Positions 1 to 64,000 of a stretch of 64,000 nucleotides of DNA are shown here, piece after piece. The notes beneath the pieces were generated by a model. That model was given only the letters and a program-made list of their open reading frames with translations, ran no database searches and was not told the origin of the DNA. Made by a program: the position numbers and the translations under genes. The number at the start of each line of letters is the position of its first letter. Within the stretch, counting starts at the first letter, position 1. The stretch comes from Candidatus Dojkabacteria bacterium HGW-Dojkabacteria-1 (lineage in GTDB: Bacteria; Patescibacteriota; Dojkabacteria; SC72). The stretch is from the NCBI GenBank assembly GCA_002840365.1, contig PHAO01000001.1, positions 239,242 through 303,241 on the forward strand. The letters are read 5' to 3'.

Positions 1-11
1 ATGTTGTAGAG

Positions 12-434
12 ATGTTTTCTTTAAAGAAGTATGAGAATGTAAGGAGATTGTTTAGAAGATCTTTAATATATTTTTTTACATTAGCTATCCTTTTTGTTCC
101 AATTGCAATGTTTTTAACTAAGATTGGAATAGAGATTCTTTTTCCACAGTATTCTAATGGTATATTGATGGCACTACTTTTACCTGTTGCACTAACATCT
201 GCAAAAGCGATACCTGTTTTAGTTATAAATACGGGGTTAATAGCTTCTACTGGGCATGCAAAATATATGGCTGTAGAGAATGTGGTTGTTGGTGTAATAA
301 ATGTTTTACTTAATATTTTTGTAATACAGATATATGGATATATTGGTGTAGTATGGGTTACCTTTATACTTCAGAGTATATCTTTAGTAGTGTTGTATAT
401 AGTGTATTACAAGAGGTTGAGGGAGTATTGTTAA
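12..434 (+). CDS. C-terminal fragment of a polytopic membrane protein, possibly a polysaccharide flippase (Wzx/MOP-like); the reading frame is open to the window edge, so the gene probably starts upstream
   Basis: 140 aa made almost entirely of hydrophobic TM-like segments; frame has no stop back to position 3; sits next to peptidase and envelope genes. Confidence 0.35.
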   Translation: MFSLKKYENVRRLFRRSLIYFFTLAILFVPIAMFLTKIGIEILFPQYSNGILMALLLPVALTSAKAIPVLVINTGLIASTGHAKYMAVENVVVGVINVLLNIFVIQIYGYIGVVWVTFILQSISLVVLYIVYYKRLREYC

Positions 435-457
435 TATAGTTTAATGTATAATGACGC

Positions 458-1600
458 ATGGAACCTACAGAGACAATAGGATGTGAAAAAACAGAAATGG
501 GTGAAGATTTGGCCTTTCTTAAAAGCAAGATAGAGGAAGTGCATTTTGATCCTTATAGAAATGTTGATGAGCAAACATTTTCACAATCCCTGAATAGAGT
601 AGGATTTGTGGAGAAAAGGTATAGAGAAATAGCTATACAAGAATCTATAGCTTTACTTGGAGATGCACATACTACAGTCTGTAATTTTAGATTTGGCGAA
701 TTATTTCCAGTACGATATCAAGAAATAGGTGGATATTTTTATATTATTGGGGCTCCTGACATAGGAGACCATGTTGTTGGAAGGGAAGTCCGAGGGATAA
801 ATGGTCACAGTATCGAAGATATTGTTAAGAAAGTTAAATCTCTTTCATCAAAGGAAGGACCAGAGGTACTTTTGAGAGATCTTGCTTGGTATTTACAATC
901 AAATATGATACTTAGGTATTATGGTTTCTCAGATGGCAAAGAAGTGTCTCTTGACACAGATAACGGACAAATTCCACTAAAAGTAAGTCAAAAATTAGCT
1001 AATAATCTACAAAGGCTTGACCCTCTGAAATGGATACCTACGGATGTAGATGATGATGAAACATATTTTGGAAACCCATTGTATCAATTTCGTATTTTTG
1101 GTAATACCCTGTTCTTTAAATATAACGATTGTACTAATTCAGGATATTCGAAAGAATATTTGGAAAAATTTAAAGATCGGTTATTAGAGGAGGCAAGAAT
1201 TTGTCAAACACTTGTGGTTGATTTAAGGTCAAACGATGGAGGGAGTACTGAGGTGATGTGGGACTTGTTCGAGAGGTTGCCTGATGATAGGAAAATATAT
1301 GTTGCAATCGGTAGAAGAACATTTTCTTCTGCTATGCATCATCTTCTCTATTTGAAAAATTCAAAAGGAGCAACATTAATAGGTGAGAATGCGGGTCAAA
1401 AGCCGAACAGATTCGGAGATAGTTATCACTTTACTCTACCAAATTCAAAAATTAGGATGAAATCATCCTTCAAATATTTTGAATTACTTCCAGGTCAAGA
1501 TATTGAAGTAGTGGAGCCTGATATTCGGATTCCCCTTACTATTGAAGATTATGTGAATGGTACAGACCCCCTTGAGAAATGGATAAAAGAGATGCGCTAA
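458..1600 (+). CDS. S41-family (C-terminal processing / tricorn-like) serine peptidase, no obvious PDZ domain
   Basis: VDLRSNDGGS motif (S41 DLRxNxGG) and TFSSAM segment resembling the Ser-nucleophile region; 380 aa. Confidence 0.55.
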   Translation: MEPTETIGCEKTEMGEDLAFLKSKIEEVHFDPYRNVDEQTFSQSLNRVGFVEKRYREIAIQESIALLGDAHTTVCNFRFGELFPVRYQEIGGYFYIIGAPDIGDHVVGREVRGINGHSIEDIVKKVKSLSSKEGPEVLLRDLAWYLQSNMILRYYGFSDGKEVSLDTDNGQIPLKVSQKLANNLQRLDPLKWIPTDVDDDETYFGNPLYQFRIFGNTLFFKYNDCTNSGYSKEYLEKFKDRLLEEARICQTLVVDLRSNDGGSTEVMWDLFERLPDDRKIYVAIGRRTFSSAMHHLLYLKNSKGATLIGENAGQKPNRFGDSYHFTLPNSKIRMKSSFKYFELLPGQDIEVVEPDIRIPLTIEDYVNGTDPLEKWIKEMR

Positions 1601-2212
1601 TTACATAGTGTATACCCTTAATAGATTTTCTTCTGTAAGTAATATTAATCTCTTTTGCCCTACTGAAATATTTGTATACTCTGGTAATCCATCAATCCTT
1701 TTTCCCTTAGAATTTTGTACCTCCAGTAATTCTCCATTTTCAATATTTAATTTGTACGTTCTTCCTTCTAAGAAAGAATATGCATTTTGTAAAATAATAA
1801 AATTTTTCTTACACACAATTGGTATGACAGTAGGAAAGATATCCTTTTTAAAAAGTAAGTTCTCTTTTGAATCATACAAAGATATGGAAGTGCTAAATTC
1901 ATCCATACTCTTTATACTTCTATGCTCATACTCACACCTTAGTAATTCTCTCTCATAGCCATAGATACAGTTGTAACATACCTCTAAGATATTCTTAGTT
2001 CTGTTCTCCAGGTTATATATCTCAGAATTGGTGGTATATGAAAGTAATACATTGTCATGTGATATCCAATATATATTTAGAGGAACTTGTTCTGTGTTAA
2101 GTACATATTCAAAGAAAGGCTCTTTCTTTGTTTGGAAGATTGTTAAAAGTAACAACAGGATATTTTCAATCATGTATATATTTTCAAAAATTAGGATGAG
2201 GATTTTCACCAC
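1601..2212 (-). CDS. hypothetical protein, overlaps the 3' end of the upstream M23 peptidase gene (operonic)
   Basis: 203-aa ORF on the same strand, overlapping 2184..3602 by 29 nt; no recognisable motifs. Confidence 0.4.
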   Translation of the reverse strand: MVKILILIFENIYMIENILLLLLTIFQTKKEPFFEYVLNTEQVPLNIYWISHDNVLLSYTTNSEIYNLENRTKNILEVCYNCIYGYERELLRCEYEHRSIKSMDEFSTSISLYDSKENLLFKKDIFPTVIPIVCKKNFIILQNAYSFLEGRTYKLNIENGELLEVQNSKGKRIDGLPEYTNISVGQKRLILLTEENLLRVYTM

Positions 2213-3602
2213 TTAATCGATCAGGGAAGATATCTTTACCAATCGTAGGAATCATATTCCAATCCACATCAATATATTCAACAGGATTTGTATGTGTAGA
2301 AGAACTTAATCCTTTCCTTGTTTCGAAATGAAGATGATATCCAAGATTTTGACAATTCCATTTCCCACTGTTTCCACTAATACCTAGTACTTGATTTCTT
2401 TTTACAGACTCACCAATCTTTACACTGTAGGAATTCAAATGAAAGTAGGTGGAGTACATTCCATTCTTGTGCTTAAGGATTACAAAGTTACCACCTTGAT
2501 TACACTCCCCTCCATACTTGTCATATCCCACATTAACTACTGTAGCATCTGCAATACTTACGACTTTGTTTAGTTTTGCTCCAAAATCGATTCCCTTGTG
2601 TGGGCATTGATACTTTGTACACCCATACCACTGTGTAACCCCAAGATATCTTTCTAATGGGAAAGAGAACGGCTTAATCACAGGCGTAGCCTTTTGCATA
2701 GATATGGGTACTTTCTTTGTATATATTAAATCTACCCAAATATCTCTTTTGAATGAAAGATATATATTAAGCACAAAAGTTACTTTTTTCGAAGAGATAT
2801 CTGTATTGAATATTGTGTTGGTGAAGAATGCAGAATCCTTGAAACCAAAAGAGGAATTCTTTTGGTACATACCATCGACTTCAATATATCCATAGTAGAT
2901 TGGTTGAAGATTTCTTAGCTTCTTCTCAATTAATACCTGTTTGCATTTTCCCCAAGTATCAAAGTCTAGAAGAGAAAAAGGTTTGCACTCATATACATAT
3001 GTCTCTACTGATATTTCTTTTCTGTATATGCCATCTAAAGAAAGAGAGAAGTAGGTATTCCAATCTAAATACTTTGTATTCGTAATAGAAATACCTAAAT
3101 CACAATCAAGACTCTGTATTGAGTATGTCTCTTTCTTTAATATTGAAAGAGTACATTGGGTAGTATTGTTTTCTTGTATACCTTTTACTTCGGGAATATC
3201 TACAATTCTTGGCTCCTCATATATTTCTGTAAGAACAGATCTTTTTTCTACTGGGGGAAGGACCGGAGTAGGAATATCTTCAGGAGTATCTGGTATTTGT
3301 GGAGGGGTATAGGTTTTGTCAAAGAAGAAACAATCCAAGTCTTTGTAGTAGTAATCTTCCCTATCAATATATTTGTATCTCAGCCTCCTACAGTAGAAGG
3401 AGTTTTCTAAATGATATGTATATTCATATGTATTTGTCGTTGGCCAATGAGATATTTCAATATATTTAAAATCTTGCGTATATGAATATTGCAACTCATA
3501 TTCAATATTGTTGCCTAATGATTCCCACTCTGTTTTAAGAGGTAATTGAGAATATGTTGGGTATGAAATATTTAGTACAGTTGCAAATATTAGTGGTATC
3601 AT
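2184..3602 (-). CDS. secreted M23-family (LytM-type) metallo-endopeptidase
   Basis: N-terminal signal peptide; C-terminal HKGIDFGA ... NSGKWNCQNLGYHLHFE segment matching the M23 HxxxD / HxH metal-binding pattern. Confidence 0.75.
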   Translation of the reverse strand: MIPLIFATVLNISYPTYSQLPLKTEWESLGNNIEYELQYSYTQDFKYIEISHWPTTNTYEYTYHLENSFYCRRLRYKYIDREDYYYKDLDCFFFDKTYTPPQIPDTPEDIPTPVLPPVEKRSVLTEIYEEPRIVDIPEVKGIQENNTTQCTLSILKKETYSIQSLDCDLGISITNTKYLDWNTYFSLSLDGIYRKEISVETYVYECKPFSLLDFDTWGKCKQVLIEKKLRNLQPIYYGYIEVDGMYQKNSSFGFKDSAFFTNTIFNTDISSKKVTFVLNIYLSFKRDIWVDLIYTKKVPISMQKATPVIKPFSFPLERYLGVTQWYGCTKYQCPHKGIDFGAKLNKVVSIADATVVNVGYDKYGGECNQGGNFVILKHKNGMYSTYFHLNSYSVKIGESVKRNQVLGISGNSGKWNCQNLGYHLHFETRKGLSSSTHTNPVEYIDVDWNMIPTIGKDIFPDRLSGENPHPNF

Positions 3603-3689
3603 ATATACCTACATTGTTTCATCTAAAGATGAAGAAATCTTTAAAGAAATATTTTTGTACTAAGTAAAATATTGATATAATCGAGAGCT

Positions 3690-6626
3690 ATGATAAAACT
3701 ACTAGAAGGTCTTTTTGACTCTAACGAAAAACAACTTAAAAAAATTCAACTAATTGTAAATGAGATTAACTCCTTAGAAGAGGAAATGAGTAAGCTCTCT
3801 GATGAGAAGCTTAAGAAGAAAACAGAAGAGTTTAGAAAGATACTTAATGTAGACTTAGAACAATCAAGAAAAGATTTCTATGAACTCAGTAGAGAAGAAC
3901 TTAAGAAAATACTGGATGAAGAGAAAAAAGTCCTTAGAGAAATACTACCTCAAGCATTTGCAGTAGTAAGGGAAGCATCAAAGAGGGTTGCTAATCACAG
4001 ACACTTTGATGTTCAGGCAATGGCTGGATATGTATTGTTTGATAACAAGGTTGCTGAGCTGTTTACGGGTGAAGGTAAAACATTAGCAGCTAATATGCCT
4101 CTTTACCTGTATGCATTAACAGGTAGGGGAGCACATTTAGTTACTGTAAATGATTACCTTGCAAGAAGAGATGCAGAATGGAATGGGCATATATTAAATA
4201 GTCTTGGTATGACTGTCGCAGCTATTAACTCTGGTACACAGTATAGATATATTACTGATGAAGAGGTTCTTAAGCTCAAAGGGGATGAAGGTAAAGAGCT
4301 AATTGAGCAAAGAGAGAAAAAAGCTAAAGAGGCGGGTAGACTTAAGTATGATCATATGAGTGGTGTAAATCTAATTGAGTGTAGTAAAAAAGAAGCATAT
4401 GACTGTGATGTTGTATATGGTACTAACAATGAATATGGTTTTGATTACTTAAGAGACAATATGGTTGCCAGTTTAGCTGAGAGAGTTCAGGGTCCTAGAT
4501 ATTTTGCAATTGTAGACGAAGCAGACTCCATTTTGATTGATGAAGCTAGAACTCCTTTAATCATTTCTACTAGTGCAGAGGCATCTAATGAGATGTACAA
4601 ACAGTTTGCTAATTTAGCTAAGTCTTTACAAAAAGAAAAGCACTATACAGTAGATGAAAAATCTAATTCTGTATCCTTAAACGATGAGGGTATTGATGCA
4701 GTAGAGAAACTTCTGAAGGTTAAGAATGTATATGAGAATGCACAACTGGCATATCATTTAGACAATGCACTCAAAGCAAAAGAGCTCTACAAACTTGATG
4801 ATGAATATATGATTAAGGATGGTGAGGTATTAATAGTTGATGAGTTTACAGGAAGAGCTTTACCTGGAAGAAGATACAGTGAGGGATTACATCAAGCAAT
4901 AGAGGCTAAGGAAGGTGTAGAGGTTAAACGTGAGAGTAGAACCATGGCAACCATTACACTACAGAACTACTTTAGGTTGTATTCATACCTTTCAGGTATG
5001 ACAGGTACAGCACTTACTGAAGCTGAAGAGTTTGCATCCATTTATAATCTGGATACCATTGTTGTTCCTACTAACAGGCCTGTTGTAAGAAAGGACTACA
5101 ATGATGTTGTTTACAGAACAATGATGGGTAAATTCGAAGCTATCGTTGAAGATATTAAAGAACACAATGCAAAGGGGCAACCCATACTTGTTGGTACTAC
5201 ATCGGTAGAGAAGTCTGAGGCCTTGTCTATGATGCTTTCTAAAGAAGGTATTGCTCATGAGGTCTTAAATGCAAAACATCACGAGAGAGAGGCTAAGATA
5301 GTGTCAGAAGCAGGTCAAAAAGGCGCAGTTACAATTGCTACAAATATGGCAGGTAGAGGTACAGATATTGCTTTAGGTGAAGGAGTTAAGGAAGCTGGCG
5401 GATTGTATATCATTGGTTCAGAAAGACATGAATCTAGAAGAATAGATAACCAGTTAAGAGGTAGAGCAGGAAGACAGGGTGATCCAGGTGAATCAAAGTT
5501 CTTTGTATCATTCGAAGATGAACTGATGAGACTTTTTGGTGGAGAAAGAATGCAAGCAGTAATGACTCAAGCAGGACTTGAGGATGATATGCCAATATCA
5601 ATGGGTATACTAGGTAAAACTATAGAGAATGCTCAAAAGAAAGTAGAAGCTCACAACTATGATATTCGTAAAAGACTTGTTGAATATGATGATGTTTTAA
5701 ACAAACAAAGAAATATCATATATGATTTAAGAGCTAAGGTATTAGAAATATCTAGTGAGAGAAAGGAAACTGAAGAAATATCTTTAGAAAAAGATATTAA
5801 ATATACAACTAATTTAGATATTGAAAACCTTCAAGATATATTAGATGGTTTCGCAGTAACGAAGAAGGATACTTGGGATATTCAACAGCTAGAGGGATTA
5901 AAATTTAAACTTAATCCTTTGGATATATCCATTTTAAAGAAACTACTTGAATACATAGATATGCTTGTTCAAGCACAGCTTGAAGATGATATGGAGATAG
6001 ATAACATTGAGGAGAGAAATTTGTATATACAGGTAAAAAACTTACTTACAGAAGAGATATTTGAAAAAGGAGTAAAAGATCTTTCATTTAAAAACAGTAT
6101 TGAATTTTTTAGAAGTTTAGAAGGAAAGAGTATTACTGATATTAGTAAAGAATTAAAAAGATTGATATTTGTATCATATATTGAGCATATATATTCGATA
6201 GGGGTAGAGCCAATGAGGGAGCTATCTAAGGTACTAATACTTCAGGGGATAGACAGATATTGGATGGAACATCTTGATAATATGCAAGACTTAAGAGAGG
6301 GTATTTCTTTACGTAATCTTGCTCAAAGAGATCCTTTAGTAGAATACAAAAATGAAGGTTTCAGACTGTTTGATTCCATGCTAAGAAGTATTGATGAAAA
6401 TACTGTTAGTAGATTCTTCAAGGTAAGGGTGGTAAGAAATCAAAGTCCTTTACAAGCACCAATACAAACAGAAAAAGAAGAGGTAAGGAGTTTAACAGAC
6501 AACAGGCCAGGTAATGTAAGTAAGCAACAAACCGTTAAGAGAAGTAAGAAGGTAGGACGTAATGATCCTTGCCCATGTGGTAGTGGAAAGAAGTACAAGA
6601 AGTGTCATTATCCTGAATTTGAATAG
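3690..6626 (+). CDS. secA: preprotein translocase ATPase SecA (978 aa, with lineage-specific insertions)
   Basis: Full-length SecA architecture readable in the translation: NBD1 Walker A (TGEGKT), DEAD-like [17 protein letters not shown], and a C-terminal zinc finger [13 protein letters not shown]. Confidence 0.97.
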
Positions 6627-6643
6627 CTATTATTATGGGTTTA

Positions 6644-6670
6644 TTGACCTATCTCTCTTAATTGTAATAT
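6644..6670 (+). promoter_or_regulatory. candidate sigma70-type promoter (TTGACC ... TAATAT) between secA and the next gene
   Basis: TTGACC at 6644-6649 and TAATAT at 6665-6670 with a 15-nt spacer, TG immediately upstream of the -10; spacer is shorter than optimal. Confidence 0.2.
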
Positions 6671-6704
6671 CCTAGATTACTGTAATCAGTTATCGGTTAT
6701 AATT

Positions 6705-7199
6705 ATGTCAAATCATGAAAATACAAAGAAGGTAGTTACCCAGCGACAAAGTGTACATGTAGTTTTTTTCTCCTGTCCTGATTGTGGTGAAGAAACCGAA
6801 CATATTCAACTCTGTCCAGATTGTTCCAAACCAATGAGGGTAATAGATGTCGTTGAGAAGTTTGGAGATGATGCAGATGCATTTTTAAAAAAAGTTCAAG
6901 AGAAGATTGAGAATGGTACTTTTAAAAAAGATGATTTAATAGCTGTAGATGAAGAAGAACAACCTAATGTCATTGTCCTTGCAGACGATGATTCATTAGA
7001 TGATGGAGCTGTTGTTGATGATGGTGTTGACACATTAGGAGATATATTTCCTGATGATGAAGATGATGAGAAAGTTACCTCTTCTGCCCCAGAGGGTCTA
7101 ACAGATTTAGACGACATTGTCGCAGAATTAGATAAGGAAGAGGATGACGACTTCCCACTTGTTGATGACTTGGGGGATGAGGGTCTTCCAGAGCTTTAA
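6705..7199 (+). CDS. small zinc-ribbon protein with a long poly-acidic (Asp/Glu-rich) C-terminal tail
   Basis: CPDCGEETEH...CPDCSKP (CxxC-N11-CxxC) followed by about 90 residues dominated by D/E; stop overlaps the start of the next gene. Confidence 0.5.
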   Translation: MSNHENTKKVVTQRQSVHVVFFSCPDCGEETEHIQLCPDCSKPMRVIDVVEKFGDDADAFLKKVQEKIENGTFKKDDLIAVDEEEQPNVIVLADDDSLDDGAVVDDGVDTLGDIFPDDEDDEKVTSSAPEGLTDLDDIVAELDKEEDDDFPLVDDLGDEGLPEL

Positions 7200-8347
7200 T
7201 GCAAGAAAAATATTTCAAAAGAGTTGCTGTAATTGCTGATCAAATGACTTCCTTTGGTGGTGCTGATAGGGAGATGTTTTCAATGTTAAAACTTTTTCCT
7301 AATGCAGATATATATACCATTGCATTTGATGCAAACAAATATATTGGTATAAAGCAGAGGGTATATACAAGCTTTGTACAAAGAATACCTAAACCAAAAT
7401 CATTCTACAGACATTTAAAAATATTAACACCATGGGCATATGAAAGCTTTGATTTAAGGAAATACGACCTTGTAATTAGCATCTCAGCTGGTCCGGCAAG
7501 GGGAGTAATTACTGGTATATATCAACCCCATATCGCAATGGTAATGACCCCACCAAGAAGTCTTTGGGACAATGAACTTAATGTAAGAGCCTCTCGGTTA
7601 AAGAATATCTACAAACCAATTTCAACAATATTAAACACATATATGCGTATATGGGATTTAAGTATTTCTAAACGTGTAGATTACTGGACTGCTAATTCGA
7701 AATATATTGCAAAGAAAATACTAAAGAGATATGGGACTAATGCTACAGTAATATATCCTGGAATTTCAAAAGAGAGTTTTGAAAAAGTATCTAAGGAGCA
7801 GAAAAGAAAGATTTGTGAAAAGTACGACATAGAAGGAGAGTTTGTTCTTGTTGTATCTCGTTTGTACGATTACAAAAGAATAGATTGGGCAATACGAGCA
7901 TGTTTAAAAGCAGGTAAGCAATTAGTAATAGTTGGAGAAGGTCCAGATATGAAATATCTAAAGAGTATAGCTAATGGAAATACTCTAATTAAGTTCCTTG
8001 GATTTGTAGAAGATGATAGCGAAGTAAGAGTGTTTTTTAATATTGCAGAAGTATTACTCTTTTGTGGTATAGAGGATTTTGGATTGGTACCTGTAGAAGC
8101 TATGGCACAGGGGACACCAGTTTTTGCATATGAAGAGGGTGGCGTATTAGAAACAGTTAAGAGAGGTATATGTGGAGAATTTTTCAAAGATGAAAAAGAA
8201 TTAACTAAACTACTTAAGAATTTTAAGAAGAGAAGGTATAATCCTAGAGAGATTGTTAAAAGGGCACAGGAATTTACAGAAGAAAAGTTCTTAAATAATC
8301 TAGAAGAATATATTAAAAAAGTATATGACACAGAAAGAAAAAAGTAG
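7199..8347 (+). CDS. GT4-family glycosyltransferase
   Basis: EDFGLVPVEAMAQGTPVFAYEEGGVLETV, the canonical GT4 (E-x7-E) C-terminal motif. Confidence 0.85.
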   Translation: MQEKYFKRVAVIADQMTSFGGADREMFSMLKLFPNADIYTIAFDANKYIGIKQRVYTSFVQRIPKPKSFYRHLKILTPWAYESFDLRKYDLVISISAGPARGVITGIYQPHIAMVMTPPRSLWDNELNVRASRLKNIYKPISTILNTYMRIWDLSISKRVDYWTANSKYIAKKILKRYGTNATVIYPGISKESFEKVSKEQKRKICEKYDIEGEFVLVVSRLYDYKRIDWAIRACLKAGKQLVIVGEGPDMKYLKSIANGNTLIKFLGFVEDDSEVRVFFNIAEVLLFCGIEDFGLVPVEAMAQGTPVFAYEEGGVLETVKRGICGEFFKDEKELTKLLKNFKKRRYNPREIVKRAQEFTEEKFLNNLEEYIKKVYDTERKK

Positions 8348-9497
8348 TACATACAAGATAGCGGTAGTAGCAGATCCTCTTTACAAATATGGTGGAGCAG
8401 AGAAACATCTAGGAGATATACTTAGAGCTTTTCCAAACAGTACTCTTTTTACTGCATTTTGTGATAGGGATTTTGTTAAAAAATACTATCCTAATGTTGA
8501 AATTAAAACTTCCTTTATGCAATATATACCGGGAAAGTTTAAGTTCAGATATTTTCTTCAGTTAATACAACCTCTAGCTTACAAATCTTTTAGATACAAA
8601 GGATATGATGCGATAGTTTCAATATCTATTGCCTTTGCAAAATTCACAAGAGGAAATATTCCACATATAAATATATGTATGTCTCCTACGAAGTTCTTCT
8701 GGGAGAAAGAGGGTAGAACACTTAAGGAGAACAATCAATTAAAAGGAATTAATAGATTCCTATTTAGCTTCTACTCCTTCTTTATGGATACCTTCTTAGA
8801 AGATATCTGGAAAGGGTGGGATAAGGGTGCAGCTCAAAAAGTAGATAAAATGATAGCTATATCAAAAGCAGTTCAAAAGCGTATTAAAAAGTATTACCAA
8901 AGAGATAGTGATGTAATATATCCTCCTGTTGAAGTAAAAGCTATTCAAGAATTAACTAAAGTAAATAGGAAAGAAAACTGGTTTCTGTATCTTGGAAGAG
9001 TAGAAACATACAAAGGAGTAGAGCTTGCAATAAGGGCAGCTCATGATGCTAAGGTACCACTTAAGATTGCAGGTATAGGGGATGATTTAGAAAGAATGAA
9101 GGAGTTGGTAAAGGAATTAAATGCAAAGGGTTATGTCAAATTCTTGGGTTTTGTTTCAGAAGAGGAGAAACTAGAATTACTTTCTAAAGCTAAGGCTTTG
9201 ATTTTTCCTGTTAGGGGAGAAGACTTTGGTATTGTCCCTGTAGAAGCCAATGCAGCTGGTACCCCCGTTATTGCTTACAGAGATGGTGGTGTAGTTGAAA
9301 CTATTTCGGATATTAATCCTAAGAGTGGAGAGTTTTTCAAAAAGTATGATTACAAATCTCTTGCAAGGATACTTAAGAAATTTGATGGAAGACAGTACAA
9401 GGCAGAAAACTGTAGAAAACAAGCAAGTAACTTTGCAGTAGAAATCTTTATTTACAAGCTACAAAGGTATGTAGATGATGCTATACAGAATCGTTAA
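8325..9497 (+). CDS. GT4-family glycosyltransferase (second copy, overlapping start with upstream gene)
   Basis: EDFGIVPVEANAAGTPVIAYRDGGVVETI GT4 motif; translationally coupled to 7199..8347. Confidence 0.85.
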   Translation: MTQKEKSSTYKIAVVADPLYKYGGAEKHLGDILRAFPNSTLFTAFCDRDFVKKYYPNVEIKTSFMQYIPGKFKFRYFLQLIQPLAYKSFRYKGYDAIVSISIAFAKFTRGNIPHINICMSPTKFFWEKEGRTLKENNQLKGINRFLFSFYSFFMDTFLEDIWKGWDKGAAQKVDKMIAISKAVQKRIKKYYQRDSDVIYPPVEVKAIQELTKVNRKENWFLYLGRVETYKGVELAIRAAHDAKVPLKIAGIGDDLERMKELVKELNAKGYVKFLGFVSEEEKLELLSKAKALIFPVRGEDFGIVPVEANAAGTPVIAYRDGGVVETISDINPKSGEFFKKYDYKSLARILKKFDGRQYKAENCRKQASNFAVEIFIYKLQRYVDDAIQNR

Positions 9498-10107
9498 AAG
9501 AATCCTTGATTTAATACTAGCCACAGTACTTTGGATACTTACATCTCCATTAATGTTGTTGATTTCGATATTGATAAAGGTGTCTGATGGAGGTGAGGTG
9601 TTTGTTGGTACCCCTATTAGATATGGTCTGAATGGGAAATCATTCTTTATGTACAAATTTCGTACAATGATTCCGAATGCTCATCATATTGCGATGAACA
9701 ATGGTGAAATCAAAGACAAACTTTTAGGTAATCACAAGCTTGAGGGTGATATGAGAGTAACAAAGATTGGAAAGATATTGAGAAATACAGACTTGGATGA
9801 ATTACCTCAACTTATAAATGTAATTCTTGGTCAAATGAGTATGGTTGGTCCTAGGCCTTTTTATGAGGAGGAGGTTCTACATCACTTAGAGAAATATCCA
9901 GAAGACAAAAAATATTTTGAAGTCATCTTTAAATCGAAGCCTGGATTAACTGGCATCTGGCAAGTATCAGGCAGGAATGAAATACCTTTTAGAAAGAGAC
10001 TACAAATGGAGAGTGAATATGCTCTTAAACCTAGTATACTTAAGGATATGTACATATTTCTAAAAACTCCAATAATCGTCCTTACAAGAAAAGGTGCTCT
10101 TCAGTAG
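9475..10107 (+). CDS. bacterial sugar transferase (undecaprenyl-phosphate phosphoglycosyl transferase, short WbaP/WcaJ C-terminal-domain type)
   Basis: Single N-terminal TM helix then YKFRTM ... DELPQLINVILGQMSMVGPRP, the PF02397 signature. Confidence 0.85.
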   Translation: MMLYRIVKRILDLILATVLWILTSPLMLLISILIKVSDGGEVFVGTPIRYGLNGKSFFMYKFRTMIPNAHHIAMNNGEIKDKLLGNHKLEGDMRVTKIGKILRNTDLDELPQLINVILGQMSMVGPRPFYEEEVLHHLEKYPEDKKYFEVIFKSKPGLTGIWQVSGRNEIPFRKRLQMESEYALKPSILKDMYIFLKTPIIVLTRKGALQ

Positions 10108-10120
10108 ACCCGGGTCTACT
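10103..10120. repeat. perfect 18-bp palindrome AGTAGACCCGGGTCTACT overlapping the TAG stop codon of the sugar transferase
   Basis: Sequence is its own reverse complement; a near-identical copy (AGTAGACTAGGGTCTACT) is at 15996..16013. Confidence 0.8.
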
Positions 10121-10148
10121 AATATGTCTTAATATAGATAGATAAAAA

Positions 10149-10162
10149 TAGACTAGAGTCTA
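10149..10162. promoter_or_regulatory. inverted repeat TAGACT-AG-AGTCTA ending 3 nt upstream of the recO start codon; candidate operator
   Basis: 6-bp arms sharing the TAGAC/GTCTA core with the 10103 palindrome. Confidence 0.35.
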
Positions 10163-10164
10163 CT

Positions 10165-10779
10165 ATGAGGGATATTGTAACTGTAATAAAGTCGGTTAAT
10201 TACTCAGAAGCAGATAAAGTGCTTACTGTTTTTGGTAAAAGCATAGGTAAGTTTGCTCTCTTTGCAAAAGGTATTAGAAAGATTAATAGTAAGAATAGGG
10301 GGAATATGCAAACTCTTTGTACTAGTGAAATATCCTTCTATGAGGGTAAGGGTTTACCTGTACTGACAGAATCACAGCTAATACACTCTCCTAATACAGA
10401 TGTTCTAAAGGACAGAGTCGAGAATCTAAACAGAGTTTTAGTTATGCTTAATCGTATCCTTGCAGAATATGATTCTAATGAAAAGGTTTTTGAGATGTTG
10501 CAAAGCGTCTTAAAGAAGGATTTCAATATTGAATCTGTTAACAGATTCCGAGTAATCTTTCTTAAAGAGATGGGTTTTTTGCAAGATTTTTCTAAGTGTA
10601 ATATCTGTGGTAATGAGAAAGATTTAAGATATATTGATGTTTCTAACTTTGCCCTTCTTTGTAAAAACTGTTACATTAATGTAGGAAAGTGCTATGAATT
10701 AGGTGATAATCCATATACAGAGGAATTCTTTACACAGGCTTTGGATATATATGTTAAGAAAGTAATTGAAGAGATATAG
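10165..10779 (+). CDS. recO: DNA repair protein RecO
   Basis: N-terminal OB-fold-like region; C-terminal CNICGN ... CKNC zinc-binding CxxC-N-CxxC; size 204 aa. Confidence 0.7.
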   Translation: MRDIVTVIKSVNYSEADKVLTVFGKSIGKFALFAKGIRKINSKNRGNMQTLCTSEISFYEGKGLPVLTESQLIHSPNTDVLKDRVENLNRVLVMLNRILAEYDSNEKVFEMLQSVLKKDFNIESVNRFRVIFLKEMGFLQDFSKCNICGNEKDLRYIDVSNFALLCKNCYINVGKCYELGDNPYTEEFFTQALDIYVKKVIEEI

Positions 10780-10781
10780 CT

Positions 10782-12845
10782 ATGAGAATTAAAACTGCCA
10801 TATTACAATTCTGTCTTCTTGTATCTCTTTTTCTTTTTGTTCCCAATATATATGCTCAATTACAAGAAGATGTTGTTGTTACAGCAAATATTAATGTAGA
10901 TTTTTACTCCACAGTAAATGTTAATCCTTCAACGGTAGAAATATTTCAACCTAGTATCGTAGAGATAAGGGTACTTAATCCTAATGGTCAGGGTATACCT
11001 GGAAGACAGATAGTGATTGTTGCTCCTGGATTAAATATTACCCAACCTATTACACTTACTGATGCAACTGGTAGGACAACAGGTTCTGTCTCTAGTGGTA
11101 CTGCAGGAACATATACTGTCTGTGCAAAGGATACTACCTTTGGCTATGACATTGATATACAAAACTGTAAAACCTTGTATGTAATTCCTGTACCAGTTCC
11201 AAGTATGCTTCCTGAGCCACAGTATACAAAGGGTTTAACTAATACTGTTTTATGGCAAAGTTTAGGTACTGCATATAGGTACAATGTTCAGGTTAGTGAA
11301 TTTTCAAACTTTAGCGTAATTAAGCAGGAGTCAGGAGTTATTAATGCTACATCTTTTGAGTTTACAAATCTTGAAAATGGAAAGATGTACTTTTACAGAG
11401 TAAGGGCTCAAAATCTCTTTGGTGGTATAGGTGGGTGGTCTAATTCTGTATATAGTGTTCAAGATGCACAAAATCCATCTATCTCCATATTAGATATTGG
11501 TGGTGTTGGAGAAAATACTACTAACAATTGGAGTAGTAGTTTTACAATTACAATGCTTTTCAGGGTTACAGATAACCTGCAATTAGCTAGTACTCAATTC
11601 ATATGTCTTAATTCCCAAGGTAATTCATATCCTTGTACAAATAGCTCTAATCAAGAAGGAGATATATTTACTGTAAATATTAGGTTAGGTGATTTAGAGA
11701 GAATCTCAGGTACATTCCTAAGGCAGAGATATGAGTTCTGTGTAGAGGCCGTAGATGGTGCTACAAATGTTCAAAGGTTGTGTAATATATATATTGATAT
11801 TCCTCCGGGTGAAGAGGTTGTAGAGCCTCCTGTAGTCCCTCCAATTATCAAACGAGTAGAGAAGGTAATAGAGGATATTAATGTAATATTAGATGATACT
11901 GTTGGTAAGTTAGATCCTAAGGATTTGGATAGGGTAACTACAACTACTTCTGTTGTTACTGCTACTTCCGCAATCGCTATTGCTGCTGGTGGTTTAGGTA
12001 GTCTTCCATATTTCCTTCTTCAGCTATTCCTTAATCTTCTTTCTTTACTTGGATTTAGAAAGGGTGCTAAGCCTGTTGGTTTTGTATATGACTCTGTTAC
12101 TAAAGAGCCAATTTCTCAAGCTATTGTTAGAATCTTTAATGAAGAGAGTCGTATTGTATGGTCAGATGTAACTGATGGTAAAGGATATTTTACGGCTAGA
12201 TTAAAGGATGGTAAGTACAAGATTGTAGTAAGAGCGCCAAGATATATATATCCTTCTACTGTAGTATTTGGTAAAGAAGATTATCCTGTTACCAATGTCT
12301 ATCATGGTGAAGAGTTTGTTGTATCAAGTGAGACAGAAATCAATTTTGCTATTCCTCTTGATCCAATGGAAACATCAAAGTTAAGACTTAGATTAGAAGG
12401 TTTCTGGACTAGAGTTAGGTTCATAGTGAACATTTTACATGTTCTTCTTTTCCTTGCTGGTATTACTTTAGCTTTCTATACATATTACAATTCACCGTCT
12501 GTTCTTTCATTGGTAGTACTTCTTCTGTTTGTTCCAACTTTCTTCTTCATATTAAGAAATATCTTCTTACACAGGGACAGGTATGGATTTGTTTTAGACA
12601 AAGCAAAGAATCGTTTGGAGGGAGTAGTCATTGGTCTAAGAGAGTCTGAGTTTGACAAGATTGTTGCAAAGAGAGTAACAGATGTAAGAGGTAGGTATAG
12701 GTTCCTTGCTGATGAGGGTAGATATTACATTGAGATTTTAGATACTGGTTACAAGGTAGAGAGTATTAAGGGTGGTAATGAGGTATATGTTAAGAAGGAG
12801 ATGTTGGTTACAAGGGATATTGTTCTTACAAGGTTATCTAAGTAG
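10782..12845 (+). CDS. secreted surface protein: signal peptide, Fn3-like domain, C-terminal TM + carboxypeptidase-regulatory-like beta-sandwich + TM segments
   Basis: N-terminal signal peptide ending IYAQ; YFYRVRAQNLFGGIGGWS Fn3 signature; C-terminal GFRKGAKPVGFVYDSVTKEPISQAIVRI ... EDYPVTNVYHGEEF module paralogous to the C-terminus of the 2203-aa protein. Confidence 0.7.
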   Translation: MRIKTAILQFCLLVSLFLFVPNIYAQLQEDVVVTANINVDFYSTVNVNPSTVEIFQPSIVEIRVLNPNGQGIPGRQIVIVAPGLNITQPITLTDATGRTTGSVSSGTAGTYTVCAKDTTFGYDIDIQNCKTLYVIPVPVPSMLPEPQYTKGLTNTVLWQSLGTAYRYNVQVSEFSNFSVIKQESGVINATSFEFTNLENGKMYFYRVRAQNLFGGIGGWSNSVYSVQDAQNPSISILDIGGVGENTTNNWSSSFTITMLFRVTDNLQLASTQFICLNSQGNSYPCTNSSNQEGDIFTVNIRLGDLERISGTFLRQRYEFCVEAVDGATNVQRLCNIYIDIPPGEEVVEPPVVPPIIKRVEKVIEDINVILDDTVGKLDPKDLDRVTTTTSVVTATSAIAIAAGGLGSLPYFLLQLFLNLLSLLGFRKGAKPVGFVYDSVTKEPISQAIVRIFNEESRIVWSDVTDGKGYFTARLKDGKYKIVVRAPRYIYPSTVVFGKEDYPVTNVYHGEEFVVSSETEINFAIPLDPMETSKLRLRLEGFWTRVRFIVNILHVLLFLAGITLAFYTYYNSPSVLSLVVLLLFVPTFFFILRNIFLHRDRYGFVLDKAKNRLEGVVIGLRESEFDKIVAKRVTDVRGRYRFLADEGRYYIEILDTGYKVESIKGGNEVYVKKEMLVTRDIVLTRLSK

Positions 12846-12900
12846 TTTGTATTGAAAAATCTTTAATCTACTGGTATTATTGCGTGTTTAACACTAACGT

Positions 12901-12973
12901 GGGTGTATAGCTCAATTGGTAGAGCAAACGGCTCTTAACCGTTAGGTTCAGGGTTCGAGCCCCTGTACACCCA
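12901..12973 (+). tRNA. tRNA-Lys (anticodon CTT)
   Basis: Canonical 73-nt cloverleaf: GGGTGTA acceptor, AACGG/CCGTT anticodon stem, loop CTCTTAA, T-arm CAGGG-TTCGAGC-CCCTG. Confidence 0.85.
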
Positions 12974-13115
12974 TTTTTTTGATTTTCCATATCTCATACA
13001 GAATATCTTACATCGAGTGATCCTTTGGGGTTTTATGTTAATGATTTCCCTTTCTAGTTATTGTTTAAGCACAATCTTGTAGGATTTTTTACAGGTCTAT
13101 ATAATATAGTGTTCT

Positions 13116-13127
13116 TTAACAGGTCGA
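13116..13127. repeat. left arm of a 12-bp perfect inverted repeat TTAACAGGTCGA flanking the small ORF 13158..13367 (right arm at 13378..13389)
   Basis: Exact reverse-complement match 251 nt apart. Confidence 0.8.
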
Positions 13128-13157
13128 GAAAAAAGCTACAAAGAAGAGGAGTGTAAA

Positions 13158-13367
13158 ATGGGCGATAGAAAAGTTACAAGTGAAACGGTAAAAGGATCAG
13201 AAGTGTCAGGTGGTCCAGTTCGGTATGATAGGTCTGTAACTACCAATAAAGATGGTTCAACGCACTCAACAGAATCGGTAACTACGGAAAGAAGTAGTGG
13301 AAGATTTTCGTGGGATACTGATAAGAATGGTAAAGTTACCAAAGTTCATGGAAACATGAATAAGTGA
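13158..13367 (+). CDS. small hydrophilic Thr/Ser/Asp/Lys-rich protein (69 aa), GC-richer than its surroundings
   Basis: Strong RBS AGGAG 7 nt upstream of ATG; flanked by the 12-bp inverted repeat; composition differs from neighbouring genes. Confidence 0.45.
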   Translation: MGDRKVTSETVKGSEVSGGPVRYDRSVTTNKDGSTHSTESVTTERSSGRFSWDTDKNGKVTKVHGNMNK

Positions 13368-13377
13368 TTTGTAAAAA

Positions 13378-13389
13378 TCGACCTGTTAA
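13378..13389. repeat. right arm TCGACCTGTTAA of the inverted repeat pair
   Basis: Reverse complement of 13116..13127. Confidence 0.8.
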
Positions 13390-13460
13390 TGGTAAGGAGA
13401 GATCAAAATCTCAGTATAATCTCTCCTTACCAGTTTTATCTAAATTTTCAGGTTATTAAA

Positions 13461-13697
13461 ATGACTTTTACCCATAAAAAGGATGGGAATCTTCTTTACG
13501 AGATAGAAATCACTATTAAAGCTTATACTAAGATCTCAGAAAAGGATAAAAAAAGAATCAATAAGATTGCTCTATTAATTGATGCATTAGGTTTTGAAGA
13601 AGAGAGAACAGAAAAAGCATATAGATTTGTCAAAGAGATGGAGAAGAATGAATATCTATTGGATATTGAAGATTGTACTAAGGAACAAAGTGACTAG
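13461..13697 (+). CDS. hypothetical small protein; start chosen at MTFTHKK, though the ORF is open from 13389
   Basis: ORF only, no motifs; start ambiguous. Confidence 0.3.
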   Translation: MTFTHKKDGNLLYEIEITIKAYTKISEKDKKRINKIALLIDALGFEEERTEKAYRFVKEMEKNEYLLDIEDCTKEQSD

Positions 13698-13881
13698 TGA
13701 ATTTATACTCTCAAGATTTTGCAAATTGTTCGACTTCTGTTCCTGTACATCCACCATTTGATTCTTGTTATACTCGTATGTAGGTTGGTTGAGAGGTGGG
13801 GAAGCTCTCCTAGTTATCTTCTATAACTTGCGATGTGAAGCATCTATGGATTATGTCCTGAAGCGGTTCAAGTCCTACAAC

Positions 13882-14340
13882 CTACAACAAGCAATAACTC
13901 TTCCTATCTATATATTCCTGTTCTTCTTGAAGTAGTAGATATTTGTTCTCCTGTAATTCCTTATACAGTTCTCCTCTTGTATATTCCTTTATACTTAGTG
14001 GTACCTGTTCTTTAGTACTGTACCACTCTCCACTTTTCTCTAGATATTTCCAATCAGTATTCTCAGTATCAAATTCATAGATATATACCTTTTCACCAAG
14101 ATATTCATCCTTTATCTTCCTATCTACTTTTACAGTAATGATTTCTGAGTTATTTGTAGTACTAGATGAGAATGATGATATCCCACTAAATACTGCAAAT
14201 ATCTTAGCTTTTAATTCGATATCTGTTGCAAAGATTACACCTTTTGGAGTAGGAGTAGGAAATTTATGATAGTCATCTGGGTGAACAATTTGAGGTTCAA
14301 ATGGGTTTAAGTAAAATCTACTACCTTTATATATTTTCAT
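13882..14340 (-). CDS. hypothetical protein immediately downstream of, and probably co-transcribed with, the Elp3-like gene
   Basis: 152-aa ORF, 3-nt gap from 14343..15938 on the same strand. Confidence 0.45.
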   Translation of the reverse strand: MKIYKGSRFYLNPFEPQIVHPDDYHKFPTPTPKGVIFATDIELKAKIFAVFSGISSFSSSTTNNSEIITVKVDRKIKDEYLGEKVYIYEFDTENTDWKYLEKSGEWYSTKEQVPLSIKEYTRGELYKELQENKYLLLQEEQEYIDRKSYCLL

Positions 14341-14342
14341 TT

Positions 14343-15938
14343 CTATATATCTTTTATCATATACAATTCCATATCATCAAACCCTCTTTTTCTGTAATAT
14401 TCTTTTGTACCAATAGCTGATATTACAGAAAGCTTTTTGAATTTGTTTTTTCTAGAAATATTCTCTGCAATCTCTATCATCTTCTTACCTAATCCTAGGT
14501 GTTGTGATTCTCCAGAACTATCTTTACCAATATTTACTAAAGAGCCATATACATGTACTTCCCTTATCATTGCACTACTTTTTATCTCCTCTATGTATGA
14601 GTCTCTTTTTGGTAATGAGAGTCTGAGGAAGGAACATATTCTATCTGTTTTTTGGGTTTTGTAAGAAATGAAATACTCTGTTGAGACAGTAGTTTGGTAT
14701 TTAATAGTTTCTAGTTCTAAATCTTCCCACTTTATATCCTCATCCTTTATCTCTCTACTTCTAATATCTTGTATCTTTTTACCAACTCTCTCTATCTCTT
14801 CTTCTGCTATTTGTCTAAAGTTGGTACTTTTGTTTCCATCCACTATCTCATTAGAAGGAATATCCCTAACTATTCTTGTTAGTCTTGTATATCTTGGTGT
14901 CTTGGGTAATATTTCTACAAAGAGTTTAAGTAGCTCTTCTCTTGTATATGGTTTGTAGTTACCTTCTTTGTAATATTTCTCTAAAAGTGTATTTGCAATT
15001 ATTGATGTAGGATATATCTTAAGTTCATCTGGTATATATTCTTTCTTCCAAAGCCTATCATAGTCTTTTATATCTTCTTTTACACTTGAGCCATACAAAT
15101 TTGGCATCCAATGGGCATGTATTTTAAAACCTGCCAACCGAAGTAATTCGAAAGCCTTCTTCGTTTCTTTTGTACTGTGTCCTCTTCTATTTGATTCTAA
15201 GATATTGTCATTGAGACTCTGTATCCCTATCTGTATCTTTGTTGCACCAAGTTTTCTTAATCTAATTACTTCCTCTTCCGTTATGTAATCTGGTCTTGTT
15301 TCTAATACTAGTCCTACATTTCTACATACAGTTGTTTCATTTATTCCTTGTGCTTTATACAATTCTTCCCAAGATATTTTCTCTGTACCCGTATCTTTCT
15401 CATACTTTGTATTACCAAAGCTATTCATTCCATCGAAACATCTTTTTACAAACCAAATTATGTACTGTTCAGGATAGAAGGAGCAAGTACCACCAAGTAT
15501 AATGAGTTCTATTTTATCTGTGTTATGTCCAATGTTTTGTAATGCCTTTATACGATTGTATGTTTGGTAGTAGGGGTCAAACTCATTCTTTAATGCTCTC
15601 TGTGCTCCTGGCTCACTAGCTATATATGACTTTGGCATTCTTACATCACTTGGACAGAATATACATTGCCCAGGGCATGCAAAGGGTTTCATAAGGACTG
15701 TTACTGTTGCTACACCAGATTGAGTTCTAGTTGGTTTCATCCTTATTCTTTCTTCTATTATTTTGTTTACTTCTATTTCTTTCTTTTTGAGTAATGTTTT
15801 GTATGCTTCTACTAGTTCATCATGTCTGTAAAGCCCTTTTCCCTCTTTTGGATATTTCTTAAGTATGGTTTGAAGGGAGTTTTCTCTCCATGTTTTAGTA
15901 TTTTGTATTTGTTCAAATATTTCTTTGAAATTTTGCAT
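14343..15938 (-). CDS. Elp3-like radical SAM / GNAT acetyltransferase (elongator protein 3 homologue; putative tRNA U34 modification enzyme)
   Basis: CPGQCIFCP (CxxxCxxC radical-SAM cluster) near the N-terminus after an Elp3-like leader; C-terminal HLGLGKKMIE ... YYRKRGF GNAT-like motif; 531 aa matches Elp3 size. Confidence 0.75.
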   Translation of the reverse strand: MQNFKEIFEQIQNTKTWRENSLQTILKKYPKEGKGLYRHDELVEAYKTLLKKKEIEVNKIIEERIRMKPTRTQSGVATVTVLMKPFACPGQCIFCPSDVRMPKSYIASEPGAQRALKNEFDPYYQTYNRIKALQNIGHNTDKIELIILGGTCSFYPEQYIIWFVKRCFDGMNSFGNTKYEKDTGTEKISWEELYKAQGINETTVCRNVGLVLETRPDYITEEEVIRLRKLGATKIQIGIQSLNDNILESNRRGHSTKETKKAFELLRLAGFKIHAHWMPNLYGSSVKEDIKDYDRLWKKEYIPDELKIYPTSIIANTLLEKYYKEGNYKPYTREELLKLFVEILPKTPRYTRLTRIVRDIPSNEIVDGNKSTNFRQIAEEEIERVGKKIQDIRSREIKDEDIKWEDLELETIKYQTTVSTEYFISYKTQKTDRICSFLRLSLPKRDSYIEEIKSSAMIREVHVYGSLVNIGKDSSGESQHLGLGKKMIEIAENISRKNKFKKLSVISAIGTKEYYRKRGFDDMELYMIKDI

Positions 15939-15995
15939 CGTGTATTATACTGGTAAACCCTAGTCTAACAGAAGAGCTTTATGTAGAGGTTTTTT

Positions 15996-16013
15996 AGTAG
16001 ACTAGGGTCTACT
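15996..16013. repeat. near-palindrome AGTAGACTAGGGTCTACT overlapping the TAG stop (minus strand) of the flavoprotein gene; second copy of the 10103 element
   Basis: 7-bp arms AGTAGAC/GTCTACT with a 4-nt spacer; complementary CCCTAGTCTA lies at 15958..15967. Confidence 0.75.
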
Positions 16014-17228
16014 TCTTGCGGCAGTAATTCCTGTACTCCAACATATTTGTAAGTTGTATCCTCCTGTTGGGCCATAGACATCTATTATCTCTCCTGCAAA
16101 GTAGAGGTTATCTATGAGTTTGGATTTCATAGTTTTAGGATCTATTTCCTTTATACTTACTCCTCCACTAGTTACGATTGCCTTGTCCCAGCTTTCTAGT
16201 CCTGATACTGTTAATTTGAAATCCTTAAGTAAGTCTATTATGGTATTCCTTTGTTCCCTGTTTATATCACATGCTTGAGTTGAGGGGGGTATTTGAGAAA
16301 GATCTACAACGATGGGGATTAGAGAAGATGGAAGGTAGCTTTTAAGTAGGGTTCTTAAGTTTTTTCTACCACTTTCTTTTAAATCATGTTGCAACCTTTT
16401 GTCTAATTCTTCCTTTGGTATTGCTGGTTTAAAATCTATACTGATATTTACTTCCCCTTTTTCAAGTGCATCTCCAATCTCTCTAGACATATCAATCACT
16501 ATCGGACCACTTAATCCTTCGTGTGTGAAAAGGGCTTCTCCAAATTTACTACATACCTTTTTCTCATTTTGATATGCAGAAATAGTAACGTATTTAAGAG
16601 ATAGTCCTGCTAATTCTTTTACATATTTTTCTTTACAAAGTATTGGTACTAGAGCTGGTTTAAGCTCTGTAATTGTATGCCCTATTTCTTTTGCTAGAGT
16701 ATATCCATCTCCATTTGATCCTGTTACTGGGTATGTTTTTCCTCCTGTTGCAAGAATATATTTTTTTGCTTTGAAGTCTCCCTTGTATGTAGTTACCGAT
16801 GAGATTGTATTTCCATCCATATTGAATTTCATTACTGAAGTATTTGGTAATATGTTTTCTCCTACCTGTTCAGTTAATGCATATATGATGTCTACAGCCT
16901 TATCACTTTTAGGAAATACTCTTTTTCCTCTTTCTACCTTTAAGGGTATCTTAAGTATATCTTTGAAATATTTCATAGTATCTTCTACTGAAAATCTTGA
17001 AAAAGCTCCGTAGAGAAATTTTCCATTTCTTTGATATTTGGAGACTAAATCATCAAGATTTGTATTATGGTTTGTTACATTACATCTTCCTTTACCAGTA
17101 ATTACTAACTTTTTCCCTGGTCTCGGATTTCTTTCTATGATTAAGAATGATTGTCCTAATCTTTTACACTCAACTCCTGCGATGAGTCCTGCTGCTCCCC
17201 CTCCAATTATTATTGTGTCATATGTCAT
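16002..17228 (-). CDS. HI0933/BaiN-family FAD-dependent oxidoreductase
   Basis: N-terminal YDTIIIGGGAAGLIAG Rossmann dinucleotide fold and KGRCNVTN, typical of the HI0933 family. Confidence 0.75.
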   Translation of the reverse strand: MTYDTIIIGGGAAGLIAGVECKRLGQSFLIIERNPRPGKKLVITGKGRCNVTNHNTNLDDLVSKYQRNGKFLYGAFSRFSVEDTMKYFKDILKIPLKVERGKRVFPKSDKAVDIIYALTEQVGENILPNTSVMKFNMDGNTISSVTTYKGDFKAKKYILATGGKTYPVTGSNGDGYTLAKEIGHTITELKPALVPILCKEKYVKELAGLSLKYVTISAYQNEKKVCSKFGEALFTHEGLSGPIVIDMSREIGDALEKGEVNISIDFKPAIPKEELDKRLQHDLKESGRKNLRTLLKSYLPSSLIPIVVDLSQIPPSTQACDINREQRNTIIDLLKDFKLTVSGLESWDKAIVTSGGVSIKEIDPKTMKSKLIDNLYFAGEIIDVYGPTGGYNLQICWSTGITAARSRP

Positions 17229-17299
17229 TGTCTATTATACAATTGCCTGTAATTAATATATATATTAAAATCTACAAATTAACTTGTATTGATACATGC

Positions 17300-17896
17300 A
17301 TGCTAGCTAAAAACAAAGAGAAGACACTTGTAGTATTTAAACCAGATGTTGTTCAAAGGCAGATAGTTGGAGAGATTGTAAGTAGGTTCGAGAGAAAGGG
17401 TTTTAAACTTGTAGGAATGAAGATGTTAATACCTAGTAAAGAATTAGTAGGTAAGCATTATGAAGACAAGAAAGAATATCTAATGGAAACAGGAGAGAAG
17501 GCTAAAAAGGGTGCTATCGCAAGAGGAGAGGATGTAAGTGATTGGAACAGTTTGGAAAGGGGTAGGTGGATTAGAGAATCAAATATTAACTATCTTACGT
17601 GTGGTCCTGTTATAGCGATTGTTCTTCAAGGTTTTGGAGTTATTTCAGGAGTCAGAAAGATGCTTGGTAGTACAAGCCCAGCTGATGGTGATGTAGGTAC
17701 AATTAGGGCAGATTTTTCTTTAGATTCATTTGCATTAGCAGATGAGCAAGGGAGAGTTACAAGGAGTATGGTTCATGCTTCAGATAGTGTTGAGAATGCT
17801 GAAAGGGAAATTGGCCTATGGTTTAATGCTACTGAGATTTCTGAGTATGAGACTGCTGCAGAGAAAATCTTCTATGATGTAGGTTGGAGTAATTAG
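17300..17896 (+). CDS. ndk: nucleoside diphosphate kinase (with insertions); start refined to MLAKNKEK
   Basis: LVVFKPDVVQRQIVGEIVSRFERKGFKLVGMKM matches the NDK N-terminal signature. Confidence 0.7.
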   Translation: MLAKNKEKTLVVFKPDVVQRQIVGEIVSRFERKGFKLVGMKMLIPSKELVGKHYEDKKEYLMETGEKAKKGAIARGEDVSDWNSLERGRWIRESNINYLTCGPVIAIVLQGFGVISGVRKMLGSTSPADGDVGTIRADFSLDSFALADEQGRVTRSMVHASDSVENAEREIGLWFNATEISEYETAAEKIFYDVGWSN

Positions 17897-18546
17897 AGTT
17901 TAAGAAGGTCATCAACAAGGTTTTGTTTTTCTGTACTTAAGGTTGTATCTATTTCTTCAGATTCAAACTTTTGTATTTGTATTTTTCCATCTAGGAAATT
18001 TTTTAGTCTTTCGAAGTCTTTTTTTAAAGTAGATTTAAGAGTAGGGTTATACAAAGCTACAGCTGGATGATACATTGCAAATATTGGTATACCCGTACTA
18101 TGTTCATATGCTTGTCCATGAGCAAGTGAGATTTTCAAATCAGGTATGAATCGCTCTAATGCATGTTTACCAAGAGGAATAATGACCTTTGGCTTTATAT
18201 GTAACAATTCAGCATTTACCCATGTTCTACAAGCATCTTTTTCTTCAGGAAGGGGGTCTCTGTTATTAGGGGGTCTGTATTTAACTACATTTGTGACATA
18301 TACATCTTCTCTTTTGTATCCAATATTACTTAGTAATTGATCTAGTAATTTCCCCGCTGCTCCTACAAATGGTTTTCCTTCTTTGTCTTCATTTAAACCA
18401 GGGGCTTCCCCTATGAACACTATTCCGGACTTTGGTTTTTGTGTTTCATATACTGGTTGTGTAGCACTTCTTTTTAGAATACACCTGTTATGTACTGCGA
18501 AGTACTCATGTATTTCTTTCAGTGATTTAAAGTCTTCTATTTTCAT
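17893..18546 (-). CDS. uracil-DNA glycosylase, family 4
   Basis: GEAPGLNEDKEGKPFVGAAGKLLD, the family-4 UDG GE(A/G)PG ... F.G..G motif. Confidence 0.8.
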   Translation of the reverse strand: MKIEDFKSLKEIHEYFAVHNRCILKRSATQPVYETQKPKSGIVFIGEAPGLNEDKEGKPFVGAAGKLLDQLLSNIGYKREDVYVTNVVKYRPPNNRDPLPEEKDACRTWVNAELLHIKPKVIIPLGKHALERFIPDLKISLAHGQAYEHSTGIPIFAMYHPAVALYNPTLKSTLKKDFERLKNFLDGKIQIQKFESEEIDTTLSTEKQNLVDDLLKL

Positions 18547-18602
18547 CTCCCCATTATACCAATTAAGATTGAGTAAGTTTTGTAGTATAATGGGCGAGTT
18601 AA

Positions 18603-19625
18603 TTGTATATTTTTAATATGGAAAATACAGATTACAAAGTACAAGTTTTTACAGGGATTAGGCCCTCTGGTGGTTTAACTATTGCTAATGCAATTGGTGC
18701 TGTTAATCCCATTGTAAAGATACAAGAGGAAGAAGAGGTTGGTAATACAATGGTCTTTGTTGCAGATTTGCATGCCTTAACTGATGCTGAACCAAAAGAA
18801 ACTCAAAGTAACATTGTTGATGTCGTAAAGGATTACATCTCTTTGGGTTTGGATGTAAACAGAAACAGAATCTTTGTGCAGTCTTTTCTTACTCAAGAGA
18901 TAGCTGAATTGAACTTGTATCTTTCAAGACTTGTCACTATTGCAGAATTAATGAGAGTACCTACATTAAAAGAAAAGATTAAGAAGGGACAAAACGAGAG
19001 TAATGCTAGTGCATTACTTGCAATGTACCCTATTATGATGGCTTCAGATATTCTTTTACAAAAATCTGAATATGTTCCTGTTGGTGAGGATCAGGTTGCC
19101 CATATTGAAATTACTAGAGTATTGGCTCAGAAGTTTAACAAAAAATATGGAAATGTATTCCCTCTTCCTAAGGTATTGTCTTTGGGTAAGCCTGTAAGGA
19201 TTAAGTCTTTGACTGGTAATGGAAAGATGAGTAAAACAGATCCTAGTGGAGCAATTCTACTAGATGATCCGATTGAGATATCTTTAAACAAGGTAAAGAG
19301 AGCTCAAAGTGCTTTTGCCAAAGAGAAGTCAGAGAGTTTAGATTCTTTGGTATTGATAGGGGAGTTTGTTGGAAACGAAAAAGAGAGAGAAGAAATACTA
19401 TCCATTATGAAAAGACACTATGATGGTGAGAATGTAATGGGTGAGCTAAAGGGTGTAATTTCTACTGGCTTAGAAAGATTTTTAAAGGAGTTTCAAGAGA
19501 AGAAAGCATCTTTGAAAGAGGAGGATATTCTCAAGAAGGTAAAAATAGATGGTGATATAGCAAGAGAGAATGCTAAAGAGACATTAAGAGATGTTAGGAA
19601 AGCAATGGGATTGGAATATTTTTAA
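18603..19625 (+). CDS. trpS: class I aminoacyl-tRNA synthetase, most likely tryptophanyl-tRNA synthetase
   Basis: KMSKT (KMSKS) motif, degenerate HIGH region (SGGLTIANAIG), 340-aa size typical of TrpRS; TyrRS not excluded. Confidence 0.6.
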   Translation: MYIFNMENTDYKVQVFTGIRPSGGLTIANAIGAVNPIVKIQEEEEVGNTMVFVADLHALTDAEPKETQSNIVDVVKDYISLGLDVNRNRIFVQSFLTQEIAELNLYLSRLVTIAELMRVPTLKEKIKKGQNESNASALLAMYPIMMASDILLQKSEYVPVGEDQVAHIEITRVLAQKFNKKYGNVFPLPKVLSLGKPVRIKSLTGNGKMSKTDPSGAILLDDPIEISLNKVKRAQSAFAKEKSESLDSLVLIGEFVGNEKEREEILSIMKRHYDGENVMGELKGVISTGLERFLKEFQEKKASLKEEDILKKVKIDGDIARENAKETLRDVRKAMGLEYF

Positions 19626-21640
19626 TTATCTCTTATTCTGACAATATATCTTTGTCCATGACCAAACACTTCATCCATATCACCTTCTTTTACAACGAAG
19701 ATTTTTATTCTACCATCATTGTGTCTGTTTGAATCTGCTACAAGCAGTACTGTTTCTCCTCTTTCATCTTTGATTTTATCCAGTATTAATCCGATATGTC
19801 CTGTAGGTTTTCCAGTACCTGCCATTGGGGCACCATCTACTCTTACAAAAAGGTCCCCGGGGTTATAATCATCAATACTAAGTTCTCCTCCTGCAATGGC
19901 TTGGGCTCCATAGTTTGTTGCCATAGACCTTTTCTCTTTATAGGTGTAATTTCTGAGTCCTTCGGGTATTAATTCTCTAGCACTATCTGCTGGAGCACTT
20001 CCAACGTATGGTATTGGTATTTCTGGATACAGCCAGGAGGCCATCATCACAAAGCCTACACATTGTAATGGTTGGTTTTTTACTTGTGCAGTTGTTGATA
20101 ACATAAGTATTCTATCAACCCTTTCTTTGTTTTCTTCTGTAACATACTTTTTATACCAATCAGAGTTTCTTAGGTATTCATTTAATCTTTGTGGATTCTC
20201 ATAGGTATATGTATTTACAGACTCTTGTAATTCCAATACGTTTTTCAAGGTTGAGTTTTGCTCTATTCTTTCTGAAAAAAGTCGTAAATCTTCTACGTTG
20301 TATATTAAATCAGCAGAGTTTTGCATTTGTATATCAATGGGATGATTTAATACATTTATGTCCATTTGATTGTCATTTAGTCTCTCTTGGTGTTGTGAAC
20401 TTCTGAAATATCTGTAGTTTTCAAGGTCTATTGCTAATTTTTCTGTTTGATCTTTTGGAGGAAAGTCTTCAAATGAAAGCGAAACTACAAGAAAGACATC
20501 TGAAAGACCTCCTACACCATCTTTCTCGGTTGCACTATATGGTAAATCAGAGGGAGTTGTAAAAGTTTTAATATGAAGATATTTGTCTTCACCTTGAACC
20601 CATCGAAAGTCAAATGTTTCTCTATCATTGTAATCTACTGTTGCATCTACAAGATATTCAGAAGGACTAAAAGGTCCTTGTGCATACCTTACTGGATGAG
20701 CCCATTGTTCCAAAATTTTGTATTGATTGGTATTTTGTAGATGAACGAGTGCAGAGGTTCCAGTTGCCATTGCGCAGACCCCCCCTCCTTTTACCTTGGA
20801 TTTGGAACTTGTTAGTCCGTATTCGTACTCATTTTTTTTGTTTAAATCTTTTAAACCAATCATATTTAAATATGATTGTTCTGTATTTTTTCTTAGAGGC
20901 CCATTTACATCTTGGTACTCAGACATATTTCTGAGAGCAATTAAGGTATTTGTAACTTTATTAGGATATATGAAATCCTCTGTTACTACATATGATACTA
21001 TTTTACTATTTGTTTCCTTCTCTTTGGTAAACTCTATCTCCGTCCCATTTTCGTCTGTGGCACCAAGGAGCACAGCTGAGACAAAGTTTGCACCAAATGT
21101 ATTCGCGATTAGACCTAATTTAATTTTTTCTCCATTGGGTCCGGTAATATTTCTTATTTCCGCTATTTCAAAACTGTGTCCGTAAGGAACTATTATTTCT
21201 TTAACCTCTCTTCTTTCATCTACAAAATTATCTTTTCTAAGAGGAATCATGTACATCGAAGTTTCATTTAATATTTCTATACCATATCCTGGTTCTTTTG
21301 CTTCAATTTTTTCTATTTTATATTCACTCCAGTCAGTAATATTTAAAATCTCATGATTAAAGGGCTTACTTTCTTGTGATATTGTTTGTTCAGTAGGTGT
21401 TTCAACAAGGGTTTGTATTGAAGGTGTTAGCGTAGGTGTCGCAAAGCTAGGCGCTTTTGCAGTATTTGTATATTCGAACCCCATGGGGGTAGCAAGGGTT
21501 TCAGTAACTGGTGGTTCTGTAACAGCTTCTTCTGCTTTTGCTTGTGCGGATTGGCCTATATTTGTACATCCTGTAACAGCAGAGGCGAGAAGAGATGTTA
21601 CAGTAAGAAGTTCTACTGCTTTGTTGTGTTTTCCTTCCAT
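19622..21640 (-). CDS. lipoprotein with C-terminal CHAP-domain (Cys/His amidase-peptidase)
   Basis: Lipobox AVTGC after a signal peptide; C-terminal QCVGFV ... PGDLFV ... GHIGLILD matches the CHAP Cys/His pattern; 1-nt gap from the giant surface-protein gene. Confidence 0.6.
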   Translation of the reverse strand: MEGKHNKAVELLTVTSLLASAVTGCTNIGQSAQAKAEEAVTEPPVTETLATPMGFEYTNTAKAPSFATPTLTPSIQTLVETPTEQTISQESKPFNHEILNITDWSEYKIEKIEAKEPGYGIEILNETSMYMIPLRKDNFVDERREVKEIIVPYGHSFEIAEIRNITGPNGEKIKLGLIANTFGANFVSAVLLGATDENGTEIEFTKEKETNSKIVSYVVTEDFIYPNKVTNTLIALRNMSEYQDVNGPLRKNTEQSYLNMIGLKDLNKKNEYEYGLTSSKSKVKGGGVCAMATGTSALVHLQNTNQYKILEQWAHPVRYAQGPFSPSEYLVDATVDYNDRETFDFRWVQGEDKYLHIKTFTTPSDLPYSATEKDGVGGLSDVFLVVSLSFEDFPPKDQTEKLAIDLENYRYFRSSQHQERLNDNQMDINVLNHPIDIQMQNSADLIYNVEDLRLFSERIEQNSTLKNVLELQESVNTYTYENPQRLNEYLRNSDWYKKYVTEENKERVDRILMLSTTAQVKNQPLQCVGFVMMASWLYPEIPIPYVGSAPADSARELIPEGLRNYTYKEKRSMATNYGAQAIAGGELSIDDYNPGDLFVRVDGAPMAGTGKPTGHIGLILDKIKDERGETVLLVADSNRHNDGRIKIFVVKEGDMDEVFGHGQRYIVRIRDN

Positions 21641-21641
21641 T

Positions 21642-24600
21642 TTATGTTCTTGCTATCTTAAGATTTCTGTTAATCAATTTTCTTCCCTTAGTTGATATTT
21701 CTGTTTTACCTTCTACAATCTTTATACCACTATCTGTTGTTTCTATAATATATTCTCCTTTCTCTGAGATATCAAATGAGTATCTCCCTTCCGAGTCTGT
21801 AACTCTTTTTGCTACTACCTTATCAAAATCTTTGTCCTTAAGTATGAGTATGATATTTACAGCGGGTGTACCATTTTCATAAAGAACTTTTCCTGTTTTT
21901 CTTCTCATACCAATAATGCTTTTTACAAGAACATATGTGGTTGGAATGTAAAGTAGTAATATCGCTAGGTTTTGTGTAATTGGATTCTTTGAGTATACAT
22001 ATGAAGCTATTGTAATACCTCCAAGGAAGAGAATTAGGTTTATGATTGGTAGTATAGATGAAGCAAAACTTCTGAAGAGAGTAAATGCTTTCTTTTGTAT
22101 TGCTTTCTGATCTGGGTCTATGGGGATTACAACATTTATTTCATTTTCCTTAAGCAGTATCTTTTCTCCGTGGTATACATTGGAAAGTGGGTAATCTTCC
22201 TTTCCAAGTATTAGTTTAGATGGGAAGTCATAGTTTCTTCCTTTCACTTCAAGTATATATTCTCCGGTAGGGATGTCTGTTCTAAAGAGTCCATACCCAT
22301 CTGTTACTGCAGTATCAACAAGTTTTTTCTCAAGATCATATATTCTAACAATTGCTTGCTGTATTGGTGCTCTTGTAATTGAATCATATACATATCCAGC
22401 AGGGTATCTCTTTCTTCTAAACCCTATTGAGCTTAGGATGTTGATAAAGATTTGTGACATAGCATATCCTACCTGTCCAAGGTTTCCTAAGATTGATGCT
22501 AATCCTACTGAAACAGTAACTGCAGTAGCAGTAGCTGATACCGTAGTGAGTCTTTCTTTTTCTATATTTCCCAGTGGTGAGCTATCAAGTAAATTGAATG
22601 TTGTAGTTACTACTCCCTCTACTGCATTAGAGATGTTGTCCCTTATTCTTCCTGTTGTTGGTATTACTGCTGGTTTCTCATACAGTTCTCCCTGTGCACC
22701 TGTTCCTCTTAGTCCATCTGCTATCCAATATGTTACTCCTGATATACTTGCTTGAGATACTGTTACATCATTTCCTTCGACTTTTAGCTTTTGAGGGAAG
22801 TTTCCTGTATACAGGACTGCTTTGTTACAATCAACTTTTATTTCTTCTAAGCTTCTTGCTTCTGGACATATTCTAAATGCGTTGTCTGAATCCTTTTTAA
22901 CTACATACATAGTATACTTATCTGTTAATCCATGTGTAGTATTAAGCTTCACAACAGTCTTACCTTGTTGTGGAGAAGTTTGAATAATTGCATTACTCCA
23001 GTCTCTGTTGTTCTCAAATGATATTGGTAAGTCAGCTACAACAAAATCTTCAGTTAAGATTCTTACTGTTTGAACACCTGTTTGTGCTCCTTCAACATTA
23101 CTTACATCAATATTTCTGTTGTCTACAAGTATAGTACTTATGTTTTCAGGCTTGTTAAGAATAATGGAGAATGTTTTACCTGTATTACTTTCTACAAATG
23201 CAGTTTCTACATTTGCATTGTTAATAGCCTTAACTCTAAATGCATATTGGGCTCCAGGTTCAAGAGATCTAATTGTTAAACCGGTATTTCCTCCCCATGA
23301 TGAATGCGTTCCCCAAACGACATTGTCTACAAGTTGCATGGTTGTATAGTCAAGATATTTTCCAGTGTTACTTTCCTGTATTGCAAATCTTGTAGTAGTG
23401 GGGTTTCCATTTCTGTCGAATCTTATCCTACCTGTACTTCCTCCTACGGTTTCAAAGATTAGGTCTCTTGGAAGGTTGGCCCATGTGGTAGCAGAAATTG
23501 TTTCAGAGAATCCTGAGAACAAATTATCTGAGTTAACGCTTCTTACTCTAAAGGTATATGTTGTATTTGGTGGAAGATTTGCTAATGTGAAGTTACTGTT
23601 TACTCTTGTATCATCATGTATTACTGTTGCAGTTGTAAATCTGTTTTCGTTATCAATATTTCCATTTGTTACTGCTTCAACCAATTGATATCTTGTATTT
23701 GCAGGATTAAGATTCTTGTCTACAGTTAATTCTATTGAACTTCCACTAATTACTCTTGCTCTTACACTTGGTACTCTTGAGAAGGTATGTGCACTTATTG
23801 ATTGGGAACAATCTGTTTCAAGATTTTGAGAGTTTCTTGCTCTTACACAGAATGTATATCTTGTATTGGCTTCTAGGTTTTGAATATTTACTCCACTGTT
23901 ACTACCGAAATCTTGTAAGGATCTCCATACAGGTTGTGTATCGAATACTCTTGTTGATGGATTCACATTCTGATTACGATTTACTTCCATTAATCTGTAT
24001 GTAGTAGAGGTGTTGTTACTGTTAGCATTAATCACTACAGACATTGTAGTTGTATCAATTGCTGTTACAGAGGTAATAGCTGGTTGGTAAGAAAGAGTAA
24101 TGATACTTACTTCATTACCATATTCTGTCTCTATGGAGTCATCATTAAGGGCTTTTACTCTGAAGGTATATTCTGTATTTGGTAATAGTCCATATACGGT
24201 TATTCCATTATTTGAGCCCAACTGTATATATGTTGCATAGTAGGGTGAGTCCTGAAGTAATTGAGAGTTAGTATTAAGATATTTCCCAGAGATTTTTTCT
24301 TGTAGAAGATATCTAGTAGTAGAAGGATTATTATTTGTATTTACAGTTAAGTCAACACTGTCAGCAGTATATTTTCCTGCTGTAATATTTTGTAATGATG
24401 GTACATTTGCAAACGTTATTGCAGAAACCACATTACTAAATGTACTCTCTGCAATACTGTTGTATATTTTCATTTTCCTTGAGTAAGAGGTATTAGGTTG
24501 CAGGTTGTTTTCTGTACAGCTAAGTATTTCTGTCCCAAGACAGGTTTTAATTAATACTCCATTTTCGTTATACAACTTAATACCTAATATACTGTCTGTA

Positions 24601-27600
24601 TATTCAGATATTCTCCATGTTATTTGACTACTTGAATCAACAACTGGAGCTATTGCTGTGATTGGTGAGAGTAGGGTAGTAGCAGAGGATGTTCCAGAGA
24701 AGTCCGTTTCAACATTTTCTCCATTTCTTGCTTTAACCTTGAAAGTGTATGTTGTTCCTGAATTTAACCCTATTACACTAAATGGTGTTAAATCTGCATT
24801 GTTCTCTCCCCAGAATGGAGTTGCTTGTAATTCTCCTGTTGTTAAATTTAGATATTTGCCTGTAAATGTTTCTTGTATTAGAAGCTCAGTATATTCTGGA
24901 TTTGCTCCATTCAGTACTCTTAGAGATATTGTTGAATTACTTGTAGCATATACATCTGTAAGACTTGGTGTTGTTGCGAGTGTATATGTAGAAATTTGGG
25001 TTGAATAAAGGGTTTCTTGTCCATCGAAGTTTCTTGCTTTTACTCTGAATGTGTACTGTGTATTTGGTTGTAATCCTATTGCTACATCTGATGTACTTTT
25101 AATCCACTCCCTTATTCCCGAATCACATCCTGTTTCTATACATTCAAAGAAGAGTCCAGAATCTCCTGTTGAGAGATTGTTTACTCCAGTTGCATTAAGA
25201 GATACAGAGGTAGTAGAGAGTGGGCCTGCAGAGAGAGTCGGTACACTTGCTTGAGTATATATGGTTATTGTATCTGAATATTCTGTTTCAACATTATCTC
25301 CATTTCTAGCTTTTACCTTAAATGTATATGGTGTGTTGTTTGAGAGTCCTGTTACGGTAGGATTATTGTCTAGTGTCCATACATTAATATTTGTATCGCA
25401 ACTACCCTCGCAATCAAAGTACAGTTCTCCACCATTTACTGGTTGTGTTGCTGTGAGAGATATTGAAGTATCTGTCTTAACTCCAGAATATTGTATTGTT
25501 GGAACAGATACTAATGTATATGCACTTGCGCTGTTTGAGGGAGAGCTTTCTGCTTCATTGTTAAATACGATTGCGTATCTTGTATATTGTGTATTTTCAG
25601 AGAGATTCTCTTCATCACAATATGTTAGATTTTGACCTACACAAGTTACTTTAAGAATGTCATTTTCATCATACAGCATTATTCCTTCCTCTCCACTTGC
25701 ATTATCAACGAATTCCCAACGCATTGATGTGGTCGTAAGTGGTGTTCCTTTAAACTCTGTTACAGTGTTTGGTACATCAAGCATTTTAAAAGTAGCTGTT
25801 GAGGACCAAGGGCTTTCTGTACCAGGTGTATCTATGAATCTTATCCTCCAAAAGTATGTTACTCCGTTTAGTGAAAGAGCTACTCCTTCATATTGAATTG
25901 GTATTGATCTTAAGCCATTCTCAATCCGGTCACTTCCTAAAAGCGCTATATATCCACTATCCCACATAGTTGTACCTGTAAAGGAAGAATTTGTATTTAC
26001 TTGGACTTGATAATGAGTTCCAAGATCTGAAGGATCAGAATCAGTAAAGACTGCACTAAACTGAGGCTGTAATGTTGTTACTTGGGTTGGATTTGTTTGA
26101 TTGTTTGTTTCAAGTGAAGATGGTGCATTAGGTGTAGAATTCATCTTGAAGGTATTTGTTGACGACCAACCACTAACAGATCCATTTACATCCCATACTC
26201 TCATTCTCCAGTAATATGTAGTACCATCAAGTGTCAAAGTATTTCCTTGGTATGTTATATTTGGAGTTCTTGTATTGTTTGCAGTTGTGGCCATAGAGGT
26301 CTCACCACTATCCCACATAGTTGTACCTGTAAAGGAAGAATTTGTATTTACTTGTATCTGATACTTGTTACCACTGTCACCATCAGGGTCTGTAAACAAA
26401 GCGCTGAAATTAGGTTGTGTGTTTGTAATAGAGGTTGGATTTACTAATCCTTCCGTTTGTAGTTGTGTTGGGGCGCTTGCAGGAGTATTCATCCTGAAAG
26501 ATGCTGCAGAGGACCATGCCCCTTCTGCACCTTTGTTATCCCAGTATTTTATTCTCCAGTAATATGTAACTCCATTCAAAGTGAGATTAGATTGTCCATA
26601 TGTAATATTTGGTCCTCTTGTTCCTCTTGTTACTGCAGAGATATTTATTTTTCCACTATCCCACATCGTAGTACCATTAAACGCTGATGTTGTATTTACT
26701 TGTAATTGATATGACACCCCTGTATCTCCAGTATCTGGATCATTGAAAATTGCACTGAAAATAGGGTTCATTGTTGTTACTCTCGTAGGATTTGTAGCAT
26801 CATTTGTTGTAAGGCTTGTAGGTGCTGTTGGAGGTGCGTTGTAAGTCTCCTCCGCGCTTTGGGAGACATTTACAGATGCTTTTCTTTGAGCAAAAATGGT
26901 TGTTATGTATGGTGGGAGTGCTTGTACTGCGGATGTTGTCGCTGTACAGCTATGAGTATGTGTATCATGCACGAAGGCTGAACCTGAAACCCTATATATT
27001 CCCTGAGAACTTGCACTCTGTCCTCCCGTTGTAACACTTATACTGTGGGTGTGTGTTGCTCCTGCGTATGAAGAACCTGCTGTTACAGCTCCAAGTGGAA
27101 ATTTTCCATCAAGAGCGGAAAATCTTGTCCAGCCGTATGGTGGAAGAGCTGTTGTCATTTCAATAATGCCGTTACTGGCATATGTTAAGGTAGAAGCCTG
27201 TCCATATGTTACTGAATAATATGGAATGTTATTATTTCCTGCTGTAGTAGTGGTACTGTTCGTCGTATGGAAGTGGTTTGCCGCAGCACTTGTACTACTG
27301 TGGGCGTCCTTACTATCCCTAGAATTGTTTGTTCCAGTATTGTATCCACCCGTGGCACTATGTGTATGTGTTGCAGATCCCCCACTTGCTACAAACCCAT
27401 TTCCACCCTTTGGATATCTTCCTGTGAGAGTTGAATAGTAAGTGAAATTAGCAGCTAGAGTTGTTGAGTTTGTATTAAACATTGCAATGGTATTTGCTGG
27501 ATGTGAGAGAGAAGTGTTTGAACAGTAGTATAGTTGGGTGAATGGGGGGTCAATCGTTGTATCTGTTACATTTACGGTTGCTCCTGTATGAGTATGATTA

Positions 27601-28253
27601 GCTAGCTGTGCAGTAGTGTTGGGAGAATCATCGTCAGCACCATTATGGAAAGTTCCAATTGCTGTTCCAGTTGTACAACTTGCAGTTCCATGATTATGGG
27701 TACCATTGGAACTTGTGCCATAGGAGGAGGAACCATATGGAAATTTCCCATCATATACACTTTCTCTAGTCCATCCACTTGGGCATGATGCAGAAGAAAG
27801 GACAAGGAATTTCCCACTCCAGGATGCTTGTCCACTTGTTGCGGAAGGGTTTGAATAGTAGAGATAAATTGTCTTACCTGCTGCAGGAAGACTTGGAATT
27901 CTGACCCAAACTTGTGTAGTTGTTGTATTACATCCTCCCTCTATCCAGTATGCAAGTAATGTCGTGTCATTACTATCAACAAATCGTAAGTCATTACAAT
28001 TAGATTGTAATTTTCCACTTGATATTAATGTTGATGTATTTACCACTACTAAAACATCTTCGTTTGTAAGGTCGGAACCTGTACCACTAACTGTTAATGT
28101 TCTTCTATTTGCCCAACTACTGTTATACCAGCCCCTTACCTCTTGTACATTCGTACTCATTACAAATATAGCCGTGATTAAACCAGTAAGACTAAGAAGT
28201 GCAATTACAAATATCAATATTTTCCTAAGTTTCTTTTTCTTGGCAGTTTTCAC
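21642..28253 (-). CDS. giant (2203 aa) cell-surface protein: N-terminal DUF2341/LamG-like domain, His/Thr-rich HTH-repeat region, about ten tandem Fn3 domains, C-terminal carboxypeptidase-regulatory-like domain and TM anchors
   Basis: N-terminal TM/signal; LRFVDSNDTTLLAYWIEGG ... VWVRIPSLPAAGKTIYLYYSN (DUF2341-like); repeated ATHTHS/HDTHTHS motifs; repeated TYYWRI(K/R) ... WSS and YTF(K/R)VKARN ... ETEYS Fn3 units with about 100-aa period; C-terminal GFRRKRYPAGYVYDSITRAPIQQAIVRI module. Confidence 0.85.
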   Translation of the reverse strand: MKTAKKKKLRKILIFVIALLSLTGLITAIFVMSTNVQEVRGWYNSSWANRRTLTVSGTGSDLTNEDVLVVVNTSTLISSGKLQSNCNDLRFVDSNDTTLLAYWIEGGCNTTTTQVWVRIPSLPAAGKTIYLYYSNPSATSGQASWSGKFLVLSSASCPSGWTRESVYDGKFPYGSSSYGTSSNGTHNHGTASCTTGTAIGTFHNGADDDSPNTTAQLANHTHTGATVNVTDTTIDPPFTQLYYCSNTSLSHPANTIAMFNTNSTTLAANFTYYSTLTGRYPKGGNGFVASGGSATHTHSATGGYNTGTNNSRDSKDAHSSTSAAANHFHTTNSTTTTAGNNNIPYYSVTYGQASTLTYASNGIIEMTTALPPYGWTRFSALDGKFPLGAVTAGSSYAGATHTHSISVTTGGQSASSQGIYRVSGSAFVHDTHTHSCTATTSAVQALPPYITTIFAQRKASVNVSQSAEETYNAPPTAPTSLTTNDATNPTRVTTMNPIFSAIFNDPDTGDTGVSYQLQVNTTSAFNGTTMWDSGKINISAVTRGTRGPNITYGQSNLTLNGVTYYWRIKYWDNKGAEGAWSSAASFRMNTPASAPTQLQTEGLVNPTSITNTQPNFSALFTDPDGDSGNKYQIQVNTNSSFTGTTMWDSGETSMATTANNTRTPNITYQGNTLTLDGTTYYWRMRVWDVNGSVSGWSSTNTFKMNSTPNAPSSLETNNQTNPTQVTTLQPQFSAVFTDSDPSDLGTHYQVQVNTNSSFTGTTMWDSGYIALLGSDRIENGLRSIPIQYEGVALSLNGVTYFWRIRFIDTPGTESPWSSTATFKMLDVPNTVTEFKGTPLTTTSMRWEFVDNASGEEGIMLYDENDILKVTCVGQNLTYCDEENLSENTQYTRYAIVFNNEAESSPSNSASAYTLVSVPTIQYSGVKTDTSISLTATQPVNGGELYFDCEGSCDTNINVWTLDNNPTVTGLSNNTPYTFKVKARNGDNVETEYSDTITIYTQASVPTLSAGPLSTTSVSLNATGVNNLSTGDSGLFFECIETGCDSGIREWIKSTSDVAIGLQPNTQYTFRVKARNFDGQETLYSTQISTYTLATTPSLTDVYATSNSTISLRVLNGANPEYTELLIQETFTGKYLNLTTGELQATPFWGENNADLTPFSVIGLNSGTTYTFKVKARNGENVETDFSGTSSATTLLSPITAIAPVVDSSSQITWRISEYTDSILGIKLYNENGVLIKTCLGTEILSCTENNLQPNTSYSRKMKIYNSIAESTFSNVVSAITFANVPSLQNITAGKYTADSVDLTVNTNNNPSTTRYLLQEKISGKYLNTNSQLLQDSPYYATYIQLGSNNGITVYGLLPNTEYTFRVKALNDDSIETEYGNEVSIITLSYQPAITSVTAIDTTTMSVVINANSNNTSTTYRLMEVNRNQNVNPSTRVFDTQPVWRSLQDFGSNSGVNIQNLEANTRYTFCVRARNSQNLETDCSQSISAHTFSRVPSVRARVISGSSIELTVDKNLNPANTRYQLVEAVTNGNIDNENRFTTATVIHDDTRVNSNFTLANLPPNTTYTFRVRSVNSDNLFSGFSETISATTWANLPRDLIFETVGGSTGRIRFDRNGNPTTTRFAIQESNTGKYLDYTTMQLVDNVVWGTHSSWGGNTGLTIRSLEPGAQYAFRVKAINNANVETAFVESNTGKTFSIILNKPENISTILVDNRNIDVSNVEGAQTGVQTVRILTEDFVVADLPISFENNRDWSNAIIQTSPQQGKTVVKLNTTHGLTDKYTMYVVKKDSDNAFRICPEARSLEEIKVDCNKAVLYTGNFPQKLKVEGNDVTVSQASISGVTYWIADGLRGTGAQGELYEKPAVIPTTGRIRDNISNAVEGVVTTTFNLLDSSPLGNIEKERLTTVSATATAVTVSVGLASILGNLGQVGYAMSQIFINILSSIGFRRKRYPAGYVYDSITRAPIQQAIVRIYDLEKKLVDTAVTDGYGLFRTDIPTGEYILEVKGRNYDFPSKLILGKEDYPLSNVYHGEKILLKENEINVVIPIDPDQKAIQKKAFTLFRSFASSILPIINLILFLGGITIASYVYSKNPITQNLAILLLYIPTTYVLVKSIIGMRRKTGKVLYENGTPAVNIILILKDKDFDKVVAKRVTDSEGRYSFDISEKGEYIIETTDSGIKIVEGKTEISTKGRKLINRNLKIART

Positions 28254-28352
28254 TATTAATATTTAATCAAAATGTGAATCAACAAGCAACAATTTTAATT
28301 TCAAAAAGAACTAAGTTGCATTAAATACTTTTCTTTGGTCTAATTTTAAGAC

Positions 28353-29450
28353 ATGAAAAAAGTTCTTATAGTAATTGGTAGTGCTGGAGGTGGTCATATT
28401 GCATGTGCAAGAGCTATTGAAACAGCACTTTTAAAGTATAAGAAAGAACTGGATATTGAGATTGTAGACCTATTTCAACTCTCTGTATTTACAAAAGGTT
28501 ATGATTTTTACTATTACCTTGTTACTAGATTTAGATTTGTTGAAAAGATATACAATTTTGGATATTGGTTGATAAATAGGAGTAAGGTATTTAGTGAAGT
28601 AGTATTTTTTTTCTCAGTTCTTCCACTATATTCTCCTACTAGAAGATATTTAGAAGAGAAAAAACCTGATTTAGTTATCTGTAACAACGGTCCTACTGTA
28701 AGAGCAGTAGGTATGTGTAAGAAAGAGCTGAATTTTAAATATGTAATTACTGTACCAGACTTAATATCTGTTAATCGTTGGTGGGCTGATGGTAGAGCAG
28801 ATATTATCTTTTCACCAACTAAAGAAGCAGATGAAATATTAAGAAATTACTGTAAAGAATGTAATGTAGTCTCACCTTACTATCCACTGCGTGATGTACC
28901 TATGTATTCGAAAGAGGGGATATTAAGAATTAGAAAAGATATATTTAATGAATACGGATTTGATGTAAACAAGAAAACTATACTTATTACCGGTTGTGGT
29001 ATGGGTACTGGTAATATTGTTCAGGGTTTAATGAGATATATTCGTAAGCATGATTACCAATTTATCATTATGGTTGGAAGAGACAAAGTCTTAGGTAGAG
29101 CTCTTAAATTGATGTTTAAGAAAAATACAAGAGTAGCAATTCAAGGATATACAACAGAAATATTAGATCTTTTTGCAATATCTGATGTGATTATTGCAAA
29201 ACCGGGACCTGCAACTGTACTAGAGATTGAAAAGGTAGGTAAGAAAGCTATCTTTACATATCCAGTTGGGTACCAGGAATGGGGGAACGTTGATTACCTA
29301 CTTACGAATCCTAATTTTAGATATGTTGGTAAAAGGTTTGATTTAATACCAGAGCATATTGAAGAGTTACTTACTATTAAAACAAAAAAGCACCAGAGTC
29401 TAATTAAAGACTCCAGTGCTATTGTAGAATATCTGTTTAAACAAAAGTAA
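28353..29450 (+). CDS. GT28-family glycosyltransferase (MurG / MGDG-synthase / UgtP-like)
   Basis: N-terminal GSAGGGHIACARA (G-rich GGxGGH loop) and C-terminal IIAKPGPATVLEIEKVGKKAIF resembling MurG-type motifs. Confidence 0.6.
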   Translation: MKKVLIVIGSAGGGHIACARAIETALLKYKKELDIEIVDLFQLSVFTKGYDFYYYLVTRFRFVEKIYNFGYWLINRSKVFSEVVFFFSVLPLYSPTRRYLEEKKPDLVICNNGPTVRAVGMCKKELNFKYVITVPDLISVNRWWADGRADIIFSPTKEADEILRNYCKECNVVSPYYPLRDVPMYSKEGILRIRKDIFNEYGFDVNKKTILITGCGMGTGNIVQGLMRYIRKHDYQFIIMVGRDKVLGRALKLMFKKNTRVAIQGYTTEILDLFAISDVIIAKPGPATVLEIEKVGKKAIFTYPVGYQEWGNVDYLLTNPNFRYVGKRFDLIPEHIEELLTIKTKKHQSLIKDSSAIVEYLFKQK

Positions 29451-30660
29451 GTGCGTAACCCTTTTTACCAGCTCTTCCTGTTCTACCAATACGATGTATG
29501 TAATCATCGTAATTTTCAGGAATGTCATAGTTTATTACATGACTAATGTTGTTTACGTCCAATCCTCTTGATGCTACATCTGTAGCGATTAATATATTAA
29601 GATTATCCCTTTTGAAAGCATCTATTATTCTAGTTCTTTGTGCTTGTCTTTTATCTCCATGTAATGCATTTACTTTAACTCCTTTATCAAAAAGTTTCTT
29701 TGAAAGATTTTCTGCTTCTCTTTTAGTTCTTGTAAAGACTAATATCTTTTTAAATTCATCTTTACTTAAGTAATCACAGAGTACATTAAACTTGTTTTCA
29801 CCTGGTTTTAGTCTAACTACATCCTGGTCTACATTTTTACCTGGTTCTTGTTTCTCAATTTCAATTCTTACAGGATTTTTAAGTAATGTATTTGCAATTT
29901 CTTCTGATTTTCTATTCATTGTTGCAGAAAAGAAAAGGGATTGTCTATTTTCGCTTAAGCGAGAAGTTATATACCTAATATCTTCAATGAATCCCATATC
30001 TAACATTCTATCTACTTCATCTAATATGACATTGTTTATTTCCTTTAGGTATATAGCGCCTCTCTCAGAAACGTCTTTTAATCTTCCTGGTGTTGCAATT
30101 ACAAATGCAGGGTCTCTTCTAAGAATCCCTATTTGTGCACCTATACTATTTCCACCAATTACTAATACTGACCTTAGTCCTGTATTTCTAGCTAATTGCA
30201 TAAATTCATCCTGTATTTGAATTGCTAATTCTCTTGTAGGTACTACGATAAGGAATCTCTGATTTCTATCGTGTACTCCCTTATTTATCATTGGGATTAA
30301 GAAAGCTGCCGTTTTACCAGACCCTGTACTTGCTAATCCCAATATATCTCTCCCTTGTAGTATCTTTGGTATAGCTTCGTATTGAATCTTTGTTGGACTA
30401 GTATATTTCTTGTATGTAATATTTCTTTTAAGTTCTTTAACTAAATCAAACTCTAAGAGATTATGATCTAATACATAAATACTTGGTAAATCTTCATATA
30501 CAGCTTTTGCTATTAATTGATTTACACTAATCTTTGATCCTCTCCTGTTATATCCTCCACCTCTCCTACTATTACTGTATGAGCTACTTCTGTAAGAAGA
30601 TCTTCTTCTATTGTTGTAACGGTTATTACGACCGTAATTCTTTCTGGAATAGTTTTCCAT
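29437..30660 (-). CDS. DEAD-box ATP-dependent RNA helicase with an N-terminal Arg/Ser/Gly-rich tail
   Basis: Q-motif (TSPTKIQ), Walker A ASTGSGKTAAF, DEVD box, SAT, ARGLD, HRIGRTGR motifs. Confidence 0.9.
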   Translation of the reverse strand: MENYSRKNYGRNNRYNNRRRSSYRSSSYSNSRRGGGYNRRGSKISVNQLIAKAVYEDLPSIYVLDHNLLEFDLVKELKRNITYKKYTSPTKIQYEAIPKILQGRDILGLASTGSGKTAAFLIPMINKGVHDRNQRFLIVVPTRELAIQIQDEFMQLARNTGLRSVLVIGGNSIGAQIGILRRDPAFVIATPGRLKDVSERGAIYLKEINNVILDEVDRMLDMGFIEDIRYITSRLSENRQSLFFSATMNRKSEEIANTLLKNPVRIEIEKQEPGKNVDQDVVRLKPGENKFNVLCDYLSKDEFKKILVFTRTKREAENLSKKLFDKGVKVNALHGDKRQAQRTRIIDAFKRDNLNILIATDVASRGLDVNNISHVINYDIPENYDDYIHRIGRTGRAGKKGYALTFV

Positions 30661-30812
30661 GTAAGTAAATATTTAATTTTATCTTCAGTTTATAGAGGTA
30701 ACCGAAAATAAAAATATTTAACCTTAATGGATTTGGGGCGATTATTTCGTTTAAATCTATCAAACAAGAAATGATTATATCACTAATATACAAAAATACC
30801 TAATATATATTC

Positions 30813-31106
30813 CTATTCTTTCTCTATACCGTTTGAGTTTGTCTCTTCTAGTTCTAAATATTGTAATGCTAATTCTCTTAAATCATCTGGTTCCATTTCT
30901 ACATTTTGTGCATTTCTTGCAATTACATCTTCTAATTCTTCTTCTGTCATTTCTAATCTCATTGCTCTTGCTGTACAGATAACGGTTCTTTCCCTCCTTA
31001 TATCTAATCTCTCTCTTTGACTCTTTGGATTTCCTACGTAAAGAGCTGGTTTTGATTCATCGCGTATCCAGACTGTGTCTCCGTTGTCATTTGTAAATGT
31101 TGGCAT
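30813..31106 (-). CDS. hypothetical acidic protein
   Basis: 97-aa ORF, no motifs. Confidence 0.3.
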   Translation of the reverse strand: MPTFTNDNGDTVWIRDESKPALYVGNPKSQRERLDIRRERTVICTARAMRLEMTEEELEDVIARNAQNVEMEPDDLRELALQYLELEETNSNGIEKE

Positions 31107-31244
31107 TTGTGTTAGTAAAAATATATTAAAGAAGCCAGATTATACCAAATCTTTAATGTTTGAACAGTATTTTGTCTGTCTAATTGTATGATTTTCAATC
31201 ATTGTGTAATATGGAAAGATATCTTACTTGTTACATACTGTCCC

Positions 31245-32228
31245 ATGAAATTAATAACTGGAGCGACTGGTAGAGTAGGTATTGCATTGGTCAGAGAGCT
31301 TAATACAAGGGGAGAGAAGGTTAAGGTATTGGTTAGAGAGGGTTCTAATACAAAAGAATTAGAACAATTTAATTGTGAGTTTGTACATGGAGATATATTA
31401 GAGGTAGATAAATGGGAAAGTAGTTTGGAAGATATAGATTCTATTTTTCATTTAGCAGCACATATTAATATTTCTTCAAAGAAGAAAGATTTTACATTTG
31501 ATACTAATATCCAAGGTACAAAAAATATTGCAGATTTGTGTTTGAGAAAGGAAATAGTAATGGTATATGCATCTTCAATACATGCTCTTTCTGCTCCTAG
31601 TGATGGTTCTACTATTACAGAGCAAACTACTTTTGTCACAGATTCGAAAGAAAGAAGAGGTATATATGATTACTCCAAATCATATGCTACGAAGTATGTA
31701 TTAGAAAAAGCAAATGAAGGTTTGAAAGCTATAATTGTTCATCCTACAGGCATTATTGGTCCATATGATTTCAGACCATCTCTCTTTGGTCAAGGTATGA
31801 TTGATAGTGTAAAGAGTGGTTTGAAATTAACTACTGGTGGTAAGTTTGACTATGTTGATGTACGAGATGTAGTTTGGGGTATGCTAAAGGCTTTAGAATT
31901 AGAAAAATATGGAGAGAGATACATTCTTTCTGGGGAGCAGCTTAGTATGGAGGAATATGTTAATTACTTAAAAGAATTTACTGGGATACAATCTAATACA
32001 AAAATATTGGGATATACCAGTAGTTTACTTCTTGCTTACATCTCCTCTATACTCAACAAGGATTCACAGATTACACCATATGGTGTAAAAACTCTCTACA
32101 GTAACAGTAATATTTCTCATGAGAAATCTACTAAAGAGTTGGGCTACAATCCTAGAAGCGTAAAAGAGTCACTTTTTGATCAGTATACTTGGTTTAAATT
32201 AAATGGATATCTAGATGAAAAAAAGTAG
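31245..32228 (+). CDS. NAD-dependent epimerase/dehydratase (extended SDR family); start refined to MKLITGATG
   Basis: ITGATGRVG Rossmann motif and a YxxxK-containing central region. Confidence 0.75.
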   Translation: MKLITGATGRVGIALVRELNTRGEKVKVLVREGSNTKELEQFNCEFVHGDILEVDKWESSLEDIDSIFHLAAHINISSKKKDFTFDTNIQGTKNIADLCLRKEIVMVYASSIHALSAPSDGSTITEQTTFVTDSKERRGIYDYSKSYATKYVLEKANEGLKAIIVHPTGIIGPYDFRPSLFGQGMIDSVKSGLKLTTGGKFDYVDVRDVVWGMLKALELEKYGERYILSGEQLSMEEYVNYLKEFTGIQSNTKILGYTSSLLLAYISSILNKDSQITPYGVKTLYSNSNISHEKSTKELGYNPRSVKESLFDQYTWFKLNGYLDEKK

Positions 32229-32913
32229 AGTAGAACTAGAGCAAGCAAAAGAGAGAGTACTTAACTCTAAAGTATTTCTTTTTGATTTTGATGGTACTTT
32301 AGTAAATCTTGATAAGTTAAATGTTGATGCTTTTGCATTAGTATTTAAAGATATGTTCAATTTAGAATTTACTAGAGAGGACTTTATGAAATATATCTCA
32401 GGTAGAGGTTCTGAGAATGGTTTAAGGGAATATTTAGGTGTACATGGTGTAGAAGAGTTCTCATCCAAAGAGTTAAATGACCAATTCTATGTACACAAGA
32501 ACAGGTTGATAGAGGAGAAATTGGAAGAGGAGGTATATCTTTTGCCAGGTATTAAGGAGTTTTTAGAGCATTTCAAAGAGAGTGGAAAGAGAAATATTGT
32601 AGTTACCTCTTCAAGAAGGGAGCATGTAGAGAGGATGCTTACTCATTTTGGTGTTTATCATCATTTTGAAATTGTTTTTGATAGGTACAATGTTGTTAAG
32701 GGTAAGCCTGATCCTGAACCTTTTGAGAAGGCAATGGAGTATGCAAAGGTAAATAGTAATGAGTGTATTGCATTTGAAGATTCCTTCTATGGTCTTCAGT
32801 CTTCTAAAGGTGCTAACCTTTTTACAATAGGGGTATTAAATGATGGTTGGAATGAAGATTTTGTATATGATTTAGCGGATTTTGTAATCGAAAGCTATAC
32901 GGATATTCTTTAA
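32215..32913 (+). CDS. HAD-superfamily hydrolase (beta-phosphoglucomutase-like)
   Basis: VFLFDFDGTLVN (HAD motif I DxDGT), VVTSS motif II, C-terminal EDS motif. Confidence 0.75.
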   Translation: MKKSRVELEQAKERVLNSKVFLFDFDGTLVNLDKLNVDAFALVFKDMFNLEFTREDFMKYISGRGSENGLREYLGVHGVEEFSSKELNDQFYVHKNRLIEEKLEEEVYLLPGIKEFLEHFKESGKRNIVVTSSRREHVERMLTHFGVYHHFEIVFDRYNVVKGKPDPEPFEKAMEYAKVNSNECIAFEDSFYGLQSSKGANLFTIGVLNDGWNEDFVYDLADFVIESYTDIL

Positions 32914-32966
32914 TACTTGAAGTTCATTTTTAATGTTGATATCTTTATATATACTAATTTGTAATA

Positions 32967-33761
32967 TTGTATTTAATGGATAGATTTGAAGAATTAAGAA
33001 AGGCTCAAGAAGGGACATTAGAGCAACCTAATACCACACCTGAGCAAGAGGCAGTTGTTTCTCCACAACCTTCTGTAAGTATGGAAGAGAGTGTTATTTC
33101 AACTATGTCTAATGAAGAGAAAAGAGCAAAGACTTTGAATATGATTCTTTTGGTTATGGTTTTTGCAATGATTGGTTTGTTTGCATATCTTTTCTTTACT
33201 GATAGGTTACTACTTGGAGTAGAGAATCCTTTCTCAAAGCAGGTTGTAGAAGAGGAGGAAGATATAGAAGAAGAGAAAGATGAAGAAGAAGGGTCTGCTG
33301 TACAAATGAAAGAGTATGTAAATACAGAGTTTGGAGTTAAATTTGAATATCCTGAGTCATGGGTTGTACAGGAGGATGTTGTAGAAGGTTCCTTAGGTTT
33401 GGAAATAAAGGAGAGGTCAGCTAATCCTGATTTTGTATTTGTATATAGTTTACCTACTGCTTCTGGACCAGAAATTTGCTATTTCTCTGATACTGAAAAT
33501 CCAGAAGAGATAGTGATTGGTACTTTGTATGACAATTTCTTTTCAATCAATACAGATTCTTCTCTTAGAAGAACTCTTTGGGTAAGTCAGGGAGTTTCAG
33601 AATACAAGGTATGTAAGAAGGATACAAATGGTAATTATACAGATTGGATACAAGCAGGGTATGTATCATACAAAGTTAATATGAACAGACCTGATGCACA
33701 GAGTATGTTAAAGATTATGGATGATATCTTACTATCATTCGAATATACAGGGAATATTTAG
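32967..33761 (+). CDS. hypothetical membrane-anchored protein with an acidic linker
   Basis: Single TM helix (LNMILLVMVFAMIGLFAYLFF) then an E-rich segment and a globular domain. Confidence 0.45.
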   Translation: MYLMDRFEELRKAQEGTLEQPNTTPEQEAVVSPQPSVSMEESVISTMSNEEKRAKTLNMILLVMVFAMIGLFAYLFFTDRLLLGVENPFSKQVVEEEEDIEEEKDEEEGSAVQMKEYVNTEFGVKFEYPESWVVQEDVVEGSLGLEIKERSANPDFVFVYSLPTASGPEICYFSDTENPEEIVIGTLYDNFFSINTDSSLRRTLWVSQGVSEYKVCKKDTNGNYTDWIQAGYVSYKVNMNRPDAQSMLKIMDDILLSFEYTGNI

Positions 33762-33782
33762 ATAATTGTTATATATGACTTG

Positions 33783-33823
33783 GCTAAGGAGACACGGTGA
33801 TGACACATGTGTGCCTCCTTAGC
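33783..33823. terminator. hairpin (GCTAAGGAG ... CTCCTTAGC, 9-bp stem, 23-nt loop) between convergent genes; candidate bidirectional terminator and boundary of the GC-rich gene
   Basis: Inverted repeat read directly from the sequence. Confidence 0.45.
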
Positions 33824-33835
33824 TAGTCAGTGAAT

Positions 33836-34618
33836 TTAGTCCTCCCAGGAATCTATATGAGTCCATTTTGGTCTTGCATGAATTGCTATATCCTTCCCGG
33901 TGTACTGGTCATGGATAGAAATCATGCAACAAGGAGCATCTTTTACTCTTCGCCAATACTCGCCCTGTATTCCAGTAATCTCGCTTATGAAGCGAATCAT
34001 ATCCTCAGGATCGCTTGTAGCGAAATCCCAATGAATACCTGGTACCCAGTCGTTTGGCCAGAGCTGATGCTCAACCCAGAAGATTCCGTTTGGTGATTGC
34101 CGCGTTTGAACGGGTATGTACCATCGTTGATGGTCTGGTGCAGACTTTGAAATCGCAACAGAATCATACCTGTCCAAAGTCTTCCCTATCTCTTCTTGGC
34201 AATCTTGCTCTGACTGGTGCTTGAACCCTACGTGGTGGAAGCGTACTTCATAGGATATGGACCACATCAGTAGAGCAGCCAGCATTAGGTCAACGTTATC
34301 GTTTTCCCACGCTGAGGCAGCCACAATGTAGTGATCCTCGCGGAGCCCACCTTTCCATTCGCAGCCATCGTCAAAATTCGGAATCGGAGTTCTTGAGATT
34401 CCTTGACGAGAGCCCTTGGCAAGAAGGGTGTATGCTTTCCATGCTGCGTACATGGCAGGGGAGTTATCATCTCCAATGCCACCAGCCCATTTGGAAAGTT
34501 GTGACTCTACACCATACCCAGTATGATCAGCTTCAATCATATGGATATAGGTGGGAGTCTGTGATGCGCCGAGTAGTAAATCGGCAAGGTAGAAGGATCT
34601 TTCAAAAAGCGTTTGCAT
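33836..34618 (-). CDS. GC-rich (foreign-looking) gene; possible amidase_2 / PGRP-like N-acetylmuramoyl-L-alanine amidase, start refined to MQTLFERS
   Basis: GC content by eye well above neighbours (roughly mid-40s % versus about 33%); RBS AAGGAG 7 nt upstream of the chosen ATG; weak resemblance to amidase_2 motifs (HYIVA ... FHHVGFKHQSEQDC). Confidence 0.4.
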   Translation of the reverse strand: MQTLFERSFYLADLLLGASQTPTYIHMIEADHTGYGVESQLSKWAGGIGDDNSPAMYAAWKAYTLLAKGSRQGISRTPIPNFDDGCEWKGGLREDHYIVAASAWENDNVDLMLAALLMWSISYEVRFHHVGFKHQSEQDCQEEIGKTLDRYDSVAISKSAPDHQRWYIPVQTRQSPNGIFWVEHQLWPNDWVPGIHWDFATSDPEDMIRFISEITGIQGEYWRRVKDAPCCMISIHDQYTGKDIAIHARPKWTHIDSWED

Positions 34619-34711
34619 TGCATATCTCCTTTTTGGAATGTTTTTCACTGACTTTTAAAGAACCCCTTATTATACTATGGGCTCTATATAAATTCTAGTT
34701 AGGAGAGGAGT

Positions 34712-35113
34712 TTAAAGATTTATTAATTTGAGTAGGTACGGCATAAAGATTATCAATCCTAGGATTACAGAAAGTATCGCACTAACTAATACTGCACCTG
34801 CACTAACATCTTTTGCATATTTAATATTTACTCTGTACTCTTCAGAAACAGTGTCACATACTGCCTCTATTACACTGTTAAAAGCTTCTGATATAAGGAC
34901 TAATGCTATTAAAAATCCTACAGCTATCCAATCACTATGTGAGATTTTAAGTAGATATGCAAAGACTATTACTAATACAGCAACTACTAATTGAATTCTG
35001 AAATTTCTTTCATTCTTTACTATCGATATTACACCTTCAATAGCGTGTTTTTGGCTTTTTAATATACTTTGTGGTGTTCTAAATGTACTACCCATATAGC
35101 TCCCATTATACAT
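34712..35113 (-). CDS. dgkA: diacylglycerol kinase / undecaprenol kinase (DgkA family)
   Basis: Three TM helices and the SEAFNSVIEAVCD motif characteristic of DgkA. Confidence 0.8.
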   Translation of the reverse strand: MYNGSYMGSTFRTPQSILKSQKHAIEGVISIVKNERNFRIQLVVAVLVIVFAYLLKISHSDWIAVGFLIALVLISEAFNSVIEAVCDTVSEEYRVNIKYAKDVSAGAVLVSAILSVILGLIIFMPYLLKLINL

Positions 35114-35139
35114 AAAAGTCTGAAAAAGTAACTAGTATT

Positions 35140-35571
35140 TTACTCCTCAACAACAACAGTTCCAGTCATATATGGATGTGGTGTACAAATATAGTCATAT
35201 GTTCCTACCTCTGTAAATGTATAGCTAAAGGTTTGTCCCCTTCTAAGTAGTGGTCCTTTGAAATCTCCGTCTCCTGCAATATCATGTTGTACACTGTCTT
35301 GGTTAGTCCAAGTTACTGTATCTCCAGGTTTAATTACTACTGTTGATGGAGAGTATACATAGTTTCGTATTGTTACATTTATAGTGTTACTTGTTCCTTC
35401 TACTTGTTCTTGTTCATCATTGTTTTCTTGTATATCTTCATCTTGTACTTGTTGGTTGGGGCTATCATTTGTTCTGGTATCTCTTTGTGGTACAAAGAAA
35501 AGTAAGACAAGTACTATACCTATAGCTACAACAAAGATTACTGAGAGTACAATTACTAAAATTTCTTTCAT
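35140..35571 (-). CDS. membrane-anchored cupredoxin (plastocyanin/azurin-like blue copper protein)
   Basis: N-terminal TM; type-1 copper ligand pattern H (SVQHD) ... C-x2-H-x2-M (YICTPHPYM). Confidence 0.7.
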   Translation of the reverse strand: MKEILVIVLSVIFVVAIGIVLVLLFFVPQRDTRTNDSPNQQVQDEDIQENNDEQEQVEGTSNTINVTIRNYVYSPSTVVIKPGDTVTWTNQDSVQHDIAGDGDFKGPLLRRGQTFSYTFTEVGTYDYICTPHPYMTGTVVVEE

Positions 35572-35593
35572 ATTAATATGGTTATTAATTTAA

Positions 35594-36016
35594 TTAGGAG
35601 ATTTTCATATCCTCGCTATCCATAGGATAGTATCCCTGTAGAGAAGGTGGTAGATATTCCATATTATATCCCTCTATTTTATGCAATTTTCTTGCAAAGA
35701 ATTCTGTCTCTACCTCACCAAGCCCTATTCCCCAAAGATATTTAAAACATTCACTGTTATCTTCTCTTGTAAATATTTCTACTAATCCTTCAGCAATATC
35801 TTCGTTTAGTAAGCCTTTAGACCAATCATTTAATATTAGATACAGTTGTCTTTGATTTTCTGTAACATATTCTATTACTGGTATATGGTACTTTACTAAG
35901 AGATTTGTTAATTCATTCGCATCTGGATCTGCTCCTTCTGTTTTTTCATACAAATCATCTAATTCATTAGCAAATTGAAAAAGTAGATGATTTAACTCAT
36001 CAATATTGTTTATCAT
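35594..36016 (-). CDS. hypothetical protein
   Basis: 140-aa ORF, no motifs. Confidence 0.35.
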   Translation of the reverse strand: MINNIDELNHLLFQFANELDDLYEKTEGADPDANELTNLLVKYHIPVIEYVTENQRQLYLILNDWSKGLLNEDIAEGLVEIFTREDNSECFKYLWGIGLGEVETEFFARKLHKIEGYNMEYLPPSLQGYYPMDSEDMKIS

Positions 36017-36035
36017 TGAAGGGTATATATTAAAA

Positions 36036-36236
36036 TTATATATACAGACTTAATGCAAAGAGTACGTGTAGAAGTACTATTATTGAGAATATGATTGCAC
36101 TTATTTTGTGATATTTAAACATTTTTGGATATCCTTTGGTCATTAATATTCCCGTCGTTATCTGTATTATGAAAAAGATTAATGCTAAGAGTCCTAGCCA
36201 AAATACAATTGGTTTACCAAGTATTATAAATATCAT
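36036..36236 (-). CDS. small two-TM membrane protein
   Basis: 66 aa, two hydrophobic helices. Confidence 0.3.
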   Translation of the reverse strand: MIFIILGKPIVFWLGLLALIFFIIQITTGILMTKGYPKMFKYHKISAIIFSIIVLLHVLFALSLYI

Positions 36237-36281
36237 GTATATATTTGATTAGCTTAATATTAATACAGTATACAATGTAGG

Positions 36282-36878
36282 TTGGGAATATACAAAATTT
36301 TAAATTTAAGTGATATATTAATTAATAACTTTAGTTCTTTCTTTATGAATACATCCTTCTGGAAAATCTTATCCATTATATTCATTGTGTTTTTTGTTGT
36401 AACTGGCGGTTATATTTTCTATCTGTTTAATCAAGGTTTTTTTGAAAGATGCGAGAAATCAGTAAATGAAGAGCAAGTGATTCAACAGAGTTGTAAATAC
36501 TCTGTAAGTAGTGAAAATATGAATCTCCCAGTAAAGGTTTACAGAAGTTTTACTCAAATGGAAGATTCTGAGGGCAATTTTGTTGGTTACTTGGAGAATA
36601 TTTTGAAACTAGATTCTGAAAGGAAGACTTTTGAAATAAGTATTCAATTTGAACAGTATGGATATATTTTAAAGGGTACTTATGAAGAGAAAGAAGATGA
36701 GATTAAATTGGTATATGATCCTGCAGCATTTGATGATTTAGATTCTTCTGTTAATACTTTGGTTCTAAATGTATACAATGGTGATATTTCAATCTTAGAA
36801 TTTGTTAGTGAGCCAATATCAACACTGTCCCCAAAGAAAGGGGATATGTTTGTGTATTTTTTGAGTGAAGATAGATAA
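36282..36878 (+). CDS. hypothetical membrane-anchored protein
   Basis: N-terminal TM helix then a soluble domain; 198 aa. Confidence 0.4.
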   Translation: MGIYKILNLSDILINNFSSFFMNTSFWKILSIIFIVFFVVTGGYIFYLFNQGFFERCEKSVNEEQVIQQSCKYSVSSENMNLPVKVYRSFTQMEDSEGNFVGYLENILKLDSERKTFEISIQFEQYGYILKGTYEEKEDEIKLVYDPAAFDDLDSSVNTLVLNVYNGDISILEFVSEPISTLSPKKGDMFVYFLSEDR

Positions 36879-37282
36879 ATCTATCCTAACAAGAATTTTA
36901 ATATCTCATATACCAAGAATGCAGGCCATACTATTGCCTTAAGGATTCCTAATGCTCCCATCCAAAAGGTAGTTGCAGTAGAGATGTAATATATAGCTGC
37001 TCCAATTAGACCGAAACCATATACTGCATTTCCTGATTGATTGCTGTAATTATGTTTTGACATATTAAAAAACACTTATATTATTTAAATGATACATACA
37101 GTGTGTATACAGTACATACTACTGCTATTACAGCAAAGATTACAAGATTGTCTTGTATAAATTGTGGGAAGTAAGAACCAATTATTGTACCTATGGAAAG
37201 TAGTGCAAATTTAAATATTGCTATCTGCTTCCATGTGTATGTGTATGATTTAAGAAATTTCATACAAAAAGAAAAAAATAAT

Positions 37283-37882
37283 TTAAATCTCTTTAATTAA
37301 CTCTACAATATCTTTTTCTATTTCACTAGGTTCTACATTGGGAGCATATCTTTTGTATGGTTTTCCATCTTTATCTATTAAGAATTTTGTAAAATTCCAT
37401 TTGATAGAGTTACCCATTAAACCATCAGGTAGTTCTCCTTTGAGATATGTAAATACAGGGTGTTCATTCTTTCCATTAACATCTATTTTTTCTGAGAGAA
37501 GGAATGTTACCCCAAAGTTTAATTTACATACCTCTACCATATCTTCATTTGATTCTGGTTCTTGATTAAGAAATTGATTAGAAGGAAATCCAATTACTTC
37601 TAATCCTTTTCCTGCATATTCTTTATTTAGTCTCTCTAAATCTTTAAACTGATATGAGAAACCACACTGTGTAGCAGTGTTTACAATTAATACAACTTTT
37701 CCTTTGTAATCACTCATCTTTATCTCATCACCCATTGTGTTCTTAAATGTTAAGTCGTAAAAATTCATATCTGTTTTTTTACTTAAGTTATTTGAATATG
37801 CCCTTACTCCTCCTATTAGTAAAATGCTAAGTAAGAGGAAGAGAGAAATTATTAATATTGTTTTTTTCTTTTTTGATTCCAT
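37283..37882 (-). CDS. glutathione peroxidase-family thiol peroxidase with N-terminal signal/TM anchor
   Basis: VNTATQCGFS and FPSNQFLNQEP match the GPx signatures (VNVASxCG, FPCNQFxxQEP) with Cys/Ser variation. Confidence 0.8.
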   Translation of the reverse strand: MESKKKKTILIISLFLLLSILLIGGVRAYSNNLSKKTDMNFYDLTFKNTMGDEIKMSDYKGKVVLIVNTATQCGFSYQFKDLERLNKEYAGKGLEVIGFPSNQFLNQEPESNEDMVEVCKLNFGVTFLLSEKIDVNGKNEHPVFTYLKGELPDGLMGNSIKWNFTKFLIDKDGKPYKRYAPNVEPSEIEKDIVELIKEI

Positions 37883-37944
37883 GTATTAGGGGTAAAATTT
37901 AAAGAAGGGTATTCTTCTTTTGTATGAAGGGAGGTAATATTTTT

Positions 37945-38658
37945 TTATTTTATATCTACACTTGCAGGAACTGTTCCTACAAATTTAACACCTTCTGAGG
38001 TAACTATTGCTTCTTTTACATTGGTGTAACTAGAGAGCTCTCTTGTTTTAGCCGTTATATTCTCTAGTAAATCAGCCAATGAATTATTCAGGGAGTTCGG
38101 TACTGTATATCCCCCTATCTTTAAACTCTCAATATCATATATTGCATTGTTCTCAGTTATTGAAGCTCTGCCTTTTGCATACAAGGGAAGTGGGTCTGGT
38201 ATGTATTTAAGATATGTTTTTGCTTTGTTAATATCTTCTTGTGTATACCCAAGCATCTTTGCAAATGATTCTGCTACAGGTATAGATATTGATGAAGATG
38301 CTTCTACTGTACCATCACCATTTATCCTTATCTGTGAATTCTTAAAGGGTAAATCACTCCAATCCTTTTCCCATCCTGCTATCCATGAGTTAATTTCACT
38401 TTGTGTAAAGGTATGATCTAATTCTATACCTCCCTCAAATACTAATTCTCCACTTTTAGGTGTTTCTCCTTTTAGATTGTTTACATACCCTATGTCATCA
38501 TAGAAAGAGTATATTTCATCTGGTGTTTCTCTTACTCCTAGTTCTACCTGTTTAAGTGCTGCATTTGTTAGAGATGGTACTTTACCACTTAAAGCAAGAT
38601 ATCCGAGTCCTACAACAATCAATATTATTATTAATACAAAGAGGAGGATTTTTTTCAT
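37945..38658 (-). CDS. hypothetical secreted / membrane-anchored protein
   Basis: N-terminal TM or signal helix; 237 aa. Confidence 0.4.
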   Translation of the reverse strand: MKKILLFVLIIILIVVGLGYLALSGKVPSLTNAALKQVELGVRETPDEIYSFYDDIGYVNNLKGETPKSGELVFEGGIELDHTFTQSEINSWIAGWEKDWSDLPFKNSQIRINGDGTVEASSSISIPVAESFAKMLGYTQEDINKAKTYLKYIPDPLPLYAKGRASITENNAIYDIESLKIGGYTVPNSLNNSLADLLENITAKTRELSSYTNVKEAIVTSEGVKFVGTVPASVDIK

Positions 38659-38688
38659 TGATTAATTGGGATAGAAAATATTTTATTA

Positions 38689-39270
38689 TTAAAATATATC
38701 TTTTTTCTCTTTCTCTGTAAATCTTCTTATAGTTGGAATTACAAAATAGTTAAACACAGATATTAGTAATCCCAATACAATTGCCCCTATACTCCATTCT
38801 ATTACTCCTGGTAAGAATAGTTGAATAAATGCATATCGTATATTCTGTATTGAGAAGTTAAGTACCATATTTTCAAAATTAGGTAGTCCTACAAAGAATA
38901 GTAGGAATACATAGTGCAGGTAGTAAGAGATTACAGAGATTAGGTATGCCAATATTGTTCTAAGGGTAAGAATTTTAAGAGATATTAGTTTCTCTTTTTT
39001 ACTTTTAATGTATACATACAGACTTAGTAAGTACCATGGTAGTAACATATATATGAACAGAGGGATGAGTTGTAATGGATTGTTGCTGTTTCCAAATATT
39101 TTAGAAAAGATGGGGCTAATGGTATTTTGATAATGGAAATCAAAGATACCGAAGAGAAAAGATATTGTTATAAGGGTGAAAATACTTCTTTTCATTTTAG
39201 ATACTATAACACAAAGAGATATGAGTAAAAAATATTTACAAAGTAGTACTGTTTTGATAAATTGAATCAA
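38689..39270 (-). CDS. polytopic membrane protein, unknown function
   Basis: 193 aa, about 5 hydrophobic helices. Confidence 0.4.
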   Translation of the reverse strand: MIQFIKTVLLCKYFLLISLCVIVSKMKRSIFTLITISFLFGIFDFHYQNTISPIFSKIFGNSNNPLQLIPLFIYMLLPWYLLSLYVYIKSKKEKLISLKILTLRTILAYLISVISYYLHYVFLLFFVGLPNFENMVLNFSIQNIRYAFIQLFLPGVIEWSIGAIVLGLLISVFNYFVIPTIRRFTEKEKKDIF

Positions 39271-39347
39271 TATATGAGAAAACTTGCCTACCCTTCATTC
39301 ATGTTTTTGTTTACAGCATTAATACTTTTTCTTTTTTACCATCAAAG

Positions 39348-41921
39348 GTGCATGCCCAGTATTCTGGATTAGGAAGTGGAACTATAGAATTACCATACGT
39401 AATTACAACATGTTCCCAATTACAGGAGATAGGGGATGATCCCACAGCTCACTATGTCTTAGGTAATGACATATATTGTGAAGAGAGTGAGTTATGGAAT
39501 GATGGTAATGGTTTTATACCTATTGGTGGAGGGCAGGATTTCTGGGGAACTTTAGATGGAAATAGTTTCACCATATATGATTTGTATATTAACAGACCCG
39601 AAGAGAATAATATTGGATTATTTCATACGATTGAGGGTGGAGAAGTGAAGAATTTAACACTTGAGAGAGCATATGTTAGAGGCAACGGCAGAGTTGGGGC
39701 TTTAGCAGGACAATCATCAGATGGAGATTATTTTAATATTTCAGTTATCGATTCAATTGTTATATCAGAAGATATCTATTTTGGAAGTAATGTCGGAGGA
39801 ATTGTAGGATTTAGTGAAGATAGTATTACTATTGAAAATTGTAGTTTTAATGGGACAGTAACAGGATACAATTATGTAGGAGGTCTTCTAGGAAATGGCT
39901 ATGGAGGAGGATCAGAAATATATATTATTGATTCGTATAATGAGGGAGTTATTTCTGGTAAAAGTGGTGTAGGTGGATTAGTAGGAGTTTCAAGTTATAT
40001 TCACGAGATATCTAATTCCTACAACACTGGTTCTGTTGTCGGTTTCTACAGAGTAGGTGGATTGGTAGGTTACTCACAGTATGATATTTCAATCACGGAT
40101 TCATACAATGAGGGTAGTATTTCTGGTTACTATCGTGTAGGAGGATTAGTAGGTGGTGTTGAGGAGAAGGTGACAATATTAAGATCGTACAATGAAGGCC
40201 CGATTTCTTCCCTTTTAGAAAATTATGATCCTGAAGAGTATGATTTACCTTCGTGGATAGATCAATATGTCTGTGTAGGTGGATTAGTAGGTGCAGCTTG
40301 GAAGAGTGATATTTCCAAGTCATATAATCTTGGTAATATGCAAGCATTGGGTGGTTCTAGGTCAGTTGGTGGTATTTTAGGTTGCGGAGGTTTAGTAGAT
40401 ATACAAGAGACTTACAATAAAGGTGATATAGAAACGGAATTAACAATTTCAAGGATGGTTTCAATAGATGGAGTTGGTGGTCTGGTAGGTATGGCAATTA
40501 ATATGAAGCTTATGAACACATATAATGCGGGGAATTTAAGTGTCAGCTATTGGAATGATTGTACAGAATATTTTACAGATGGCTATTTATATTTTTCATG
40601 TGGCTATTTCCCTTTCAGTGGCGGTTTAGTTGGTACCTCTATGGTTTCCTCTGTTAGAAATTCATATAACAGAGGTGATATTACTATTGCTGAGAGTCAG
40701 GAAGAATTAGCCGAAGGGGGAGTAGGTGGGTTATTTGGGCTTCTTCTAATGGATGAGTGGATGATAAATGATATAGTTAATAATTTTGAGAAGGATTTTG
40801 TAGAGAGAGTTACAACATATATAGCCGAATTAATTAATAATTTCGCAGTAGGATTAATAACAAACCTTTACACAGGGGATAATGTCTTTGTAGGAGGATT
40901 AGTGGGTATGTTTTTTGCAGGTAATTGTACAGATAATAACTGTGTAGATGAGTATATTAATTTTCAAAATAATTGGTGGTTTAATGGTATAACCAAAGCA
41001 ATAGGTACAGTGGTTGGAGATATCTTCAGTATTCCTCAAATGTATTCAGAAGAGCAAGAGGAAGGTAGGTTTGAAAGAGCAAGTACAATGGAAATATTTA
41101 AGACCTATTCACACAAGGTATACAATACTGATCCTGAATGGGATTTTAATACAATATGGAATTCGGTATATGATGGTAAAGGTTATCCAGTATTAGGAAT
41201 ACAAAGCTTGGTGATGCCTTCTGCACCTGTCGCTAGTGTTGTTTCTGGAACATATTCTAGTGGTTTTAATGTATCTCTTTCATCTTCAGCCAGTACAATT
41301 AGATATACAATAAATGGAATAAATCCATCATGTAGTACAGGAATAATATATACAGGTTTAATACCAATATCTTCATCCTCTGTGATTAAAGCTATTGGTT
41401 GTTCAGATGATGTTTCTTCTTCTCTTTCTGAGTTTACATACATCATATTGCCAAGTGGTCCAACACCAGATACAACACCGTCTTTAACAACTTTAATAAA
41501 GAGAAAGATATATACTCCTCCAACTGTGTTGGAGAATTTAGAATCAAGTAGTGAAGTACAAGAAGAGAAAGAGGAAACGAAGGTAGAAGAGAGTAAAGAA
41601 GTAGTATTTAGAATAAAGATTGTAGATGAGAAAGGTAATGCCTTGGTAGGTGCAAAGGTTATCTTTGAGGGTAAGGAGTATATTACTGATATGAATGGAG
41701 AAATAAGGGTTAATGGAATAGAGAGTGGTGAGTATGTATTAAAGATTACTCATGATGGTAAGGAGTATGAACAGGGGGTTGTTTTAGGGAATTCTAACCT
41801 TGTAACTGAGGTAATATTAGAAGATACAGAAAAGAAAGATTTCCCGTGGTGGGTAGTAATAGCTGTGGGTAGTGTATTACTAGTTACAGGAGTATATGCA
41901 TTTAGGAAGAAACAGATTTAG
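39348..41921 (+). CDS. surface protein with about ten tandem GLUG-like repeats (SYN-G-I-G ... VGGLVG), a CHB_HEX_C-like domain, a carboxypeptidase-regulatory-like domain and a C-terminal TM anchor
   Basis: Repeated [SY]YNxGxISGxxxVGGLVG units of roughly 25-30 aa; STIRYTINGINPSCSTGIIYTGLIPISSSSVIKAIG resembles the chitobiase/hexosaminidase C-terminal domain; C-terminal WWVVIAVGSVLLVTGVYAFRKK anchor. Confidence 0.6.
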   Translation: MHAQYSGLGSGTIELPYVITTCSQLQEIGDDPTAHYVLGNDIYCEESELWNDGNGFIPIGGGQDFWGTLDGNSFTIYDLYINRPEENNIGLFHTIEGGEVKNLTLERAYVRGNGRVGALAGQSSDGDYFNISVIDSIVISEDIYFGSNVGGIVGFSEDSITIENCSFNGTVTGYNYVGGLLGNGYGGGSEIYIIDSYNEGVISGKSGVGGLVGVSSYIHEISNSYNTGSVVGFYRVGGLVGYSQYDISITDSYNEGSISGYYRVGGLVGGVEEKVTILRSYNEGPISSLLENYDPEEYDLPSWIDQYVCVGGLVGAAWKSDISKSYNLGNMQALGGSRSVGGILGCGGLVDIQETYNKGDIETELTISRMVSIDGVGGLVGMAINMKLMNTYNAGNLSVSYWNDCTEYFTDGYLYFSCGYFPFSGGLVGTSMVSSVRNSYNRGDITIAESQEELAEGGVGGLFGLLLMDEWMINDIVNNFEKDFVERVTTYIAELINNFAVGLITNLYTGDNVFVGGLVGMFFAGNCTDNNCVDEYINFQNNWWFNGITKAIGTVVGDIFSIPQMYSEEQEEGRFERASTMEIFKTYSHKVYNTDPEWDFNTIWNSVYDGKGYPVLGIQSLVMPSAPVASVVSGTYSSGFNVSLSSSASTIRYTINGINPSCSTGIIYTGLIPISSSSVIKAIGCSDDVSSSLSEFTYIILPSGPTPDTTPSLTTLIKRKIYTPPTVLENLESSSEVQEEKEETKVEESKEVVFRIKIVDEKGNALVGAKVIFEGKEYITDMNGEIRVNGIESGEYVLKITHDGKEYEQGVVLGNSNLVTEVILEDTEKKDFPWWVVIAVGSVLLVTGVYAFRKKQI

Positions 41922-42149
41922 TATTTTTATCCTTTCTTTATACAAAGGTTTTGCTTACTAAAGCATTCTAATATATATTATAGGGATGAGAATAGAGAAG
42001 ACCTTCAATCCCCAACGTTTGAAAATACTCCTCAAGTATCACAGGGTATTACTGATTCAGGAAACAATCAAGATTAGTAATCCTAAAAAAATAATCTTTT
42101 CGTCTCCGGTCCATCTTCCTTTAATATTTATACGAAAGTATAATCATTT

Positions 42150-42875
42150 ATGGTTACCTTTAAAGTCGATAAAGAATATGTATTTCAAGAATTAAAATCT
42201 CTTCTTAATGACGATTCTGTTTTTAAAGATGAAGTATTTGAAGTTCTTGAAAAAGATTTTCCTGAGTTAGTAAAGGAGTATAAATCTAATCCTTCAGATG
42301 AGGTAATAAAGAGGTATTTAAATCTAGTTATTGATAATTCTGTAGAGGAATACAAAGTAGAACTAGAGAAGTATTGGAGACAGTATGAGAGTAATATATT
42401 ATCAGCCCTATTTGAGATAACTGGAGTATCAATAGATACAGATATTACATGCTACTTAAGGAACATACATTGGTATCCAAGAGATATTGATAAACAAGAA
42501 TTTGCACTTTGTGCTCAGGATTCCTTGTTTAACAGTATGTCTACTATGATCCATGAGATCACGCATTTTTACTACTTTAAAAAATGGGAGGAAGTATTTC
42601 CTGATATACCAAAAGAACAATATGAAGCACCTCACCCATATTGGCATTTAAGTGAATTAATGGCATATGTTATTGATAACGATATTAGAATAAGAGGAAT
42701 TAGCTATACTACATGGATACAATCAGAGTATGCTTATCAATGGTTTGATAATGAAGGAAAGATATCTATTCAGGGATATTTTGATAGGTTGTATAATGAA
42801 AACATTACAGATTTCAAAGAATTCCTGTTGAAGGCTAAAAAAGTTGTTGATGAGAATCCTGGACTTTTTGAGTAG
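42150..42875 (+). CDS. putative zinc metallopeptidase (HExxH motif)
   Basis: MIHEITHFYY HExxH motif in a 241-aa cytoplasmic-looking protein. Confidence 0.4.
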   Translation: MVTFKVDKEYVFQELKSLLNDDSVFKDEVFEVLEKDFPELVKEYKSNPSDEVIKRYLNLVIDNSVEEYKVELEKYWRQYESNILSALFEITGVSIDTDITCYLRNIHWYPRDIDKQEFALCAQDSLFNSMSTMIHEITHFYYFKKWEEVFPDIPKEQYEAPHPYWHLSELMAYVIDNDIRIRGISYTTWIQSEYAYQWFDNEGKISIQGYFDRLYNENITDFKEFLLKAKKVVDENPGLFE

Positions 42876-42930
42876 AGATTGGAATTGGGAGGAAAATTAG
42901 TTTAGAACCAAAAAGAAAAGCAGGAAATTT

Positions 42931-43446
42931 TTATACTTTTTCATTCCCAATTATCTGATATATATCATTCCGAATTTTCCCAATATTGTTTACATCTGTA
43001 CTTTGTATCCTAAGTAGAGGCATATTGGCTTCTTGAAAGATTCTTTCTACTAAATTATCTCTATCTCTCCTATCATTTCTTGAGTGGGAGATATCATCTA
43101 ATTCTATTGCTAAAAGGGGTGAAAGATATACTTTGTCACAGATTACATAGTCTATAGATTTTCTTTGTATATGGCTTAGAGCCCCTTTCCAGTCTTGTCC
43201 TATTACTTTGTTATCTAATATTGAATCTAAATGTATCTGTGGAAATATGTAATATCGGTTATCTAACAGTTGGTTTAAGGTCTTAAAGAGATCGGATTCC
43301 GCTTTTGTTAATAGGTACTTCTTTCTAGTATATTGATATATTTTTTTGGTTTTATACCTATTTTTCTTTTTTATTAATGATGAAACTACAGAGAGTAATG
43401 CAAAGATAGGGATGAGGATTAGGATGTATATTATGAAGGTATCCAT
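42931..43446 (-). CDS. membrane-anchored DUF2726 (NERD-like) domain protein
   Basis: N-terminal TM; KSIDYVICDK ... AIELDDISH ... RDRDNLVERIF resembles the DUF2726 pattern. Confidence 0.5.
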   Translation of the reverse strand: MDTFIIYILILIPIFALLSVVSSLIKKKNRYKTKKIYQYTRKKYLLTKAESDLFKTLNQLLDNRYYIFPQIHLDSILDNKVIGQDWKGALSHIQRKSIDYVICDKVYLSPLLAIELDDISHSRNDRRDRDNLVERIFQEANMPLLRIQSTDVNNIGKIRNDIYQIIGNEKV

Positions 43447-43472
43447 GTTAATAGTATATATTGTTGTTTAGA

Positions 43473-44054
43473 TTATTCAAAACTTTTAAAAATTTCTTTG
43501 TAAAAGGAAAATTTTGAAGAAACATTATTATTTAAAACCTCTAGAGTGTGCCCAAGCATCTGATAATTAACAGAGAGTATCGCATCCTCACTTAATAAAG
43601 GATAATCCTTCTTTAAGTTTGTCCAATCAAGAGATTCTGCATTTACATGGCTAAAACTATGAGTGATTTTTACTACCTTATTGTAGTATTCTTTTGAAAA
43701 TCCAACCTCTAACATTCTCTCCCCAAGGTTACTTTTTGTCCATCTCTTCCCGAATCCAAAATCATCTTTGGAGATATCTACGAGATATTCCTTTATTCTC
43801 GTTTCAAAATTTTTATTTAAAATCCATTTTAAATTTACGGTATTTTCTATTAAAGATCTTAGTAAGATGGCTGCTTCCTGAGTAAAATTCTTCTCACATA
43901 ATAAAAGAATTGCCCCAGTAATATGAAATGAATTATAAGAGAGGCTGTGGATTAAAATATTTTTAGGAGTTTTTTCATAATTTCTTCCGATTTCGTCGAA
44001 GACAGAGTCCGTTTTTTTAATAGTATCAACAATTACACTTCTATATTGTCTCAT
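43473..44054 (-). CDS. hypothetical protein immediately downstream of the Type IIG RM gene (overlapping stop/start)
   Basis: 193-aa ORF overlapping the RM gene end by 14 nt; no motifs. Confidence 0.45.
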   Translation of the reverse strand: MRQYRSVIVDTIKKTDSVFDEIGRNYEKTPKNILIHSLSYNSFHITGAILLLCEKNFTQEAAILLRSLIENTVNLKWILNKNFETRIKEYLVDISKDDFGFGKRWTKSNLGERMLEVGFSKEYYNKVVKITHSFSHVNAESLDWTNLKKDYPLLSEDAILSVNYQMLGHTLEVLNNNVSSKFSFYKEIFKSFE

Positions 44055-47000
44055 TTTTTATATTTTTATCAATTTCTTTCATAATCCTATCTGTTTTTTC
44101 TAGAATTACTATTATTTTTTGATAATGCTCTATGTCTATGTTAGTTAATTCTATTCCTCTTCTATCCTTTAACCATTTTTGTGCAGGCTGATAACCACCT
44201 ATATAGAAATTCCATGCAATTTCAGACACATTTCCAAAGTATTGGGTATCATTAATATAGACATTGCTGTTTTTGTATCTTATTTTTTCTACAACATCAG
44301 ATCCACTAATAGGATATGTAGTTATATATTTATTAATTTTTGATGATTCCATTAAATGTAATTCTCTTAGTTTTGTTCCTATCTTTACTAATTTCTTAAA
44401 AGATTCTTTGTCTTTAGGGTATGGTACTCTAGGAAAATCTATCTTTAAGAATTCTTTGTATTTCTCCCTATATTTAGGACTATGTAATACTGCATATATA
44501 TAATCAAAGATATCTTCTGGTGTAGTTTTACCAACTATTTCCTCTATTTTTTTCACTATTTCGGTATTCAAGTTTGGTGTTTTAGTACCATCGTCGGAAT
44601 AGAGGTAGAGTGGGAAGACATAGCTATTATCTAATGGGGAGCAAATAGCCTTATCAGTTATATCCTTTGTCACAAAGTAACAATGAAATGGGCTTCGGTC
44701 TCTTTTTGTGCTATTTAGAACGAAATTAGGCTTTTCGAGAATATGTTTCATAACTGCATGTCGAGGATTGAAAACAATGTTCTTATGATAATAAATAAAT
44801 CTGTTATCAAAAATCCTGTAAGAGTATGTCTTAATCAAATCTTCCCTATATGTTTTTCCTCCTTTTCTTGTGTCAGATAATTTCCAAAGAGCGTTGTCTT
44901 GGAGTGAATATTTTGATTTAATTTCTTCATCTGTTAGGTTAGGATCATAGAAGTCTTTAATCTTTTTCTCTAAGTTATTTTTGTTTGTATTTACAGCATA
45001 ATTGTCCTTTGCGGTAGTAATACCCATACTGTGAACTTTAAAAAATTCTTGCAATGAAATTCCTCTGTTATATTCATTTATATTTTCATAATTTTTTTCC
45101 TCAAAGAAGTAGTAAGGTTCTTGATACTTTATTTGTAGAAAAGGAGTAGATCCAATTTTGAGTGAATTTAACTCTCTTAATTTCTTTTCTCTAGTTCCCC
45201 AGATATCATATCTAAATATTTTTCCTAATTCATTAGATTTTTTCTTGTTTGTTTTTATACCAATAAATATTGCTACTCCAGGTTGAATATCAAAAACATT
45301 TTCATCTTTACTTCCATCTGGACTAATATCTTTTGTCTTTGTATTTCCATGCAAATCTATTATGTAGATTTTGTCAAAGGTTTTAAGTAAACTCCATCTC
45401 ATACCCCTAAAGGTGGGATTTTCTAAGTAACCATGGTTTGTTATGAAGGCAACAATTCCAGAATTATTCTTTTCAATGAAATTCTCTGCTAAGCCAAAAA
45501 ATTTTACATAATCATCATTTAGCCAATGTTTTTTTTCTTTTAATTTCTCATCTCCTCCTGGCTCAACTTTGTATTTATTAATTATACTCTTCGCATAAGG
45601 AGTTTCGTTTGAGGAAACTCCGCTATAAGGAGGATTTCCTATTACCACCATAACGGAAGTGTTTCTCTTAATCTTTTCTGCTTCCTTAGATTCTTCGGTA
45701 ATACTTTCTGCAAAACCAAAAGAAAATAGACCTTCTTGTTTAATCCCTTGTTCTAAGGCATTTGTTAAATAAATACCTAATCTTTTATTAAAATGTATAA
45801 AGCCAGTCTTTTTAAATGCAATACTTAGCTTAAGGTGAGCTATGGTATATGGAGCCATCATTAATTCAAAAGCATGAATACGAGGTAAAAGATCATGATG
45901 AACATATGAAGGCCACCGGCCTTTTTGACCAGAATCTAAAATATTTTTATAAATGAGGTTTATAACTGCACTAATAAAAGTCCCTGTTCCAGTGGCAGGA
46001 TCCAATACTTGAACAGTATGTTTTCCATCTGCAGATTTTGAAGTATCTGCTAAACCATTGTGAAGATTAAAATCTTTTTTGAGAATGGTATCTACTGAAG
46101 TCACGATGAAATTCACAACGGGGAGGGGTGTATAGTATGCCCCCATTCTTTTTCTTAAAGCAGGATCATACTCTTGAAGGAAGTCTTCGTAAAAATGTAT
46201 CACAGGATCTTTACCATCTTTTTTTTCAAAGTATTCCTCAAGTAGATTTTTTACATCAGCATGAGAGAAAATTTGGCAAAGTTCATCTACAATATATTCC
46301 AATCTTTTATCGAAATTAGGTCCTGCTATATGATCGAAAAAATGCATTAGTAAGGGATTGGATTGGGGTACTAAATCTCTTGCTTCCTGCCTTGTAAAAC
46401 GATCTTGAGATTCATCGTTATATCTTGCTGCGAATAAGCCGTAGACCAATGTCTGGGCATACATATCCGCAAAAGATTCTACAGTTAGATCGCTTACTAA
46501 AAGTTTCTTAATCATTTCATAGACTCTCGCAATTTCTGTTCCTTCTTTTAAGAATTCTTTAACATTATCTCTTATTCTTTGTGCTTTCCCCGCCATTATT
46601 TTTGAGAGGTGAGCTCCCGATTTAATTGGTTCTTTGTATGATTTTGAGAAATCAACGAGCGTCTTTTCTAAAAGGACATAGTTATCGGGGATAGAAGATA
46701 TTGTTTTTGTTTTTTTATCGACATTTCCAATTTTAATAGGTTCCTGATATAAAAGACCATTTCTGTAAAAGCGAAATTCTAGATAATCAGTTAATACAAG
46801 ATTTGCATATCCATAGTACCTAGCCATTTGCTCAGATTTTTCTATCTTGTCTAAAGATACTCCTAAATCCTTTGTTTCCATGTATAAGATAGGGATTTCC
46901 CCATTAAAAATAACAAAGTCTGGTTTATTTTTATCCTCGGTTTTAGCCTCTTGCCTTATTTTTCTTACTTCAATTCGATTAAAAATTTCCTGTAGTAGAT

Positions 47001-47094
47001 TCTGTATTGGTGTTCTATATGAATACTCTGTTCCTTTTTCACTTTTGTATATTTCAGATATGGAAGAAAGATATTTTTCGAAGGTTTGTTGCAT
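44041..47094 (-). CDS. Type IIG/IIL-like restriction-modification enzyme: N-terminal PD-(D/E)xK nuclease fused to a gamma-class N6-adenine DNA methyltransferase and a C-terminal target-recognition region
   Basis: KPDFVIF-x11-ETKD (PD ... ExK); motif I VLDPATGTGTF; motif IV VIGNPPYSG; 1017 aa; AT-rich relative to flanks. Confidence 0.8.
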   Translation of the reverse strand: MQQTFEKYLSSISEIYKSEKGTEYSYRTPIQNLLQEIFNRIEVRKIRQEAKTEDKNKPDFVIFNGEIPILYMETKDLGVSLDKIEKSEQMARYYGYANLVLTDYLEFRFYRNGLLYQEPIKIGNVDKKTKTISSIPDNYVLLEKTLVDFSKSYKEPIKSGAHLSKIMAGKAQRIRDNVKEFLKEGTEIARVYEMIKKLLVSDLTVESFADMYAQTLVYGLFAARYNDESQDRFTRQEARDLVPQSNPLLMHFFDHIAGPNFDKRLEYIVDELCQIFSHADVKNLLEEYFEKKDGKDPVIHFYEDFLQEYDPALRKRMGAYYTPLPVVNFIVTSVDTILKKDFNLHNGLADTSKSADGKHTVQVLDPATGTGTFISAVINLIYKNILDSGQKGRWPSYVHHDLLPRIHAFELMMAPYTIAHLKLSIAFKKTGFIHFNKRLGIYLTNALEQGIKQEGLFSFGFAESITEESKEAEKIKRNTSVMVVIGNPPYSGVSSNETPYAKSIINKYKVEPGGDEKLKEKKHWLNDDYVKFFGLAENFIEKNNSGIVAFITNHGYLENPTFRGMRWSLLKTFDKIYIIDLHGNTKTKDISPDGSKDENVFDIQPGVAIFIGIKTNKKKSNELGKIFRYDIWGTREKKLRELNSLKIGSTPFLQIKYQEPYYFFEEKNYENINEYNRGISLQEFFKVHSMGITTAKDNYAVNTNKNNLEKKIKDFYDPNLTDEEIKSKYSLQDNALWKLSDTRKGGKTYREDLIKTYSYRIFDNRFIYYHKNIVFNPRHAVMKHILEKPNFVLNSTKRDRSPFHCYFVTKDITDKAICSPLDNSYVFPLYLYSDDGTKTPNLNTEIVKKIEEIVGKTTPEDIFDYIYAVLHSPKYREKYKEFLKIDFPRVPYPKDKESFKKLVKIGTKLRELHLMESSKINKYITTYPISGSDVVEKIRYKNSNVYINDTQYFGNVSEIAWNFYIGGYQPAQKWLKDRRGIELTNIDIEHYQKIIVILEKTDRIMKEIDKNIKNETI

Positions 47095-47172
47095 TAACTT
47101 TTGTTAGAATTGTTAAGTTAGCTTATAGAATTTTACATTTTCTTAGTTTTTATAACAAGGGAAGAAAAGTAG

Positions 47173-48171
47173 TTATTCTTCTTTCTTTGGATATTTTTTT
47201 AGCATTTTTGATAACAACAGAAGGGTTATTTCTATTGCAATATTTCTAGATAAACGGAAATATTCCTTATTTGAAACAAAAGAATGCCCTCCCTCTTTAT
47301 GAAGAACTCCGACAAAGGAGGTTATTAGGTCATCGTCTCTATCCGATAATTCTAATTTTATTTTAAGATATCGCCTATAACGTGCAATATCTCGCAAATT
47401 TTTTCCTTCAGGGTCTTTATATTTCGGAATATTATCTCCTTCAACTGAAGAGATTCTTTTTGCTATATCTTGAACCAAATCACTGAAAAAAGATCGGAAA
47501 TCATTAATTAAACCTGCTGATATGCTACGACTTTTTGTGTTAAGATGTTCGTCTATCTCAGTTAAAAATTCGTTATATTTCTCATCTAAGTCGATATATT
47601 TTATTATTCTTTTTACCTCTTTTACATCTTTGTTAATTTCAATATTTACTGCTCTAAGTTCACCTTTTAATCCTATGATTGAGAGATCAATTAACTTTTG
47701 TAAGACTTCTTCCTTAAAATTGTTCAAATCTTGAAAAAATTCGTGAACGAGTATCTTCTTTAGAGATAATCTTAAATCAAACAATTCATCAGTTGAGAGA
47801 GAAATGAGATTCTCTTCGAGTATTAGGTCAATGAAAGAGAAAATATTGGAAGATTCATTACTTAGATTGTTATAAAGACTTGATTGAATATGTTCTAAAA
47901 CCTTGTCTTTGTGTCCAAGATTAAATAACGTCCATGATCTAATGGGCAAAGTGTTTATATCATATCTTGAAAGTAGTAGCTTAACAAAAGAGCTTCTTAG
48001 TTCTACGTTGGTTTCCTCGATAGAGTGATATAGATCTTGTAAAATTTCGGAATTGGGATAAGAAAAATTGCTATCAGAATCAAGAAAGAAGGTGAATATT
48101 CTACTGTTGATATCGGAAATTTCCTTTGTTAAAACAATTTGAACTCTTTTTTCTAACTTTTCTTCATTCAT
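47173..48171 (-). CDS. hypothetical protein heading the defence-island operon; start refined to MNEEKLEK because the longer ORF runs into tRNA-Asp
   Basis: 332-aa ORF on the same strand 78 nt upstream of the RM gene. Confidence 0.45.
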   Translation of the reverse strand: MNEEKLEKRVQIVLTKEISDINSRIFTFFLDSDSNFSYPNSEILQDLYHSIEETNVELRSSFVKLLLSRYDINTLPIRSWTLFNLGHKDKVLEHIQSSLYNNLSNESSNIFSFIDLILEENLISLSTDELFDLRLSLKKILVHEFFQDLNNFKEEVLQKLIDLSIIGLKGELRAVNIEINKDVKEVKRIIKYIDLDEKYNEFLTEIDEHLNTKSRSISAGLINDFRSFFSDLVQDIAKRISSVEGDNIPKYKDPEGKNLRDIARYRRYLKIKLELSDRDDDLITSFVGVLHKEGGHSFVSNKEYFRLSRNIAIEITLLLLSKMLKKYPKKEE

Positions 48172-48183
48172 TATTCTTGAAAA

Positions 48184-48260
48184 TGGCGGGGTGAACGGGA
48201 CTCGAACCCGCAACCTTTGCAGTGACAGTGCAATGCTCTAACCAGTTGAGCTACCACCCC
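48184..48260 (-). tRNA. tRNA-Asp (anticodon GTC)
   Basis: Reverse complement reads GGGGTGGTAGCTCAACTGGTTAGAGC ... TTGCA-CTGTCAC-TGCAA ... GGGTTCGAGTCCCG ... CCGCCA. Confidence 0.85.
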
Positions 48261-48343
48261 AAAATGCTAAAAGAGTATATCAAACGTATATTAAAAATAC
48301 AATGTGATATAATTTTTGTATATAAATATATAAAGCCCCATAT

Positions 48344-49231
48344 ATGGATAATAATATACTCTCCTTAATAAGTAATTTCGCAGAAATTACCCTCTTTAAT
48401 GTAGATGAACAAGGAAGAATAAAGAAAGTAATACTAAATACCAAAGAAAATTTCAAAACAACAGGAGTTAAATATGTATTTGAGTTCTTTTCTAAAGAAG
48501 ATGCAGCTAGATTAATGGATATGCTAAGTGTAGGAATTGATCAAGAAAGAGAATACTTTCTCTTCAAAAGACAATTCAATATCCCTGACTATGCAGATGT
48601 AAGTGTAAGAACTATAAATGGAGAGATATATGTAGGATTCCAATTCTACAAAACCTCAAGAGAAAGAGAACTAACATTGGAAAGAAGAATCAATGAATTA
48701 AATACTGCTGCTAATACAGATCCAATGACTAAACTCCTTAACAGATATGGATATTGGGAAAGGGTAAAAGCGATACTTAACTGTGGAGACTCTGAAAGAA
48801 GGGTAGGTATATTGGTAGTAGATATAGACAAATTAAAGACCATTAACGATACAATGGGACACAAGACAGGAGACAAGGCAATTACACAGATAGGGGATTT
48901 AATATCATCCACTATACGTAATCGGGACATAGCGGTTAGATATGGAGGTGATGAGTTTGTAATAGTGGTTGAGGAGCTATCCGGAAGTAAGAGTACTGCA
49001 CATGGATTAGGTAGTAGACTTGTAAGAACTATTAATCAAAACAAAAAGAATTTCCTAACAACAACATCCATAGGGGTACATGTTACAAGAGTTGGAGATT
49101 TTGAAAAATATCTTAACAATGAAAACAAACTAAGAAAGGAATGGGACAAAGCAGTAGAGATTGCAGACAAAATGGCATACAAAGCTAAGGAAAATGGCCG
49201 TAACCAAGTACAATTCTCTAAGGAAGCTTAA
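48344..49231 (+). CDS. GGDEF-domain diguanylate cyclase with an uncharacterised N-terminal sensor domain
   Basis: RYGGDEFVIVV GGDEF motif preceded by the RxxD-like I-site region. Confidence 0.8.
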   Translation: MDNNILSLISNFAEITLFNVDEQGRIKKVILNTKENFKTTGVKYVFEFFSKEDAARLMDMLSVGIDQEREYFLFKRQFNIPDYADVSVRTINGEIYVGFQFYKTSRERELTLERRINELNTAANTDPMTKLLNRYGYWERVKAILNCGDSERRVGILVVDIDKLKTINDTMGHKTGDKAITQIGDLISSTIRNRDIAVRYGGDEFVIVVEELSGSKSTAHGLGSRLVRTINQNKKNFLTTTSIGVHVTRVGDFEKYLNNENKLRKEWDKAVEIADKMAYKAKENGRNQVQFSKEA

Positions 49232-49560
49232 GAATTCTTTTCAATTACATCAACAAAAGTCTCCTTATCCTGTAAACCAATCATTGTTTCTACCAATTCA
49301 CCATCTTTAAAAAGCATTACTGTTGGAATACTCATAATTCCATACTTAGCAGGGAACTCTCTCTCCTCATCTACATTCATCTTACAAACTTTAGCTTTCT
49401 CTTTAATCTCTTCTGCTAGTTCTTCAATGATAGGGCCTAACATTCTACATGGACCACACCATGGAGCCCAGAAATCTACTAATACTAATCCCTTTGCATC
49501 TAAAACTTCTTCTTGAAAGTTACTGTCTGTTACATGTACTAGAGCCATAATTGTAAACAC
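49228..49560 (-). CDS. trxA: thioredoxin
   Basis: WAPWCGPCR active site, 110 aa. Confidence 0.92.
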   Translation of the reverse strand: MFTIMALVHVTDSNFQEEVLDAKGLVLVDFWAPWCGPCRMLGPIIEELAEEIKEKAKVCKMNVDEEREFPAKYGIMSIPTVMLFKDGELVETMIGLQDKETFVDVIEKNS

Positions 49561-49612
49561 TTAATTTAGCTTTGTAATAGGCAATTCTGCATATTCCTAG
49601 TATAATTATACC

Positions 49613-50704
49613 ATGAAAAGATTTAGATTAACTAACAATAACTGGGACGAAGCAATTAAAGAAGCAGTAAAGGTACTAAATGAAGGTGGGCTTGTAGTAT
49701 ATCCTACAGAAACCTGTTATGGTATTGCTGTAGATGCTACTAATGAGAGAGCATTAAGTAAGCTTCTCTCATACAAAACATTCAGAGGTTCCAAACCTAT
49801 CTCAGTAGCTGTAGCTAATAGAGAGATGGCAGAAAGGTATGTAGAAATAAATGAAATGGCAGAAAATATATACAAGAACTACTTACCAGGACCAATAACT
49901 GTGGTATCAATGAGTAAAGGAGTTCTTAAACCACCAGTTGTTTCTAAGCAAGATTCTACCGGTATTAGAATACCAGATTACAAATTTACACTTAAGTTGA
50001 TTGAATCTTTTGGAAGACCAATTACTGCGACCTCTGCAAATGTATCTTACAAACCACATCCATACAGTATTGATCAATTGATAAAGGATTTACCTAAGAA
50101 AAGTGAATCCCTTATTGATCTATTCTTAGATGATGGAGAACTACCAAAAAATGTACCATCTACAATATTAGATACCACTATGAATACTCTTACTGTACTA
50201 AGGGAAGGAAAGCTAAAATTTGAAGATGCAATTTTACAAAGTACTCTTTTGGAAGAGAAAATAACTAAGAAACCTGAACATACAAGTGATATGGGAGAGT
50301 CCTTTACTAAGGAATACCTAAAGGATTTAGAAGGTAGTGTTGTAATTGCATTAAGTGGAGAGCTAGGTGCTGGTAAAACTCAATTCACAAAAGGTATTGG
50401 AGTAGGACTTGGGGTAGAAGAGCTAGTTAATTCACCTACATATACAATCATAAATGAGTATGAATATGGTAGTAAGGTATTAGCACATATGGACACATGG
50501 AGACTCATGGATGAGGATGATTTAAACAGGTCTGGACTAATTGAGCATTTGGAGAAGGGTAACATTGTAGTAATAGAGTGGGCAGACAAATTCTACCAAG
50601 AGCTGGAAGGGATATGTCGCCAAAAAAACATCCCTATGTACAAAGTAACATTTAAATATATTTCACTTAAAGAAAGAGAGATAAAGATATATGGTACTAA
50701 CTAA
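49613..50704 (+). CDS. fusion of TsaC/Sua5 (YrdC domain, threonylcarbamoyl-AMP synthase) with the TsaE (YjeE) P-loop ATPase
   Basis: N-terminal VVYPTETCYGIAVDATNERA (YrdC); C-terminal ALSGELGAGKTQFTKGI (TsaE Walker A). Confidence 0.75.
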   Translation: MKRFRLTNNNWDEAIKEAVKVLNEGGLVVYPTETCYGIAVDATNERALSKLLSYKTFRGSKPISVAVANREMAERYVEINEMAENIYKNYLPGPITVVSMSKGVLKPPVVSKQDSTGIRIPDYKFTLKLIESFGRPITATSANVSYKPHPYSIDQLIKDLPKKSESLIDLFLDDGELPKNVPSTILDTTMNTLTVLREGKLKFEDAILQSTLLEEKITKKPEHTSDMGESFTKEYLKDLEGSVVIALSGELGAGKTQFTKGIGVGLGVEELVNSPTYTIINEYEYGSKVLAHMDTWRLMDEDDLNRSGLIEHLEKGNIVVIEWADKFYQELEGICRQKNIPMYKVTFKYISLKEREIKIYGTN

Positions 50705-51779
50705 GGAAATATTAAAAGAGAAACCATTAATACTTGCAATAGATACAAGTTGCGATGATACCTCTGTTGCACTACTTAGAGGGAGAGAGGTATTAAATAG
50801 TGAGCTTTCATCTCAGATAGAGTTACATTCTGAATTTGGGGGTGTAGTTCCTGATTTAGCAAGGAGATTACATGAGGAGAATATTGAAGAGGTTTACAAC
50901 AAAGCATTAAACAACAATCCAGGGATGATAAATAATGTGGATTACATAGCTGTAACAACTGGTCCTGGATTAGCCATAGACTTAGAAGTAGGTCTTAAGT
51001 TCGCAAAGGATTTGGCAGATAGGTATAACAAGCCTTTTGTTCCTGTTAATCATATGGAAGGGCATCTTTTTTCATCTTTACTTCTTAATTCAAAAGGTAA
51101 TGGGTTAGTAAGTGATGAGGAATTAGTAGATGCATTTCCTGCAATTGCCCTCCTTATGTCCGGAAAGCATACCGAGATAGTGTATGTAGAGAGTATTGGG
51201 GAGTACAAGAAGCTTGGTCAAACATTAGATGATGCAGCAGGAGAGGCGTTTGATAAAGTGGGTAGAGTTTTAAACTTAGGATATCCTGGTGGTCCTGTTG
51301 TAACAGAGTTTGCAAAGAGAGGAAAAAGTGGAGTAATTAAGTTTACTACTCCAATGAAGAACTCTGGAGATTTAAACTTCAGCTATTCAGGTCTTAAAAC
51401 TGCAGCATTGTACAAGTCAAAAGAATTAAGAGAAAAGGGTATTCCTGAGAGAGAATGGATATATGATTTCTGTAGAGGATTTTTAGATGCTGTAGTTGAT
51501 TCTGTAGTTATTAAATTGCAGTTAGCTATAGAGAAACATCCAGAGGTAAAAACTGTATTTGTAGGAGGAGGAGTGTTTAATAGTGAAGAGATACTTAGAA
51601 AGGTTGGTAATACTGTTAGGTCTTACAATCTTAATTACTACTTTCCAGAGATAGAGTACAGAAGTGATAACGCAGCTATGATTGGTGTTAGTGCATATTT
51701 AAATATACTTCAGGGGAAGTATATTACAGACAAAGATGAGATAGAGGAGATTGATAGAGATCCTAGACTTTCACTTTGA
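50691..51779 (+). CDS. tsaD: tRNA N6-adenosine threonylcarbamoyltransferase TsaD (Kae1/Gcp family)
   Basis: LAIDTSCDDTSVAL N-terminal motif and PVNHMEGHLF metal-binding motif. Confidence 0.85.
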   Translation: MVLTKEILKEKPLILAIDTSCDDTSVALLRGREVLNSELSSQIELHSEFGGVVPDLARRLHEENIEEVYNKALNNNPGMINNVDYIAVTTGPGLAIDLEVGLKFAKDLADRYNKPFVPVNHMEGHLFSSLLLNSKGNGLVSDEELVDAFPAIALLMSGKHTEIVYVESIGEYKKLGQTLDDAAGEAFDKVGRVLNLGYPGGPVVTEFAKRGKSGVIKFTTPMKNSGDLNFSYSGLKTAALYKSKELREKGIPEREWIYDFCRGFLDAVVDSVVIKLQLAIEKHPEVKTVFVGGGVFNSEEILRKVGNTVRSYNLNYYFPEIEYRSDNAAMIGVSAYLNILQGKYITDKDEIEEIDRDPRLSL

Positions 51780-51823
51780 CATTTTCAGAAGTAATAGAGT
51801 ATAATCCGAAGTCTTTTTTAAGG

Positions 51824-51896
51824 GCGCTGGTGGGGAAGTTGGTATCCCGTTGGATTTTAAATCCAAAGCTCGAAGGTTCAAGTCCTTCCCAGCGCG
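51824..51896 (+). tRNA. canonical 73-nt tRNA cloverleaf with anticodon TTA (reads UAA/UAG); suppressor-type tRNA with Gln-like features (discriminator G73, UUUUAAA loop)
   Basis: Acceptor GCGCTGG/CCAGCGC, D-arm GGGA-AGTTGGTA-TCCC, anticodon stem TTGGA/TCCAA with loop TTTTAAA, variable AGCTC, T-arm GAAGG-TTCAAGT-CCTTC; all arm lengths canonical. Confidence 0.55.
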
Positions 51897-51903
51897 CCTT
51901 AAG

Positions 51904-51961
51904 CAGTAGGGGTACATAGAGTGAGGTTTTCCTCCTTGTCCTCCTCAGTACCTCTACTGCT
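51904..51961. terminator. 13-bp stem hairpin (GCAGTAGGGGTAC ... GTACCTCTACTGC, one G-U pair, 32-nt loop) between the suppressor-type tRNA and the convergent eno gene
   Basis: Inverted repeat read from the sequence; the loop is long for a classical intrinsic terminator. Confidence 0.35.
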
Positions 51962-51963
51962 TT

Positions 51964-53241
51964 CTATTTCCCAAGACTGTTTTCAATGATTAGGAGTCTA
52001 TTGTATTTTGCTAACCGTTCGCCTCTATCTGGACCTCCAAATTTGGATTGTTGAGCTGGTGTACCTACAACTAGGTCTGCAATAAAGTCATCATTAGTTT
52101 CTCCACCTCTGTGTGATATTACTGCATTCATTCCGTTGTCTACGGTCATCTTTATAGCTTCCAATGTTTCTGTTACTGTTCCAATTTGATTTAGTTTAAT
52201 TAGAACGGCATTAATTGCTTTTTCTTGTATACCCTTTTGAATAAGTTTGGTATTTGTAACAAGTAAATCATCTCCAACAACTTGAAGTTTGCTTCCTAAC
52301 TCTTGTGTGAGTGTAGTCCAGCTTTCCCAGCTATCTTGCTCAAACATATCCTCTGTTGAATATATTGGATACTGTGAATACCATTCCTTTTGTATCTCAT
52401 ACCACTCCTGTGGTGAAAGAGATTTGTTTTCTTTCTTTAAATCATATTTTCCACTTTCTTTGTTGAAGAACTCCGATGCTGCAAAGTCTAGTGCTATTTC
52501 AAACTGCTCTCCTGGTTTGTATCCTGCTCTTTTAATACCTTCCAAAATAATATCTAATGATTCTTTGTTACCACTTAGTTCTTTAGGTATGTATGCCCCC
52601 TCAAATCCTACACCTACAGAGTATCCTTTCTCATCTAATACATCGTGAAGTGCATGGAATATTTCGCTCCCTGCTCTAAGTTGTTCTTTGAAGTTAGGAA
52701 AGACACCTTCCTTTGGAACTACCATGTACTCCTGTATATCTGTAGACCAATTACCATGTTTTCCACCTTCCATTACAAGTATTTGAGGTCTTGGTAGTTT
52801 AAATTTTTCTACTGAGTACTCTTTCTCCCAATATATCATTCCAATATATTCATACAGCTCTATACCAACTCTTTTTGCTACTGCTTTGCAAAATGCCATA
52901 GAGCAAGACAGTATTGAATTGCCTCCTAGTTTAGATTTATTCTCTGTTCCATCTAATTCTCTAAGAAAATCATCAAACTGTTTTTGTGATTCAAACTCTT
53001 TGTCTATGACTGCATTCTTTATAGTTGTGTTTACAATCTCTACTGCTTTAAGTACACCTTTACCATTGTATCTAGCCTTATCTCCATCTCTTAGTTCAAG
53101 TACTTCATTTACTCCAGTTGAAGCTCCACTTGGTACTTCTCCTCTTGCTTTATCTCCACTCCATAGCTCTATTTCTGTTGATATTGTTGGTATTCCTCTA
53201 GAGTCTAATATTTCTATTGCGTGTACATTCTTTATTTTCAT
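51964..53241 (-). CDS. eno: enolase (phosphopyruvate hydratase)
   Basis: Full-length match to the enolase pattern (IEILDSRG ... SHRSGETED-like HRGGETNDDFIADL ... ). Confidence 0.95.
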   Translation of the reverse strand: MKIKNVHAIEILDSRGIPTISTEIELWSGDKARGEVPSGASTGVNEVLELRDGDKARYNGKGVLKAVEIVNTTIKNAVIDKEFESQKQFDDFLRELDGTENKSKLGGNSILSCSMAFCKAVAKRVGIELYEYIGMIYWEKEYSVEKFKLPRPQILVMEGGKHGNWSTDIQEYMVVPKEGVFPNFKEQLRAGSEIFHALHDVLDEKGYSVGVGFEGAYIPKELSGNKESLDIILEGIKRAGYKPGEQFEIALDFAASEFFNKESGKYDLKKENKSLSPQEWYEIQKEWYSQYPIYSTEDMFEQDSWESWTTLTQELGSKLQVVGDDLLVTNTKLIQKGIQEKAINAVLIKLNQIGTVTETLEAIKMTVDNGMNAVISHRGGETNDDFIADLVVGTPAQQSKFGGPDRGERLAKYNRLLIIENSLGK

Positions 53242-53359
53242 TTCATTTCTCTTAGCAATTTATTACTTGATTGTTGCACAAAGTAGTTTAGTAGGCAAGA
53301 AAAACCCATAGTAGGTGTTTAGATGGTATAATACGGGACTAAAATATTATGATTTCTAA

Positions 53360-53851
53360 ATGGGAGACAAAAAAGATTTACCAGCATTGATAAAGGAATG
53401 GTTTGAGCCAGATACATCTCCTACAGAAGAGATTGTGGTTGAGGTACAAGATGTAATCTTGGAAGAATTAGAGTATGAGAGTGTAAGTCAGGATGTATCG
53501 GAAGAATTACAAATGGTTGGAATAGATTCGGTAGTAGAGGAGACGGTTGGGAACGATCCTTCTGCTTTAGATTTTCTTAAGGAGAAATTTCCTTCTCTTT
53601 TGGGTAATTGTAATTCTTGGAAAGATGTATTTAAGGAGGCAGCTAGAATATCTAGAGAGGTACACAAAGAATACTTCTTTATACAGGTATTCGCATCAGG
53701 CGTCATCCTAACATATATGGCTACAAATCCATTCCTTAAATCTTTAGGTCCTGTATTAGCATCTGTGGGTTACAGAAACAGTAGTGTAATACAAAGGGGA
53801 GTATCAGAAGAGGATGTTAGAAAAGTTCTTGGAGGTAGTTCTAAAAAGTAG
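53360..53851 (+). CDS. hypothetical protein
   Basis: 163-aa ORF, acidic N-terminal half. Confidence 0.35.
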   Translation: MGDKKDLPALIKEWFEPDTSPTEEIVVEVQDVILEELEYESVSQDVSEELQMVGIDSVVEETVGNDPSALDFLKEKFPSLLGNCNSWKDVFKEAARISREVHKEYFFIQVFASGVILTYMATNPFLKSLGPVLASVGYRNSSVIQRGVSEEDVRKVLGGSSKK

Positions 53852-53878
53852 AAGAATTTGTTAGAATATCGACATCAA

Positions 53879-53964
53879 GCCGAGGTGGTGGAATTGGCAG
53901 ACACGCTACCTTGAGGTGGTAGTGGGAGTAAAATCCTGTGCAGGTTCAAGTCCTGTTCTCGGCA
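53879..53964 (+). tRNA. tRNA-Leu (anticodon GAG), long variable arm
   Basis: GCCGAGGTGGTGGAATTGGCAGACACGCTACCTTGAGGTGGTAG ... GGTTCAAGTCC ... TCTCGGCA; nearly identical 5' half to E. coli tRNA-Leu(GAG). Confidence 0.9.
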
Positions 53965-53995
53965 GAGTATTTATGGTGTATAATACACACGTTTA

Positions 53996-54072
53996 GGGCG
54001 ATTAGCTCAGCTGGCTAGAGCATCTCGTTTACACCGAGAGGGTCGTAGGTTCGAATCCTACATCGCCCACCA
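53996..54072 (+). tRNA. tRNA-Val (anticodon TAC), CCA encoded
   Basis: GGGCGAT-TA-GCTCAGCTGGCTAGAGC-A-TCTCG-TTTACAC-CGAGA ... GTAGGTTCGAATCCTAC-ATCGCCC-ACCA. Confidence 0.9.
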
Positions 54073-54226
54073 TTCCATAGGGTGTTATTTTGTTTAACTC
54101 ATCTCTCAATATTCCTGCTTATATTACATCGAGTAGTAAAATTTCCTCAGTTACTGAAATATTTCTTGTTAATGACAACTATAAGTTATATAATCCAATA
54201 TCTCAAACCGAAAGGAGGTGAGGTAA

Positions 54227-54322
54227 ATGTTTGCAGTGAAGTATTTCACTCAGGTCGAGTCAACTGATGCTAACGCAACTAGCACAGTAGACAAATCGAG
54301 CGGGCAGACTGACTTCGATTAG
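54227..54322 (+). CDS. unannotated 31-aa peptide MFAVKYFTQVESTDANATSTVDKSSGQTDFD; candidate graspetide (microviridin-like RiPP) precursor
   Basis: RBS AAAGGAGG 9 nt upstream; leader FAVKYF resembles the microviridin PFFARFL recognition motif; core rich in Thr/Ser donors and Asp/Glu/Lys acceptors; 104 nt upstream of an ATP-grasp gene; GC-rich. Confidence 0.55.
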   Translation: MFAVKYFTQVESTDANATSTVDKSSGQTDFD

Positions 54323-54426
54323 TCGTCACCGGCAAGCAAGAAGGGGATGTGGAGATCCACAATGCATTATTATGGCCGACACCTCTCTACATCCCCCTAG
54401 CTCTTTCAAGCATTTAAGGAGAAATC

Positions 54427-55362
54427 ATGAGCGCAATACTAGTAGTAACCACATTGCCAGACCCCCACGTAGAAATGGTAAAAAAGCATCTCAGTTCTGA
54501 TGCGAATGTAGTCATATTTGATCCAAAGACTCTGGCGTTGTCCGGTGGCTTTACGCTTTCAGACGCAGGGCTTTTATCCACTCTTGATGGGGTTAATCCG
54601 ACCTCAATTTGGTATCGGAAGCCAAAGTATGTTTCTGATGCTGAGCTAGAGAAAATGGGAATCCCGAAAGATTTAATCTCTGCAATTTCATCTCTACATG
54701 AGGAGGGATTCTCACTAATTAGCGAGGCATATCCTGAAAGTCTTTGGGTATCAAAACCAACTGCAATCAAAAGTGCTTCAAACAAGCTTTTGCAAACTTT
54801 GATTGCAAAGAAGATTGGATTCCGTGTTCCGGAGACAATCTTTTCGACGGATCCGGTGGCAATAGAGGGCTTACGAAGCAGGGTGGGAGACATTGTGATT
54901 AAGCCATTGGGAAGGCCGTTTGCAACTGTAAATGGTATACCTTCCTGGTTTTTTGCTACTGTTATCCCTTCCTCTCAGACAATGGATTATGAAGGTCTAG
55001 GGTTAACTCCTATGATTTTTCAGCAGTTAATCCATAAGCTGTTTGACTTAAGAGTAACTATCATCGGTAACAAGATATTTGGATGTAAAATAGTTTCAGA
55101 TCAAGTTGATTGGCGAACTGTACAGTCAAAACCTGATACTCTATATACACCCTTCGAACTTGATAGAAATATCATCGAGAAATGTTTACTCATGAATCAG
55201 CAACTTGGTCTGAACTTCGGGGCCTACGACTTCGCTTATTCCAAGGAGGGGGAATATGTTTTTTTAGAGATAAATCCTAACGGACAGTGGGGATTTGTTG
55301 AAGACAAAACGGGATTACCCTTATCCAAGACAATGGCGGAATTACTGACCGGTTCTCTTTAA
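54427..55362 (+). CDS. ATP-grasp ligase, candidate graspetide (omega-ester/amide) macrocyclase
   Basis: 311 aa, the size of RiPP ATP-grasp maturases; EYVFLEINPNGQWGF ATP-grasp C-terminal motif; GC-rich relative to the host; RBS AAGGAG. Confidence 0.65.
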   Translation: MSAILVVTTLPDPHVEMVKKHLSSDANVVIFDPKTLALSGGFTLSDAGLLSTLDGVNPTSIWYRKPKYVSDAELEKMGIPKDLISAISSLHEEGFSLISEAYPESLWVSKPTAIKSASNKLLQTLIAKKIGFRVPETIFSTDPVAIEGLRSRVGDIVIKPLGRPFATVNGIPSWFFATVIPSSQTMDYEGLGLTPMIFQQLIHKLFDLRVTIIGNKIFGCKIVSDQVDWRTVQSKPDTLYTPFELDRNIIEKCLLMNQQLGLNFGAYDFAYSKEGEYVFLEINPNGQWGFVEDKTGLPLSKTMAELLTGSL

Positions 55363-55364
55363 AT

Positions 55365-55949
55365 GTGCTGGGGGAAAGCTTTTGGTATAATACTCCAATG
55401 AAACAAAGCTATCCCCCAGTCACAACTGCGACGAAAAAAATCGCAAAAAGATTAATTGAAATGGCAAAGCAAGACCAATTGGTTCGCGATAAATATTTAT
55501 CAAAAAGTGGAAAAAAATATTTAGATCAGATGTCGAAGGTTGATGAAATGAATAGAAAAGAGTTTAAAAGAATTTTCAAACAAACAGGGTTAATTACTTC
55601 TGAATATGGTGAAGAAGCTCAAATGGCGGCCTTTTTAATTGTTCAACATATGCCAAGAGAAGAAGTTGAATTGATGAAAGAATATCTTTCATTAATGAGA
55701 AAGAATATGACGGGTTACCCTCCAAATATATATGCAATGTTAACCGATAGAGTAAGAAATTGGGAAGGAAAGAAACAGTTGTATGGAACTCAATTTGTAT
55801 CGGTAGAAGGAAAAGAGAATATATACAAAATGAAGGATATATATAAACCGAAAGAGGTAGATAAAAGAAGGCTTGAGATAGGTTTGGAACCTTTAGAAGT
55901 GTATATGGATAATCTAGCGAAAGAGAAGGGGGTAACTTTAATTTCTTAA
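55365..55949 (+). CDS. hypothetical protein directly downstream of the ATP-grasp gene (3-nt gap); possible accessory of the peptide locus
   Basis: 194-aa ORF; composition closer to the host than the two upstream genes. Confidence 0.4.
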   Translation: MLGESFWYNTPMKQSYPPVTTATKKIAKRLIEMAKQDQLVRDKYLSKSGKKYLDQMSKVDEMNRKEFKRIFKQTGLITSEYGEEAQMAAFLIVQHMPREEVELMKEYLSLMRKNMTGYPPNIYAMLTDRVRNWEGKKQLYGTQFVSVEGKENIYKMKDIYKPKEVDKRRLEIGLEPLEVYMDNLAKEKGVTLIS

Positions 55950-56030
55950 GCAAGTAATTTCTAAGGTATGTTTCTGATACAATTGTAGTTTTATTAATAC
56001 ATCCTACTATTTTAGTTTATACATTTCCCT

Positions 56031-56441
56031 ATGGCTGATATTAAAGATGACATTGAAAAAGGTGATGATTATATATGGGAATGGGCTGAACCAGGGCGTA
56101 TTGATGGTACTAGCCTCATTATCCTTAACGAAAATCTTGCAGCGGCAATGGGTATCGCGAATAGTGTTTTTCCAGTTCTAGAGGGTAAAGAATCTGAGAA
56201 TTTAAACAAATTTGTTCGTAAATTCTATCAAGAAAATATTTTAGAAATAGAGAATTTAGATTTACTTGTACAGAACCTTTTTCTTCTTCGATCTATTGAT
56301 TTACAAATGAGAGAGACAAAGGAATTGTTAAAAAGAGAAATAATGCTCAACTGTGCTCAGGTTGCTCTTACAGACATATTGCTATTAATAGCTGATAATC
56401 CAAGTCTTTTTGCTGAGATAGATAATAGAATGAAATATTAG
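56031..56441 (+). CDS. hypothetical protein
   Basis: 136-aa ORF. Confidence 0.35.
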   Translation: MADIKDDIEKGDDYIWEWAEPGRIDGTSLIILNENLAAAMGIANSVFPVLEGKESENLNKFVRKFYQENILEIENLDLLVQNLFLLRSIDLQMRETKELLKREIMLNCAQVALTDILLLIADNPSLFAEIDNRMKY

Positions 56442-56522
56442 TTTTGACTCATTTAGTATATCTGTGTATATTTTAATAATATCTGTCTTACCAGATAGTA
56501 TAAATTTATACATAGATAATAT

Positions 56523-57959
56523 ATGGATTCCAGTTTTACAAGTTTTCTTACCATTTCATATCAGGAATTAGAAAAATTAAATCTAAAGGCTAAGAAAAAA
56601 AGAAAGAATAGGGCATTAGTTAATGAAAAAGCTTTAGAAAAAGAGTATAGGGAATATTTAGAAAAAACAGAAAGTATAAAGGCAGTAACAGTAGCATTCT
56701 CAGATTTGGAAGGAAGGTTTCATATGCTTGACTATGACAAAAAATTTTTACTTGAATCAAGTAATAACTTAACATTTGATGGTTCTTCTGTTAGAGGGTT
56801 TAGTAGTGTAGATGAATCTGATTTAAGATTAAGATTAGATTGGGCCTCTTTTTACTGGTTACCTGCAGATATATTTGGAGCAGGAAAGGTGGCAATATTT
56901 GCAGATATCTGTACTAGAGAAGGAGAAATTCATTCTTCGGATTTCAGAGCAAGATTAAAAGTATTGCTAAAGGATCTTTACAAGAAGAAAATGGAAATAA
57001 ATGTAGGAAATGAATTAGAAGGGTTTCTTTTTGAAGGTGTTGATGCAGAGATGCACTTCAGAGAAAGTAAAGGTTTTAAATTGGTATCTTTGGGTGGTTA
57101 CTACCACTCTTTACCAAAAGACAAACTAAGACTCTTTATCGATTCTGTTGCAGAGGCACAAAGGGCTCTGGGTTTTGAGAATGAGAAAGATCATCCAGAG
57201 GTAGCTCCATCTCAGTTTGAGCTAAATTACAAGTATACAGATGCTATCAATGCAGCAGATCAGATTCAGCTTTACAAAATGATAGCAAGACAAATTGCTG
57301 AGAATATGGGATGTACAGCATGTTTTCTCCCTAAGCCTTTGACTAATATCAATGGTAGTGGAATGCATACCAATATTTCAATATTAAAGAATGGCAAGAA
57401 TTCCTTCTATACGAAAAATGGTATAGAGACCCTTTCTAAATTTGCAAAAGATTTCATAGATAGGGTATTGGCAAATGCAACAGATATTTGTTTAGTATTA
57501 AATTCAAGTGTTAATTCATACAGAAGGTTAGATCCTAATTTTGAAGCACCTAATCAGATTAAGTGTTCTGCTGTCGATAGATCTGCAATGATTAGAATAC
57601 CTACTGGGAATGAAAACTCTACTCGTATTGAAGTAAGATCTGTTGGTTCTGATACTAATCCATATCTTTTAACATATACCTTGTTGAAGATTGGGTTGGA
57701 AGGCCCTAAAACAGAGATAGACGAATCTAAGAGACAAAGAACTAGAGTATTGCCTGGTAATATCCATGATTCTCTTAGAATCTTTAAGGCAAGTGATTTA
57801 ATGACAGAAGTCCTTGGTGAAGATGCAAAAGAAAGATATGCAAATCTTAAAGAGAAGGTTGCAGACAGGGCTCACAAGGAATTAGGTAAGAGTATAAAGA
57901 AGTCTGAGGTTATATATCATCACGAAATAACTAATCAGTATCTTTGGAATCAGTTTTAA
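56523..57959 (+). CDS. glutamine synthetase-family protein (GlnA-like; gamma-glutamyl ligase)
   Basis: N-terminal beta-grasp FDGSSVRGF; ATP-binding KPLTNINGSGMHTNIS motif (KP..G.NGSG.H.N.S). Confidence 0.8.
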   Translation: MDSSFTSFLTISYQELEKLNLKAKKKRKNRALVNEKALEKEYREYLEKTESIKAVTVAFSDLEGRFHMLDYDKKFLLESSNNLTFDGSSVRGFSSVDESDLRLRLDWASFYWLPADIFGAGKVAIFADICTREGEIHSSDFRARLKVLLKDLYKKKMEINVGNELEGFLFEGVDAEMHFRESKGFKLVSLGGYYHSLPKDKLRLFIDSVAEAQRALGFENEKDHPEVAPSQFELNYKYTDAINAADQIQLYKMIARQIAENMGCTACFLPKPLTNINGSGMHTNISILKNGKNSFYTKNGIETLSKFAKDFIDRVLANATDICLVLNSSVNSYRRLDPNFEAPNQIKCSAVDRSAMIRIPTGNENSTRIEVRSVGSDTNPYLLTYTLLKIGLEGPKTEIDESKRQRTRVLPGNIHDSLRIFKASDLMTEVLGEDAKERYANLKEKVADRAHKELGKSIKKSEVIYHHEITNQYLWNQF

Positions 57960-58019
57960 ATTGATTAAAAATGTTTTCTGTAATATATTCTTAGGGTATA
58001 TAACCTGAGAGCTAAATAC

Positions 58020-58655
58020 ATGGAAACAAAAATAGACCTAGATAGGTATCGAAGTTACTATGAGAAATTTGATATAGGGCATGGATGGGGACATATTGAA
58101 TCTGTGAGAAATTTTGCACTAGAACTGGGTAAAAAATACTGTCCAGAGAAACTAGAATTACTTTGGGTTGCAGCAACACTACATGATATTGGTCTATCAG
58201 TCTCAAGAGAGAATCACGAAAACGATGGTGCAGATATGATATTAAAGGATGAAGAATTAAGAAAGTACTATACTCAAAAAGAGATTGAAGAGATAGCAAA
58301 TGCTGTAAGACAACATAGGGCATCATGTGGTAATCCTCAAACAGACTTTGAAAAGATAATTAGTGATGCAGATAAGGTATCTGATGATACAAATAGTGCA
58401 TTTCAAAGAGCATACTATTGGGGTAAGGAGAAGCTTCCTCAGGTAAACCATGAAGGACAACTACTAAGGGCTGCATATCATCTACATGAAAAATTCGGTA
58501 AGAGTGGTACAGGTAGAAGATTGTATTTCAAAGAGAGTATTGAGAAGATAGATTCTGTATATGACCCTATCTTCGAAGCATTAGAGAGTTATGACTTAAA
58601 GAAGTTAGAAAGTTTTTTAAAGTTGTTTGAAATTGATAAAGGTTTCTTTTTGTAA
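58020..58655 (+). CDS. HD-domain phosphohydrolase
   Basis: HGWGH ... ATLHDIG HD motif. Confidence 0.7.
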   Translation: METKIDLDRYRSYYEKFDIGHGWGHIESVRNFALELGKKYCPEKLELLWVAATLHDIGLSVSRENHENDGADMILKDEELRKYYTQKEIEEIANAVRQHRASCGNPQTDFEKIISDADKVSDDTNSAFQRAYYWGKEKLPQVNHEGQLLRAAYHLHEKFGKSGTGRRLYFKESIEKIDSVYDPIFEALESYDLKKLESFLKLFEIDKGFFL

Positions 58656-58689
58656 TATATTTAAATGGATAACATAAATCTTTTTAAGT

Positions 58690-58890
58690 ATGGATTTACT
58701 AAAATACATAATTGTGGGAGTAGGTTGTTTGTTTGTAAGTCTAATACTTTCTATCATGGTTAGGAACATACTCGCAGGTGTGGGCTTTGCAATTCTTTCC
58801 TTTGGGGGATACATACTTTGGAATTATTTTAATGCTGCTAAAAATGATCCTCCCAAAAGTCCTTTTGACAATACACCAACGGACAATTAG
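58690..58890 (+). CDS. small two-TM membrane protein; its stop codon overlaps the 5' end of tRNA-Val(CAC)
   Basis: 66 aa, two hydrophobic helices. Confidence 0.35.
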   Translation: MDLLKYIIVGVGCLFVSLILSIMVRNILAGVGFAILSFGGYILWNYFNAAKNDPPKSPFDNTPTDN

Positions 58891-58954
58891 CTCAGTTGGT
58901 TAGAGCACTACATTCACATTGTAGGGGTCAGTAGTTCGAGTCTACTATTGTCCA
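58881..58954 (+). tRNA. tRNA-Val (anticodon CAC)
   Basis: GGACAAT-TA-GCTCAGTTGGTTAGAGC-A-CTACA-TTCACAT-TGTAG ... GTAGTTCGAGTCTAC-ATTGTCC-A. Confidence 0.85.
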
Positions 58955-59424
58955 GTTTCTGGCTTTACTTTGCTTGTACAGAATGCACACTTAGTGGATT
59001 TTTTACTAATATCTGAAAAACAGTATGGACATTTCATTGTCTTTTTTTCTTCCTTTACCTGTTCTTTCTCTGTTGCTTTGTTAATAGCTCTAACAATGAA
59101 ATACAAAATTATTGCCGTTATAGTAAAGGTAATTAACGCATTTAATACTAATCCGTACTGAATTACTACTGCTTGTGCTTCTTGTGCTTGAGCAAGTGTA
59201 TCATATTGCTCTTTACCAAGGGTAAAAAACATTTCAGAAAAATCTAAATTTGCCGTTAAAAAACCAATTGGAGGTGTAAAGATATTCTTTACTAAAGCGT
59301 CAACTAAATCCTTAAATGCTACACCAATGATTACTCCAATTGCTAAAGTAATGGCGTTGTCTTTCATTGCAAATTTTTTAAACTCCTTTAATTCCTTTCT
59401 AATACCCTTAAGAATTCTTCCCAT
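58945..59424 (-). CDS. mscL: large-conductance mechanosensitive channel MscL with a C-terminal zinc-ribbon extension
   Basis: LKEFKKFAMKDNAITLAIGVIIGVAF ... IFTPPIGFL matches the MscL N-terminus; C-terminal CPYCFS ... CAFCTS CxxC-N12-CxxC. Confidence 0.85.
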   Translation of the reverse strand: MGRILKGIRKELKEFKKFAMKDNAITLAIGVIIGVAFKDLVDALVKNIFTPPIGFLTANLDFSEMFFTLGKEQYDTLAQAQEAQAVVIQYGLVLNALITFTITAIILYFIVRAINKATEKEQVKEEKKTMKCPYCFSDISKKSTKCAFCTSKVKPETGQ

Positions 59425-60637
59425 TTCTTTTTAAAATGTAAAAAATTAAAACCAACAATACAAAGAAGAAGAGTGATGCATATACTATAATTTGATTCAT
59501 AAAGGCATCTTTCAAGGAATCATTGTTAAATTGAAAGAGTGTATATTGCAATGCAACAAGTAAAACTAAGAAGAAGATATGTATATATGAGTCCTTTATC
59601 AGTAATGAATTAATTACCATATATGAGACTGCATATACTGTCATGGCGATTCCATATAGTGTAATATATGGCACTATTTCAGAGTACATTCCCTTGAATA
59701 CAATATCTACTATTTCTTTTGTAAACAGGAAATATACAGCAGAGATAGCGAGTCCTGTTAATGCAGAAATAGTTAGAGAGATGAGTAAGGTTTTCTTTCT
59801 GAATTGATCTTCTTCATTTGCTAACTTTGAAATCATTACACCAGCAATAGTAATTGATGCAAAGTAAACAATCTTTCCTACAAGTGATAGTGCTCCATAT
59901 GATGCTCTTACTTCAGGATTTACAAGTATTAAATCAAGTGTAAATGGTGCATTAAGAAGTAAGAATGTTATAAATAGGAGTACAACTGCTTTGTATTGAA
60001 TATTGATTTTCTCTGTAGAGAGTTTCATGCTTCCTGTTCTTACGAAAGGAAGTACAAAGATTAGTGTTAACATAGCAGGTATTACATTCGAAAGAATAGG
60101 GAGTGTAATATCTAAGCTATTTGATATTGCATAGTAGCCCATTACAAACTTAAGGATTGTCTCAACAACAAGAATTAAATTCAATGTAGCTATCTTTTCT
60201 AACCCAAGTAGAAAGCCCTTTGGAATTGGAGAAATAATTGCTCCAAAGAGAGCTAAGCTGAGTGGTAATATGTATTTGTCAGGTATATTTGCAAAAGCAG
60301 CTATTTGTTCTCCAAAGATTAAGAATAGTGCAGACAGTGTAACTGCAACAAGTCCTAATTGTAGTGTACTTCTAATCTTGAATTTTTCTAGATTAAAGTC
60401 TCTTTTTTGAGCAACCCTTTTAGTTATTGCAGTTTGTATTGCAATTGCAGGTATTTGTACTAGGTATATTATTCCCAAAGCGGCATTGTAAAGACCAAAG
60501 TCATTACTTTGGAGATTTCTAGCAAGGTAAATATTGAAAAGATAGTTAAGGAAATTTACAAAGACTCCTACGAGTATGGTGATTAATATATTTTTTAGAA
60601 AGGTATTTTCTCCATTAAAATATTTACTTAGTGTCAT
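59408..60637 (-). CDS. MOP-superfamily polysaccharide biosynthesis protein (Wzx-like flippase)
   Basis: 409 aa, about 12 predicted TM helices, N-terminal pattern typical of polysaccharide biosynthesis proteins. Confidence 0.6.
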   Translation of the reverse strand: MTLSKYFNGENTFLKNILITILVGVFVNFLNYLFNIYLARNLQSNDFGLYNAALGIIYLVQIPAIAIQTAITKRVAQKRDFNLEKFKIRSTLQLGLVAVTLSALFLIFGEQIAAFANIPDKYILPLSLALFGAIISPIPKGFLLGLEKIATLNLILVVETILKFVMGYYAISNSLDITLPILSNVIPAMLTLIFVLPFVRTGSMKLSTEKINIQYKAVVLLFITFLLLNAPFTLDLILVNPEVRASYGALSLVGKIVYFASITIAGVMISKLANEEDQFRKKTLLISLTISALTGLAISAVYFLFTKEIVDIVFKGMYSEIVPYITLYGIAMTVYAVSYMVINSLLIKDSYIHIFFLVLLVALQYTLFQFNNDSLKDAFMNQIIVYASLFFFVLLVLIFYILKRNGKNS

Positions 60638-60700
60638 GGTGTATACTTGTCTAGTTATATATAATTAATAGAATACGATAATTTAATAAACTTTACCATT

Positions 60701-61867
60701 ATGGAACTAATAATAGCATTAATCGGAGGTATAGCCTTGGGTATTGGAATCTTCTATTTCTTCTTCAAAGGTAATAGTAAGCAACAGGAAGAAATCTCTG
60801 AAACAATATCTCAAAAGTTAAATGAGATAATGCCAAATATCTTAAGCCAGGCTAATGAGAGTTTAGTTAGGATGGCTGATCAGAAGTTGGGTGCAGAATC
60901 TAACAAAACAAGAATAGATTTAGAAAATAAAAGGTCTGAGATAGAAAGATTGGTAAAAGTAATTCAAGAGGATTTGAAAAGTAGTAAAAAAGATTTAGAA
61001 CTCTCTGAAAGAGAAAGGATTAATTCATTCTCGGCTCTTAAATCTTCTTTAGATGATTATAAAAAGATTACAGAGCAGCTTTCTGTAAGTACGGAGAATT
61101 TAAAAAAGGTTCTTTCGAATAATCAGTTAAGAGGTCAATTCGGGGAGCAGGTTGCAGAAGATTTACTTAAGATGGCAGGTTTTGTCCCAGGTGAGACATA
61201 TACAAGGCAGGAGTCTGATAATGGAAGTAGACCTGATTTCACAATATATTTCCCTGACAAGACGAAGATAAATGTTGATGCTAAATTCCCATATTCTTCA
61301 CTACAAAAAATGACTGAAACAGATGATGCTGATTTAAGAGCTAAGCATATGAGACAGTTTGAAACAGATGTTAAAGAGAAGATTAAACAGGTTACAACCA
61401 GAGAGTATATTAATCCTGAAGATAGGACTGTAGATTTTGTAATTCTCTTTATTCCAAATGAAATGATATTCTCCTTTATCTACGACAAGATGCCTCATAT
61501 ATGGCAAGATGCTATGCAAAAGAAGGTTGTATTAGCTGGTCCATTTAGTTTTACTGCTATTCTAAGAATGGTAAAGCAGGCATATGAGAATTTTAGAATT
61601 CAAGAGAATATATACAAGATTGTTGGGCATGTTCAATCAGTAGAAAAAGAGTTTGACAAGTTTAGTGAGGAGTTTGATAAGGTAGGTATAAGGATTCAAC
61701 AATTACAAAAGCAGTACTCAGATGTAAGCACAACACGTGTAAATCAGATGAAGAGAAAGATAGATCTTGTAAAGTTAGAAGGTGGTAGTGCGAAAGAGAG
61801 TTCACTTAATGATATTGTTTCTATACCAGAGAAAAGTAATTCTACCTCTCAAGGAACACTGTTGTAA
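60701..61867 (+). CDS. rmuC: DNA recombination protein RmuC
   Basis: N-terminal TM helix, long coiled-coil, C-terminal VDFVILFIPNEMIF region typical of RmuC. Confidence 0.7.
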   Translation: MELIIALIGGIALGIGIFYFFFKGNSKQQEEISETISQKLNEIMPNILSQANESLVRMADQKLGAESNKTRIDLENKRSEIERLVKVIQEDLKSSKKDLELSERERINSFSALKSSLDDYKKITEQLSVSTENLKKVLSNNQLRGQFGEQVAEDLLKMAGFVPGETYTRQESDNGSRPDFTIYFPDKTKINVDAKFPYSSLQKMTETDDADLRAKHMRQFETDVKEKIKQVTTREYINPEDRTVDFVILFIPNEMIFSFIYDKMPHIWQDAMQKKVVLAGPFSFTAILRMVKQAYENFRIQENIYKIVGHVQSVEKEFDKFSEEFDKVGIRIQQLQKQYSDVSTTRVNQMKRKIDLVKLEGGSAKESSLNDIVSIPEKSNSTSQGTLL

Positions 61868-61917
61868 AAAAGAGGGGGCTTGTGAGCCCCCTTCAGTTTC
61901 CTCTTTTGTGTATCAGA

Positions 61918-62616
61918 TTACATAGTAGGTGTTGTTTCTTGTGCTGGAGTGCTTTCTACTTTTGGAGTAGAGGTATTACTCTTTGGTTTCCATGCTAATA
62001 GGTAGAGTAGTACAAACATACCGAAAGGAATTAAGATTAGAAGTACGAGTAACTTCTCATATCCTCTCTTTTCTGTAATATTTGCTAATGCAATGATAGA
62101 GATAATCATTACTATGAATGCACCAATTCCTGGTATTAAGAGTAAGAGTAATAACCATGGGTTCTGTCCTCCAAGTTGTAGCATCATAATGCTGTTTAGT
62201 ATTGGAATCCAAGCAAACCATGGATTCTCATATCCCATTTCCTTACCAATTTTCATAAGAGCAAGTGCAGAGAAGATGTATCCTCCCAAACCAAATACTA
62301 TTGCAAAGAGCATATATACTCCTGCAAACAATGCCATAAAGCCTGCTCCTAAAAGACCAGCTGCAACGTCAGCGGCATCTTGCCCTTGTGTTGTATACAA
62401 GAGATCATCTGCTGTGTCATAATCCCATTCCCAATCCCAATCTGTTCCTTCATCTGTGGTGTACATATACTCATCTGGAGCCTCATCTGTAGTTGGATCC
62501 TGATAAAGGATAGGGGTATCATCTACAGGTACTTCCTCTTCTTGTGCTCTTACTACACCTAATGGTAGTAGTGTAAGTACTAAAAGAGTTACTAAAAATA
62601 GCTTTAGTTTACTCAT
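61918..62616 (-). CDS. secreted/membrane protein with acidic (D/E/W-rich) N-terminal region and multiple TM helices; paralogue of 62684..63097
   Basis: Signal peptide; shared motif WFAWIPILN ... LQLGGQNPW ... LIPGIG with the adjacent gene. Confidence 0.45.
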   Translation of the reverse strand: MSKLKLFLVTLLVLTLLPLGVVRAQEEEVPVDDTPILYQDPTTDEAPDEYMYTTDEGTDWDWEWDYDTADDLLYTTQGQDAADVAAGLLGAGFMALFAGVYMLFAIVFGLGGYIFSALALMKIGKEMGYENPWFAWIPILNSIMMLQLGGQNPWLLLLLLIPGIGAFIVMIISIIALANITEKRGYEKLLVLLILIPFGMFVLLYLLAWKPKSNTSTPKVESTPAQETTPTM

Positions 62617-62683
62617 TAATAAAATATATATAAAAATTATCTATACTCTTAAAGAGTAGCACCTATGTCTTTAATCTTCAAGG

Positions 62684-63097
62684 TTACTTTTTCTGATATT
62701 CTCCCCAAGCAATATATCCTTGAGCAATAAATTGTGCAATCATTCCTCCGTTTGGTATTAACCATGCAAGCGCTACAATTAATCCTACCCATGTTGGAAA
62801 ACCTCTTAGTTCTGAAATTCTAACCCAAGCGACTGCACTTAGTACTGTAACCGCTATCCAACCCAAAAATGGGATAAAGATTAATAAATAGTACCAAGGA
62901 GAGTAGCCTCCCAGTTCTAATTGATATGCTCCTTTTACAATTGGTATCCAAGCTCTCCAAGTATCTGTGTTTCCTAATTTCTCTGCTATCTTACTTAATA
63001 CTAATGAAGTGTATATGTAAATTCCTAAAACAAAAATGGAAATCATAGTTCCATATACAGTAAAAAACGTTATGAAATACAATAGATCTTCGTTCAT
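62684..63097 (-). CDS. small polytopic membrane protein; paralogue of 61918..62616
   Basis: WRAWIPIVKGAYQLELGGYSPWYYLLIFIPFLG motif shared with the neighbouring gene. Confidence 0.45.
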   Translation of the reverse strand: MNEDLLYFITFFTVYGTMISIFVLGIYIYTSLVLSKIAEKLGNTDTWRAWIPIVKGAYQLELGGYSPWYYLLIFIPFLGWIAVTVLSAVAWVRISELRGFPTWVGLIVALAWLIPNGGMIAQFIAQGYIAWGEYQKK

Positions 63098-63174
63098 ATG
63101 AGAAGTGAATTAAATAATATAGTTAAATATATAGATATTTGTAAAAGAAGACAAACATATGTTAATTTATATCA

Positions 63175-63759
63175 ATGCCAAGTAAGAATTACTTCAAAAT
63201 AATAAAAGGAACAAATCCAATACTTCTATCAGCTCCGCATGTGTTTTCACACAAAAGACCTTCTTTAACTCCATCTTACAAATTAGGAGAGCCATGGACA
63301 GATGATATTGTTTATGAGATATGTGCTAATACAGGTGCATGGGGTATAGTCCTGACACAAGAAACTGATACAGATCCTAATTATATCCCTTTAAAAAGAA
63401 ATCCTTATAAACAAGAAATTACAAAAATTGTTCAAGAGAACAAGATTATAAAATTTTTAGATTTTCATGGACTAAGGAATGAGAGTGAAATAGATGTAGG
63501 TATCTACTATCCTACTAGATTTCAGAACTCCATCTTACTTGCAGAGACTGTCAGTAAAGCATTAGGAAAGGGTAAATTGAGAGGTATTAATTCATGTATA
63601 TTTAGATTTGAGGATAATGGGCAGGAGACATTAGGTGAGTATGTTGCTACTAAGCTTAGAGTACCTTCTATACAGTTAGAGATTGCCAGATACATTAGAG
63701 AAGACAAAATACTTAGAAATACATTTATTGAAAACCTATCTAATATCTTCAGAGTGTAG
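63175..63759 (+). CDS. hypothetical protein, possibly N-formylglutamate amidohydrolase (FGase)-like
   Basis: LLSAPHVFSH and DFHGLRNES weakly resemble FGase family motifs. Confidence 0.3.
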   Translation: MPSKNYFKIIKGTNPILLSAPHVFSHKRPSLTPSYKLGEPWTDDIVYEICANTGAWGIVLTQETDTDPNYIPLKRNPYKQEITKIVQENKIIKFLDFHGLRNESEIDVGIYYPTRFQNSILLAETVSKALGKGKLRGINSCIFRFEDNGQETLGEYVATKLRVPSIQLEIARYIREDKILRNTFIENLSNIFRV

Positions 63760-63843
63760 TATTCATTAATATTTTGAGTCTTTTTTGACCTTGTTATCTA
63801 CCTCTGTTATTCTTGTATATCTAACTTTATATAGTCATTTACT

Positions 63844-64000
63844 ATGACCACTGTTAAAAAAGAGGTAAAAACCGTTGTTGAAAGTCCAAAGAACAAAGCT
63901 ATTGATATTGCAGTTGCGCAAATTGAGAAACAATTTGGTAAAGGCTCCATTATGAAGCTAGGAAGCAAGGAGAAGGTTGCTGTTGAAGTAATTCCCACAG
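63844..64000 (+). CDS. recA: recombinase RecA, N-terminal fragment (continues beyond window end)
   Basis: [22 protein letters not shown] is the conserved RecA N-terminus. Confidence 0.85.

Follow-up and report, generated by a model that had tools for sequence, protein, structure and literature searches.

It was found that three tandem units of about 105 residues, each carrying two HxH motifs, lie between a DUF2341 domain and a long stalk in a 2203-aa protein encoded in the window (the whole stretch of 64,000 nucleotides analyzed here), and that this HxH triad (aa 147-460; 26874..27815, minus strand) is a large domain family without a matching model in Pfam, NCBIfam, and PHROGs as searched. 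From the N-terminus onward, the protein consists of a hydrophobic leader, the DUF2341 domain, the 314-aa three-unit module, 12 Ig/Fn3 modules, a region of about 200 residues without a family match, and a C-terminal cassette. The reading I favor, plausible if somewhat short of probable, is that the gene product is a membrane-anchored stalk protein on the surface of the Dojkabacteria (CPR) cell and that the triad is a single-chain pseudo-trimer, which may hold metal in two hexa-histidine sites and may serve as the ligand-binding, adhesin-type head.

The gene occupies 21642..28253 on the minus strand, and the start codon of its ORF is GTG. A deposited protein with exactly the same sequence (PKN02669.1, UniRef A0A2N2F3A9), annotated as "hypothetical protein" of Candidatus Dojkabacteria HGW-Dojkabacteria-1, comes from a 734-kb contig. 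Thus, the gene is uninterrupted in the assembly; an interruption had been named in a preliminary description of this DNA as evidence that would count against its reading. The same description had guessed that the source is a putative episymbiont, and the source is indeed a CPR bacterium.

The three units extend over aa 147-248 (27510..27815; HNH at 186-188 and HTH at 220-222), aa 255-355 (27189..27491; HTH at 296-298 and HFH at 327-329), and aa 361-460 (26874..27173; HTH at 401-403 and HTH at 432-434), all on the minus strand. They are 25-26% identical to one another and share the consensus I.mFd..P.GWt..S...FP.G..YG.TGG..THTH-(~25-30 variable)-THTH-(~12)-LPPY..vi..K; the second unit is the most divergent of the three, with NF replacing the conserved GW. 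Exactly six HxH motifs exist in the protein (at aa 186, 220, 296, 327, 401, and 432), all inside aa 147-460, a segment that also contains 16 of the 22 histidines of the protein. None of 20000 shuffles of this segment reached six HxH motifs (mean 0.76), and the six HxH-like motifs reported earlier are confirmed. The segment is rich in Thr, Ser, Ala, and Gly. Its earlier designation as a low-complexity His/Thr region was wrong; the three repeats, the conservation of the unit, and the confident predicted fold described below rule out a low-complexity linker.

An alignment of 492 units shows 95-98% conservation of the histidine at all four positions of the unit; W16, G38, and P89 are conserved as well, and the His pairs are the sole conserved polar residues of the unit. 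Could the triad be a new fold that has converged on the HxH spacing only, with the metal used for catalysis or for capture or storage at the cell surface and not as a structural clamp? I consider this unlikely. The His pairs are conserved alone, without the Asp, Glu, or Cys residues typical of catalytic sites, and two further results given below, the unit number and the nearest neighbors, speak against it as well.

An exhaustive HMMER search of 1.84 billion representatives with the unit profile returned at least 3554 protein clusters, the clustering being at 50% identity. A word-indexed homolog search strongly under-reports the family (12 matches per run versus 3554 by HMMER). Members of the family were seen in CPR bacteria and DPANN archaea as well as in further uncultured lineages, a taxonomic picture that is a sample of 12 loci found with a narrower alignment. 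The number of units per protein is exactly three in 129 of 161 proteins and exactly six in 22 of them. Most or all of the remaining ten appear to be truncated or to have one diverged unit. Single-unit relatives, which belong to the same family (hhalign probability 99.9%), were found only in small proteins, where the unit forms the C-terminal domain. Free tandem arrays such as Fn3 are not expected to be so constant in number, and the C-terminal position of the single units is like that in trimerizing fibers. Both observations fit symmetric closure better than the independent sites of a new fold. AlphaFold2 with a 52-sequence alignment gave a pLDDT of 86.1 and a pTM of 0.82 for the whole triad; therefore, the triad is predicted to fold as a single body and not as three beads. 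Within each unit, the low-confidence parts lie between the first and the second HxH motif.

As for known families, neither the triad nor the single unit has a Pfam match at E<=10, including Collar (PF07484) and Gp10_C (PF21939), and an NCBIfam search with the whole protein yielded nothing usable for the triad. In PHROGs, no match was found for the triad unit, while P0010 gave only non-significant tail-fiber matches. A phmmer search of the PDB with the triad or the single unit gave nothing usable, and tblastn of the triad and unit against 50,697 phage records produced one match (E=0.1). A description of the triad was not found in the literature, unlike the giant Patescibacteria DUF2341 proteins, which have already been published; the portions available of PMC4858521 and PMC11809585 do not mention it.

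It was revealed that the lone PDB sequence match is the short tail fiber gp16 of phage SU10. The alignment covers both HxH pairs of gp16 (His194/196 and His230/232), which its authors proposed to bind Fe2+ like those of T4 gp37 and JUB59. When the unit profile was compared with the gp16 family, hhalign gave a probability of 19.6% and P=0.0012, the latter optimistic because SU10 was picked for comparison as the best PDB match, with the two HxH motifs and LPP[YF] in register. An alignment of a single unit with gp16 was not significant and was discarded as support. SU10 gp16 itself belongs to Gp10_C (PF21939, 3.6e-10). For two single-unit relatives (P0171 and P0172), Collar was the only Pfam match (E of 0.0035 and 0.025), both scores (17.7 and 15.0 bits) being below the threshold of 24 bits. 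HxH conservation, which is a feature of T4 gp37-type trimeric fiber domains, is present in the six motifs of the giant protein. The best structural and sequence neighbors of the triad, though weak, are repeatedly phage tail-fiber proteins, several of them cited for HxH or iron sites, and not enzymes. In summary, the triad faintly resembles metal-stabilized phage tail-fiber tips in sequence, at a level below every family threshold. Two differences are evident. In the T4 gp37 tip (2XGF), SU10 gp16 (7Z47), JUB59 C24 (6OV6), and Collar, three chains come together, whereas here one chain contains all three units; and the phage domain ends a virion fiber, whereas the triad lies within giant cellular proteins of CPR bacteria and DPANN archaea. 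It is conceivable, although I would not lean toward it, that the triad arose from a phage-fiber-type homotrimeric, metal-clamped receptor-binding domain, three copies of which became joined in one chain as a pseudo-trimer, and that it represents a very widespread, undescribed family.

In the single-chain pseudo-trimer favored here, the three units would close on one another so that the first HxH motifs of the three units form one six-His site and the second HxH motifs form another. Both sites would be located on the pseudo-threefold axis, with Fe2+ or Zn2+ in octahedral coordination, and the metal would clamp the module. In homotrimeric phage fiber tips, such sites (in T4 gp37, and as proposed in SU10 gp16) are built by three separate chains. 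The variable, low-confidence loops between the HxH motifs, together with the adjoining lectin-like DUF2341 domain, might make up a head that binds the ligand. Cleavage of the leader would leave this head at the distal end of a stalk estimated at roughly 40 nm, with the C-terminal cassette as the anchor. Such a geometry is that of an adhesin and could reach the surface of another cell; the architecture thus points to a possible role in host attachment.

Little is known of how CPR and DPANN episymbionts recognize a host, and most of their giant surface proteins carry the annotation "hypothetical". The triad is a discrete, confidently predicted module conserved in thousands of giant surface proteins, and Pfam, NCBIfam, and PHROGs as searched contain no model that matches it. 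Should it be a metal-clamped pseudo-trimer with kinship to phage fiber tips, a defined candidate for a recognition head could be expressed, solved, and used as a probe for host ligands, and a family model could annotate many of the "hypothetical" giant proteins. A homotrimer would then have become a single chain whose three binding faces are free to diverge, so that monomeric giant surface proteins could bear a fiber-tip-like but asymmetric recognition head. This would link the receptor-binding proteins of phages directly, in evolution and in mechanism, to the host-recognition apparatus of ultra-small episymbiotic prokaryotes. If the phage likeness is mere convergence, what remains is a large extracellular His-cluster domain that lacks annotation.

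The N-terminus (aa 1-36; 28146..28253, minus strand) has a Lys-rich stretch followed by a hydrophobic segment of about 21 residues in a Kyte-Doolittle scan, an arrangement common to the relatives, and this segment may act as a Sec signal peptide or, if it stays uncleaved, as a signal anchor. The DUF2341 domain (aa 38-146; 27816..28142, minus strand) begins with a conserved GWYNSSWxxRR and was delimited with Pfam PF10102 and a self-built profile. PF10102 matches aa 85-142 with 58.3 bits in the whole protein and 62.5 bits in the N-terminal fragment (gathering threshold, 23.4 bits), which bears out the DUF2341-like head recognized in the preliminary description. I take DUF2341 to be a lectin-like domain of the Concanavalin/LamG-like Pfam clan. 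According to the self-built profile, it lies immediately upstream of 67 of 160 triads. DUF2341 and the triad are common to six CPR relatives, five of which also have Ig_Rha78A_N. In the shorter CPR relatives, the N-terminal hydrophobic segment is the only anchor-like segment.

If the N-terminal segment is uncleaved, the head would be membrane-proximal and the giant protein tethered at both ends. The protein might then be an envelope scaffold or wall organizer, with the DUF2341 domain and the HxH head binding the cell's own glycans at the membrane, and not an adhesin. I regard this as improbable, though several features are in its favor: the length of the hydrophobic stretch, the spacer of only 8-10 polar residues between this stretch and DUF2341 in the giant and all relatives, the lack of any other anchor in the shorter relatives, and a GT28-type glycosyltransferase and a sugar epimerase among the neighboring genes. 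To my knowledge, there is no precedent for a 12-module stalk bent back as a hairpin, which counts against the scaffold. By eye, the Lys-rich n-region and a possible V-M-S cleavage site fit a long signal peptide of the Gram-positive type. Moreover, PMC11809585 and PMC4858521 discuss other DUF2341 proteins as distal adhesins.

The stalk of the proposed surface protein comprises 12 beta-sandwich modules, namely three Rha78A-type Ig domains and nine Fn3 domains. The three Ig_Rha78A_N domains (aa 484-826; 25776..26804, minus strand) share a YYWRxxxWD motif in a three-copy alignment and match PF25788 in three stretches with 174.2 bits (threshold, 27.4). The Fn3 array (aa 827-1694; 23172..25775, minus strand) matches fn3 (PF00041) in eight stretches with 110.1 bits (threshold, 25), and with a profile made from these repeats themselves, seven long domains with a YTFxVKAxN motif and two short ones were resolved. 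Hence, the array of about ten Fn3 domains described earlier is real and its count was close, while the first three modules belong to another family, Ig_Rha78A_N. This family takes its name from a rhamnosidase domain, and a weak NCBIfam match is also to a rhamnosidase. Together with the presumed lectin-like nature of DUF2341, this would suit a nutrient-capture protein, whose DUF2341 and Rha78A-type Ig domains bind polysaccharide or debris as carbohydrate-binding modules without a specific partner cell. Such a function seems very unlikely, since no catalytic glycoside-hydrolase domain was found with Pfam or NCBIfam in the 2203 residues and the N-domain of Rha78A is a sandwich module not itself proven to bind carbohydrates.

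For large DUF2341 proteins of the MJ1470 type from archaea and Patescibacteria, a role has been proposed as adhesins that are associated with type IV pili or interact with a host, and for giant Patescibacteria DUF2341 proteins one as adhesion or host-interaction factors (PMC4858521 and PMC11809585). The giant protein resembles the MJ1470-type proteins in its above-threshold DUF2341 match, its very large size, and its CPR host. It differs from them in that pilus-family Pfam matches are absent from 20 other ORFs scanned in the window (about 34 more lie outside the scan) and in that a pilin-type leader is not apparent; by eye, a prepilin motif of the G/FTLIE type was not seen in the N-terminus MKTAKKKKLRKILIF.... 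The 20 scanned ORFs gave matches to non-pilus Pfam families only, such as aminoacyl-tRNA synthetase, UDG, NDK, DEAD helicase, GT28, epimerase, and SecA. Accordingly, the pilus cluster that accompanies type IV pilus-associated tip adhesins (PilY1, MshQ, and archaeal DUF2341 proteins) was not observed among them. The preliminary description had likened the N-terminus to surface-filament tips and MshQ-type proteins, but among the ORFs scanned, no link of the gene to pili was seen. The 672-aa gene that lies downstream of the giant gene has no counterpart in the loci of the relatives, nor have the Fn3 array and the anchor cassette. An apparent helicase neighbor shared with the relatives turned out to be a different protein of 666-673 aa (24-28% identity), and synteny was dismissed.

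Tandem Ig/Fn3 stalk adhesins, such as the SasG/Aap type and giant repeat adhesins, likewise have a long sandwich array between a putative head and an anchor. Their anchoring is of the LPXTG or T1SS/RTX type. In the giant protein, by contrast, the anchor combines several TM segments with two CarboxypepD_reg domains, and the composition of the head also differs. Between stalk and anchor lies a juxtamembrane region of about 200 residues (aa 1695-1900; 22554..23171, minus strand) with no Pfam match at E<=0.1. The C-terminal anchor cassette (aa 1901-2203; 21645..22553, minus strand), delimited by Pfam and hydrophobicity, consists of one or more hydrophobic segments (1904-1945), a CarboxypepD_reg domain, a TM hairpin (2057-2116), and another CarboxypepD_reg domain; PF13620 matches in two stretches, aa 1953-2008 and ~2120-2197, with 42.7 bits (threshold, 32.3). 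Over 350 aligned columns, the cassette shares 37% identity with the C-terminal part of a 687-aa protein encoded at 10782-12845 of the window, and it also occurs in Dojkabacteria proteins of about 700 aa. The TM segments and the two CarboxypepD_reg domains (aa ~1901-2203) had been overlooked in the preliminary description.

The six HxH motifs of the 2203-aa giant, putative surface protein (aa 186, 220, 296, 327, 401, and 432) all lie within aa 147-460, a segment which also holds 16 of the 22 histidines of the protein. None of 20000 shuffles of this segment attained six HxH motifs. The preliminary description had taken it for a low-complexity HTH-repeat region; its six motifs are there, but the segment is a triplicated domain (hereafter the triad), composed of three tandem units of about 105 aa which are pairwise 25-26% identical. 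The unit consensus runs I.mFd..P.GWt..S...FP.G..YG.TGG..THTH, about 25-30 variable residues, a second THTH, about 12 residues, and LPPY..vi..K. No significant match to the triad or the unit was found in Pfam, NCBIfam, PHROGs, or PDB sequences.

Is the number of units fixed among the relatives? An exhaustive HMMER search of 1.84 billion cluster representatives with a unit profile retrieved 3554 proteins at E<=1e-3, of which 482 reached E<=1e-30. The best matches of this search and earlier homologues, 161 proteins in total, were re-scanned; exactly three units were found in 129 and exactly six in 22, the latter as two triads that are adjacent or have other domains between them. Most or all of the other ten seem to be fragments or to carry a diverged unit. 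Conservation across 492 units is 95-98% for the four histidines; Trp16, Gly38, and Pro89 are conserved as well. Between proteins, units at the same position are slightly more alike than units at different positions (33-35% vs 29-31% identity), which, on sequence comparison, marks the triplication as old and the three unit positions as having become distinct. In the sample of lineages covered, single-unit relatives were found, among others, in Aenigmarchaeota, Woesearchaeota, Elusimicrobiota, and a Gammaproteobacteria MAG. They are small proteins in which the unit is always the C-terminal domain, ending with LPPYxxVVWCKKD, and they belong to the same family as the triad units (hhalign probability 99.9%). 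The proteins that carry a triad (relatives P0013-P0161) reach 6510 aa in length; for example, a Woesearchaeota 'DUF2341 domain-containing protein' has 5808 aa, and one encoded in a MAG labelled Actinobacteria has 5472 aa. In many of these triad proteins, the sandwich domains preceding the triad are of types other than DUF2341.

An AF2 prediction from 11 sequences did not resolve the HxH segments (pLDDT 53); with 52 sequences, the whole triad reached a mean pLDDT of 86.1 and a pTM of 0.82. Since this pTM holds across 324 residues, the three units are packed as one body in the predicted structure. The secondary-structure elements recur in every unit of the model, and the only stretches of lower confidence (50-66) are the variable ones that separate a unit's two HxH motifs. 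The fixed count of three, the C-terminal position of the single units, and the near-invariant histidine pairs suggest that the triad is a single-chain pseudo-trimer. The three first HxH motifs and the three second ones would then form two putative six-histidine metal sites on the pseudo-axis, with the variable loops between the motifs exposed.

The links to phage fibres are weak one by one and mutually consistent. The sole PDB sequence match of the unit profile was chain 7z47_I (E 0.3), the short tail fibre gp16 of phage SU10, and the alignment spans exactly its two histidine pairs, His194/196 and His230/232. According to the authors of that structure, these pairs may bind Fe2+ as in T4 gp37 (2XGF) and JUB59 (6OV6) (PMC9509320); HxH-iron sites in fibres have been described (PMC11705849). 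When the unit profile was compared with four gp16 homologues by hhalign, both HxH motifs and LPP[YF] were in register (probability 19.6%; P=0.0012, post hoc). The C-terminus of SU10 gp16 matches Pfam Gp10_C (3.6e-10), while the only Pfam match of two single-unit relatives, P0171 and P0172, is Collar, below threshold (E 0.0035 and 0.025); both bear a GW.lCDG-like motif. Foldseek found no match, tblastn against phage genomes gave nothing significant, and a single-unit alignment with SU10 gp16 was not significant. Thus, membership of the HxH unit in Collar or Gp10_C is not established. By analogy, the data support a triad that works like a phage fibre tip, with putative metal binding. Unlike in the homotrimeric phage fibre tips, the three HxH units here are joined in a single chain and lie within giant cellular proteins. 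Such a fusion of a fibre-tip-type HxH domain would be new; a full-text literature search found no paper linking HxH, tail fiber, and Patescibacteria. As a giant DUF2341 protein, on the other hand, it belongs to an already known group: such proteins have been noted in Patescibacteria and archaea, with a proposed role in adhesion (PMC11809585, PMC4858521).

The DUF2341-like head of the preliminary description was confirmed at aa 85-142 (Pfam 58-62 bits for the whole protein and an N-terminal fragment; cut-off 23.4). DUF2341 lies immediately upstream of 67 of 160 triads, and DUF2341 followed by the triad was found in six CPR relatives of 646-1707 aa (loci L001-L003, L005, L007, and L008), four of which have the N-terminal order leader, DUF2341, triad. 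From these sequences, the pair looks like a conserved head cassette, which the giant protein extends with nine Fn3 modules and an anchor cassette. One to five Ig_Rha78A_N domains are present in five of the six. In the giant protein, Ig_Rha78A_N matches three stretches at roughly aa 484-826 (174 bits) and fn3 eight stretches within aa 827-1694 (110 bits). A profile from its own repeats resolved the latter region into seven long Fn3 modules with YTFxVKAxN and two short ones. Thus, the stalk consists of 12 sandwich modules; of the "about ten" Fn3 domains proposed earlier, the array is real with nine, and the further three are Rha78A-type Ig domains. By hydropathy, the Lys-rich N-terminus is followed by a 21-residue hydrophobic leader. 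If the leader is cleaved, for which the chance seems slightly better than even, the head would be distal on the 12-module stalk, a geometry fit for an adhesin. If it is uncleaved, the head would sit at the membrane, and the N-terminus would be what tethers the relatives, which lack any other anchor. With cleavage, the giant protein would be a putative host adhesin, with putative surface exposure and ligand. The proteins of L001 (4595-7150), L002 (1127-6247), L003 (7521-10805), and L005 (7533-10805) have no C-terminal TM segment and share a C-terminal motif (GIGLEGLKLD, GVGLEGIKIN, or EGLKLNGLKLD), which may serve as a signal for sorting or attachment.

Beyond its nine Fn3 modules, the giant protein ends with a modular anchor cassette of roughly 300-350 aa. 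Its two CarboxypepD_reg domains (aa 1953-2008 and about 2120-2197; Pfam 42.7 bits, two stretches) are flanked by hydrophobic segments at aa 1904-1945, 2057-2088, and 2096-2116 (hydropathy). Basic clusters (RRKR, KK..R, and RRK) lie next to both domains, which would place them in the cytoplasm by the positive-inside rule. The cassette shares 37% identity (E 5e-75) with the C-terminal part of a 687-aa Big_1 protein (window 10782-12845, plus strand) and also terminates a set of Dojkabacteria proteins of about 700 aa. Its sharing by the giant and 687-aa proteins, including a GKEDYPxxNVYHGE motif kept in both, suggests a functionally constrained anchoring module in Dojkabacteria.

The giant gene (21642-28253, minus strand) is a single, uninterrupted 2203-codon ORF with a GTG start. 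The exact protein is already deposited (PKN02669.1, UniRef A0A2N2F3A9; encoded on a 734-kb contig), so that the gene is intact in the assembly, and the record bears out the suspected CPR/Patescibacteria membership of this putative episymbiont. A 2191-aa start variant falls in the same cluster. A 672-aa gene (19622-21640, minus strand) begins 1 nt past the stop codon of the giant gene, and the two are therefore probably co-transcribed. The N-terminus of the 672-aa product resembles that of a lipoprotein (AVTGC), VanW is matched weakly and below threshold, and the C-terminus looked by eye like a cell-wall hydrolase; no counterpart adjoins the genes of the relatives. The neighbours and other window genes scanned with Pfam (20 ORFs) are housekeeping or unrelated, including a class-I W/Y aminoacyl-tRNA synthetase, UDG, NDK, a DEAD-box helicase, a GT28-type glycosyltransferase, an epimerase, SecA, enolase, and TsaD, and none had a pilus- or phage-structural match.

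A well-formed tRNA at 51824-51898 (plus strand; Rfam 68.8 bits, clean cloverleaf) has a 7-nt anticodon loop UUUUAAA with the anticodon UUA, by which it would decode UAA, a stop codon; judging from this loop, the tRNA may be a suppressor. Yet TAA ends more genes of the window than any other stop codon (33 of 54, counting ORFs of >=120 aa), followed by TAG (19) and the almost unused TGA (2). Despite the rarity of TGA, the ORFs are dense and unbroken under table 11. Another probable surface protein, of 857 aa (39348-41921, plus strand), combines GLUG motifs and CHB_HEX_C / Fn3_assoc domains with a region like the N-terminus of M26 IgA1 proteases. A 1017-aa Type ISP restriction-modification enzyme (Type_ISP_C 2e-83, N6_Mtase, Eco57I) is encoded at 44041-47094 (minus strand).

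Follow-up and report, generated by a model that had tools for sequence, protein, structure and literature searches.

A self-contained single-gene expression unit appears to lie at approximately positions 33776 to 34677 on the minus strand of the window, the whole 64-kb stretch of DNA analyzed here. This unit would comprise its own promoter, a short leader, an open reading frame (ORF) and a 3′ hairpin. In our favored explanation, the ORF encodes a protein with a DUF336-like domain fused to a VOC domain and was placed by recombination, and the two ends of the mRNA pair with each other next to the hairpin. A probability of about 0.6 is assigned to this explanation as a whole.

The coding sequence occupies positions 33836 to 34618 of the minus strand (ATG, 34616 to 34618; TAA, 33836 to 33838), specifies 260 amino acids and is GC rich, atypical in codon usage and hyper-divergent between related genomes. 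A Shine-Dalgarno sequence, AAAGGAGA, was read directly from the sequence at 34625 to 34632, its 3′ end 6 nt upstream of the ATG, and equivalent GGAGG sequences precede the homologues. A sequence-only reading of this DNA had described the gene as far more GC rich than its surroundings. Comparison of composition and codon usage with the remaining 55 window ORFs that are ≥100 aa long bore this out, as the GC content (0.474 to 0.476) and GC3 (0.456 to 0.458) of the ORF exceeded the baselines of 0.334 ± 0.026 and 0.249 ± 0.033 by z scores of 5.4 and 6.2, respectively, and no other ORF in the window had a higher GC content. The same protein encoded with the codon preferences of the genome would be expected to have a GC content of 0.398 and a GC3 of 0.268; the GC excess is only partly due to amino acid composition. 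CGN codons accounted for 7 of the 12 arginine codons in the ORF and for ∼9% in the rest of the window. The protein had also been described as rich in Trp, His and Cys: Trp (5.0% versus 1.0% in the window) and His (4.6% versus 1.3%) were clearly elevated, but the third label is weak because there are only four Cys residues (1.5% versus 0.8%). Across the family, GC3 was above that of neighboring genes by a z score of at least 2 at 9 of 11 loci, and among close alleles it ranged from the host level (0.25, locus L012) up to 0.54. These data support the view that the gene is compositionally foreign.

A related genome keeps the same neighborhood, with DAGK upstream at 75% amino acid identity and a homologous convergent gene downstream. 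Hence, of the earlier proposal of lateral acquisition, foreign composition and lateral exchange stand, the former on composition and the latter on comparisons of sister loci, but the picture of a single recent acquisition needs adjusting. At one pair of sister loci (L001 and L007), the flanking genes had 82 to 93% protein identity, a dS of 0.58 to 0.69 and 70 to 76% identity at 4-fold sites, whereas the ORFs had 53% protein identity, a saturated pS of 0.78 and 31% identity at 4-fold sites. Sliding nucleotide identity between related loci dropped from ∼0.9 to 0.4 to 0.7 exactly over the ORF and was back at 0.93 to 0.98 in the hairpin. The same pattern was observed for a second pair (L011 and L014). 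Positive diversifying selection was rejected as the cause of this divergence, as the dN/dS of the ORFs at sister loci was 0.09 to 0.29 with saturated dS. These comparisons indicate that, at the sister loci, the coding sequence has been exchanged between conserved untranslated ends. The atypical codon usage of the window copy, together with extrapolation from these loci, suggests that it arose by the same replacement process; an old, divergent allele placed by recombination between the conserved ends would give rise to the GC anomaly.

Long-term vertical residence of the gene, with the GC excess arising from amino acid composition and selection on codons or mRNA, would be compatible with the synteny with the related genome, with the rise in expected GC to 0.398 caused by amino acid composition alone and with a family GC above that of the host at most loci, as a constraint common to the family could cause. 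This explanation was considered unlikely. The observed GC3 of 0.458 exceeds the expected 0.268, CGN arginine codons hardly occur in the rest of the window, and the spread of allele GC3 from 0.25 to 0.54 indicates that there is no uniform constraint. Furthermore, a gene inherited vertically at a single mutation rate cannot show the contrast between ORF synonymous sites that are saturated at the sister loci and flanks with a dS of ∼0.6.

The untranslated ends of the unit were examined across the family. A leader element, TCTTTAAAA (34653 to 34661, minus strand), is conserved upstream of homologues at 12 loci, occurs once per locus and always upstream of this gene family, and is kept even in relatives with 21 to 26% amino acid identity. 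This element lies directly 5′ of a leader box, AGTCAGTGAA (34644 to 34653, minus strand; core GTCAGTG), which has no other match in the window and is perfectly complementary to a 3′ box, TTCACTGACT (33825 to 33834, minus strand; core CACTGAC), starting 1 nt past the stop codon. A −10-like promoter element, TAGTATAAT (34669 to 34677, minus strand), is situated inside the conserved sequence CCCATAGTATAAT, 7 nt upstream of TCTTTAAAA. This spacing suggests a transcription start from which the 5′ box would be ∼10 to 17 nt into the transcript. In the distant member L028, the transcription start may coincide with the box or follow it. As a general promoter motif TAGTATAAT was rejected, with 3 occurrences in the window against 2.5 expected. 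A search of Rfam with positions 33650 to 34850 produced no match at an E value of ≤10. Viral contigs lacked both the 5′ element and relatives of the protein; a match to the 5′ element is present in metagenome contig Ga0209800_10000275.

A perfect 5′/3′ complement of 8 to 13 nt was present at all 15 loci examined. Among 14 loci, 8 pairs and 22 cells had changed on both sides, a level reached in none of 500 shuffles and well above that of slid controls; the loci in both of these counts are phylogenetically related. In predicted folds of the full transcript, the 5′/3′ helix was part of the minimum-energy structure at 14 of 14 loci (pair probability, 0.84 to 0.99), including the 914-nt transcript of the window copy (mean pair probability, 0.96). 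In two distant members (L009 and L028), a complement is kept in that position but is made up of unrelated sequence, and complementarity is lost in a frameshifted copy (L008). Complements of at least 10 nt were also detected at 3 of 55 genes of this AT-rich window; a complement of this length is not rare alone, and hence the case rests on conservation and covariation. Taken across the aligned loci, the leader box, close to the leader's 5′ end, and the complementary box right after the stop codon covary, as would be expected of paired mRNA ends, but the helix contains no G-U pairs and a constraint at the DNA level would fit equally well.

Pairing of the mRNA ends may control stability or translation, as in the Bacillus subtilis hbs mRNA, in which a 14-bp interaction of the 5′ untranslated region (UTR) with its 3′ counterpart modulates cleavage by RNase Y (PMC5737220). 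Base pairing of the 5′ UTR with the 3′ UTR also occurs in the Staphylococcus aureus icaR mRNA and involves the Shine-Dalgarno sequence (PMC3868564). The unit described here resembles both, having a predicted leader/post-stop helix of 8 to 13 bp in a monocistronic mRNA, next to a 3′ terminal hairpin. It differs from both in that the pairing is predicted from sequence, is conserved with covariation at ∼17 loci, down to 21 to 26% protein identity, and accompanies a horizontally exchanged ORF; unlike in icaR, the Shine-Dalgarno sequence is not involved. The conserved ends may, in addition, supply homology for swapping of the ORF. A 170-aa ORF at locus L026 hints that further ORF families may carry these ends.

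The hairpin, together with a GTCA that follows it (33776 to 33779) and repeats part of the 5′ box, occupies 33776 to 33824 on the minus strand, with main stem arms at 33783 to 33795 and 33811 to 33823. The sequence-only reading had placed a hairpin exactly between the stop codons of the convergent genes, and this structure proved to be stable, real, conserved and tied to the 33836-34618 gene. RNAalifold detected 16 pairs, 10 of which had compensatory double changes, and every non-Watson-Crick pair of the stem is a G-U on the sense strand. A covariance model of the hairpin gave this site 73.9 bits on the minus strand, compared with 23.6 bits on the plus strand, and had no other match in the window. 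A generic genomic repeat was rejected, as the 5′ box and the hairpin model match only this gene in the window. The hairpin is part of the conserved module at 15 loci. We propose that it belongs to a conserved architecture of the mRNA and that its action is on the sense transcript.

It could instead be a mere bidirectional terminator for the convergent pair, the complementarity between the 5′ and 3′ boxes being functionless. The position between convergent stops, the nearly equal folding of the window hairpin on both strands, the presence of canonical terminators with U tracts at this position in L009 and L028 and the chance occurrence of 10-nt complements noted above would all be consistent with a terminator. 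We give this possibility little credence, as the window hairpin has no U tract on either strand and was not called by a terminator consensus scan, the hairpin is kept with the family next to convergent and co-directional genes alike, its sequence is ∼90% conserved across alleles that are ∼50% identical in protein, and 8 positions of the adjoining box covary with the 5′ leader.

The boxes and hairpin might also be DNA recombination sites, either integron attC-like or those of an invertible cassette, mediating site-specific exchange of the ORF. The order of box, hairpin and partial complementary box, with a full complement at the 5′ end of the unit, resembles the layout of a folded attC, and the helix formed by the two boxes is exclusively Watson-Crick. 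Like an integron cassette, the unit has one compositionally atypical ORF and, after it, an imperfect hairpin with short complementary core boxes on its sides, and this ORF behaves as if it could be exchanged as a whole; an element with integrase, restriction-modification and Abi genes harbors one family member. However, the CACTGAC/GTCAGTG cores are unlike the attC consensus (RYYYAAC/GTTRRRY), the stems are continuous with no extrahelical or bulged bases, no integrase is encoded within 10 kb on either side in the window, and cassette arrays are absent, the hairpin model having one match in the 64-kb window. The divergence breakpoints are located at the start codon and in the last ∼15 to 40 nt of the ORF and not at the boxes, the leader from the box to the ATG being identical in L001 and L007. 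The 15 loci are all oriented alike with respect to the promoter, which is conserved and located outside the repeats. Unlike integron cassettes, the unit has its own promoter; the sense-strand G-U pairs of the hairpin also argue against DNA sites. On the grounds of the boxes, breakpoints, orientation and lack of an integrase, an integron attC cassette, an invertible segment and a transposon with terminal inverted repeats were rejected, and exchange through DNA recombination sites is regarded as improbable.

An identical protein is present in public data. Searches detected 6 close relatives among 5.8 billion proteins and 122 family representatives among 1.84 billion; few members carry names, and these are mostly from Patescibacteria (Dojkabacteria, Saccharibacteria and Patescibacteria). 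The family is rare, unannotated and unnamed. The 260-aa protein had no match in Pfam or NCBIfam at an E value of ≤10 and none in PHROGs or PADLOC, and 80 family members compared to Pfam produced no consistent family but only scattered single chance matches. Nothing significant was found among PDB sequences using the single protein, a 6-sequence profile or a 24-sequence profile of the C-terminal domain; the only matches were chance ones to HetR (E values, 0.7 to 1.2). Across 11 genomic contexts, no operon partner proved to be conserved that would point to a substrate. The protein appears to be cytoplasmic; no signal peptide or transmembrane segment was seen on reading the sequence by eye (not a tool result).

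A structure predicted from 80 family sequences (pLDDT, 97.5; pTM, 0.93) contained two domains. The N-terminal domain (residues 1 to 122; 34253 to 34618, minus strand) is predicted to have an alpha-beta2-alpha-beta3-alpha fold superposable on solved DUF336/GlcG-like members. The C-terminal domain (residues 125 to 250; 33869 to 34246, minus strand) is predicted to consist of two beta-alpha-beta-beta-beta modules, with a DSSP order of E-H-E-E-E followed by E-H-E-E-E over residues 126 to 249, and the model is structurally similar to solved VOC members, methylmalonyl-CoA epimerase (MMCE) being ranked first by Foldseek. The N-terminal domain was considered as a degenerate VOC duplication; this was rejected, since the two domains are unrelated to each other. 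An hhalign comparison of the N-terminal profile with a GlcG profile was in register over 58 columns with an E value of 0.009, short of significance, and that of the C-terminal domain with Escherichia coli GloA was misaligned (E value, 0.12). With no significant sequence-level link to either family in Pfam, PDB sequences or hhalign, both the VOC and the DUF336 assignments rest on predicted structure. According to the model, the protein joins an N-terminal ligand-binding domain of the GlcG/DUF336-like type to a C-terminal VOC domain (glyoxalase/MMCE type).

The Lys/Ser/Asp pocket residues of DUF336/GlcG-like proteins are conserved in the family: K61, S102 and D110 are each kept in ∼85 to 86% of 80 members and align with the K/S/D of GlcG in the profile-profile comparison. 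In the C-terminal domain, H128, H129, G131, R165, E183, H196, D198, P229 and R249 are nearly invariant. The paired-module fold of this domain is common to the VOC superfamily (methylmalonyl-CoA epimerase, glyoxalase I, HPPD/hydroxymandelate synthase and extradiol dioxygenases). The family differs from this superfamily in having no sequence-profile match to Pfam VOC, PDB sequences or E. coli GloA, in the replacement of the last-strand Glu, with an invariant Arg nearby, and in its fusion to a DUF336-like domain. Similarly, it does not match the Pfam model of the DUF336/GlcG/Haem_degrading family (PF03928), which includes EfgA, HbpS, the C-terminal domain of PduO, NahX and OrfY. Known DUF336 members either stand alone or, in PduO, have an adenosyltransferase as fusion partner instead of a VOC domain, and a full-text literature search found no mention of a DUF336-VOC fusion.

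H129, E183 and H196, which are 96 to 97% conserved and lie on strands beta1, beta4 and beta1′ of the predicted model, are candidate metal ligands assigned from strand positions, suggesting that the VOC domain binds a divalent metal. The usual fourth ligand, a Glu, is absent, and the invariant R249 is near that position. By analogy with EfgA, whose ligand residues K57, S114 and D121 bind formaldehyde (PMC8153426), the K/S/D pocket residues of the DUF336-like domain may have a comparable role, and this domain would bind the ligand or a cofactor. The favored reading of the model is a metal-dependent enzyme handling small molecules or aldehydes, which most likely converts or detoxifies a small compound, either a reactive carbonyl or a xenobiotic.

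In catechol meta-cleavage operons, separate DUF336 genes (nahX, for example) may have an accessory function, and the protein could be an Fe(II)-dependent dioxygenase of the extradiol or HPPD type with the DUF336-like domain as an accessory. A low probability is attached to such an activity. The metal-ligand Glu of dioxygenases comes from the second module and the candidate one of this family from the first, the top Foldseek match was MMCE, no aromatic-pathway genes occur near the locus, and Patescibacteria are generally described as fermentative.

The claim that the gene encodes a laterally acquired amidase_2/PGRP-type peptidoglycan amidase for host attack or cell separation is already contradicted and extremely improbable: the protein does contain the motifs HYIVA and FHHVGFKHQSEQDC as described, but this short resemblance, the His-rich composition and the foreign-looking GC content are all that favors it, whereas the Pfam and NCBIfam searches were empty, 0 of 80 members match an amidase family, FHHVGF in the motif basis of the call is the first beta-strand of the VOC module and bears two of its nearly invariant histidines, the high-confidence model matches DUF336 and VOC folds with no amidase or PGRP among the top 50 to 60 structure matches listed, and no export signal or membrane segment was seen by eye. 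The proposed role in host attack or cell separation falls together with this assignment.

None of these findings changes basic concepts. The family, which has no Pfam, NCBIfam or PDB sequence match, would join two known folds, DUF336 and VOC, that are otherwise linked only by gene neighborhood, as for nahX with nahH; the predicted fusion is a Rosetta-stone hint that DUF336 domains may work directly with VOC metal centers. To our knowledge, long-range UTR pairing in bacteria has been described for a handful of single-species cases, and the pairing of 5′ and 3′ ends described here would be an unusually well-supported comparative example, with covariation across deep divergence. A more speculative proposal, which we put forward tentatively and with clearly less confidence than the main explanation, is that the promoter, 5′ box, exchangeable ORF, 3′ box and hairpin form a portable module whose ends are needed for expression and double as homology arms, by which Patescibacteria swap deeply divergent DUF336-VOC alleles, perhaps for resistance or immunity to variable small-molecule toxins. 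If true, this would be a form of cassette exchange without an integrase, maintained by a constraint at the RNA level. For ultra-small episymbiotic bacteria, the unit would be a clear case of allele replacement confined to the ORF, with boundaries at the start and stop codons, and such replacement is relevant to the ways in which reduced genomes gain and renew accessory functions.

The ORF at 33836-34618 on the minus strand, which encodes 260 aa and whose ATG start is preceded by AAAGGAGA, had a GC content of 0.474 and a GC3 of 0.456, compared with 0.334 ± 0.026 and 0.249 ± 0.033 for the remaining window ORFs of 100 aa or more (n = 55; z = 5.4 and 6.2, respectively). The protein was enriched in Trp (5.0% versus 1.0% elsewhere), His (4.6% versus 1.3%) and Cys (1.5% versus 0.8%). 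With the genome's codon preferences, this protein would be expected to have a GC of 0.398 and a GC3 of 0.268; amino acid composition accounts for only part of the GC excess. CGN codons were used for 7 of the 12 Arg residues, compared with ∼9% elsewhere. The compositional anomaly is established, and the sequence-only reading of a foreign-looking, GC-rich gene was borne out by these codon usage statistics. In public databases, the protein from HGW-Dojkabacteria-1 is deposited as hypothetical protein PKN02676.1, annotated as 270 aa from a GTG at 34646-34648 (minus strand), which falls inside GTCAGTG, a 5′ box that is conserved. The ATG at 34616-34618 seems more likely to be the start because a Shine-Dalgarno sequence is present and the N-termini of homologues match.

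Elevated GC content relative to neighboring genes was detected at 9 of 11 loci (GC3 z, 2.1 to 9.3). GC3 among close alleles ranged from the host level (0.25, in L012) up to 0.54 and, therefore, no uniform compositional constraint applies. The window and a homologous contig, L001, share a neighborhood, in which the diacylglycerol kinase (DAGK) is 75% identical in protein and the convergent downstream genes are homologous, and yet their copies of the 260-aa protein were only 56% identical. The key comparison was between L001 and L007, two related Dojkabacteria contigs. The flanking genes had 82 to 93% protein identity, a dS of 0.58 to 0.69 and 70 to 76% identity at four-fold sites, while the ORF had 53% protein identity, a saturated pS of 0.78 and 31% identity at four-fold sites. 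Sliding nucleotide identity fell from ∼0.9 to 0.4 to 0.7 exactly across the ORF and rose to 0.93 to 0.98 in the 3′ hairpin, with alignment breakpoints at the start codon and in the last 15 to 40 nt of the ORF. The same pattern was observed for L011 and L014 (51% protein identity and a downstream flank 85% identical). The dN/dS values among alleles were 0.09 to 0.29 and, therefore, the protein is under purifying rather than diversifying selection. The simplest reading is that recombination brings old divergent alleles into flanks that are younger and conserved. These alignments demonstrate ORF-limited allele replacement at the sister loci and, to that extent, uphold the proposal of lateral acquisition; for the window's own copy, replacement is an extrapolation supported by codon usage. 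The best relatives of the window protein were only 51 to 58% identical, and the donor is unsampled.

A hairpin with arms at 33783-33795 and 33811-33823 lies between the stops of the plus-strand gene (33761) and the 260-aa gene (33836), as had been noticed from the sequence alone. Its fold was about −29 to −30 kcal/mol (z, −4.3 and −5.2), and none of 200 shuffles was equally stable. Folding of the region after the stop at five other loci produced the same hairpin every time (z, −5.7 to −7.5). A common layout was present at 13 loci, consisting of a box, CAC[T/C]GA[C/T], shortly 3′ of the stop, a stem of 13 to 17 bp and then [G/A]TCA, which repeats part of the complementary box. RNAalifold analysis of 11 distinct copies predicted 16 pairs, 10 with compensatory double changes, and no broken pairs in the main stem. 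All 15 non-Watson-Crick stem pairs in 14 hairpin copies were G-U on the sense strand of the gene and would read as A-C mismatches on the opposite strand. With a covariance model, the window hairpin scored 73.9 bits when read on the minus strand but 23.6 bits on the plus strand, and no second copy was detected in the 64 kb. The hairpin, therefore, probably acts on the sense transcript, and it is specific to this gene family. A terminator scan did not call the window hairpin, which has no U-tract. The apex (33796-33810, minus strand) is conserved in sequence in the window and seven other loci (L001, L002, L007, L011, L012, L014 and L017) and contains a perfect palindrome, GACAC-AUAU-GUGUC, followed by a second GUGUC, so that it could pair in either of two mutually exclusive ways. 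In the allele group of L019, L020 and L026, the apex is also conserved but has another sequence, AGCGUUUUCAUAC.

Upstream of the ORF, a conserved block consisting of CYATAGTATAAT, ∼7 nt, TCTTTAAAA and then GTCAGTG was present in the window and at 11 of 12 further loci compared. The 3′ half of this block was also found in relatives with 21 to 26% protein identity. The transcription start would be placed from a −10-like element. The 3′ box reads as the reverse complement of GTCAGTG, and changes in one box are matched in the other (GTCGGTG with CACCGAC; ATCAGTG with CACTGAT), including in lineage-specific extensions (GGA/TCC, GGTAA/TTACC and GCGTTTA/TAAACGC). The longest perfect complement was 8 to 13 nt at 15 of 15 loci; 3 of 55 window genes reach 10 nt, so that by itself a complement of this length is no rarity in such an AT-rich window. 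In this control scan, perfect complements of 10 to 11 nt between the upstream 130 nt and the first 40 nt after the stop were observed for the genes at 37283-37882 and 42931-43446 (both minus strand), which may be chance AT-rich matches or additional examples of paired ends. In a gap-free alignment of 14 loci, which are phylogenetically related, 8 of 14 box pairs had changed on both sides (22 cells), a level reached by none of 500 shuffles, and the helix contained no G-U pairs. The paired fraction was 79% for the boxes and 22 to 37% for slid controls. With ViennaRNA, the box helix was present in the minimum-energy structure of the full 905- to 981-nt transcripts at 14 of 14 loci, with a mean pair probability of 0.84 to 0.99. 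Two distant loci had complements of unrelated sequence at the same two positions, TTTAACCTT with AAGGTTAAA in L009 and 11 of 12 box pairs in L028. Complementarity was lost through substitutions in both boxes (GTAGGTG versus CAACGAC) in a frameshifted Saccharibacteria copy, L008 10001-10821 (MAG CAZULJ010000002.1), which has a frameshift near the C-terminus and an internal deletion but retains the hairpin. This is consistent with a pseudogene freed of the pairing constraint, or the disruption could be an assembly error.

Two further hairpin copies were detected with the covariance model, one following a divergent 247-aa paralogue without the His-His motif (L019 9898-10710; hhalign probability, 98%) and one following, at L026 1153-1731, a 170-aa ORF with only a faint family resemblance (E = 0.017). 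Promoter, 5′ box, 3′ box and hairpin were all present at both ORFs, and the boxes of the L026 ORF, TAATCAGTAGAA with TTCTACTGATTA, covary with each other, both having changed (to ATCAGTA and TACTGAT). Longer leaders, with 85 to 109 nt separating the 5′ box from the start codon, were found at L011, L014, L017, L020 and L026; these contain an extra hairpin, e.g., UAUCUUACAAA...UUUGUAAGAUA in L020, that is missing from the window, L001, L002, L007 and L012. A gapped-pattern scan for the 5′ element produced no matches among metagenome contigs, and yet Ga0209800_10000275 of that collection fits the pattern (L024 2399-2414), so that this null is no proof of absence.

In the DNA-level ALTERNATIVES, boxes and hairpin would form an integron attC-like cassette; the order of box, hairpin and partial box, with the full box at the 5′ end of the unit, resembles an attC layout. 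This is unlikely: the box cores depart from the attC consensus, no extrahelical bases occur in the stems, no integrase lies within 10 kb in the window and no array is present, the promoter lies outside the repeats, orientation is identical at all loci and the divergence breakpoints coincide with the ORF edges, away from the boxes. The comparisons establish a conserved, covarying 5′-box/3′-box/hairpin architecture specific to the family, and the end pairing probably functions at the RNA level. No Rfam match at E ≤ 10 was detected in 33650-34850. The closest precedent is Bacillus subtilis hbs, in which a 14-bp 5′/3′-UTR interaction modulates RNase Y cleavage (PMC5737220); Staphylococcus aureus icaR is another case of 5′/3′-UTR pairing (PMC3868564).

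The 260-aa protein had no match at E ≤ 10 in Pfam, NCBIfam, PHROGs, PADLOC or PDB sequences. An indexed search of 5.8 billion proteins detected only five relatives (37 to 55% identity), while a full HMMER pass over 1.84 billion representatives with a profile of these relatives yielded 122 members with E ≤ 1e-3, of which 90 also passed E ≤ 1e-10; almost all were 250 to 290 aa long. No consistent Pfam match was present in the 80 members scanned. An AlphaFold2 model improved from a pLDDT of 78.8 with six sequences to 97.5 (pTM, 0.93) with 80. The top Foldseek matches were methylmalonyl-CoA epimerases (E = 5.7e-6; probability, 1.0; ∼140 columns). A profile of the N-domain matched a GlcG profile weakly but in register (E = 0.009), aligning K61, S102 and D110, each 85 to 86% conserved, with Lys, Ser and Asp of GlcG; the corresponding EfgA residues, K57, S114 and D121, have been implicated in the binding of formaldehyde (PMC8153426). 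Conservation was 95 to 98% for nine C-domain residues, H128, H129, G131, R165, E183, H196, D198, P229 and R249. H129 and E183 lie in the first and last strands of module 1 and H196 in the first strand of module 2, positions that carry metal ligands in glyoxalase I and methylmalonyl-CoA epimerase; the fourth position lacks a Glu, and the invariant R249 lies nearby. The searches and models establish a rare, unannotated family with a predicted two-domain DUF336-like and vicinal oxygen chelate (VOC) fold, and metal binding through H129, E183 and H196 is predicted. The amidase_2/PGRP function proposed earlier was not borne out and is rejected because neither fold was among the listed structural matches and the motif behind that proposal, FHHVGF, forms VOC strand β1.

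Most family members are unnamed; the few named ones comprise three Dojkabacteria, Saccharibacteria, "Patescibacteria group" and a single MAG that bears the label Pseudomonadales. Across eleven genomic contexts, the gene was a stand-alone unit with no conserved operon partner, and DAGK (window, L001 and L009), zf_Tbcl_2, DUF1801 and NUDIX genes recurred as loosely linked neighbors. Some contexts have a resistance flavor; one contained MarR, two ABC exporters and a DNA_alkylation protein, and another an MFS transporter and Peptidase_S66. One member was within an element carrying integrase, restriction-modification and Abi genes, and no copy was found in the viral contigs searched. The convergent neighbor (32967-33761, plus strand) encodes 264 aa, including a membrane helix at the N-terminus and a linker rich in acidic residues. 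Its only match, to PsbP_2, is below threshold (E = 0.0014; 19 bits versus a cutoff of 27), and it is homologous to the same-position gene in L001 (33% identity). Elsewhere in this genome, ∼9 to 10 kb past the DAGK side, L006 1-1700 contains a Type ISP restriction-modification enzyme (N6_Mtase, Eco57I and Type_ISP_C) with DUF5677 and DUF2726 genes and looks like a small defense cluster in the same variable neighborhood. The second most GC-rich window ORF (54427-55362, plus strand; 311 aa; GC, 0.416; GC3, 0.385), in a region of 41 to 44% GC (53800-55000), had no Pfam match; its C-terminal motif, FGAYDFAY...VFLEINPNGQWGF, looks ATP-grasp-like, and a strong hairpin lies 3′ of it but without either box of the 260-aa family.

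The finding is real and goes beyond one foreign gene, while the function proposed in the sequence-only reading, a peptidoglycan amidase, is wrong. An exchanged, GC-rich DUF336-like/VOC gene combined with paired mRNA ends and a hairpin is the favored reading, with a probability of about 60%. The conserved untranslated ends would serve as recombination anchors, and the protein may have a small-molecule or aldehyde-handling role.

What the first reader, a model, noticed from the sequence alone, without database searches (positions are those of the whole stretch)
44041..47094. Fused PD-ExK nuclease / N6-adenine methyltransferase: Type IIG/IIL-like single-polypeptide RM enzyme
One 1017-aa protein combines an N-terminal PD ... 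ETK nuclease motif with MTase motif I (DPATGTGTF) and motif IV (NPPY), followed by a roughly 450-aa C-terminal region that would carry target recognition. It is AT-rich relative to the flanks, consistent with mobile defence DNA. Single-chain Type IIG enzymes (MmeI-like) are of biotechnological interest, and this one is diverged enough that its specificity is probably new.
Basis: partly seen in the sequence, partly recalled or inferred. Interest (0 to 1): 0.55.

Follow-up and report, generated by a model that had tools for sequence, protein, structure and literature searches.

The report
Single-chain restriction-modification enzyme, DrdV/BBQ67-like
This gene encodes an ordinary member of a very large, already recognised family of one-protein restriction-modification enzymes that both methylate the cell's own DNA and cut foreign DNA; only its DNA recognition sequence is unknown.

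The parts
44041..47094 (-). Complete gene for a 1017-aa single-chain Type IIG/IIL restriction-modification enzyme (stop codon TAG at 44041..44043)
   Evidence: ORF list and translation. 100% identical to the deposited 'DNA methyltransferase [Candidatus Dojkabacteria bacterium HGW-Dojkabacteria-1]'. PADLOC REase_MTase_IIG E 1.3e-274.
46630..47094 (-). N-terminal PD-(D/E)xK endonuclease domain (residues 1-155). Candidate catalytic residues are E23, D59, E73 and K75, plus Q89-x-x-x-Y93.
46870..46923 (-). PD...ExK motif, PDFVIFNGEIPILYMETK (residues 58-75)
   Evidence: Translation check. Invariant P58, D59, E73, K75. Conserved in the alignment to the Borrelia lp56 enzyme.
46210..46629 (-). All-helical connector between the nuclease and methyltransferase domains (residues ~156-295)
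   Evidence: AF2 secondary structure shows helices 160-291. The whole-chain Foldseek alignment to DrdV, which has a helical connector in this position, spans the whole DrdV chain (1114 alignment columns). Boundaries are approximate.
45190..46209 (-). Gamma-class N6-adenine DNA methyltransferase domain (residues ~296-635). Motif X is GAYYTP (318-323), motif I is DPATGTGTF (365-373), motif IV is NPPY (487-490), and F601 is also part of the pocket.
   Evidence: Pfam N6_Mtase and Eco57I pass their cut-offs. The HMMER alignment to DrdV, LlaBIII and LlaGI places N487/Y490, Y320 and F601 opposite DrdV N448/Y451, F304 and F562, the residues that hold the flipped adenine. These residues are invariant or nearly invariant in the family.
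44044..45189 (-). C-terminal target recognition domain of the Type ISP/DrdV kind (residues ~636-1017)
   Evidence: Pfam Type_ISP_C covers 683-1007 at E 2e-83. It aligns to the TRDs of DrdV, LlaBIII and LlaGI.
44590..45177 (-). Hypervariable TRD core (residues 640-835), the likely determinant of the recognition sequence
   Evidence: Mean identity to 39 homologues is 27-39% here against 64-84% in the rest of the enzyme apart from its N-terminal ~80 and last ~17 residues. Identity by domain is 24-36% for 38 of 39 homologues. Best among 270 relatives is 60% (P0002), then 53% (P0056), median 30%.
47095..47172 (-). 78-nt upstream intergenic region with a promoter-like TTGTTA-17-TAAAAT (47158..47130)
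   Evidence: Consensus scan only. The number of such sites in the region is not above the shuffled expectation. Sequence shown. Weak evidence.

Best explanation
The gene encodes a stand-alone, ATP-independent, single-polypeptide Type IIG restriction-modification enzyme of the DrdV / Borrelia BBQ67-BBE02 kind, and it probably behaves as a Type IIL enzyme. The C-terminal TRD and the gamma-class methyltransferase domain together bind a short asymmetric DNA sequence. The enzyme flips one adenine into the NPPY pocket and uses S-adenosyl-methionine to make N6-methyladenine on one strand, which marks the host chromosome as self. When several unmethylated sites occur together, as on incoming phage or plasmid DNA, site-bound molecules oligomerise through their connector and nuclease domains. 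The N-terminal PD-(D/E)xK domains (E23, D59, E73, K75) then cut both strands at a fixed short distance to one side of the site. Shown here: the domain architecture, intact and invariant catalytic motifs in both enzymatic domains, the closest structural and sequence relatives, the absence of a helicase, and the absence of any conserved partner gene. Inferred from characterised relatives: one-strand methylation, dependence on multiple sites, fixed-distance cleavage, and anti-phage function. Unknown: the recognition sequence and the cleavage offset.
Against: There is no biochemical or methylome evidence for this protein. The N-terminal ~280 residues do not align to DrdV at the sequence level, even with a profile, so nuclease homology to DrdV rests on a predicted structure. 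The residue correspondence E23/D59/E73/K75 to DrdV E25/D64/E79/K81 is inferred from spacing and fold, not from a residue-level superposition. I could find no clear equivalent of DrdV K94. An intact family member can be silent: Borrelia BBH09 is intact but produced no detectable methylation in culture. That BB_RS07690 is bbq67 is inferred from its being the only match on lp56, not from a locus-tag cross-reference.
Confidence: 0.85

Rival explanations
1. It is a Type ISP restriction-modification enzyme, the name NCBI's pipeline gives to homologues. Such an enzyme is ATP-driven, translocates along DNA, and cuts at random distances after two molecules collide head-on.
For: The C-terminal half is the Pfam Type_ISP_C domain. 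The MTase and TRD align to LlaBIII and LlaGI at E 1e-46/1e-41. Homologues on plasmids and in MAGs are annotated 'type ISP restriction/modification enzyme'.
Against: The protein is 1017 aa against 1406-1578 aa for LlaGI and LlaBIII. The alignments to those enzymes begin only at their residue ~634-832, after their helicase. There is no helicase or ATPase Pfam hit and no Walker A or DEAD motif in the protein or its neighbours. Residues 156-295 are a helical connector as in DrdV. DrdV ranks above the ISP enzymes in both sequence and fold searches.
Confidence: 0.03
2. It is in effect an orphan or epigenetic methyltransferase. The nuclease domain is kept but is silent or not used for defence, and the protein serves gene regulation or is not expressed.
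For: The database name is only 'DNA methyltransferase'. Borrelia BBE02 and BBQ67 methylation changes the transcriptome, and the intact paralogue BBH09 shows no activity in culture. The promoter evidence is weak.
Against: E23, D59, E73, K75, Q89 and Y93 are invariant across 40 homologues, and the nuclease domain is 41-63% identical across them. That degree of conservation argues for selection on nuclease function. The gene sits beside other defence-like genes, DUF5677 and DUF2726.
Confidence: 0.08
3. It is a BREX PglX/BrxX-type or MADS MAD2-type methyltransferase. Such proteins have no nuclease activity of their own and work within a multi-gene defence system.
For: There are weak hits to PglX (PADLOC E 1.4e-3), BREX_2_MTaseX (15 bits) and MADS2 (24 bits). 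BrxX structures appear in the Foldseek list at about E 1e-12.
Against: All those scores are far below the cut-offs of 400 and 720 bits and 260 or more orders of magnitude weaker than the Type IIG model. No BREX or MADS partner genes lie within +/-10 kb; the gene list shows only housekeeping genes, DUF5677 and DUF2726. An intact PD-(D/E)xK domain is present.
Confidence: 0.01
4. It is an MmeI-family Type IIL enzyme in the strict sense, sharing the MmeI scaffold and cutting about 20/18 nt from the site.
For: The domain order is the same: nuclease, helical region, gamma MTase, TRD. There is a weak MmeI_Mtase hit (E 2e-4). MmeI 5hr4 appears in the Foldseek list at E 5e-12.
Against: MmeI_Mtase scores 21.1 bits, below its 27-bit gathering score. 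No other MmeI-named Pfam family is among the matches at E<=0.01 for the whole protein, or at E<=10 for residues 1-296. The TRD is the Type_ISP_C kind. DrdV is a better match than MmeI by about 29 orders of magnitude.
Confidence: 0.03

Closest known systems
DrdV (Deinococcus wulumuqiensis; PDB 7LO5/7LVV), Type IIL single-chain RM enzyme; recognises CATGNAC and cuts 10/8 nt downstream
   Different: Identity is only about 21% over the structure alignment. The N-terminal ~250-280 residues cannot be aligned by HMMER. The TRD core is unrelated in detail, so CATGNAC cannot be transferred. I could not check conservation of the charged residues that form DrdV's dimer and tetramer interfaces.
Borrelia burgdorferi BBQ67 (lp56) and BBE02 (lp25), bifunctional single-chain RM enzymes
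   Same: The alignment runs end to end (residues 17-1014, 37% identity, E 2e-180) and includes the PD...ExK...Q..Y nuclease motifs, motif I, NPPY and the C-terminal TRD frame. In Borrelia these enzymes are stand-alone genes that block transformation and methylate one strand of a 5-6 nt asymmetric motif: CGRKA for BBQ67 and GNAAYG for BBE02.
   Different: The TRD core differs, so the motif is not transferable. The Borrelia enzymes are plasmid-borne, whereas this gene is chromosomal in a candidate-phyla-radiation bacterium. The identity of BB_RS07690 with bbq67 is inferred.
[quoted passage not shown]
   Same: The MTase and TRD halves are homologous (E 1e-41 to 1e-46, aligned over query residues 286-980). 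The DrdV authors also note that DrdV and the ISP enzymes share this module.
   Different: There is no RecA-like ATPase or translocase domain. The nuclease is fused through a helical connector instead. The mechanism should therefore be assembly of site-bound molecules rather than translocation and collision.
BpuSI / Eco57I-type Type IIG enzymes (PDB 3S1S)
   Different: BpuSI is not in the whole-chain sequence hit list. Its TRD is of a different kind.
MmeI family (Type IIL prototype)
   Same: The logic and domain order are the same: a single chain that modifies one strand and needs more than one site to cut.
   Different: It fails the Pfam MmeI models and has a different TRD family. The fold match is much weaker (E ~5e-12).

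Membership tests
Type IIG restriction-modification enzymes (REase and MTase in one polypeptide) | Endonuclease and methyltransferase domains lie in one chain | tested here: met
   One uninterrupted 1017-aa ORF. A PD-(D/E)xK fold occupies 1-155 and a gamma N6A MTase occupies ~296-635. PADLOC REase_MTase_IIG scores E 1.3e-274.
Type IIG restriction-modification enzymes (REase and MTase in one polypeptide) | Catalytic residues are intact in both domains | tested here: met
   E23, D59, E73, K75 and the DPATGTGTF and NPPY motifs are present and invariant in 40 homologues.
Type IIG restriction-modification enzymes (REase and MTase in one polypeptide) | No ATP-dependent motor (this separates Type II from Types I, III and ISP) | tested here: met
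   No helicase or ATPase Pfam hit. No Walker A or DEAD motif in the protein or its neighbours. Length and alignments leave no room for a motor domain.
Type IIG restriction-modification enzymes (REase and MTase in one polypeptide) | SAM-dependent or SAM-stimulated cleavage at a defined position relative to the site | not testable with these tools
   Needs purified protein.
Type IIL (DrdV/MmeI-like behaviour) | Methylates only one strand of an asymmetric site, and host protection rests on that hemimethylation | not testable with these tools
   Inferred from there being one MTase domain and one TRD, and from DrdV and BBQ67/BBE02. Needs methylome data.
Type IIL (DrdV/MmeI-like behaviour) | Cleavage requires two or more site-bound molecules | not testable with these tools
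   Inferred from DrdV. I did not check conservation of the interface residues.
DrdV-like structural family | Architecture is nuclease, helical connector, MTase, Type_ISP_C TRD, with DrdV as nearest structure | tested here: met
Type ISP (LlaGI/LlaBIII) | RecA-like SF2 ATPase/translocase domain between the nuclease and the MTase | tested here: not met
   Absent.
MmeI family | Matches to the Pfam MmeI-family domain models above their gathering scores | tested here: not met
   Only MmeI_Mtase appears, at 21.1 bits against a 27-bit cut-off. No other MmeI-named family is among the matches.
BREX PglX/BrxX | Match to PglX models and a BREX gene neighbourhood (PglZ, BrxC, BrxL and others) | tested here: not met
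   PADLOC PglX E 1.4e-3. NCBIfam BREX_2_MTaseX 15 bits against a 400-bit cut-off. No BREX genes within +/-10 kb.

The most novel reading that the evidence does not exclude
In this genome the RM gene would not be acting alone. The DUF5677 gene starts 14 nt before the RM stop codon, which suggests translational coupling. Together with the DUF2726 nuclease-like gene after it, and the unannotated 332-aa gene before it, it would form a new composite defence operon next to tRNA-Asp in a ~0.7-Mb candidate-phyla-radiation genome. In this reading the RM enzyme also carries a TRD core that specifies a recognition sequence not yet catalogued.
Probability: 0.08. Interest if true: 0.4.

Novelty: new member of a known kind. 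Interest (0 to 1): 0.15.

Why it matters
It matters little beyond cataloguing. Type IIG enzymes are reported as the most prevalent RM subtype in groundwater prokaryotes (PMC12259885). This protein is already deposited, and PADLOC recognises it outright. The practical value is narrow. The TRD core (residues 640-835) is at most 60% identical to any of 270 relatives retrieved here. If expressed, the enzyme could therefore add one more recognition sequence to the DrdV/BBQ67-type scaffold, which is useful for specificity engineering and for reading methylomes of uncultivated Dojkabacteria. The result also shows that the pipeline label 'type ISP restriction/modification enzyme' is a misnomer for this helicase-less family.

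Tried and rejected
1. A database search with the TRD core alone (residues 620-850) returned only two weak hits and did not even return the protein itself. The word index made it uninformative.

3. I tested whether the cluster is a tRNA-linked integrated island. tRNA-Asp lies at 48184..48260 directly upstream. However, the tRNA 3' end has no second copy in the window even with 3 mismatches, there are no convincing direct repeats at the cluster borders, and no integrase is present. The idea is not supported.

4. I looked for an 'empty site' in a related genome, using the 241-aa flanking protein as anchor. The only close locus, L011, is a 3.9-kb contig whose similarity to the window is confined to that one gene. 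This was uninformative.

5. I searched for a second N6-MTase in the window by [DNS]PP[YFWH] motif. The only other hit, DPPF in the 2203-aa ORF 21642..28253, lies in a giant Ig/fn3 surface protein, so it is a chance match.

6. I checked for phase-variable repeats in the gene. There are only two T8 runs and no simple-sequence repeats, so phase variation is not indicated.

7. The phage collection gave only two partial hits, covering MTase plus TRD at 28% identity in Listeria phage records. There is no evidence that the gene is phage-borne.
Full report
OBSERVATION. The minus-strand ORF 44041..47094 is real and intact: 1017 codons, ATG start, TAG stop. In an alignment of 40 homologues with 57-69% identity, P58, D59, E73, K75, the DPxxGTGTF residues and NPPY are all invariant. 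So are E23 and Q89-x-x-x-Y93 in the nuclease domain, and F601 in the methyltransferase; Y320 is conserved in at least 90%. The motifs are therefore conserved functional sites, not chance strings. The compositional claim is weak. The gene is 31.1% GC against 34.0% for the window. 9% of equally long windows are as low or lower, and the left flank is itself 32.0%.

IDENTITY AND SOURCE. The protein is 100% identical to a deposited protein named 'DNA methyltransferase' from Candidatus Dojkabacteria bacterium HGW-Dojkabacteria-1. The same gene, in the same neighbourhood, occurs in assemblies from two different samples. It is therefore a chromosomal gene of a candidate-phyla-radiation bacterium.

WHAT IT IS. 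Family models give a clear answer. PADLOC's Type IIG REase-MTase models score E 1.3e-274 and 1.1e-109 over the full length, whereas PglX scores 1.4e-3. NCBIfam's BREX-2 PglX and MADS MAD2 models score 15 and 24 bits against cut-offs of 400 and 720. Pfam finds Type_ISP_C (683-1007, E 2e-83), N6_Mtase and Eco57I above threshold. MmeI_Mtase is below threshold (21.1 against 27 bits), and there is a near-threshold HSDR_N nuclease match at 49-112.

Against PDB sequences the best hit is 7LO5/7LVV, the Type IIL enzyme DrdV (E 5e-52, or 1e-76 with the family profile). The Type ISP enzymes LlaBIII and LlaGI follow. All three align only from about residue 265-300 onward, that is, over MTase plus TRD. In those alignments N487 and Y490 pair with DrdV N448 and Y451, Y320 pairs with F304, and F601 pairs with F562. 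The DrdV paper identifies these four DrdV residues as holding the flipped adenine.

D59 sits at the start of the second core strand and E73-x-K75 at the end of the third, which is the canonical PD-(D/E)xK geometry. DrdV's active site is E25, D64, E79, K81 (and K94). E23, D59, E73 and K75 have almost the same spacing. This correspondence is inferred from spacing and fold, not from a residue-level superposition.

WHAT IT IS NOT. It is not a Type ISP enzyme, although NCBI's pipeline gives that name to homologues. There is no helicase domain, no Walker A or DEAD motif in the protein or its neighbours, and residues 156-295 are a helical connector. It is not an MmeI-family member. It is not PglX or MAD2.

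A GENETICALLY CHARACTERISED RELATIVE. A translated search of plasmids found 232 records, 47 of them with full-length matches. Among them is B. burgdorferi B31 lp56. The single matching gene there, BB_RS07690 (1086 aa), aligns to residues 17-1014 at 37% identity (E 2e-180), including PD...ExK...Q..Y, motif I and NPPY. The literature places the bifunctional RM gene bbq67 on lp56. BBQ67 and its relative BBE02 restrict transformation, and they methylate one strand of CGRKA and GNAAYG respectively (also PMC4466376). That BB_RS07690 is bbq67 is my inference from its being the only match on that plasmid.

FAMILY SIZE AND VARIATION. An exhaustive HMMER scan of 1.84 billion cluster representatives found 12,724 at E<=1e-3 and 3,823 at E<=1e-30. 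Most of the 150 best listed are about 1000-1100 aa and match over nearly the full length. The scaffold is well conserved: the connector, the MTase domain and the C-terminal frame are 63-87% identical to the 39 aligned homologues, and the nuclease domain is 41-63% identical. Residues 640-835 drop to 24-36% identity in 38 of the 39. Among 270 relatives the best TRD-core identities are 60% and 53%, and the median is 30%. This is the pattern expected of a conserved catalytic chassis carrying a swappable or fast-evolving specificity module. The recognition sequence cannot be predicted here. It may well differ from any characterised one, but without REBASE that remains untested.

NEIGHBOURHOOD. The gene is the second of four minus-strand genes, bounded by tRNA-Asp (48184..48260) on one side and a convergent plus-strand gene on the other.
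- An unannotated 332/346-aa protein lies at 47173..48171/48213.
- The RM gene follows.
- A DUF5677 gene lies at 43473..44054, and its ATG is 14 nt upstream of the RM stop codon.
- A DUF2726 gene lies at 42931..43446, with weak matches to REase_MTES_1575 and SduA.

In six loci that encode homologues the neighbours are entirely different. They are often other defence or toxin genes (PIN, AAA_15/AAA_21, Peptidase_M78/HTH, a helicase-MTES_1575 fusion), and none of the six has DUF5677 or DUF2726. The RM enzyme therefore needs no conserved partner, as expected for Type IIG. The local cluster looks like a small defence island. I found no att-like repeat, no integrase and only a slight GC dip.

MECHANISM (best-supported; steps marked). 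Shown: the architecture, the intact catalytic sites, the absence of a motor domain, and the absence of an obligate partner. Inferred from DrdV and BBQ67/BBE02: the TRD and MTase bind an asymmetric 5-7 bp site; one adenine is flipped into the NPPY/Y320/F601 pocket and methylated slowly with SAM on one strand; on DNA with several unmethylated sites, site-bound molecules pair through their connectors and then through their nuclease domains, so that two PD-(D/E)xK centres cut both strands at a fixed offset. Unknown: the site, the offset, and expression in the host.

VERDICT. The MmeI likeness is functional only, not membership. 'Diverged' applies only to the TRD core, and the AT-richness argument is weak. 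This is a new, uncharacterised member of a known and very common kind, and its interest is low.

Noticed in passing
window 51824..51898 (+): A well-formed tRNA (Rfam tRNA 68.8 bits; ARAGORN 'tRNA-Stop') has the anticodon loop UUUUAAA, that is, anticodon UUA, which would read the stop codon UAA. It lies between the TsaD and enolase genes. Yet TAA terminates 25 of the 41 ORFs of at least 200 codons in the window (TAG 14, TGA only 2). This may be a suppressor tRNA, and it is unexplained.
   Followed up: partly
window 43473..44054 (-): A DUF5677 gene (Pfam E 1e-11; weak PADLOC AbiB hit, E 5e-4) has its ATG 14 nt upstream of the RM stop codon, which suggests translational coupling. It is not found next to RM homologues in six other loci.
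   Followed up: partly
window 42931..43446 (-): A DUF2726 protein (E 4e-29) has an N-terminal hydrophobic segment and weak similarity to REase_MTES_1575, DUF559 and SduA nuclease folds. It is a possible stand-alone nuclease-type defence gene at the end of the cluster.
   Followed up: no
window 47173..48171 (-), tRNA-Asp 48184..48260 (-): A 332-aa protein (346 aa from the TTG start, which would overlap the tRNA) has no match in Pfam, NCBIfam, PADLOC or PHROGs. It lies between tRNA-Asp and the RM gene. The four-gene cluster abuts the tRNA 3' end, but I found no repeat of the tRNA end and no integrase.
   Followed up: partly
window 21642..28253 (-) and 39348..41921 (+): Two very large predicted surface proteins. 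One is 2203 aa with Ig_Rha78A_N, fn3, DUF2341 and CarboxypepD_reg domains, in a locally GC-richer stretch (39-43% GC at 26-28 kb). The other is an 857-aa repeat protein with a C-terminal membrane anchor; precomputed Pfam hits for it include Glug (faint), Peptidase_M26_N (weak), Fn3_assoc (weak) and CHB_HEX_C_1. Such proteins are typical of episymbiotic CPR bacteria.
   Followed up: no
homologues in NCBI/PLSDB records (e.g. H1-H13): NCBI's pipeline names helicase-less members of this family, about 1000-1090 aa long, 'type ISP restriction/modification enzyme'. For proteins without the ATPase domain that name is a misnomer, and it could mislead defence-system censuses.
   Followed up: partly

Follow-up and report, generated by a model that had tools for sequence, protein, structure and literature searches.

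Does a tRNA-shaped gene with the anticodon UUA, complementary to UAA, read stop codons in a bacterium that ends its own genes with them? The question is raised by a cloverleaf located between tsaD and the enolase gene eno in the window, i.e., the whole stretch of 64,000 nucleotides analysed here; the related bacteria are Candidatus Dojkabacteria (WS6, Patescibacteria). Comparison of the locus with its orthologues indicates that the UUA copy is a genuine, well-formed tRNA-shaped gene and a member of a fast-evolving module limited to one Dojkabacteria clade, and that the anticodon is probably not a sign of stop-codon reassignment or of a dedicated ochre-decoding role.

The cloverleaf, the genetic code and the gene neighbourhood

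ARAGORN calls a tRNA-Stop(tta) at 51824–51898 of the plus strand. The Rfam tRNA model RF00005 matches 51824–51896 from end to end (68.8 bits, E 3e-15; threshold 29 bits), a score that falls among those of the window's five ordinary tRNAs (48–74 bits). Direct reading of the sequence agrees with both programs, and the cloverleaf with 7/4/5/5-bp stems, an 8-nt D loop, a 5-nt variable loop and the UUA anticodon is as originally predicted: the acceptor stem is GCGCTGG/CCAGCGC (7 bp); the D stem is GGGA/TCCC (4 bp) and its loop, AGTTGGTA, carries G18G19; the anticodon stem is TTGGA/TCCAA (5 bp); the variable loop is AGCTC; and the T arm is GAAGG-TTCAAGT-CCTTC. The tertiary positions U8, A14, G18G19, U33, U54-U55-C56, and A58 are all present. 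UUA occupies positions 34–36 of a canonical 7-nt loop with U33, A37, and A38 around it; A36-A37-A38 is the context typical for tRNAs that read U-starting codons. The discriminator G73 is followed by CC-T, and A76 is not encoded; this is uninformative, because, among the window's five ordinary tRNAs, two encode CCA and three likewise lack it. No Rfam family other than RF00005 matches the module region at E ≤ 1 or six orthologous loci at E ≤ 0.1; the covariance models of YrlA, tmRNA, mascRNA and other tRNA-like families give no match, and ARAGORN makes no tmRNA call.

With the anticodon masked, the best match of the window copy outside its own family is tRNA-Gln (50 of 73 identities, vs 48 for tRNA-Val, in a small reference set without Dojkabacteria tRNA-Gln). 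The resemblance to tRNA-Gln proposed in the original prediction holds, weakly, for this match and for G73, the D loop, the anticodon arm and the T arm, which are similar to those of tRNA-Gln(UUG), but not for the acceptor stem, where the first pair is G1-C72 and the U1-A72 hallmark of tRNA-Gln is absent. Gln is also the top match for one orthologue (L100), by a narrow margin in both cases, while other module members have no preference, so that similarity does not assign an isotype. An archaeal-type TyrRS acting with a C1-G72 tRNA-Tyr has been reported for WS6 bacteria (PMC5370408); Tyr identity through this enzyme was rejected, as it requires C1-G72 and A73, both absent in the window copy.

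The window (33% G+C) is 92% coding under translation table 11, with long ORFs intact. As had been claimed, all three stop codons are used: among 57 likely genes, TAA ends 34, TAG 21, and TGA, a rare stop here, 2. TGA is also rare in the pooled loci L003–L094 (14 of 209 stops). The earlier expectation that a dedicated suppressor would be out of place in such a genome is supported. No avoidance of TAA is seen, as it makes up about 61% (34/56) of stops here vs 72% (74/103) in relatives that lack the module (Fisher p 0.16), and the distance to the next in-frame stop is similar after TAA and TAG. In the window, no TAA or TAG readthrough extension is coding-like or fused to a downstream gene, and no in-frame stops are found in ORFs; the suggestion that the RNA is a programmed readthrough factor finds no support here, as no window gene is plausibly extended or fused by readthrough of TAA. 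SD-like motifs (GGAG, GAGG, or AGGA) occur at positions −22 to −3 from the start codon in 2 of the 57 genes, and TATAA is enriched in the same region (12 genes vs approximately 0.9 expected). This enrichment points to a large number of leaderless mRNAs, in which the −10 box would lie right before the start codon.

The genes around the cloverleaf are a tsaC-tsaE fusion, tsaD, the tRNA-shaped gene, convergent enolase, tRNA-Leu, tRNA-Val, and glnA. The fusion is one ORF with Sua5/YrdC (TsaC) and TsaE domains (49613–50704, plus strand), immediately upstream of tsaD and overlapping it. An ORF of 163 amino acids between enolase and tRNA-Leu (53360–53851, plus strand) has no Pfam match; its co-occurrence with the module was considered and rejected, as homologues are present both in some module-bearing relatives and in the module-less L018. 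The 31-nt spacer between tRNA-Leu(GAG) and tRNA-Val(UAC) (53965–53995, plus strand) contains an extended −10-like box, TGTATAAT, which suggests that tRNA-Val has a promoter of its own. Elsewhere in the window, a 1017-aa Type ISP restriction-modification enzyme (N6_Mtase, Eco57I, and Type_ISP_C domains), followed by DUF5677 and DUF2726 proteins, forms a probable defence cluster (42931–47094, minus strand), and a very large ORF of 2203 amino acids spans 21642–28253 (minus strand), with G+C content locally raised to 0.41 at 26–28 kb.

A promoter, a cloverleaf and a hairpin

Inspection of the flanks and of the orthologous loci indicates what the original prediction overlooked: the gene belongs to a module of promoter, cloverleaf, and hairpin, whose anticodon arm is different in nearly all related species and, in several of them, could not serve in decoding. 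From 5' to 3', the module comprises a consensus promoter, a short leader, the cloverleaf, a trailer, and a two-tier hairpin, and fills the space between the convergent genes tsaD and eno (Table 1).

Table 1. Elements of the module in the window
Element	Position	Strand	Description and basis
Sigma-70-type promoter	51776–51805	+	TTGACA, 18-nt spacer, TATAAT; 12/12 consensus matches
Region from −10 box to cloverleaf, including 5' leader	51806–51823	+	Conserved spacing; fold
tRNA-shaped domain	51824–51896	+	7/4/5/5-bp cloverleaf, G73, full set of canonical tertiary positions; ARAGORN, Rfam
Anticodon triplet	51857–51859	+	TTA (UUA) in loop TTTTAAA; non-conserved part of the module family
3' trailer	51897–51901	+	CCUUA; pairs with leader UAAGG, lengthening the acceptor helix beyond bulged G73 (predicted folds)
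Two-tier hairpin	51901–51962	+	Basal stem of 12–15 bp, inner stem GAG-U-GAGG/CCUC-CUC, pyrimidine-rich loop UUUUCCUCCUUGU; fold, covariation, covariance model
U-rich tract 3' of hairpin	51963–51971	+	TTTCTATTT; direct reading, inside the match of the hairpin model

The tsaD stop codon (51777–51779) falls inside the −35 box; it is one of the two TGA stops of the window and is forced by this overlap. The −10 box TATAAT is unchanged in all eight aligned orthologues, and a near-consensus promoter is present in all orthologues. Transcription is predicted to start at approximately 51811–51813, which would give a 5' leader of 11–13 nt (GUCUUUUUUAAGG). The distance from the −10 box to the cloverleaf is 17–19 nt in every orthologue, and a GTCTTT motif is kept.

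The 3' part of the leader and the trailer are paired in all minimum-energy folds. The mean energy of this duplex is −5.0 kcal/mol in the module family, while canonical tRNAs from these genomes average −2.3 kcal/mol (one-sided Mann–Whitney p 0.002, the samples being non-independent), and in L008 the two strands covary (AAAG/CUUU).

The hairpin, 62 nt long in the window, adjoins the enolase stop codon (51964–51966, minus strand). Cloverleaf and hairpin together fold with −62.7 kcal/mol (z −6.0). RNAalifold yields 19 consensus pairs for the hairpin, of which 11 show compensatory changes; the AGU..GG core does not vary. The covariance model of the hairpin, R1, matches 51900–51971 with 67.8 bits and finds one copy per module, with no further matches elsewhere in the window or in approximately 403 kb from related loci. 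The hairpin is still strong (75 bits) next to the degenerate cloverleaf of L016. The U-rich tract behind the hairpin is a probable intrinsic terminator tail; a simple terminator scan misses the pair, as the loop exceeds the length allowed by its rule.

Several other roles for this region were considered and rejected. A generic terminator or repeat does not account for the hairpin, as R1 matches are confined to the module and a simple motif search finds matches at chance level. The CCUCC of the hairpin loop as an anti-Shine–Dalgarno seed would have few targets, given the scarcity of SD-like motifs. A K-turn in the internal loop lacks the second sheared pair, and antisense or small ORFs across the module are not compatible with anticodon-arm indels that are not multiples of three and with the lack of a conserved start codon (both by inspection).

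Variation and loss at the tsaD–eno locus

Orthologous slots were compared at the tsaD loci of species-representative genomes and in further lineages reached via TsaD homologues. The module is present in 12 orthologous lineages, where promoter, cloverleaf, and hairpin are kept and the anticodon arm differs in nearly each. The anticodon is UUA in the window; CUA in L002/L090 (TsaD 96% identical); UUA again, on a different stem, in L100; CGA in L005/L084/L088; CGG in L004; and AUC in L102. The loop has 6 nt in L003; the anticodon arm is longer by 14 nt, with apical loop GAGUAAU, in L007/L091–93/L097, and by 15 nt, with a UAUA loop, in L008/L085; L016 has a degenerate form with no G18G19 and with A54. 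Several of these states are backed by independent assemblies. L102 has an additional AT-rich hairpin (GGGTATGTATATC...GATATATTTCTTCCTATACATACC, positions 3209–3262 of that locus) between the cloverleaf and the conserved hairpin; its tsaD ends with TAA, and its −35 box is weaker.

In six lineages the loop is canonical, with 7 nt and Y32, U33, A37, and A38, and the changes are confined to positions 34–36. Two separate sub-lineages, represented by the window and L100, have UUA, and another, L002/L090, has CUA, these being the members with a stop-complementary anticodon in a canonical loop; UUA, CUA, CGA, and CGG are connected by single substitutions. Among the 64 codons of these genomes, TAG is the fourth, CCG the sixth, TCG the eighth, and TAA the ninth rarest (read by CUA, CGG, CGA, and UUA, respectively), so that five of the six anticodons read stops or the rarest sense codons, and AUC reads a common codon. 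At least four lineages have no usable anticodon loop and still possess the promoter, the fold, and the hairpin. An intron in the long-arm variants was rejected by inspection, as no 14-nt deletion regenerates a Y-U-NNN-R-N loop. The variability of the anticodon arm across relatives, and the forms that cannot serve in decoding, argue against UUA as the point of the gene. Of the ochre-suppressor-type tRNA that had been proposed, the UUA in a canonical 7-nt loop stands; a suppressor role finds neither recoding nor readthrough targets in the window, and the anticodons of orthologues vary.

The fold is much better conserved than the sequence. The structure-guided alignment comprises 11 orthologues. 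Standard pairs fill 230 of its 231 stem cells (a count favoured by the use of the cloverleaf as the guide), 18 of 21 pairs vary, and 17 of 21 have double, i.e., compensatory, changes; none of 2000 column shuffles is as good (mean 170, maximum 185). Within the long-arm type (L007 vs L091 vs L097), compensatory changes go on after the loop has been disrupted. Identity to the window copy is 55–75% in more distant relatives vs 54–61% at third codon positions of tsaD, which indicates that the module RNA is diverging at a near-neutral rate, close to that of third codon positions. The tRNA-Asp of the same loci is identical at 71–77 of 77 positions (92–100%) in all relatives, and at 77 of 77 in L003, L091, L097, and L090; tRNA-Leu and tRNA-Val of these loci are approximately 86–100% identical. 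The Rfam tRNA model scores the orthologues in L100, L102, and L008 at 68, 48, and 45 bits, respectively, and does not detect those in L091, L003, and L016 at E ≤ 0.1. Unlike a fixed isoacceptor, in which anticodon and body are conserved among close orthologues, the module RNA has a variable anticodon arm and a body conserved only to the extent given above.

At least seven close relatives are without the module; it is missing in L094/95, L096, L098, L099, L101, L103, and L006, and throughout the sister clade. In these module-less relatives tsaD ends with TAA or TAG and enolase is directly next; L094 retains remnants of the promoter spacer and the 3' arm of the hairpin, a deletion scar. In the TsaD tree the module-bearing genomes all belong to one clade, a pattern consistent with a single origin followed by repeated loss. 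A scan of metagenomes with a degenerate pattern yields tsaD-linked copies from Dojkabacteria and, besides these, chance matches to ordinary tRNAs with terminators; module copies at other sites were rejected on this basis.

Candidate explanations and known systems

Our preferred reading, which we favour with somewhat more than even confidence, is that the module encodes an RNA that descends from a tRNA, mimics tRNA, and has a structural or regulatory task; the role that is conserved would be independent of decoding. It is preferred because what selection keeps is the shape of the cloverleaf together with the hairpin, while the anticodon is not kept. The module would be a self-contained transcription unit producing an RNA of roughly 150 nt, the primary transcript remaining largely intact; we infer both its expression and its non-decoding function. 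On this reading, the acceptor/T/D body together with the 3' hairpin carries the conserved function. Proteins that bind or process tRNAs might, e.g., recognise it, and within a larger RNA the cloverleaf would serve structure or processing. The arm with the anticodon would then be an appendage that evolves freely, and UUA an incidental state. We count in favour of this reading the variable arms, stem covariation, near-neutral sequence, RF00005 dropouts, co-conservation of the hairpin, leader–trailer pairing, dispensability, and absence of recoding; we count against it the Y32/U33/A37/A38 loops in six lineages, UUA seen twice together with CUA, the bias toward rare codons, and the intact tertiary positions. 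Loop retention and the bias toward rare and stop codons would make sense if the RNA reaches the ribosome and selection limits the damage. Weak readthrough of UAA as a by-product is conceivable in this genome, because the window cloverleaf is complete.

The main alternative is a working, aminoacylated supernumerary tRNA, dispensable, possibly derived from tRNA-Gln, with an easily shifted anticodon. It would act as an ochre suppressor in the window and in L100 and as an amber suppressor in L002, with low-level or conditional readthrough; the long-arm and degenerate forms would be derived, with the role lost or changed, and the leader–trailer helix and the hairpin might gate maturation. We regard this as possible but doubtful, and keep it as the main rival because of the loop architecture, the recurrence of UUA, and the rare-codon anticodons. 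The full cloverleaf, with an Rfam score on par with genuine tRNAs, the Y32-U33-NNN-A37-A38 loop of six lineages, the UUA (twice) and CUA (once) anticodons, the single steps between UUA, CUA, CGA, and CGG, all of which read stops or very rare codons, the strong promoter, and the weakly tRNA-Gln-like body are as expected of such a tRNA, although the acceptor pair is G1-C72 instead of the U1-A72 of tRNA-Gln.

By established identity rules, the AUC variant, with G73, U35, and C36, would fit AspRS, and the CGG variant, with A73, G35, and G36, would fit ProRS; however, the CGG variant has A37, where readers of CCN normally have G37, SerRS needs a long variable arm that is absent from the CGA variant, and in the predicted folds the 3' end is paired with the leader. 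Moreover, the at least four lineages without a usable anticodon loop keep the promoter, the compensating fold, and the hairpin; the body evolves near-neutrally, unlike all ordinary tRNAs nearby; and TAA is the main stop, unavoided, with no readthrough targets found in the window. In its more specific form this explanation takes the gene as a chargeable spare tRNA with a labile anticodon that reads UAA here and in L100 and UAG in L002, providing conditional readthrough in a standard-code CPR bacterium, with the helix and the hairpin gating maturation and with selection steering the anticodon to stops, very rare codons, or self-consistent identities, or disabling the loop. So specified, it seems to us improbable; if suppression were nonetheless real, the locus would represent something rare, namely ochre and amber suppressors that wild bacteria keep on their chromosomes.

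A functionless pseudogene lineage of a decaying duplicate tRNA, with the anticodons, insertions, and losses as stages of neutral decay, is quite unlikely. The frequent loss, the near-neutral divergence, the degenerate L016 form, and the anticodons without a coherent isotype are compatible with it; but stems and promoter would not have survived neutral decay, whereas no orthologue departs from the −10 box, each has a near-consensus promoter, the stems are paired and compensated as described at a divergence where third positions of tsaD are 54–61% identical, and the hairpin has an invariant core and covariation of its own.

Very little speaks for a tRNA that came from a phage or another mobile element and was inserted beside tsaD, and the phage origin suggested by the original prediction is rejected: the patchy presence among close relatives and the G+C content above the genome average could indicate mobility, but the neighbours are housekeeping genes, and no integrase, phage genes, or prophage signature are found near the module; the module pattern has no match in viral contigs; BLAST similarity to phage tRNAs is generic (E ≥ 0.01), and the only plasmid match is weak and partial (E 0.2); the distribution follows the TsaD tree, with a single origin and later deletions, one of which left a scar; and structured RNAs of AT-rich genomes normally have high G+C content. 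An altered code, in the genome or in a resident element, with UAA as a sense codon and this tRNA as its decoder, which the anticodon alone would suggest, has a negligible probability and is effectively refuted for the window by the coding density and intact long ORFs under table 11, by TAA as the end of 34 of 57 genes, by the lack of ORF pairs joined by TAA, by sister species with other anticodons, and by the lack of phage context and viral matches.

The non-decoding reading, if correct, disposes of a misleading clue: even when a tRNA call of the suppressor type is perfect, a metagenome-assembled genome does not have to use recoding or readthrough, and comparison of orthologues by synteny is a quick way to tell such calls apart. 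The locus also shows a cloverleaf kept by compensatory evolution while its anticodon moves among stop, rare-sense, and non-decoding states, and offers a natural system for asking what constrains the tRNA body once decoding is optional, and how tRNAs are recruited to other roles in reduced-genome Patescibacteria.

Classical nonsense suppressors of E. coli derive from tRNA-Gln (supB/supE), tRNA-Tyr (supC), and tRNA-Lys (supG), and are point mutants of essential isoacceptors with bodies otherwise frozen. The module shares with the ochre and amber suppressors the UUA and CUA anticodons, the A36-A37-A38 context, and a weakly tRNA-Gln-like body; unlike them, it is a separate, dispensable, fast-evolving gene with G1-C72, whose orthologues have sense anticodons or no loop. 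In MALAT1 mascRNA, the tRNA-miRNA transcripts of gammaherpesvirus-68, and bacterial YrlA, tRNA mimicry serves processing or the binding of proteins instead of decoding, and the anticodon region is little constrained. The succession of cloverleaf and hairpin resembles the tRNA-miRNA units; however, these and mascRNA are viral or eukaryotic, YrlA has a permuted topology with a Ro-binding stem, and the module has no Rfam match to such families.

Stop-reading tRNAs are known from recoded phages and from UGA-recoded Patescibacteria, some of them in or around CPR bacteria (bioRxiv 10.1101/2021.08.26.457843; PMC13059738); there, in-frame stops are abundant, whereas the module resides in a standard-code chromosome among housekeeping genes, with no matches in viral contigs. 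Orthologous tRNA genes identified by synteny can differ in anticodon between close species, as is known mainly in eukaryotes (Rogers and Griffiths-Jones, 2014; PMC3923123). Those shifts are rare single events in multi-copy genes, whereas here one single-copy bacterial slot has at least five triplets, nonsense anticodons among them, in addition to loop disruption. No tRNA-like RNAs in Patescibacteria were found in the searched literature, and Rfam 15 matches the module only with the generic tRNA model; the RNA family is apparently undescribed.

Another comparison is with tRNA-Other of Bacillus cereus, a pseudo-tRNA that forms part of a larger regulatory RNA, is expressed with extensions at both its 5' and its 3' end, and reportedly has no role in translation (Rogers et al., 2012; PMC3399842). 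Both are chromosomal tRNA-shaped elements, and the present module couples the cloverleaf to conserved flanking structure. They differ in that tRNA-Other flanks a genomic island and is iron-regulated, and the two have no sequence relationship, while the module, known here from its sequence, combines a consensus promoter of its own, which overlaps tsaD, with a specific, conserved hairpin on the 3' side and a hypervariable anticodon arm. The module may be of the tRNA-Other type in two respects. Its fold persists and covaries although several lineages have lost the anticodon loop, as would fit a role outside decoding; and, with a promoter 18 nt upstream, predicted leader–trailer pairing, and a conserved, locus-specific hairpin, the cloverleaf may be expressed within a longer transcript.
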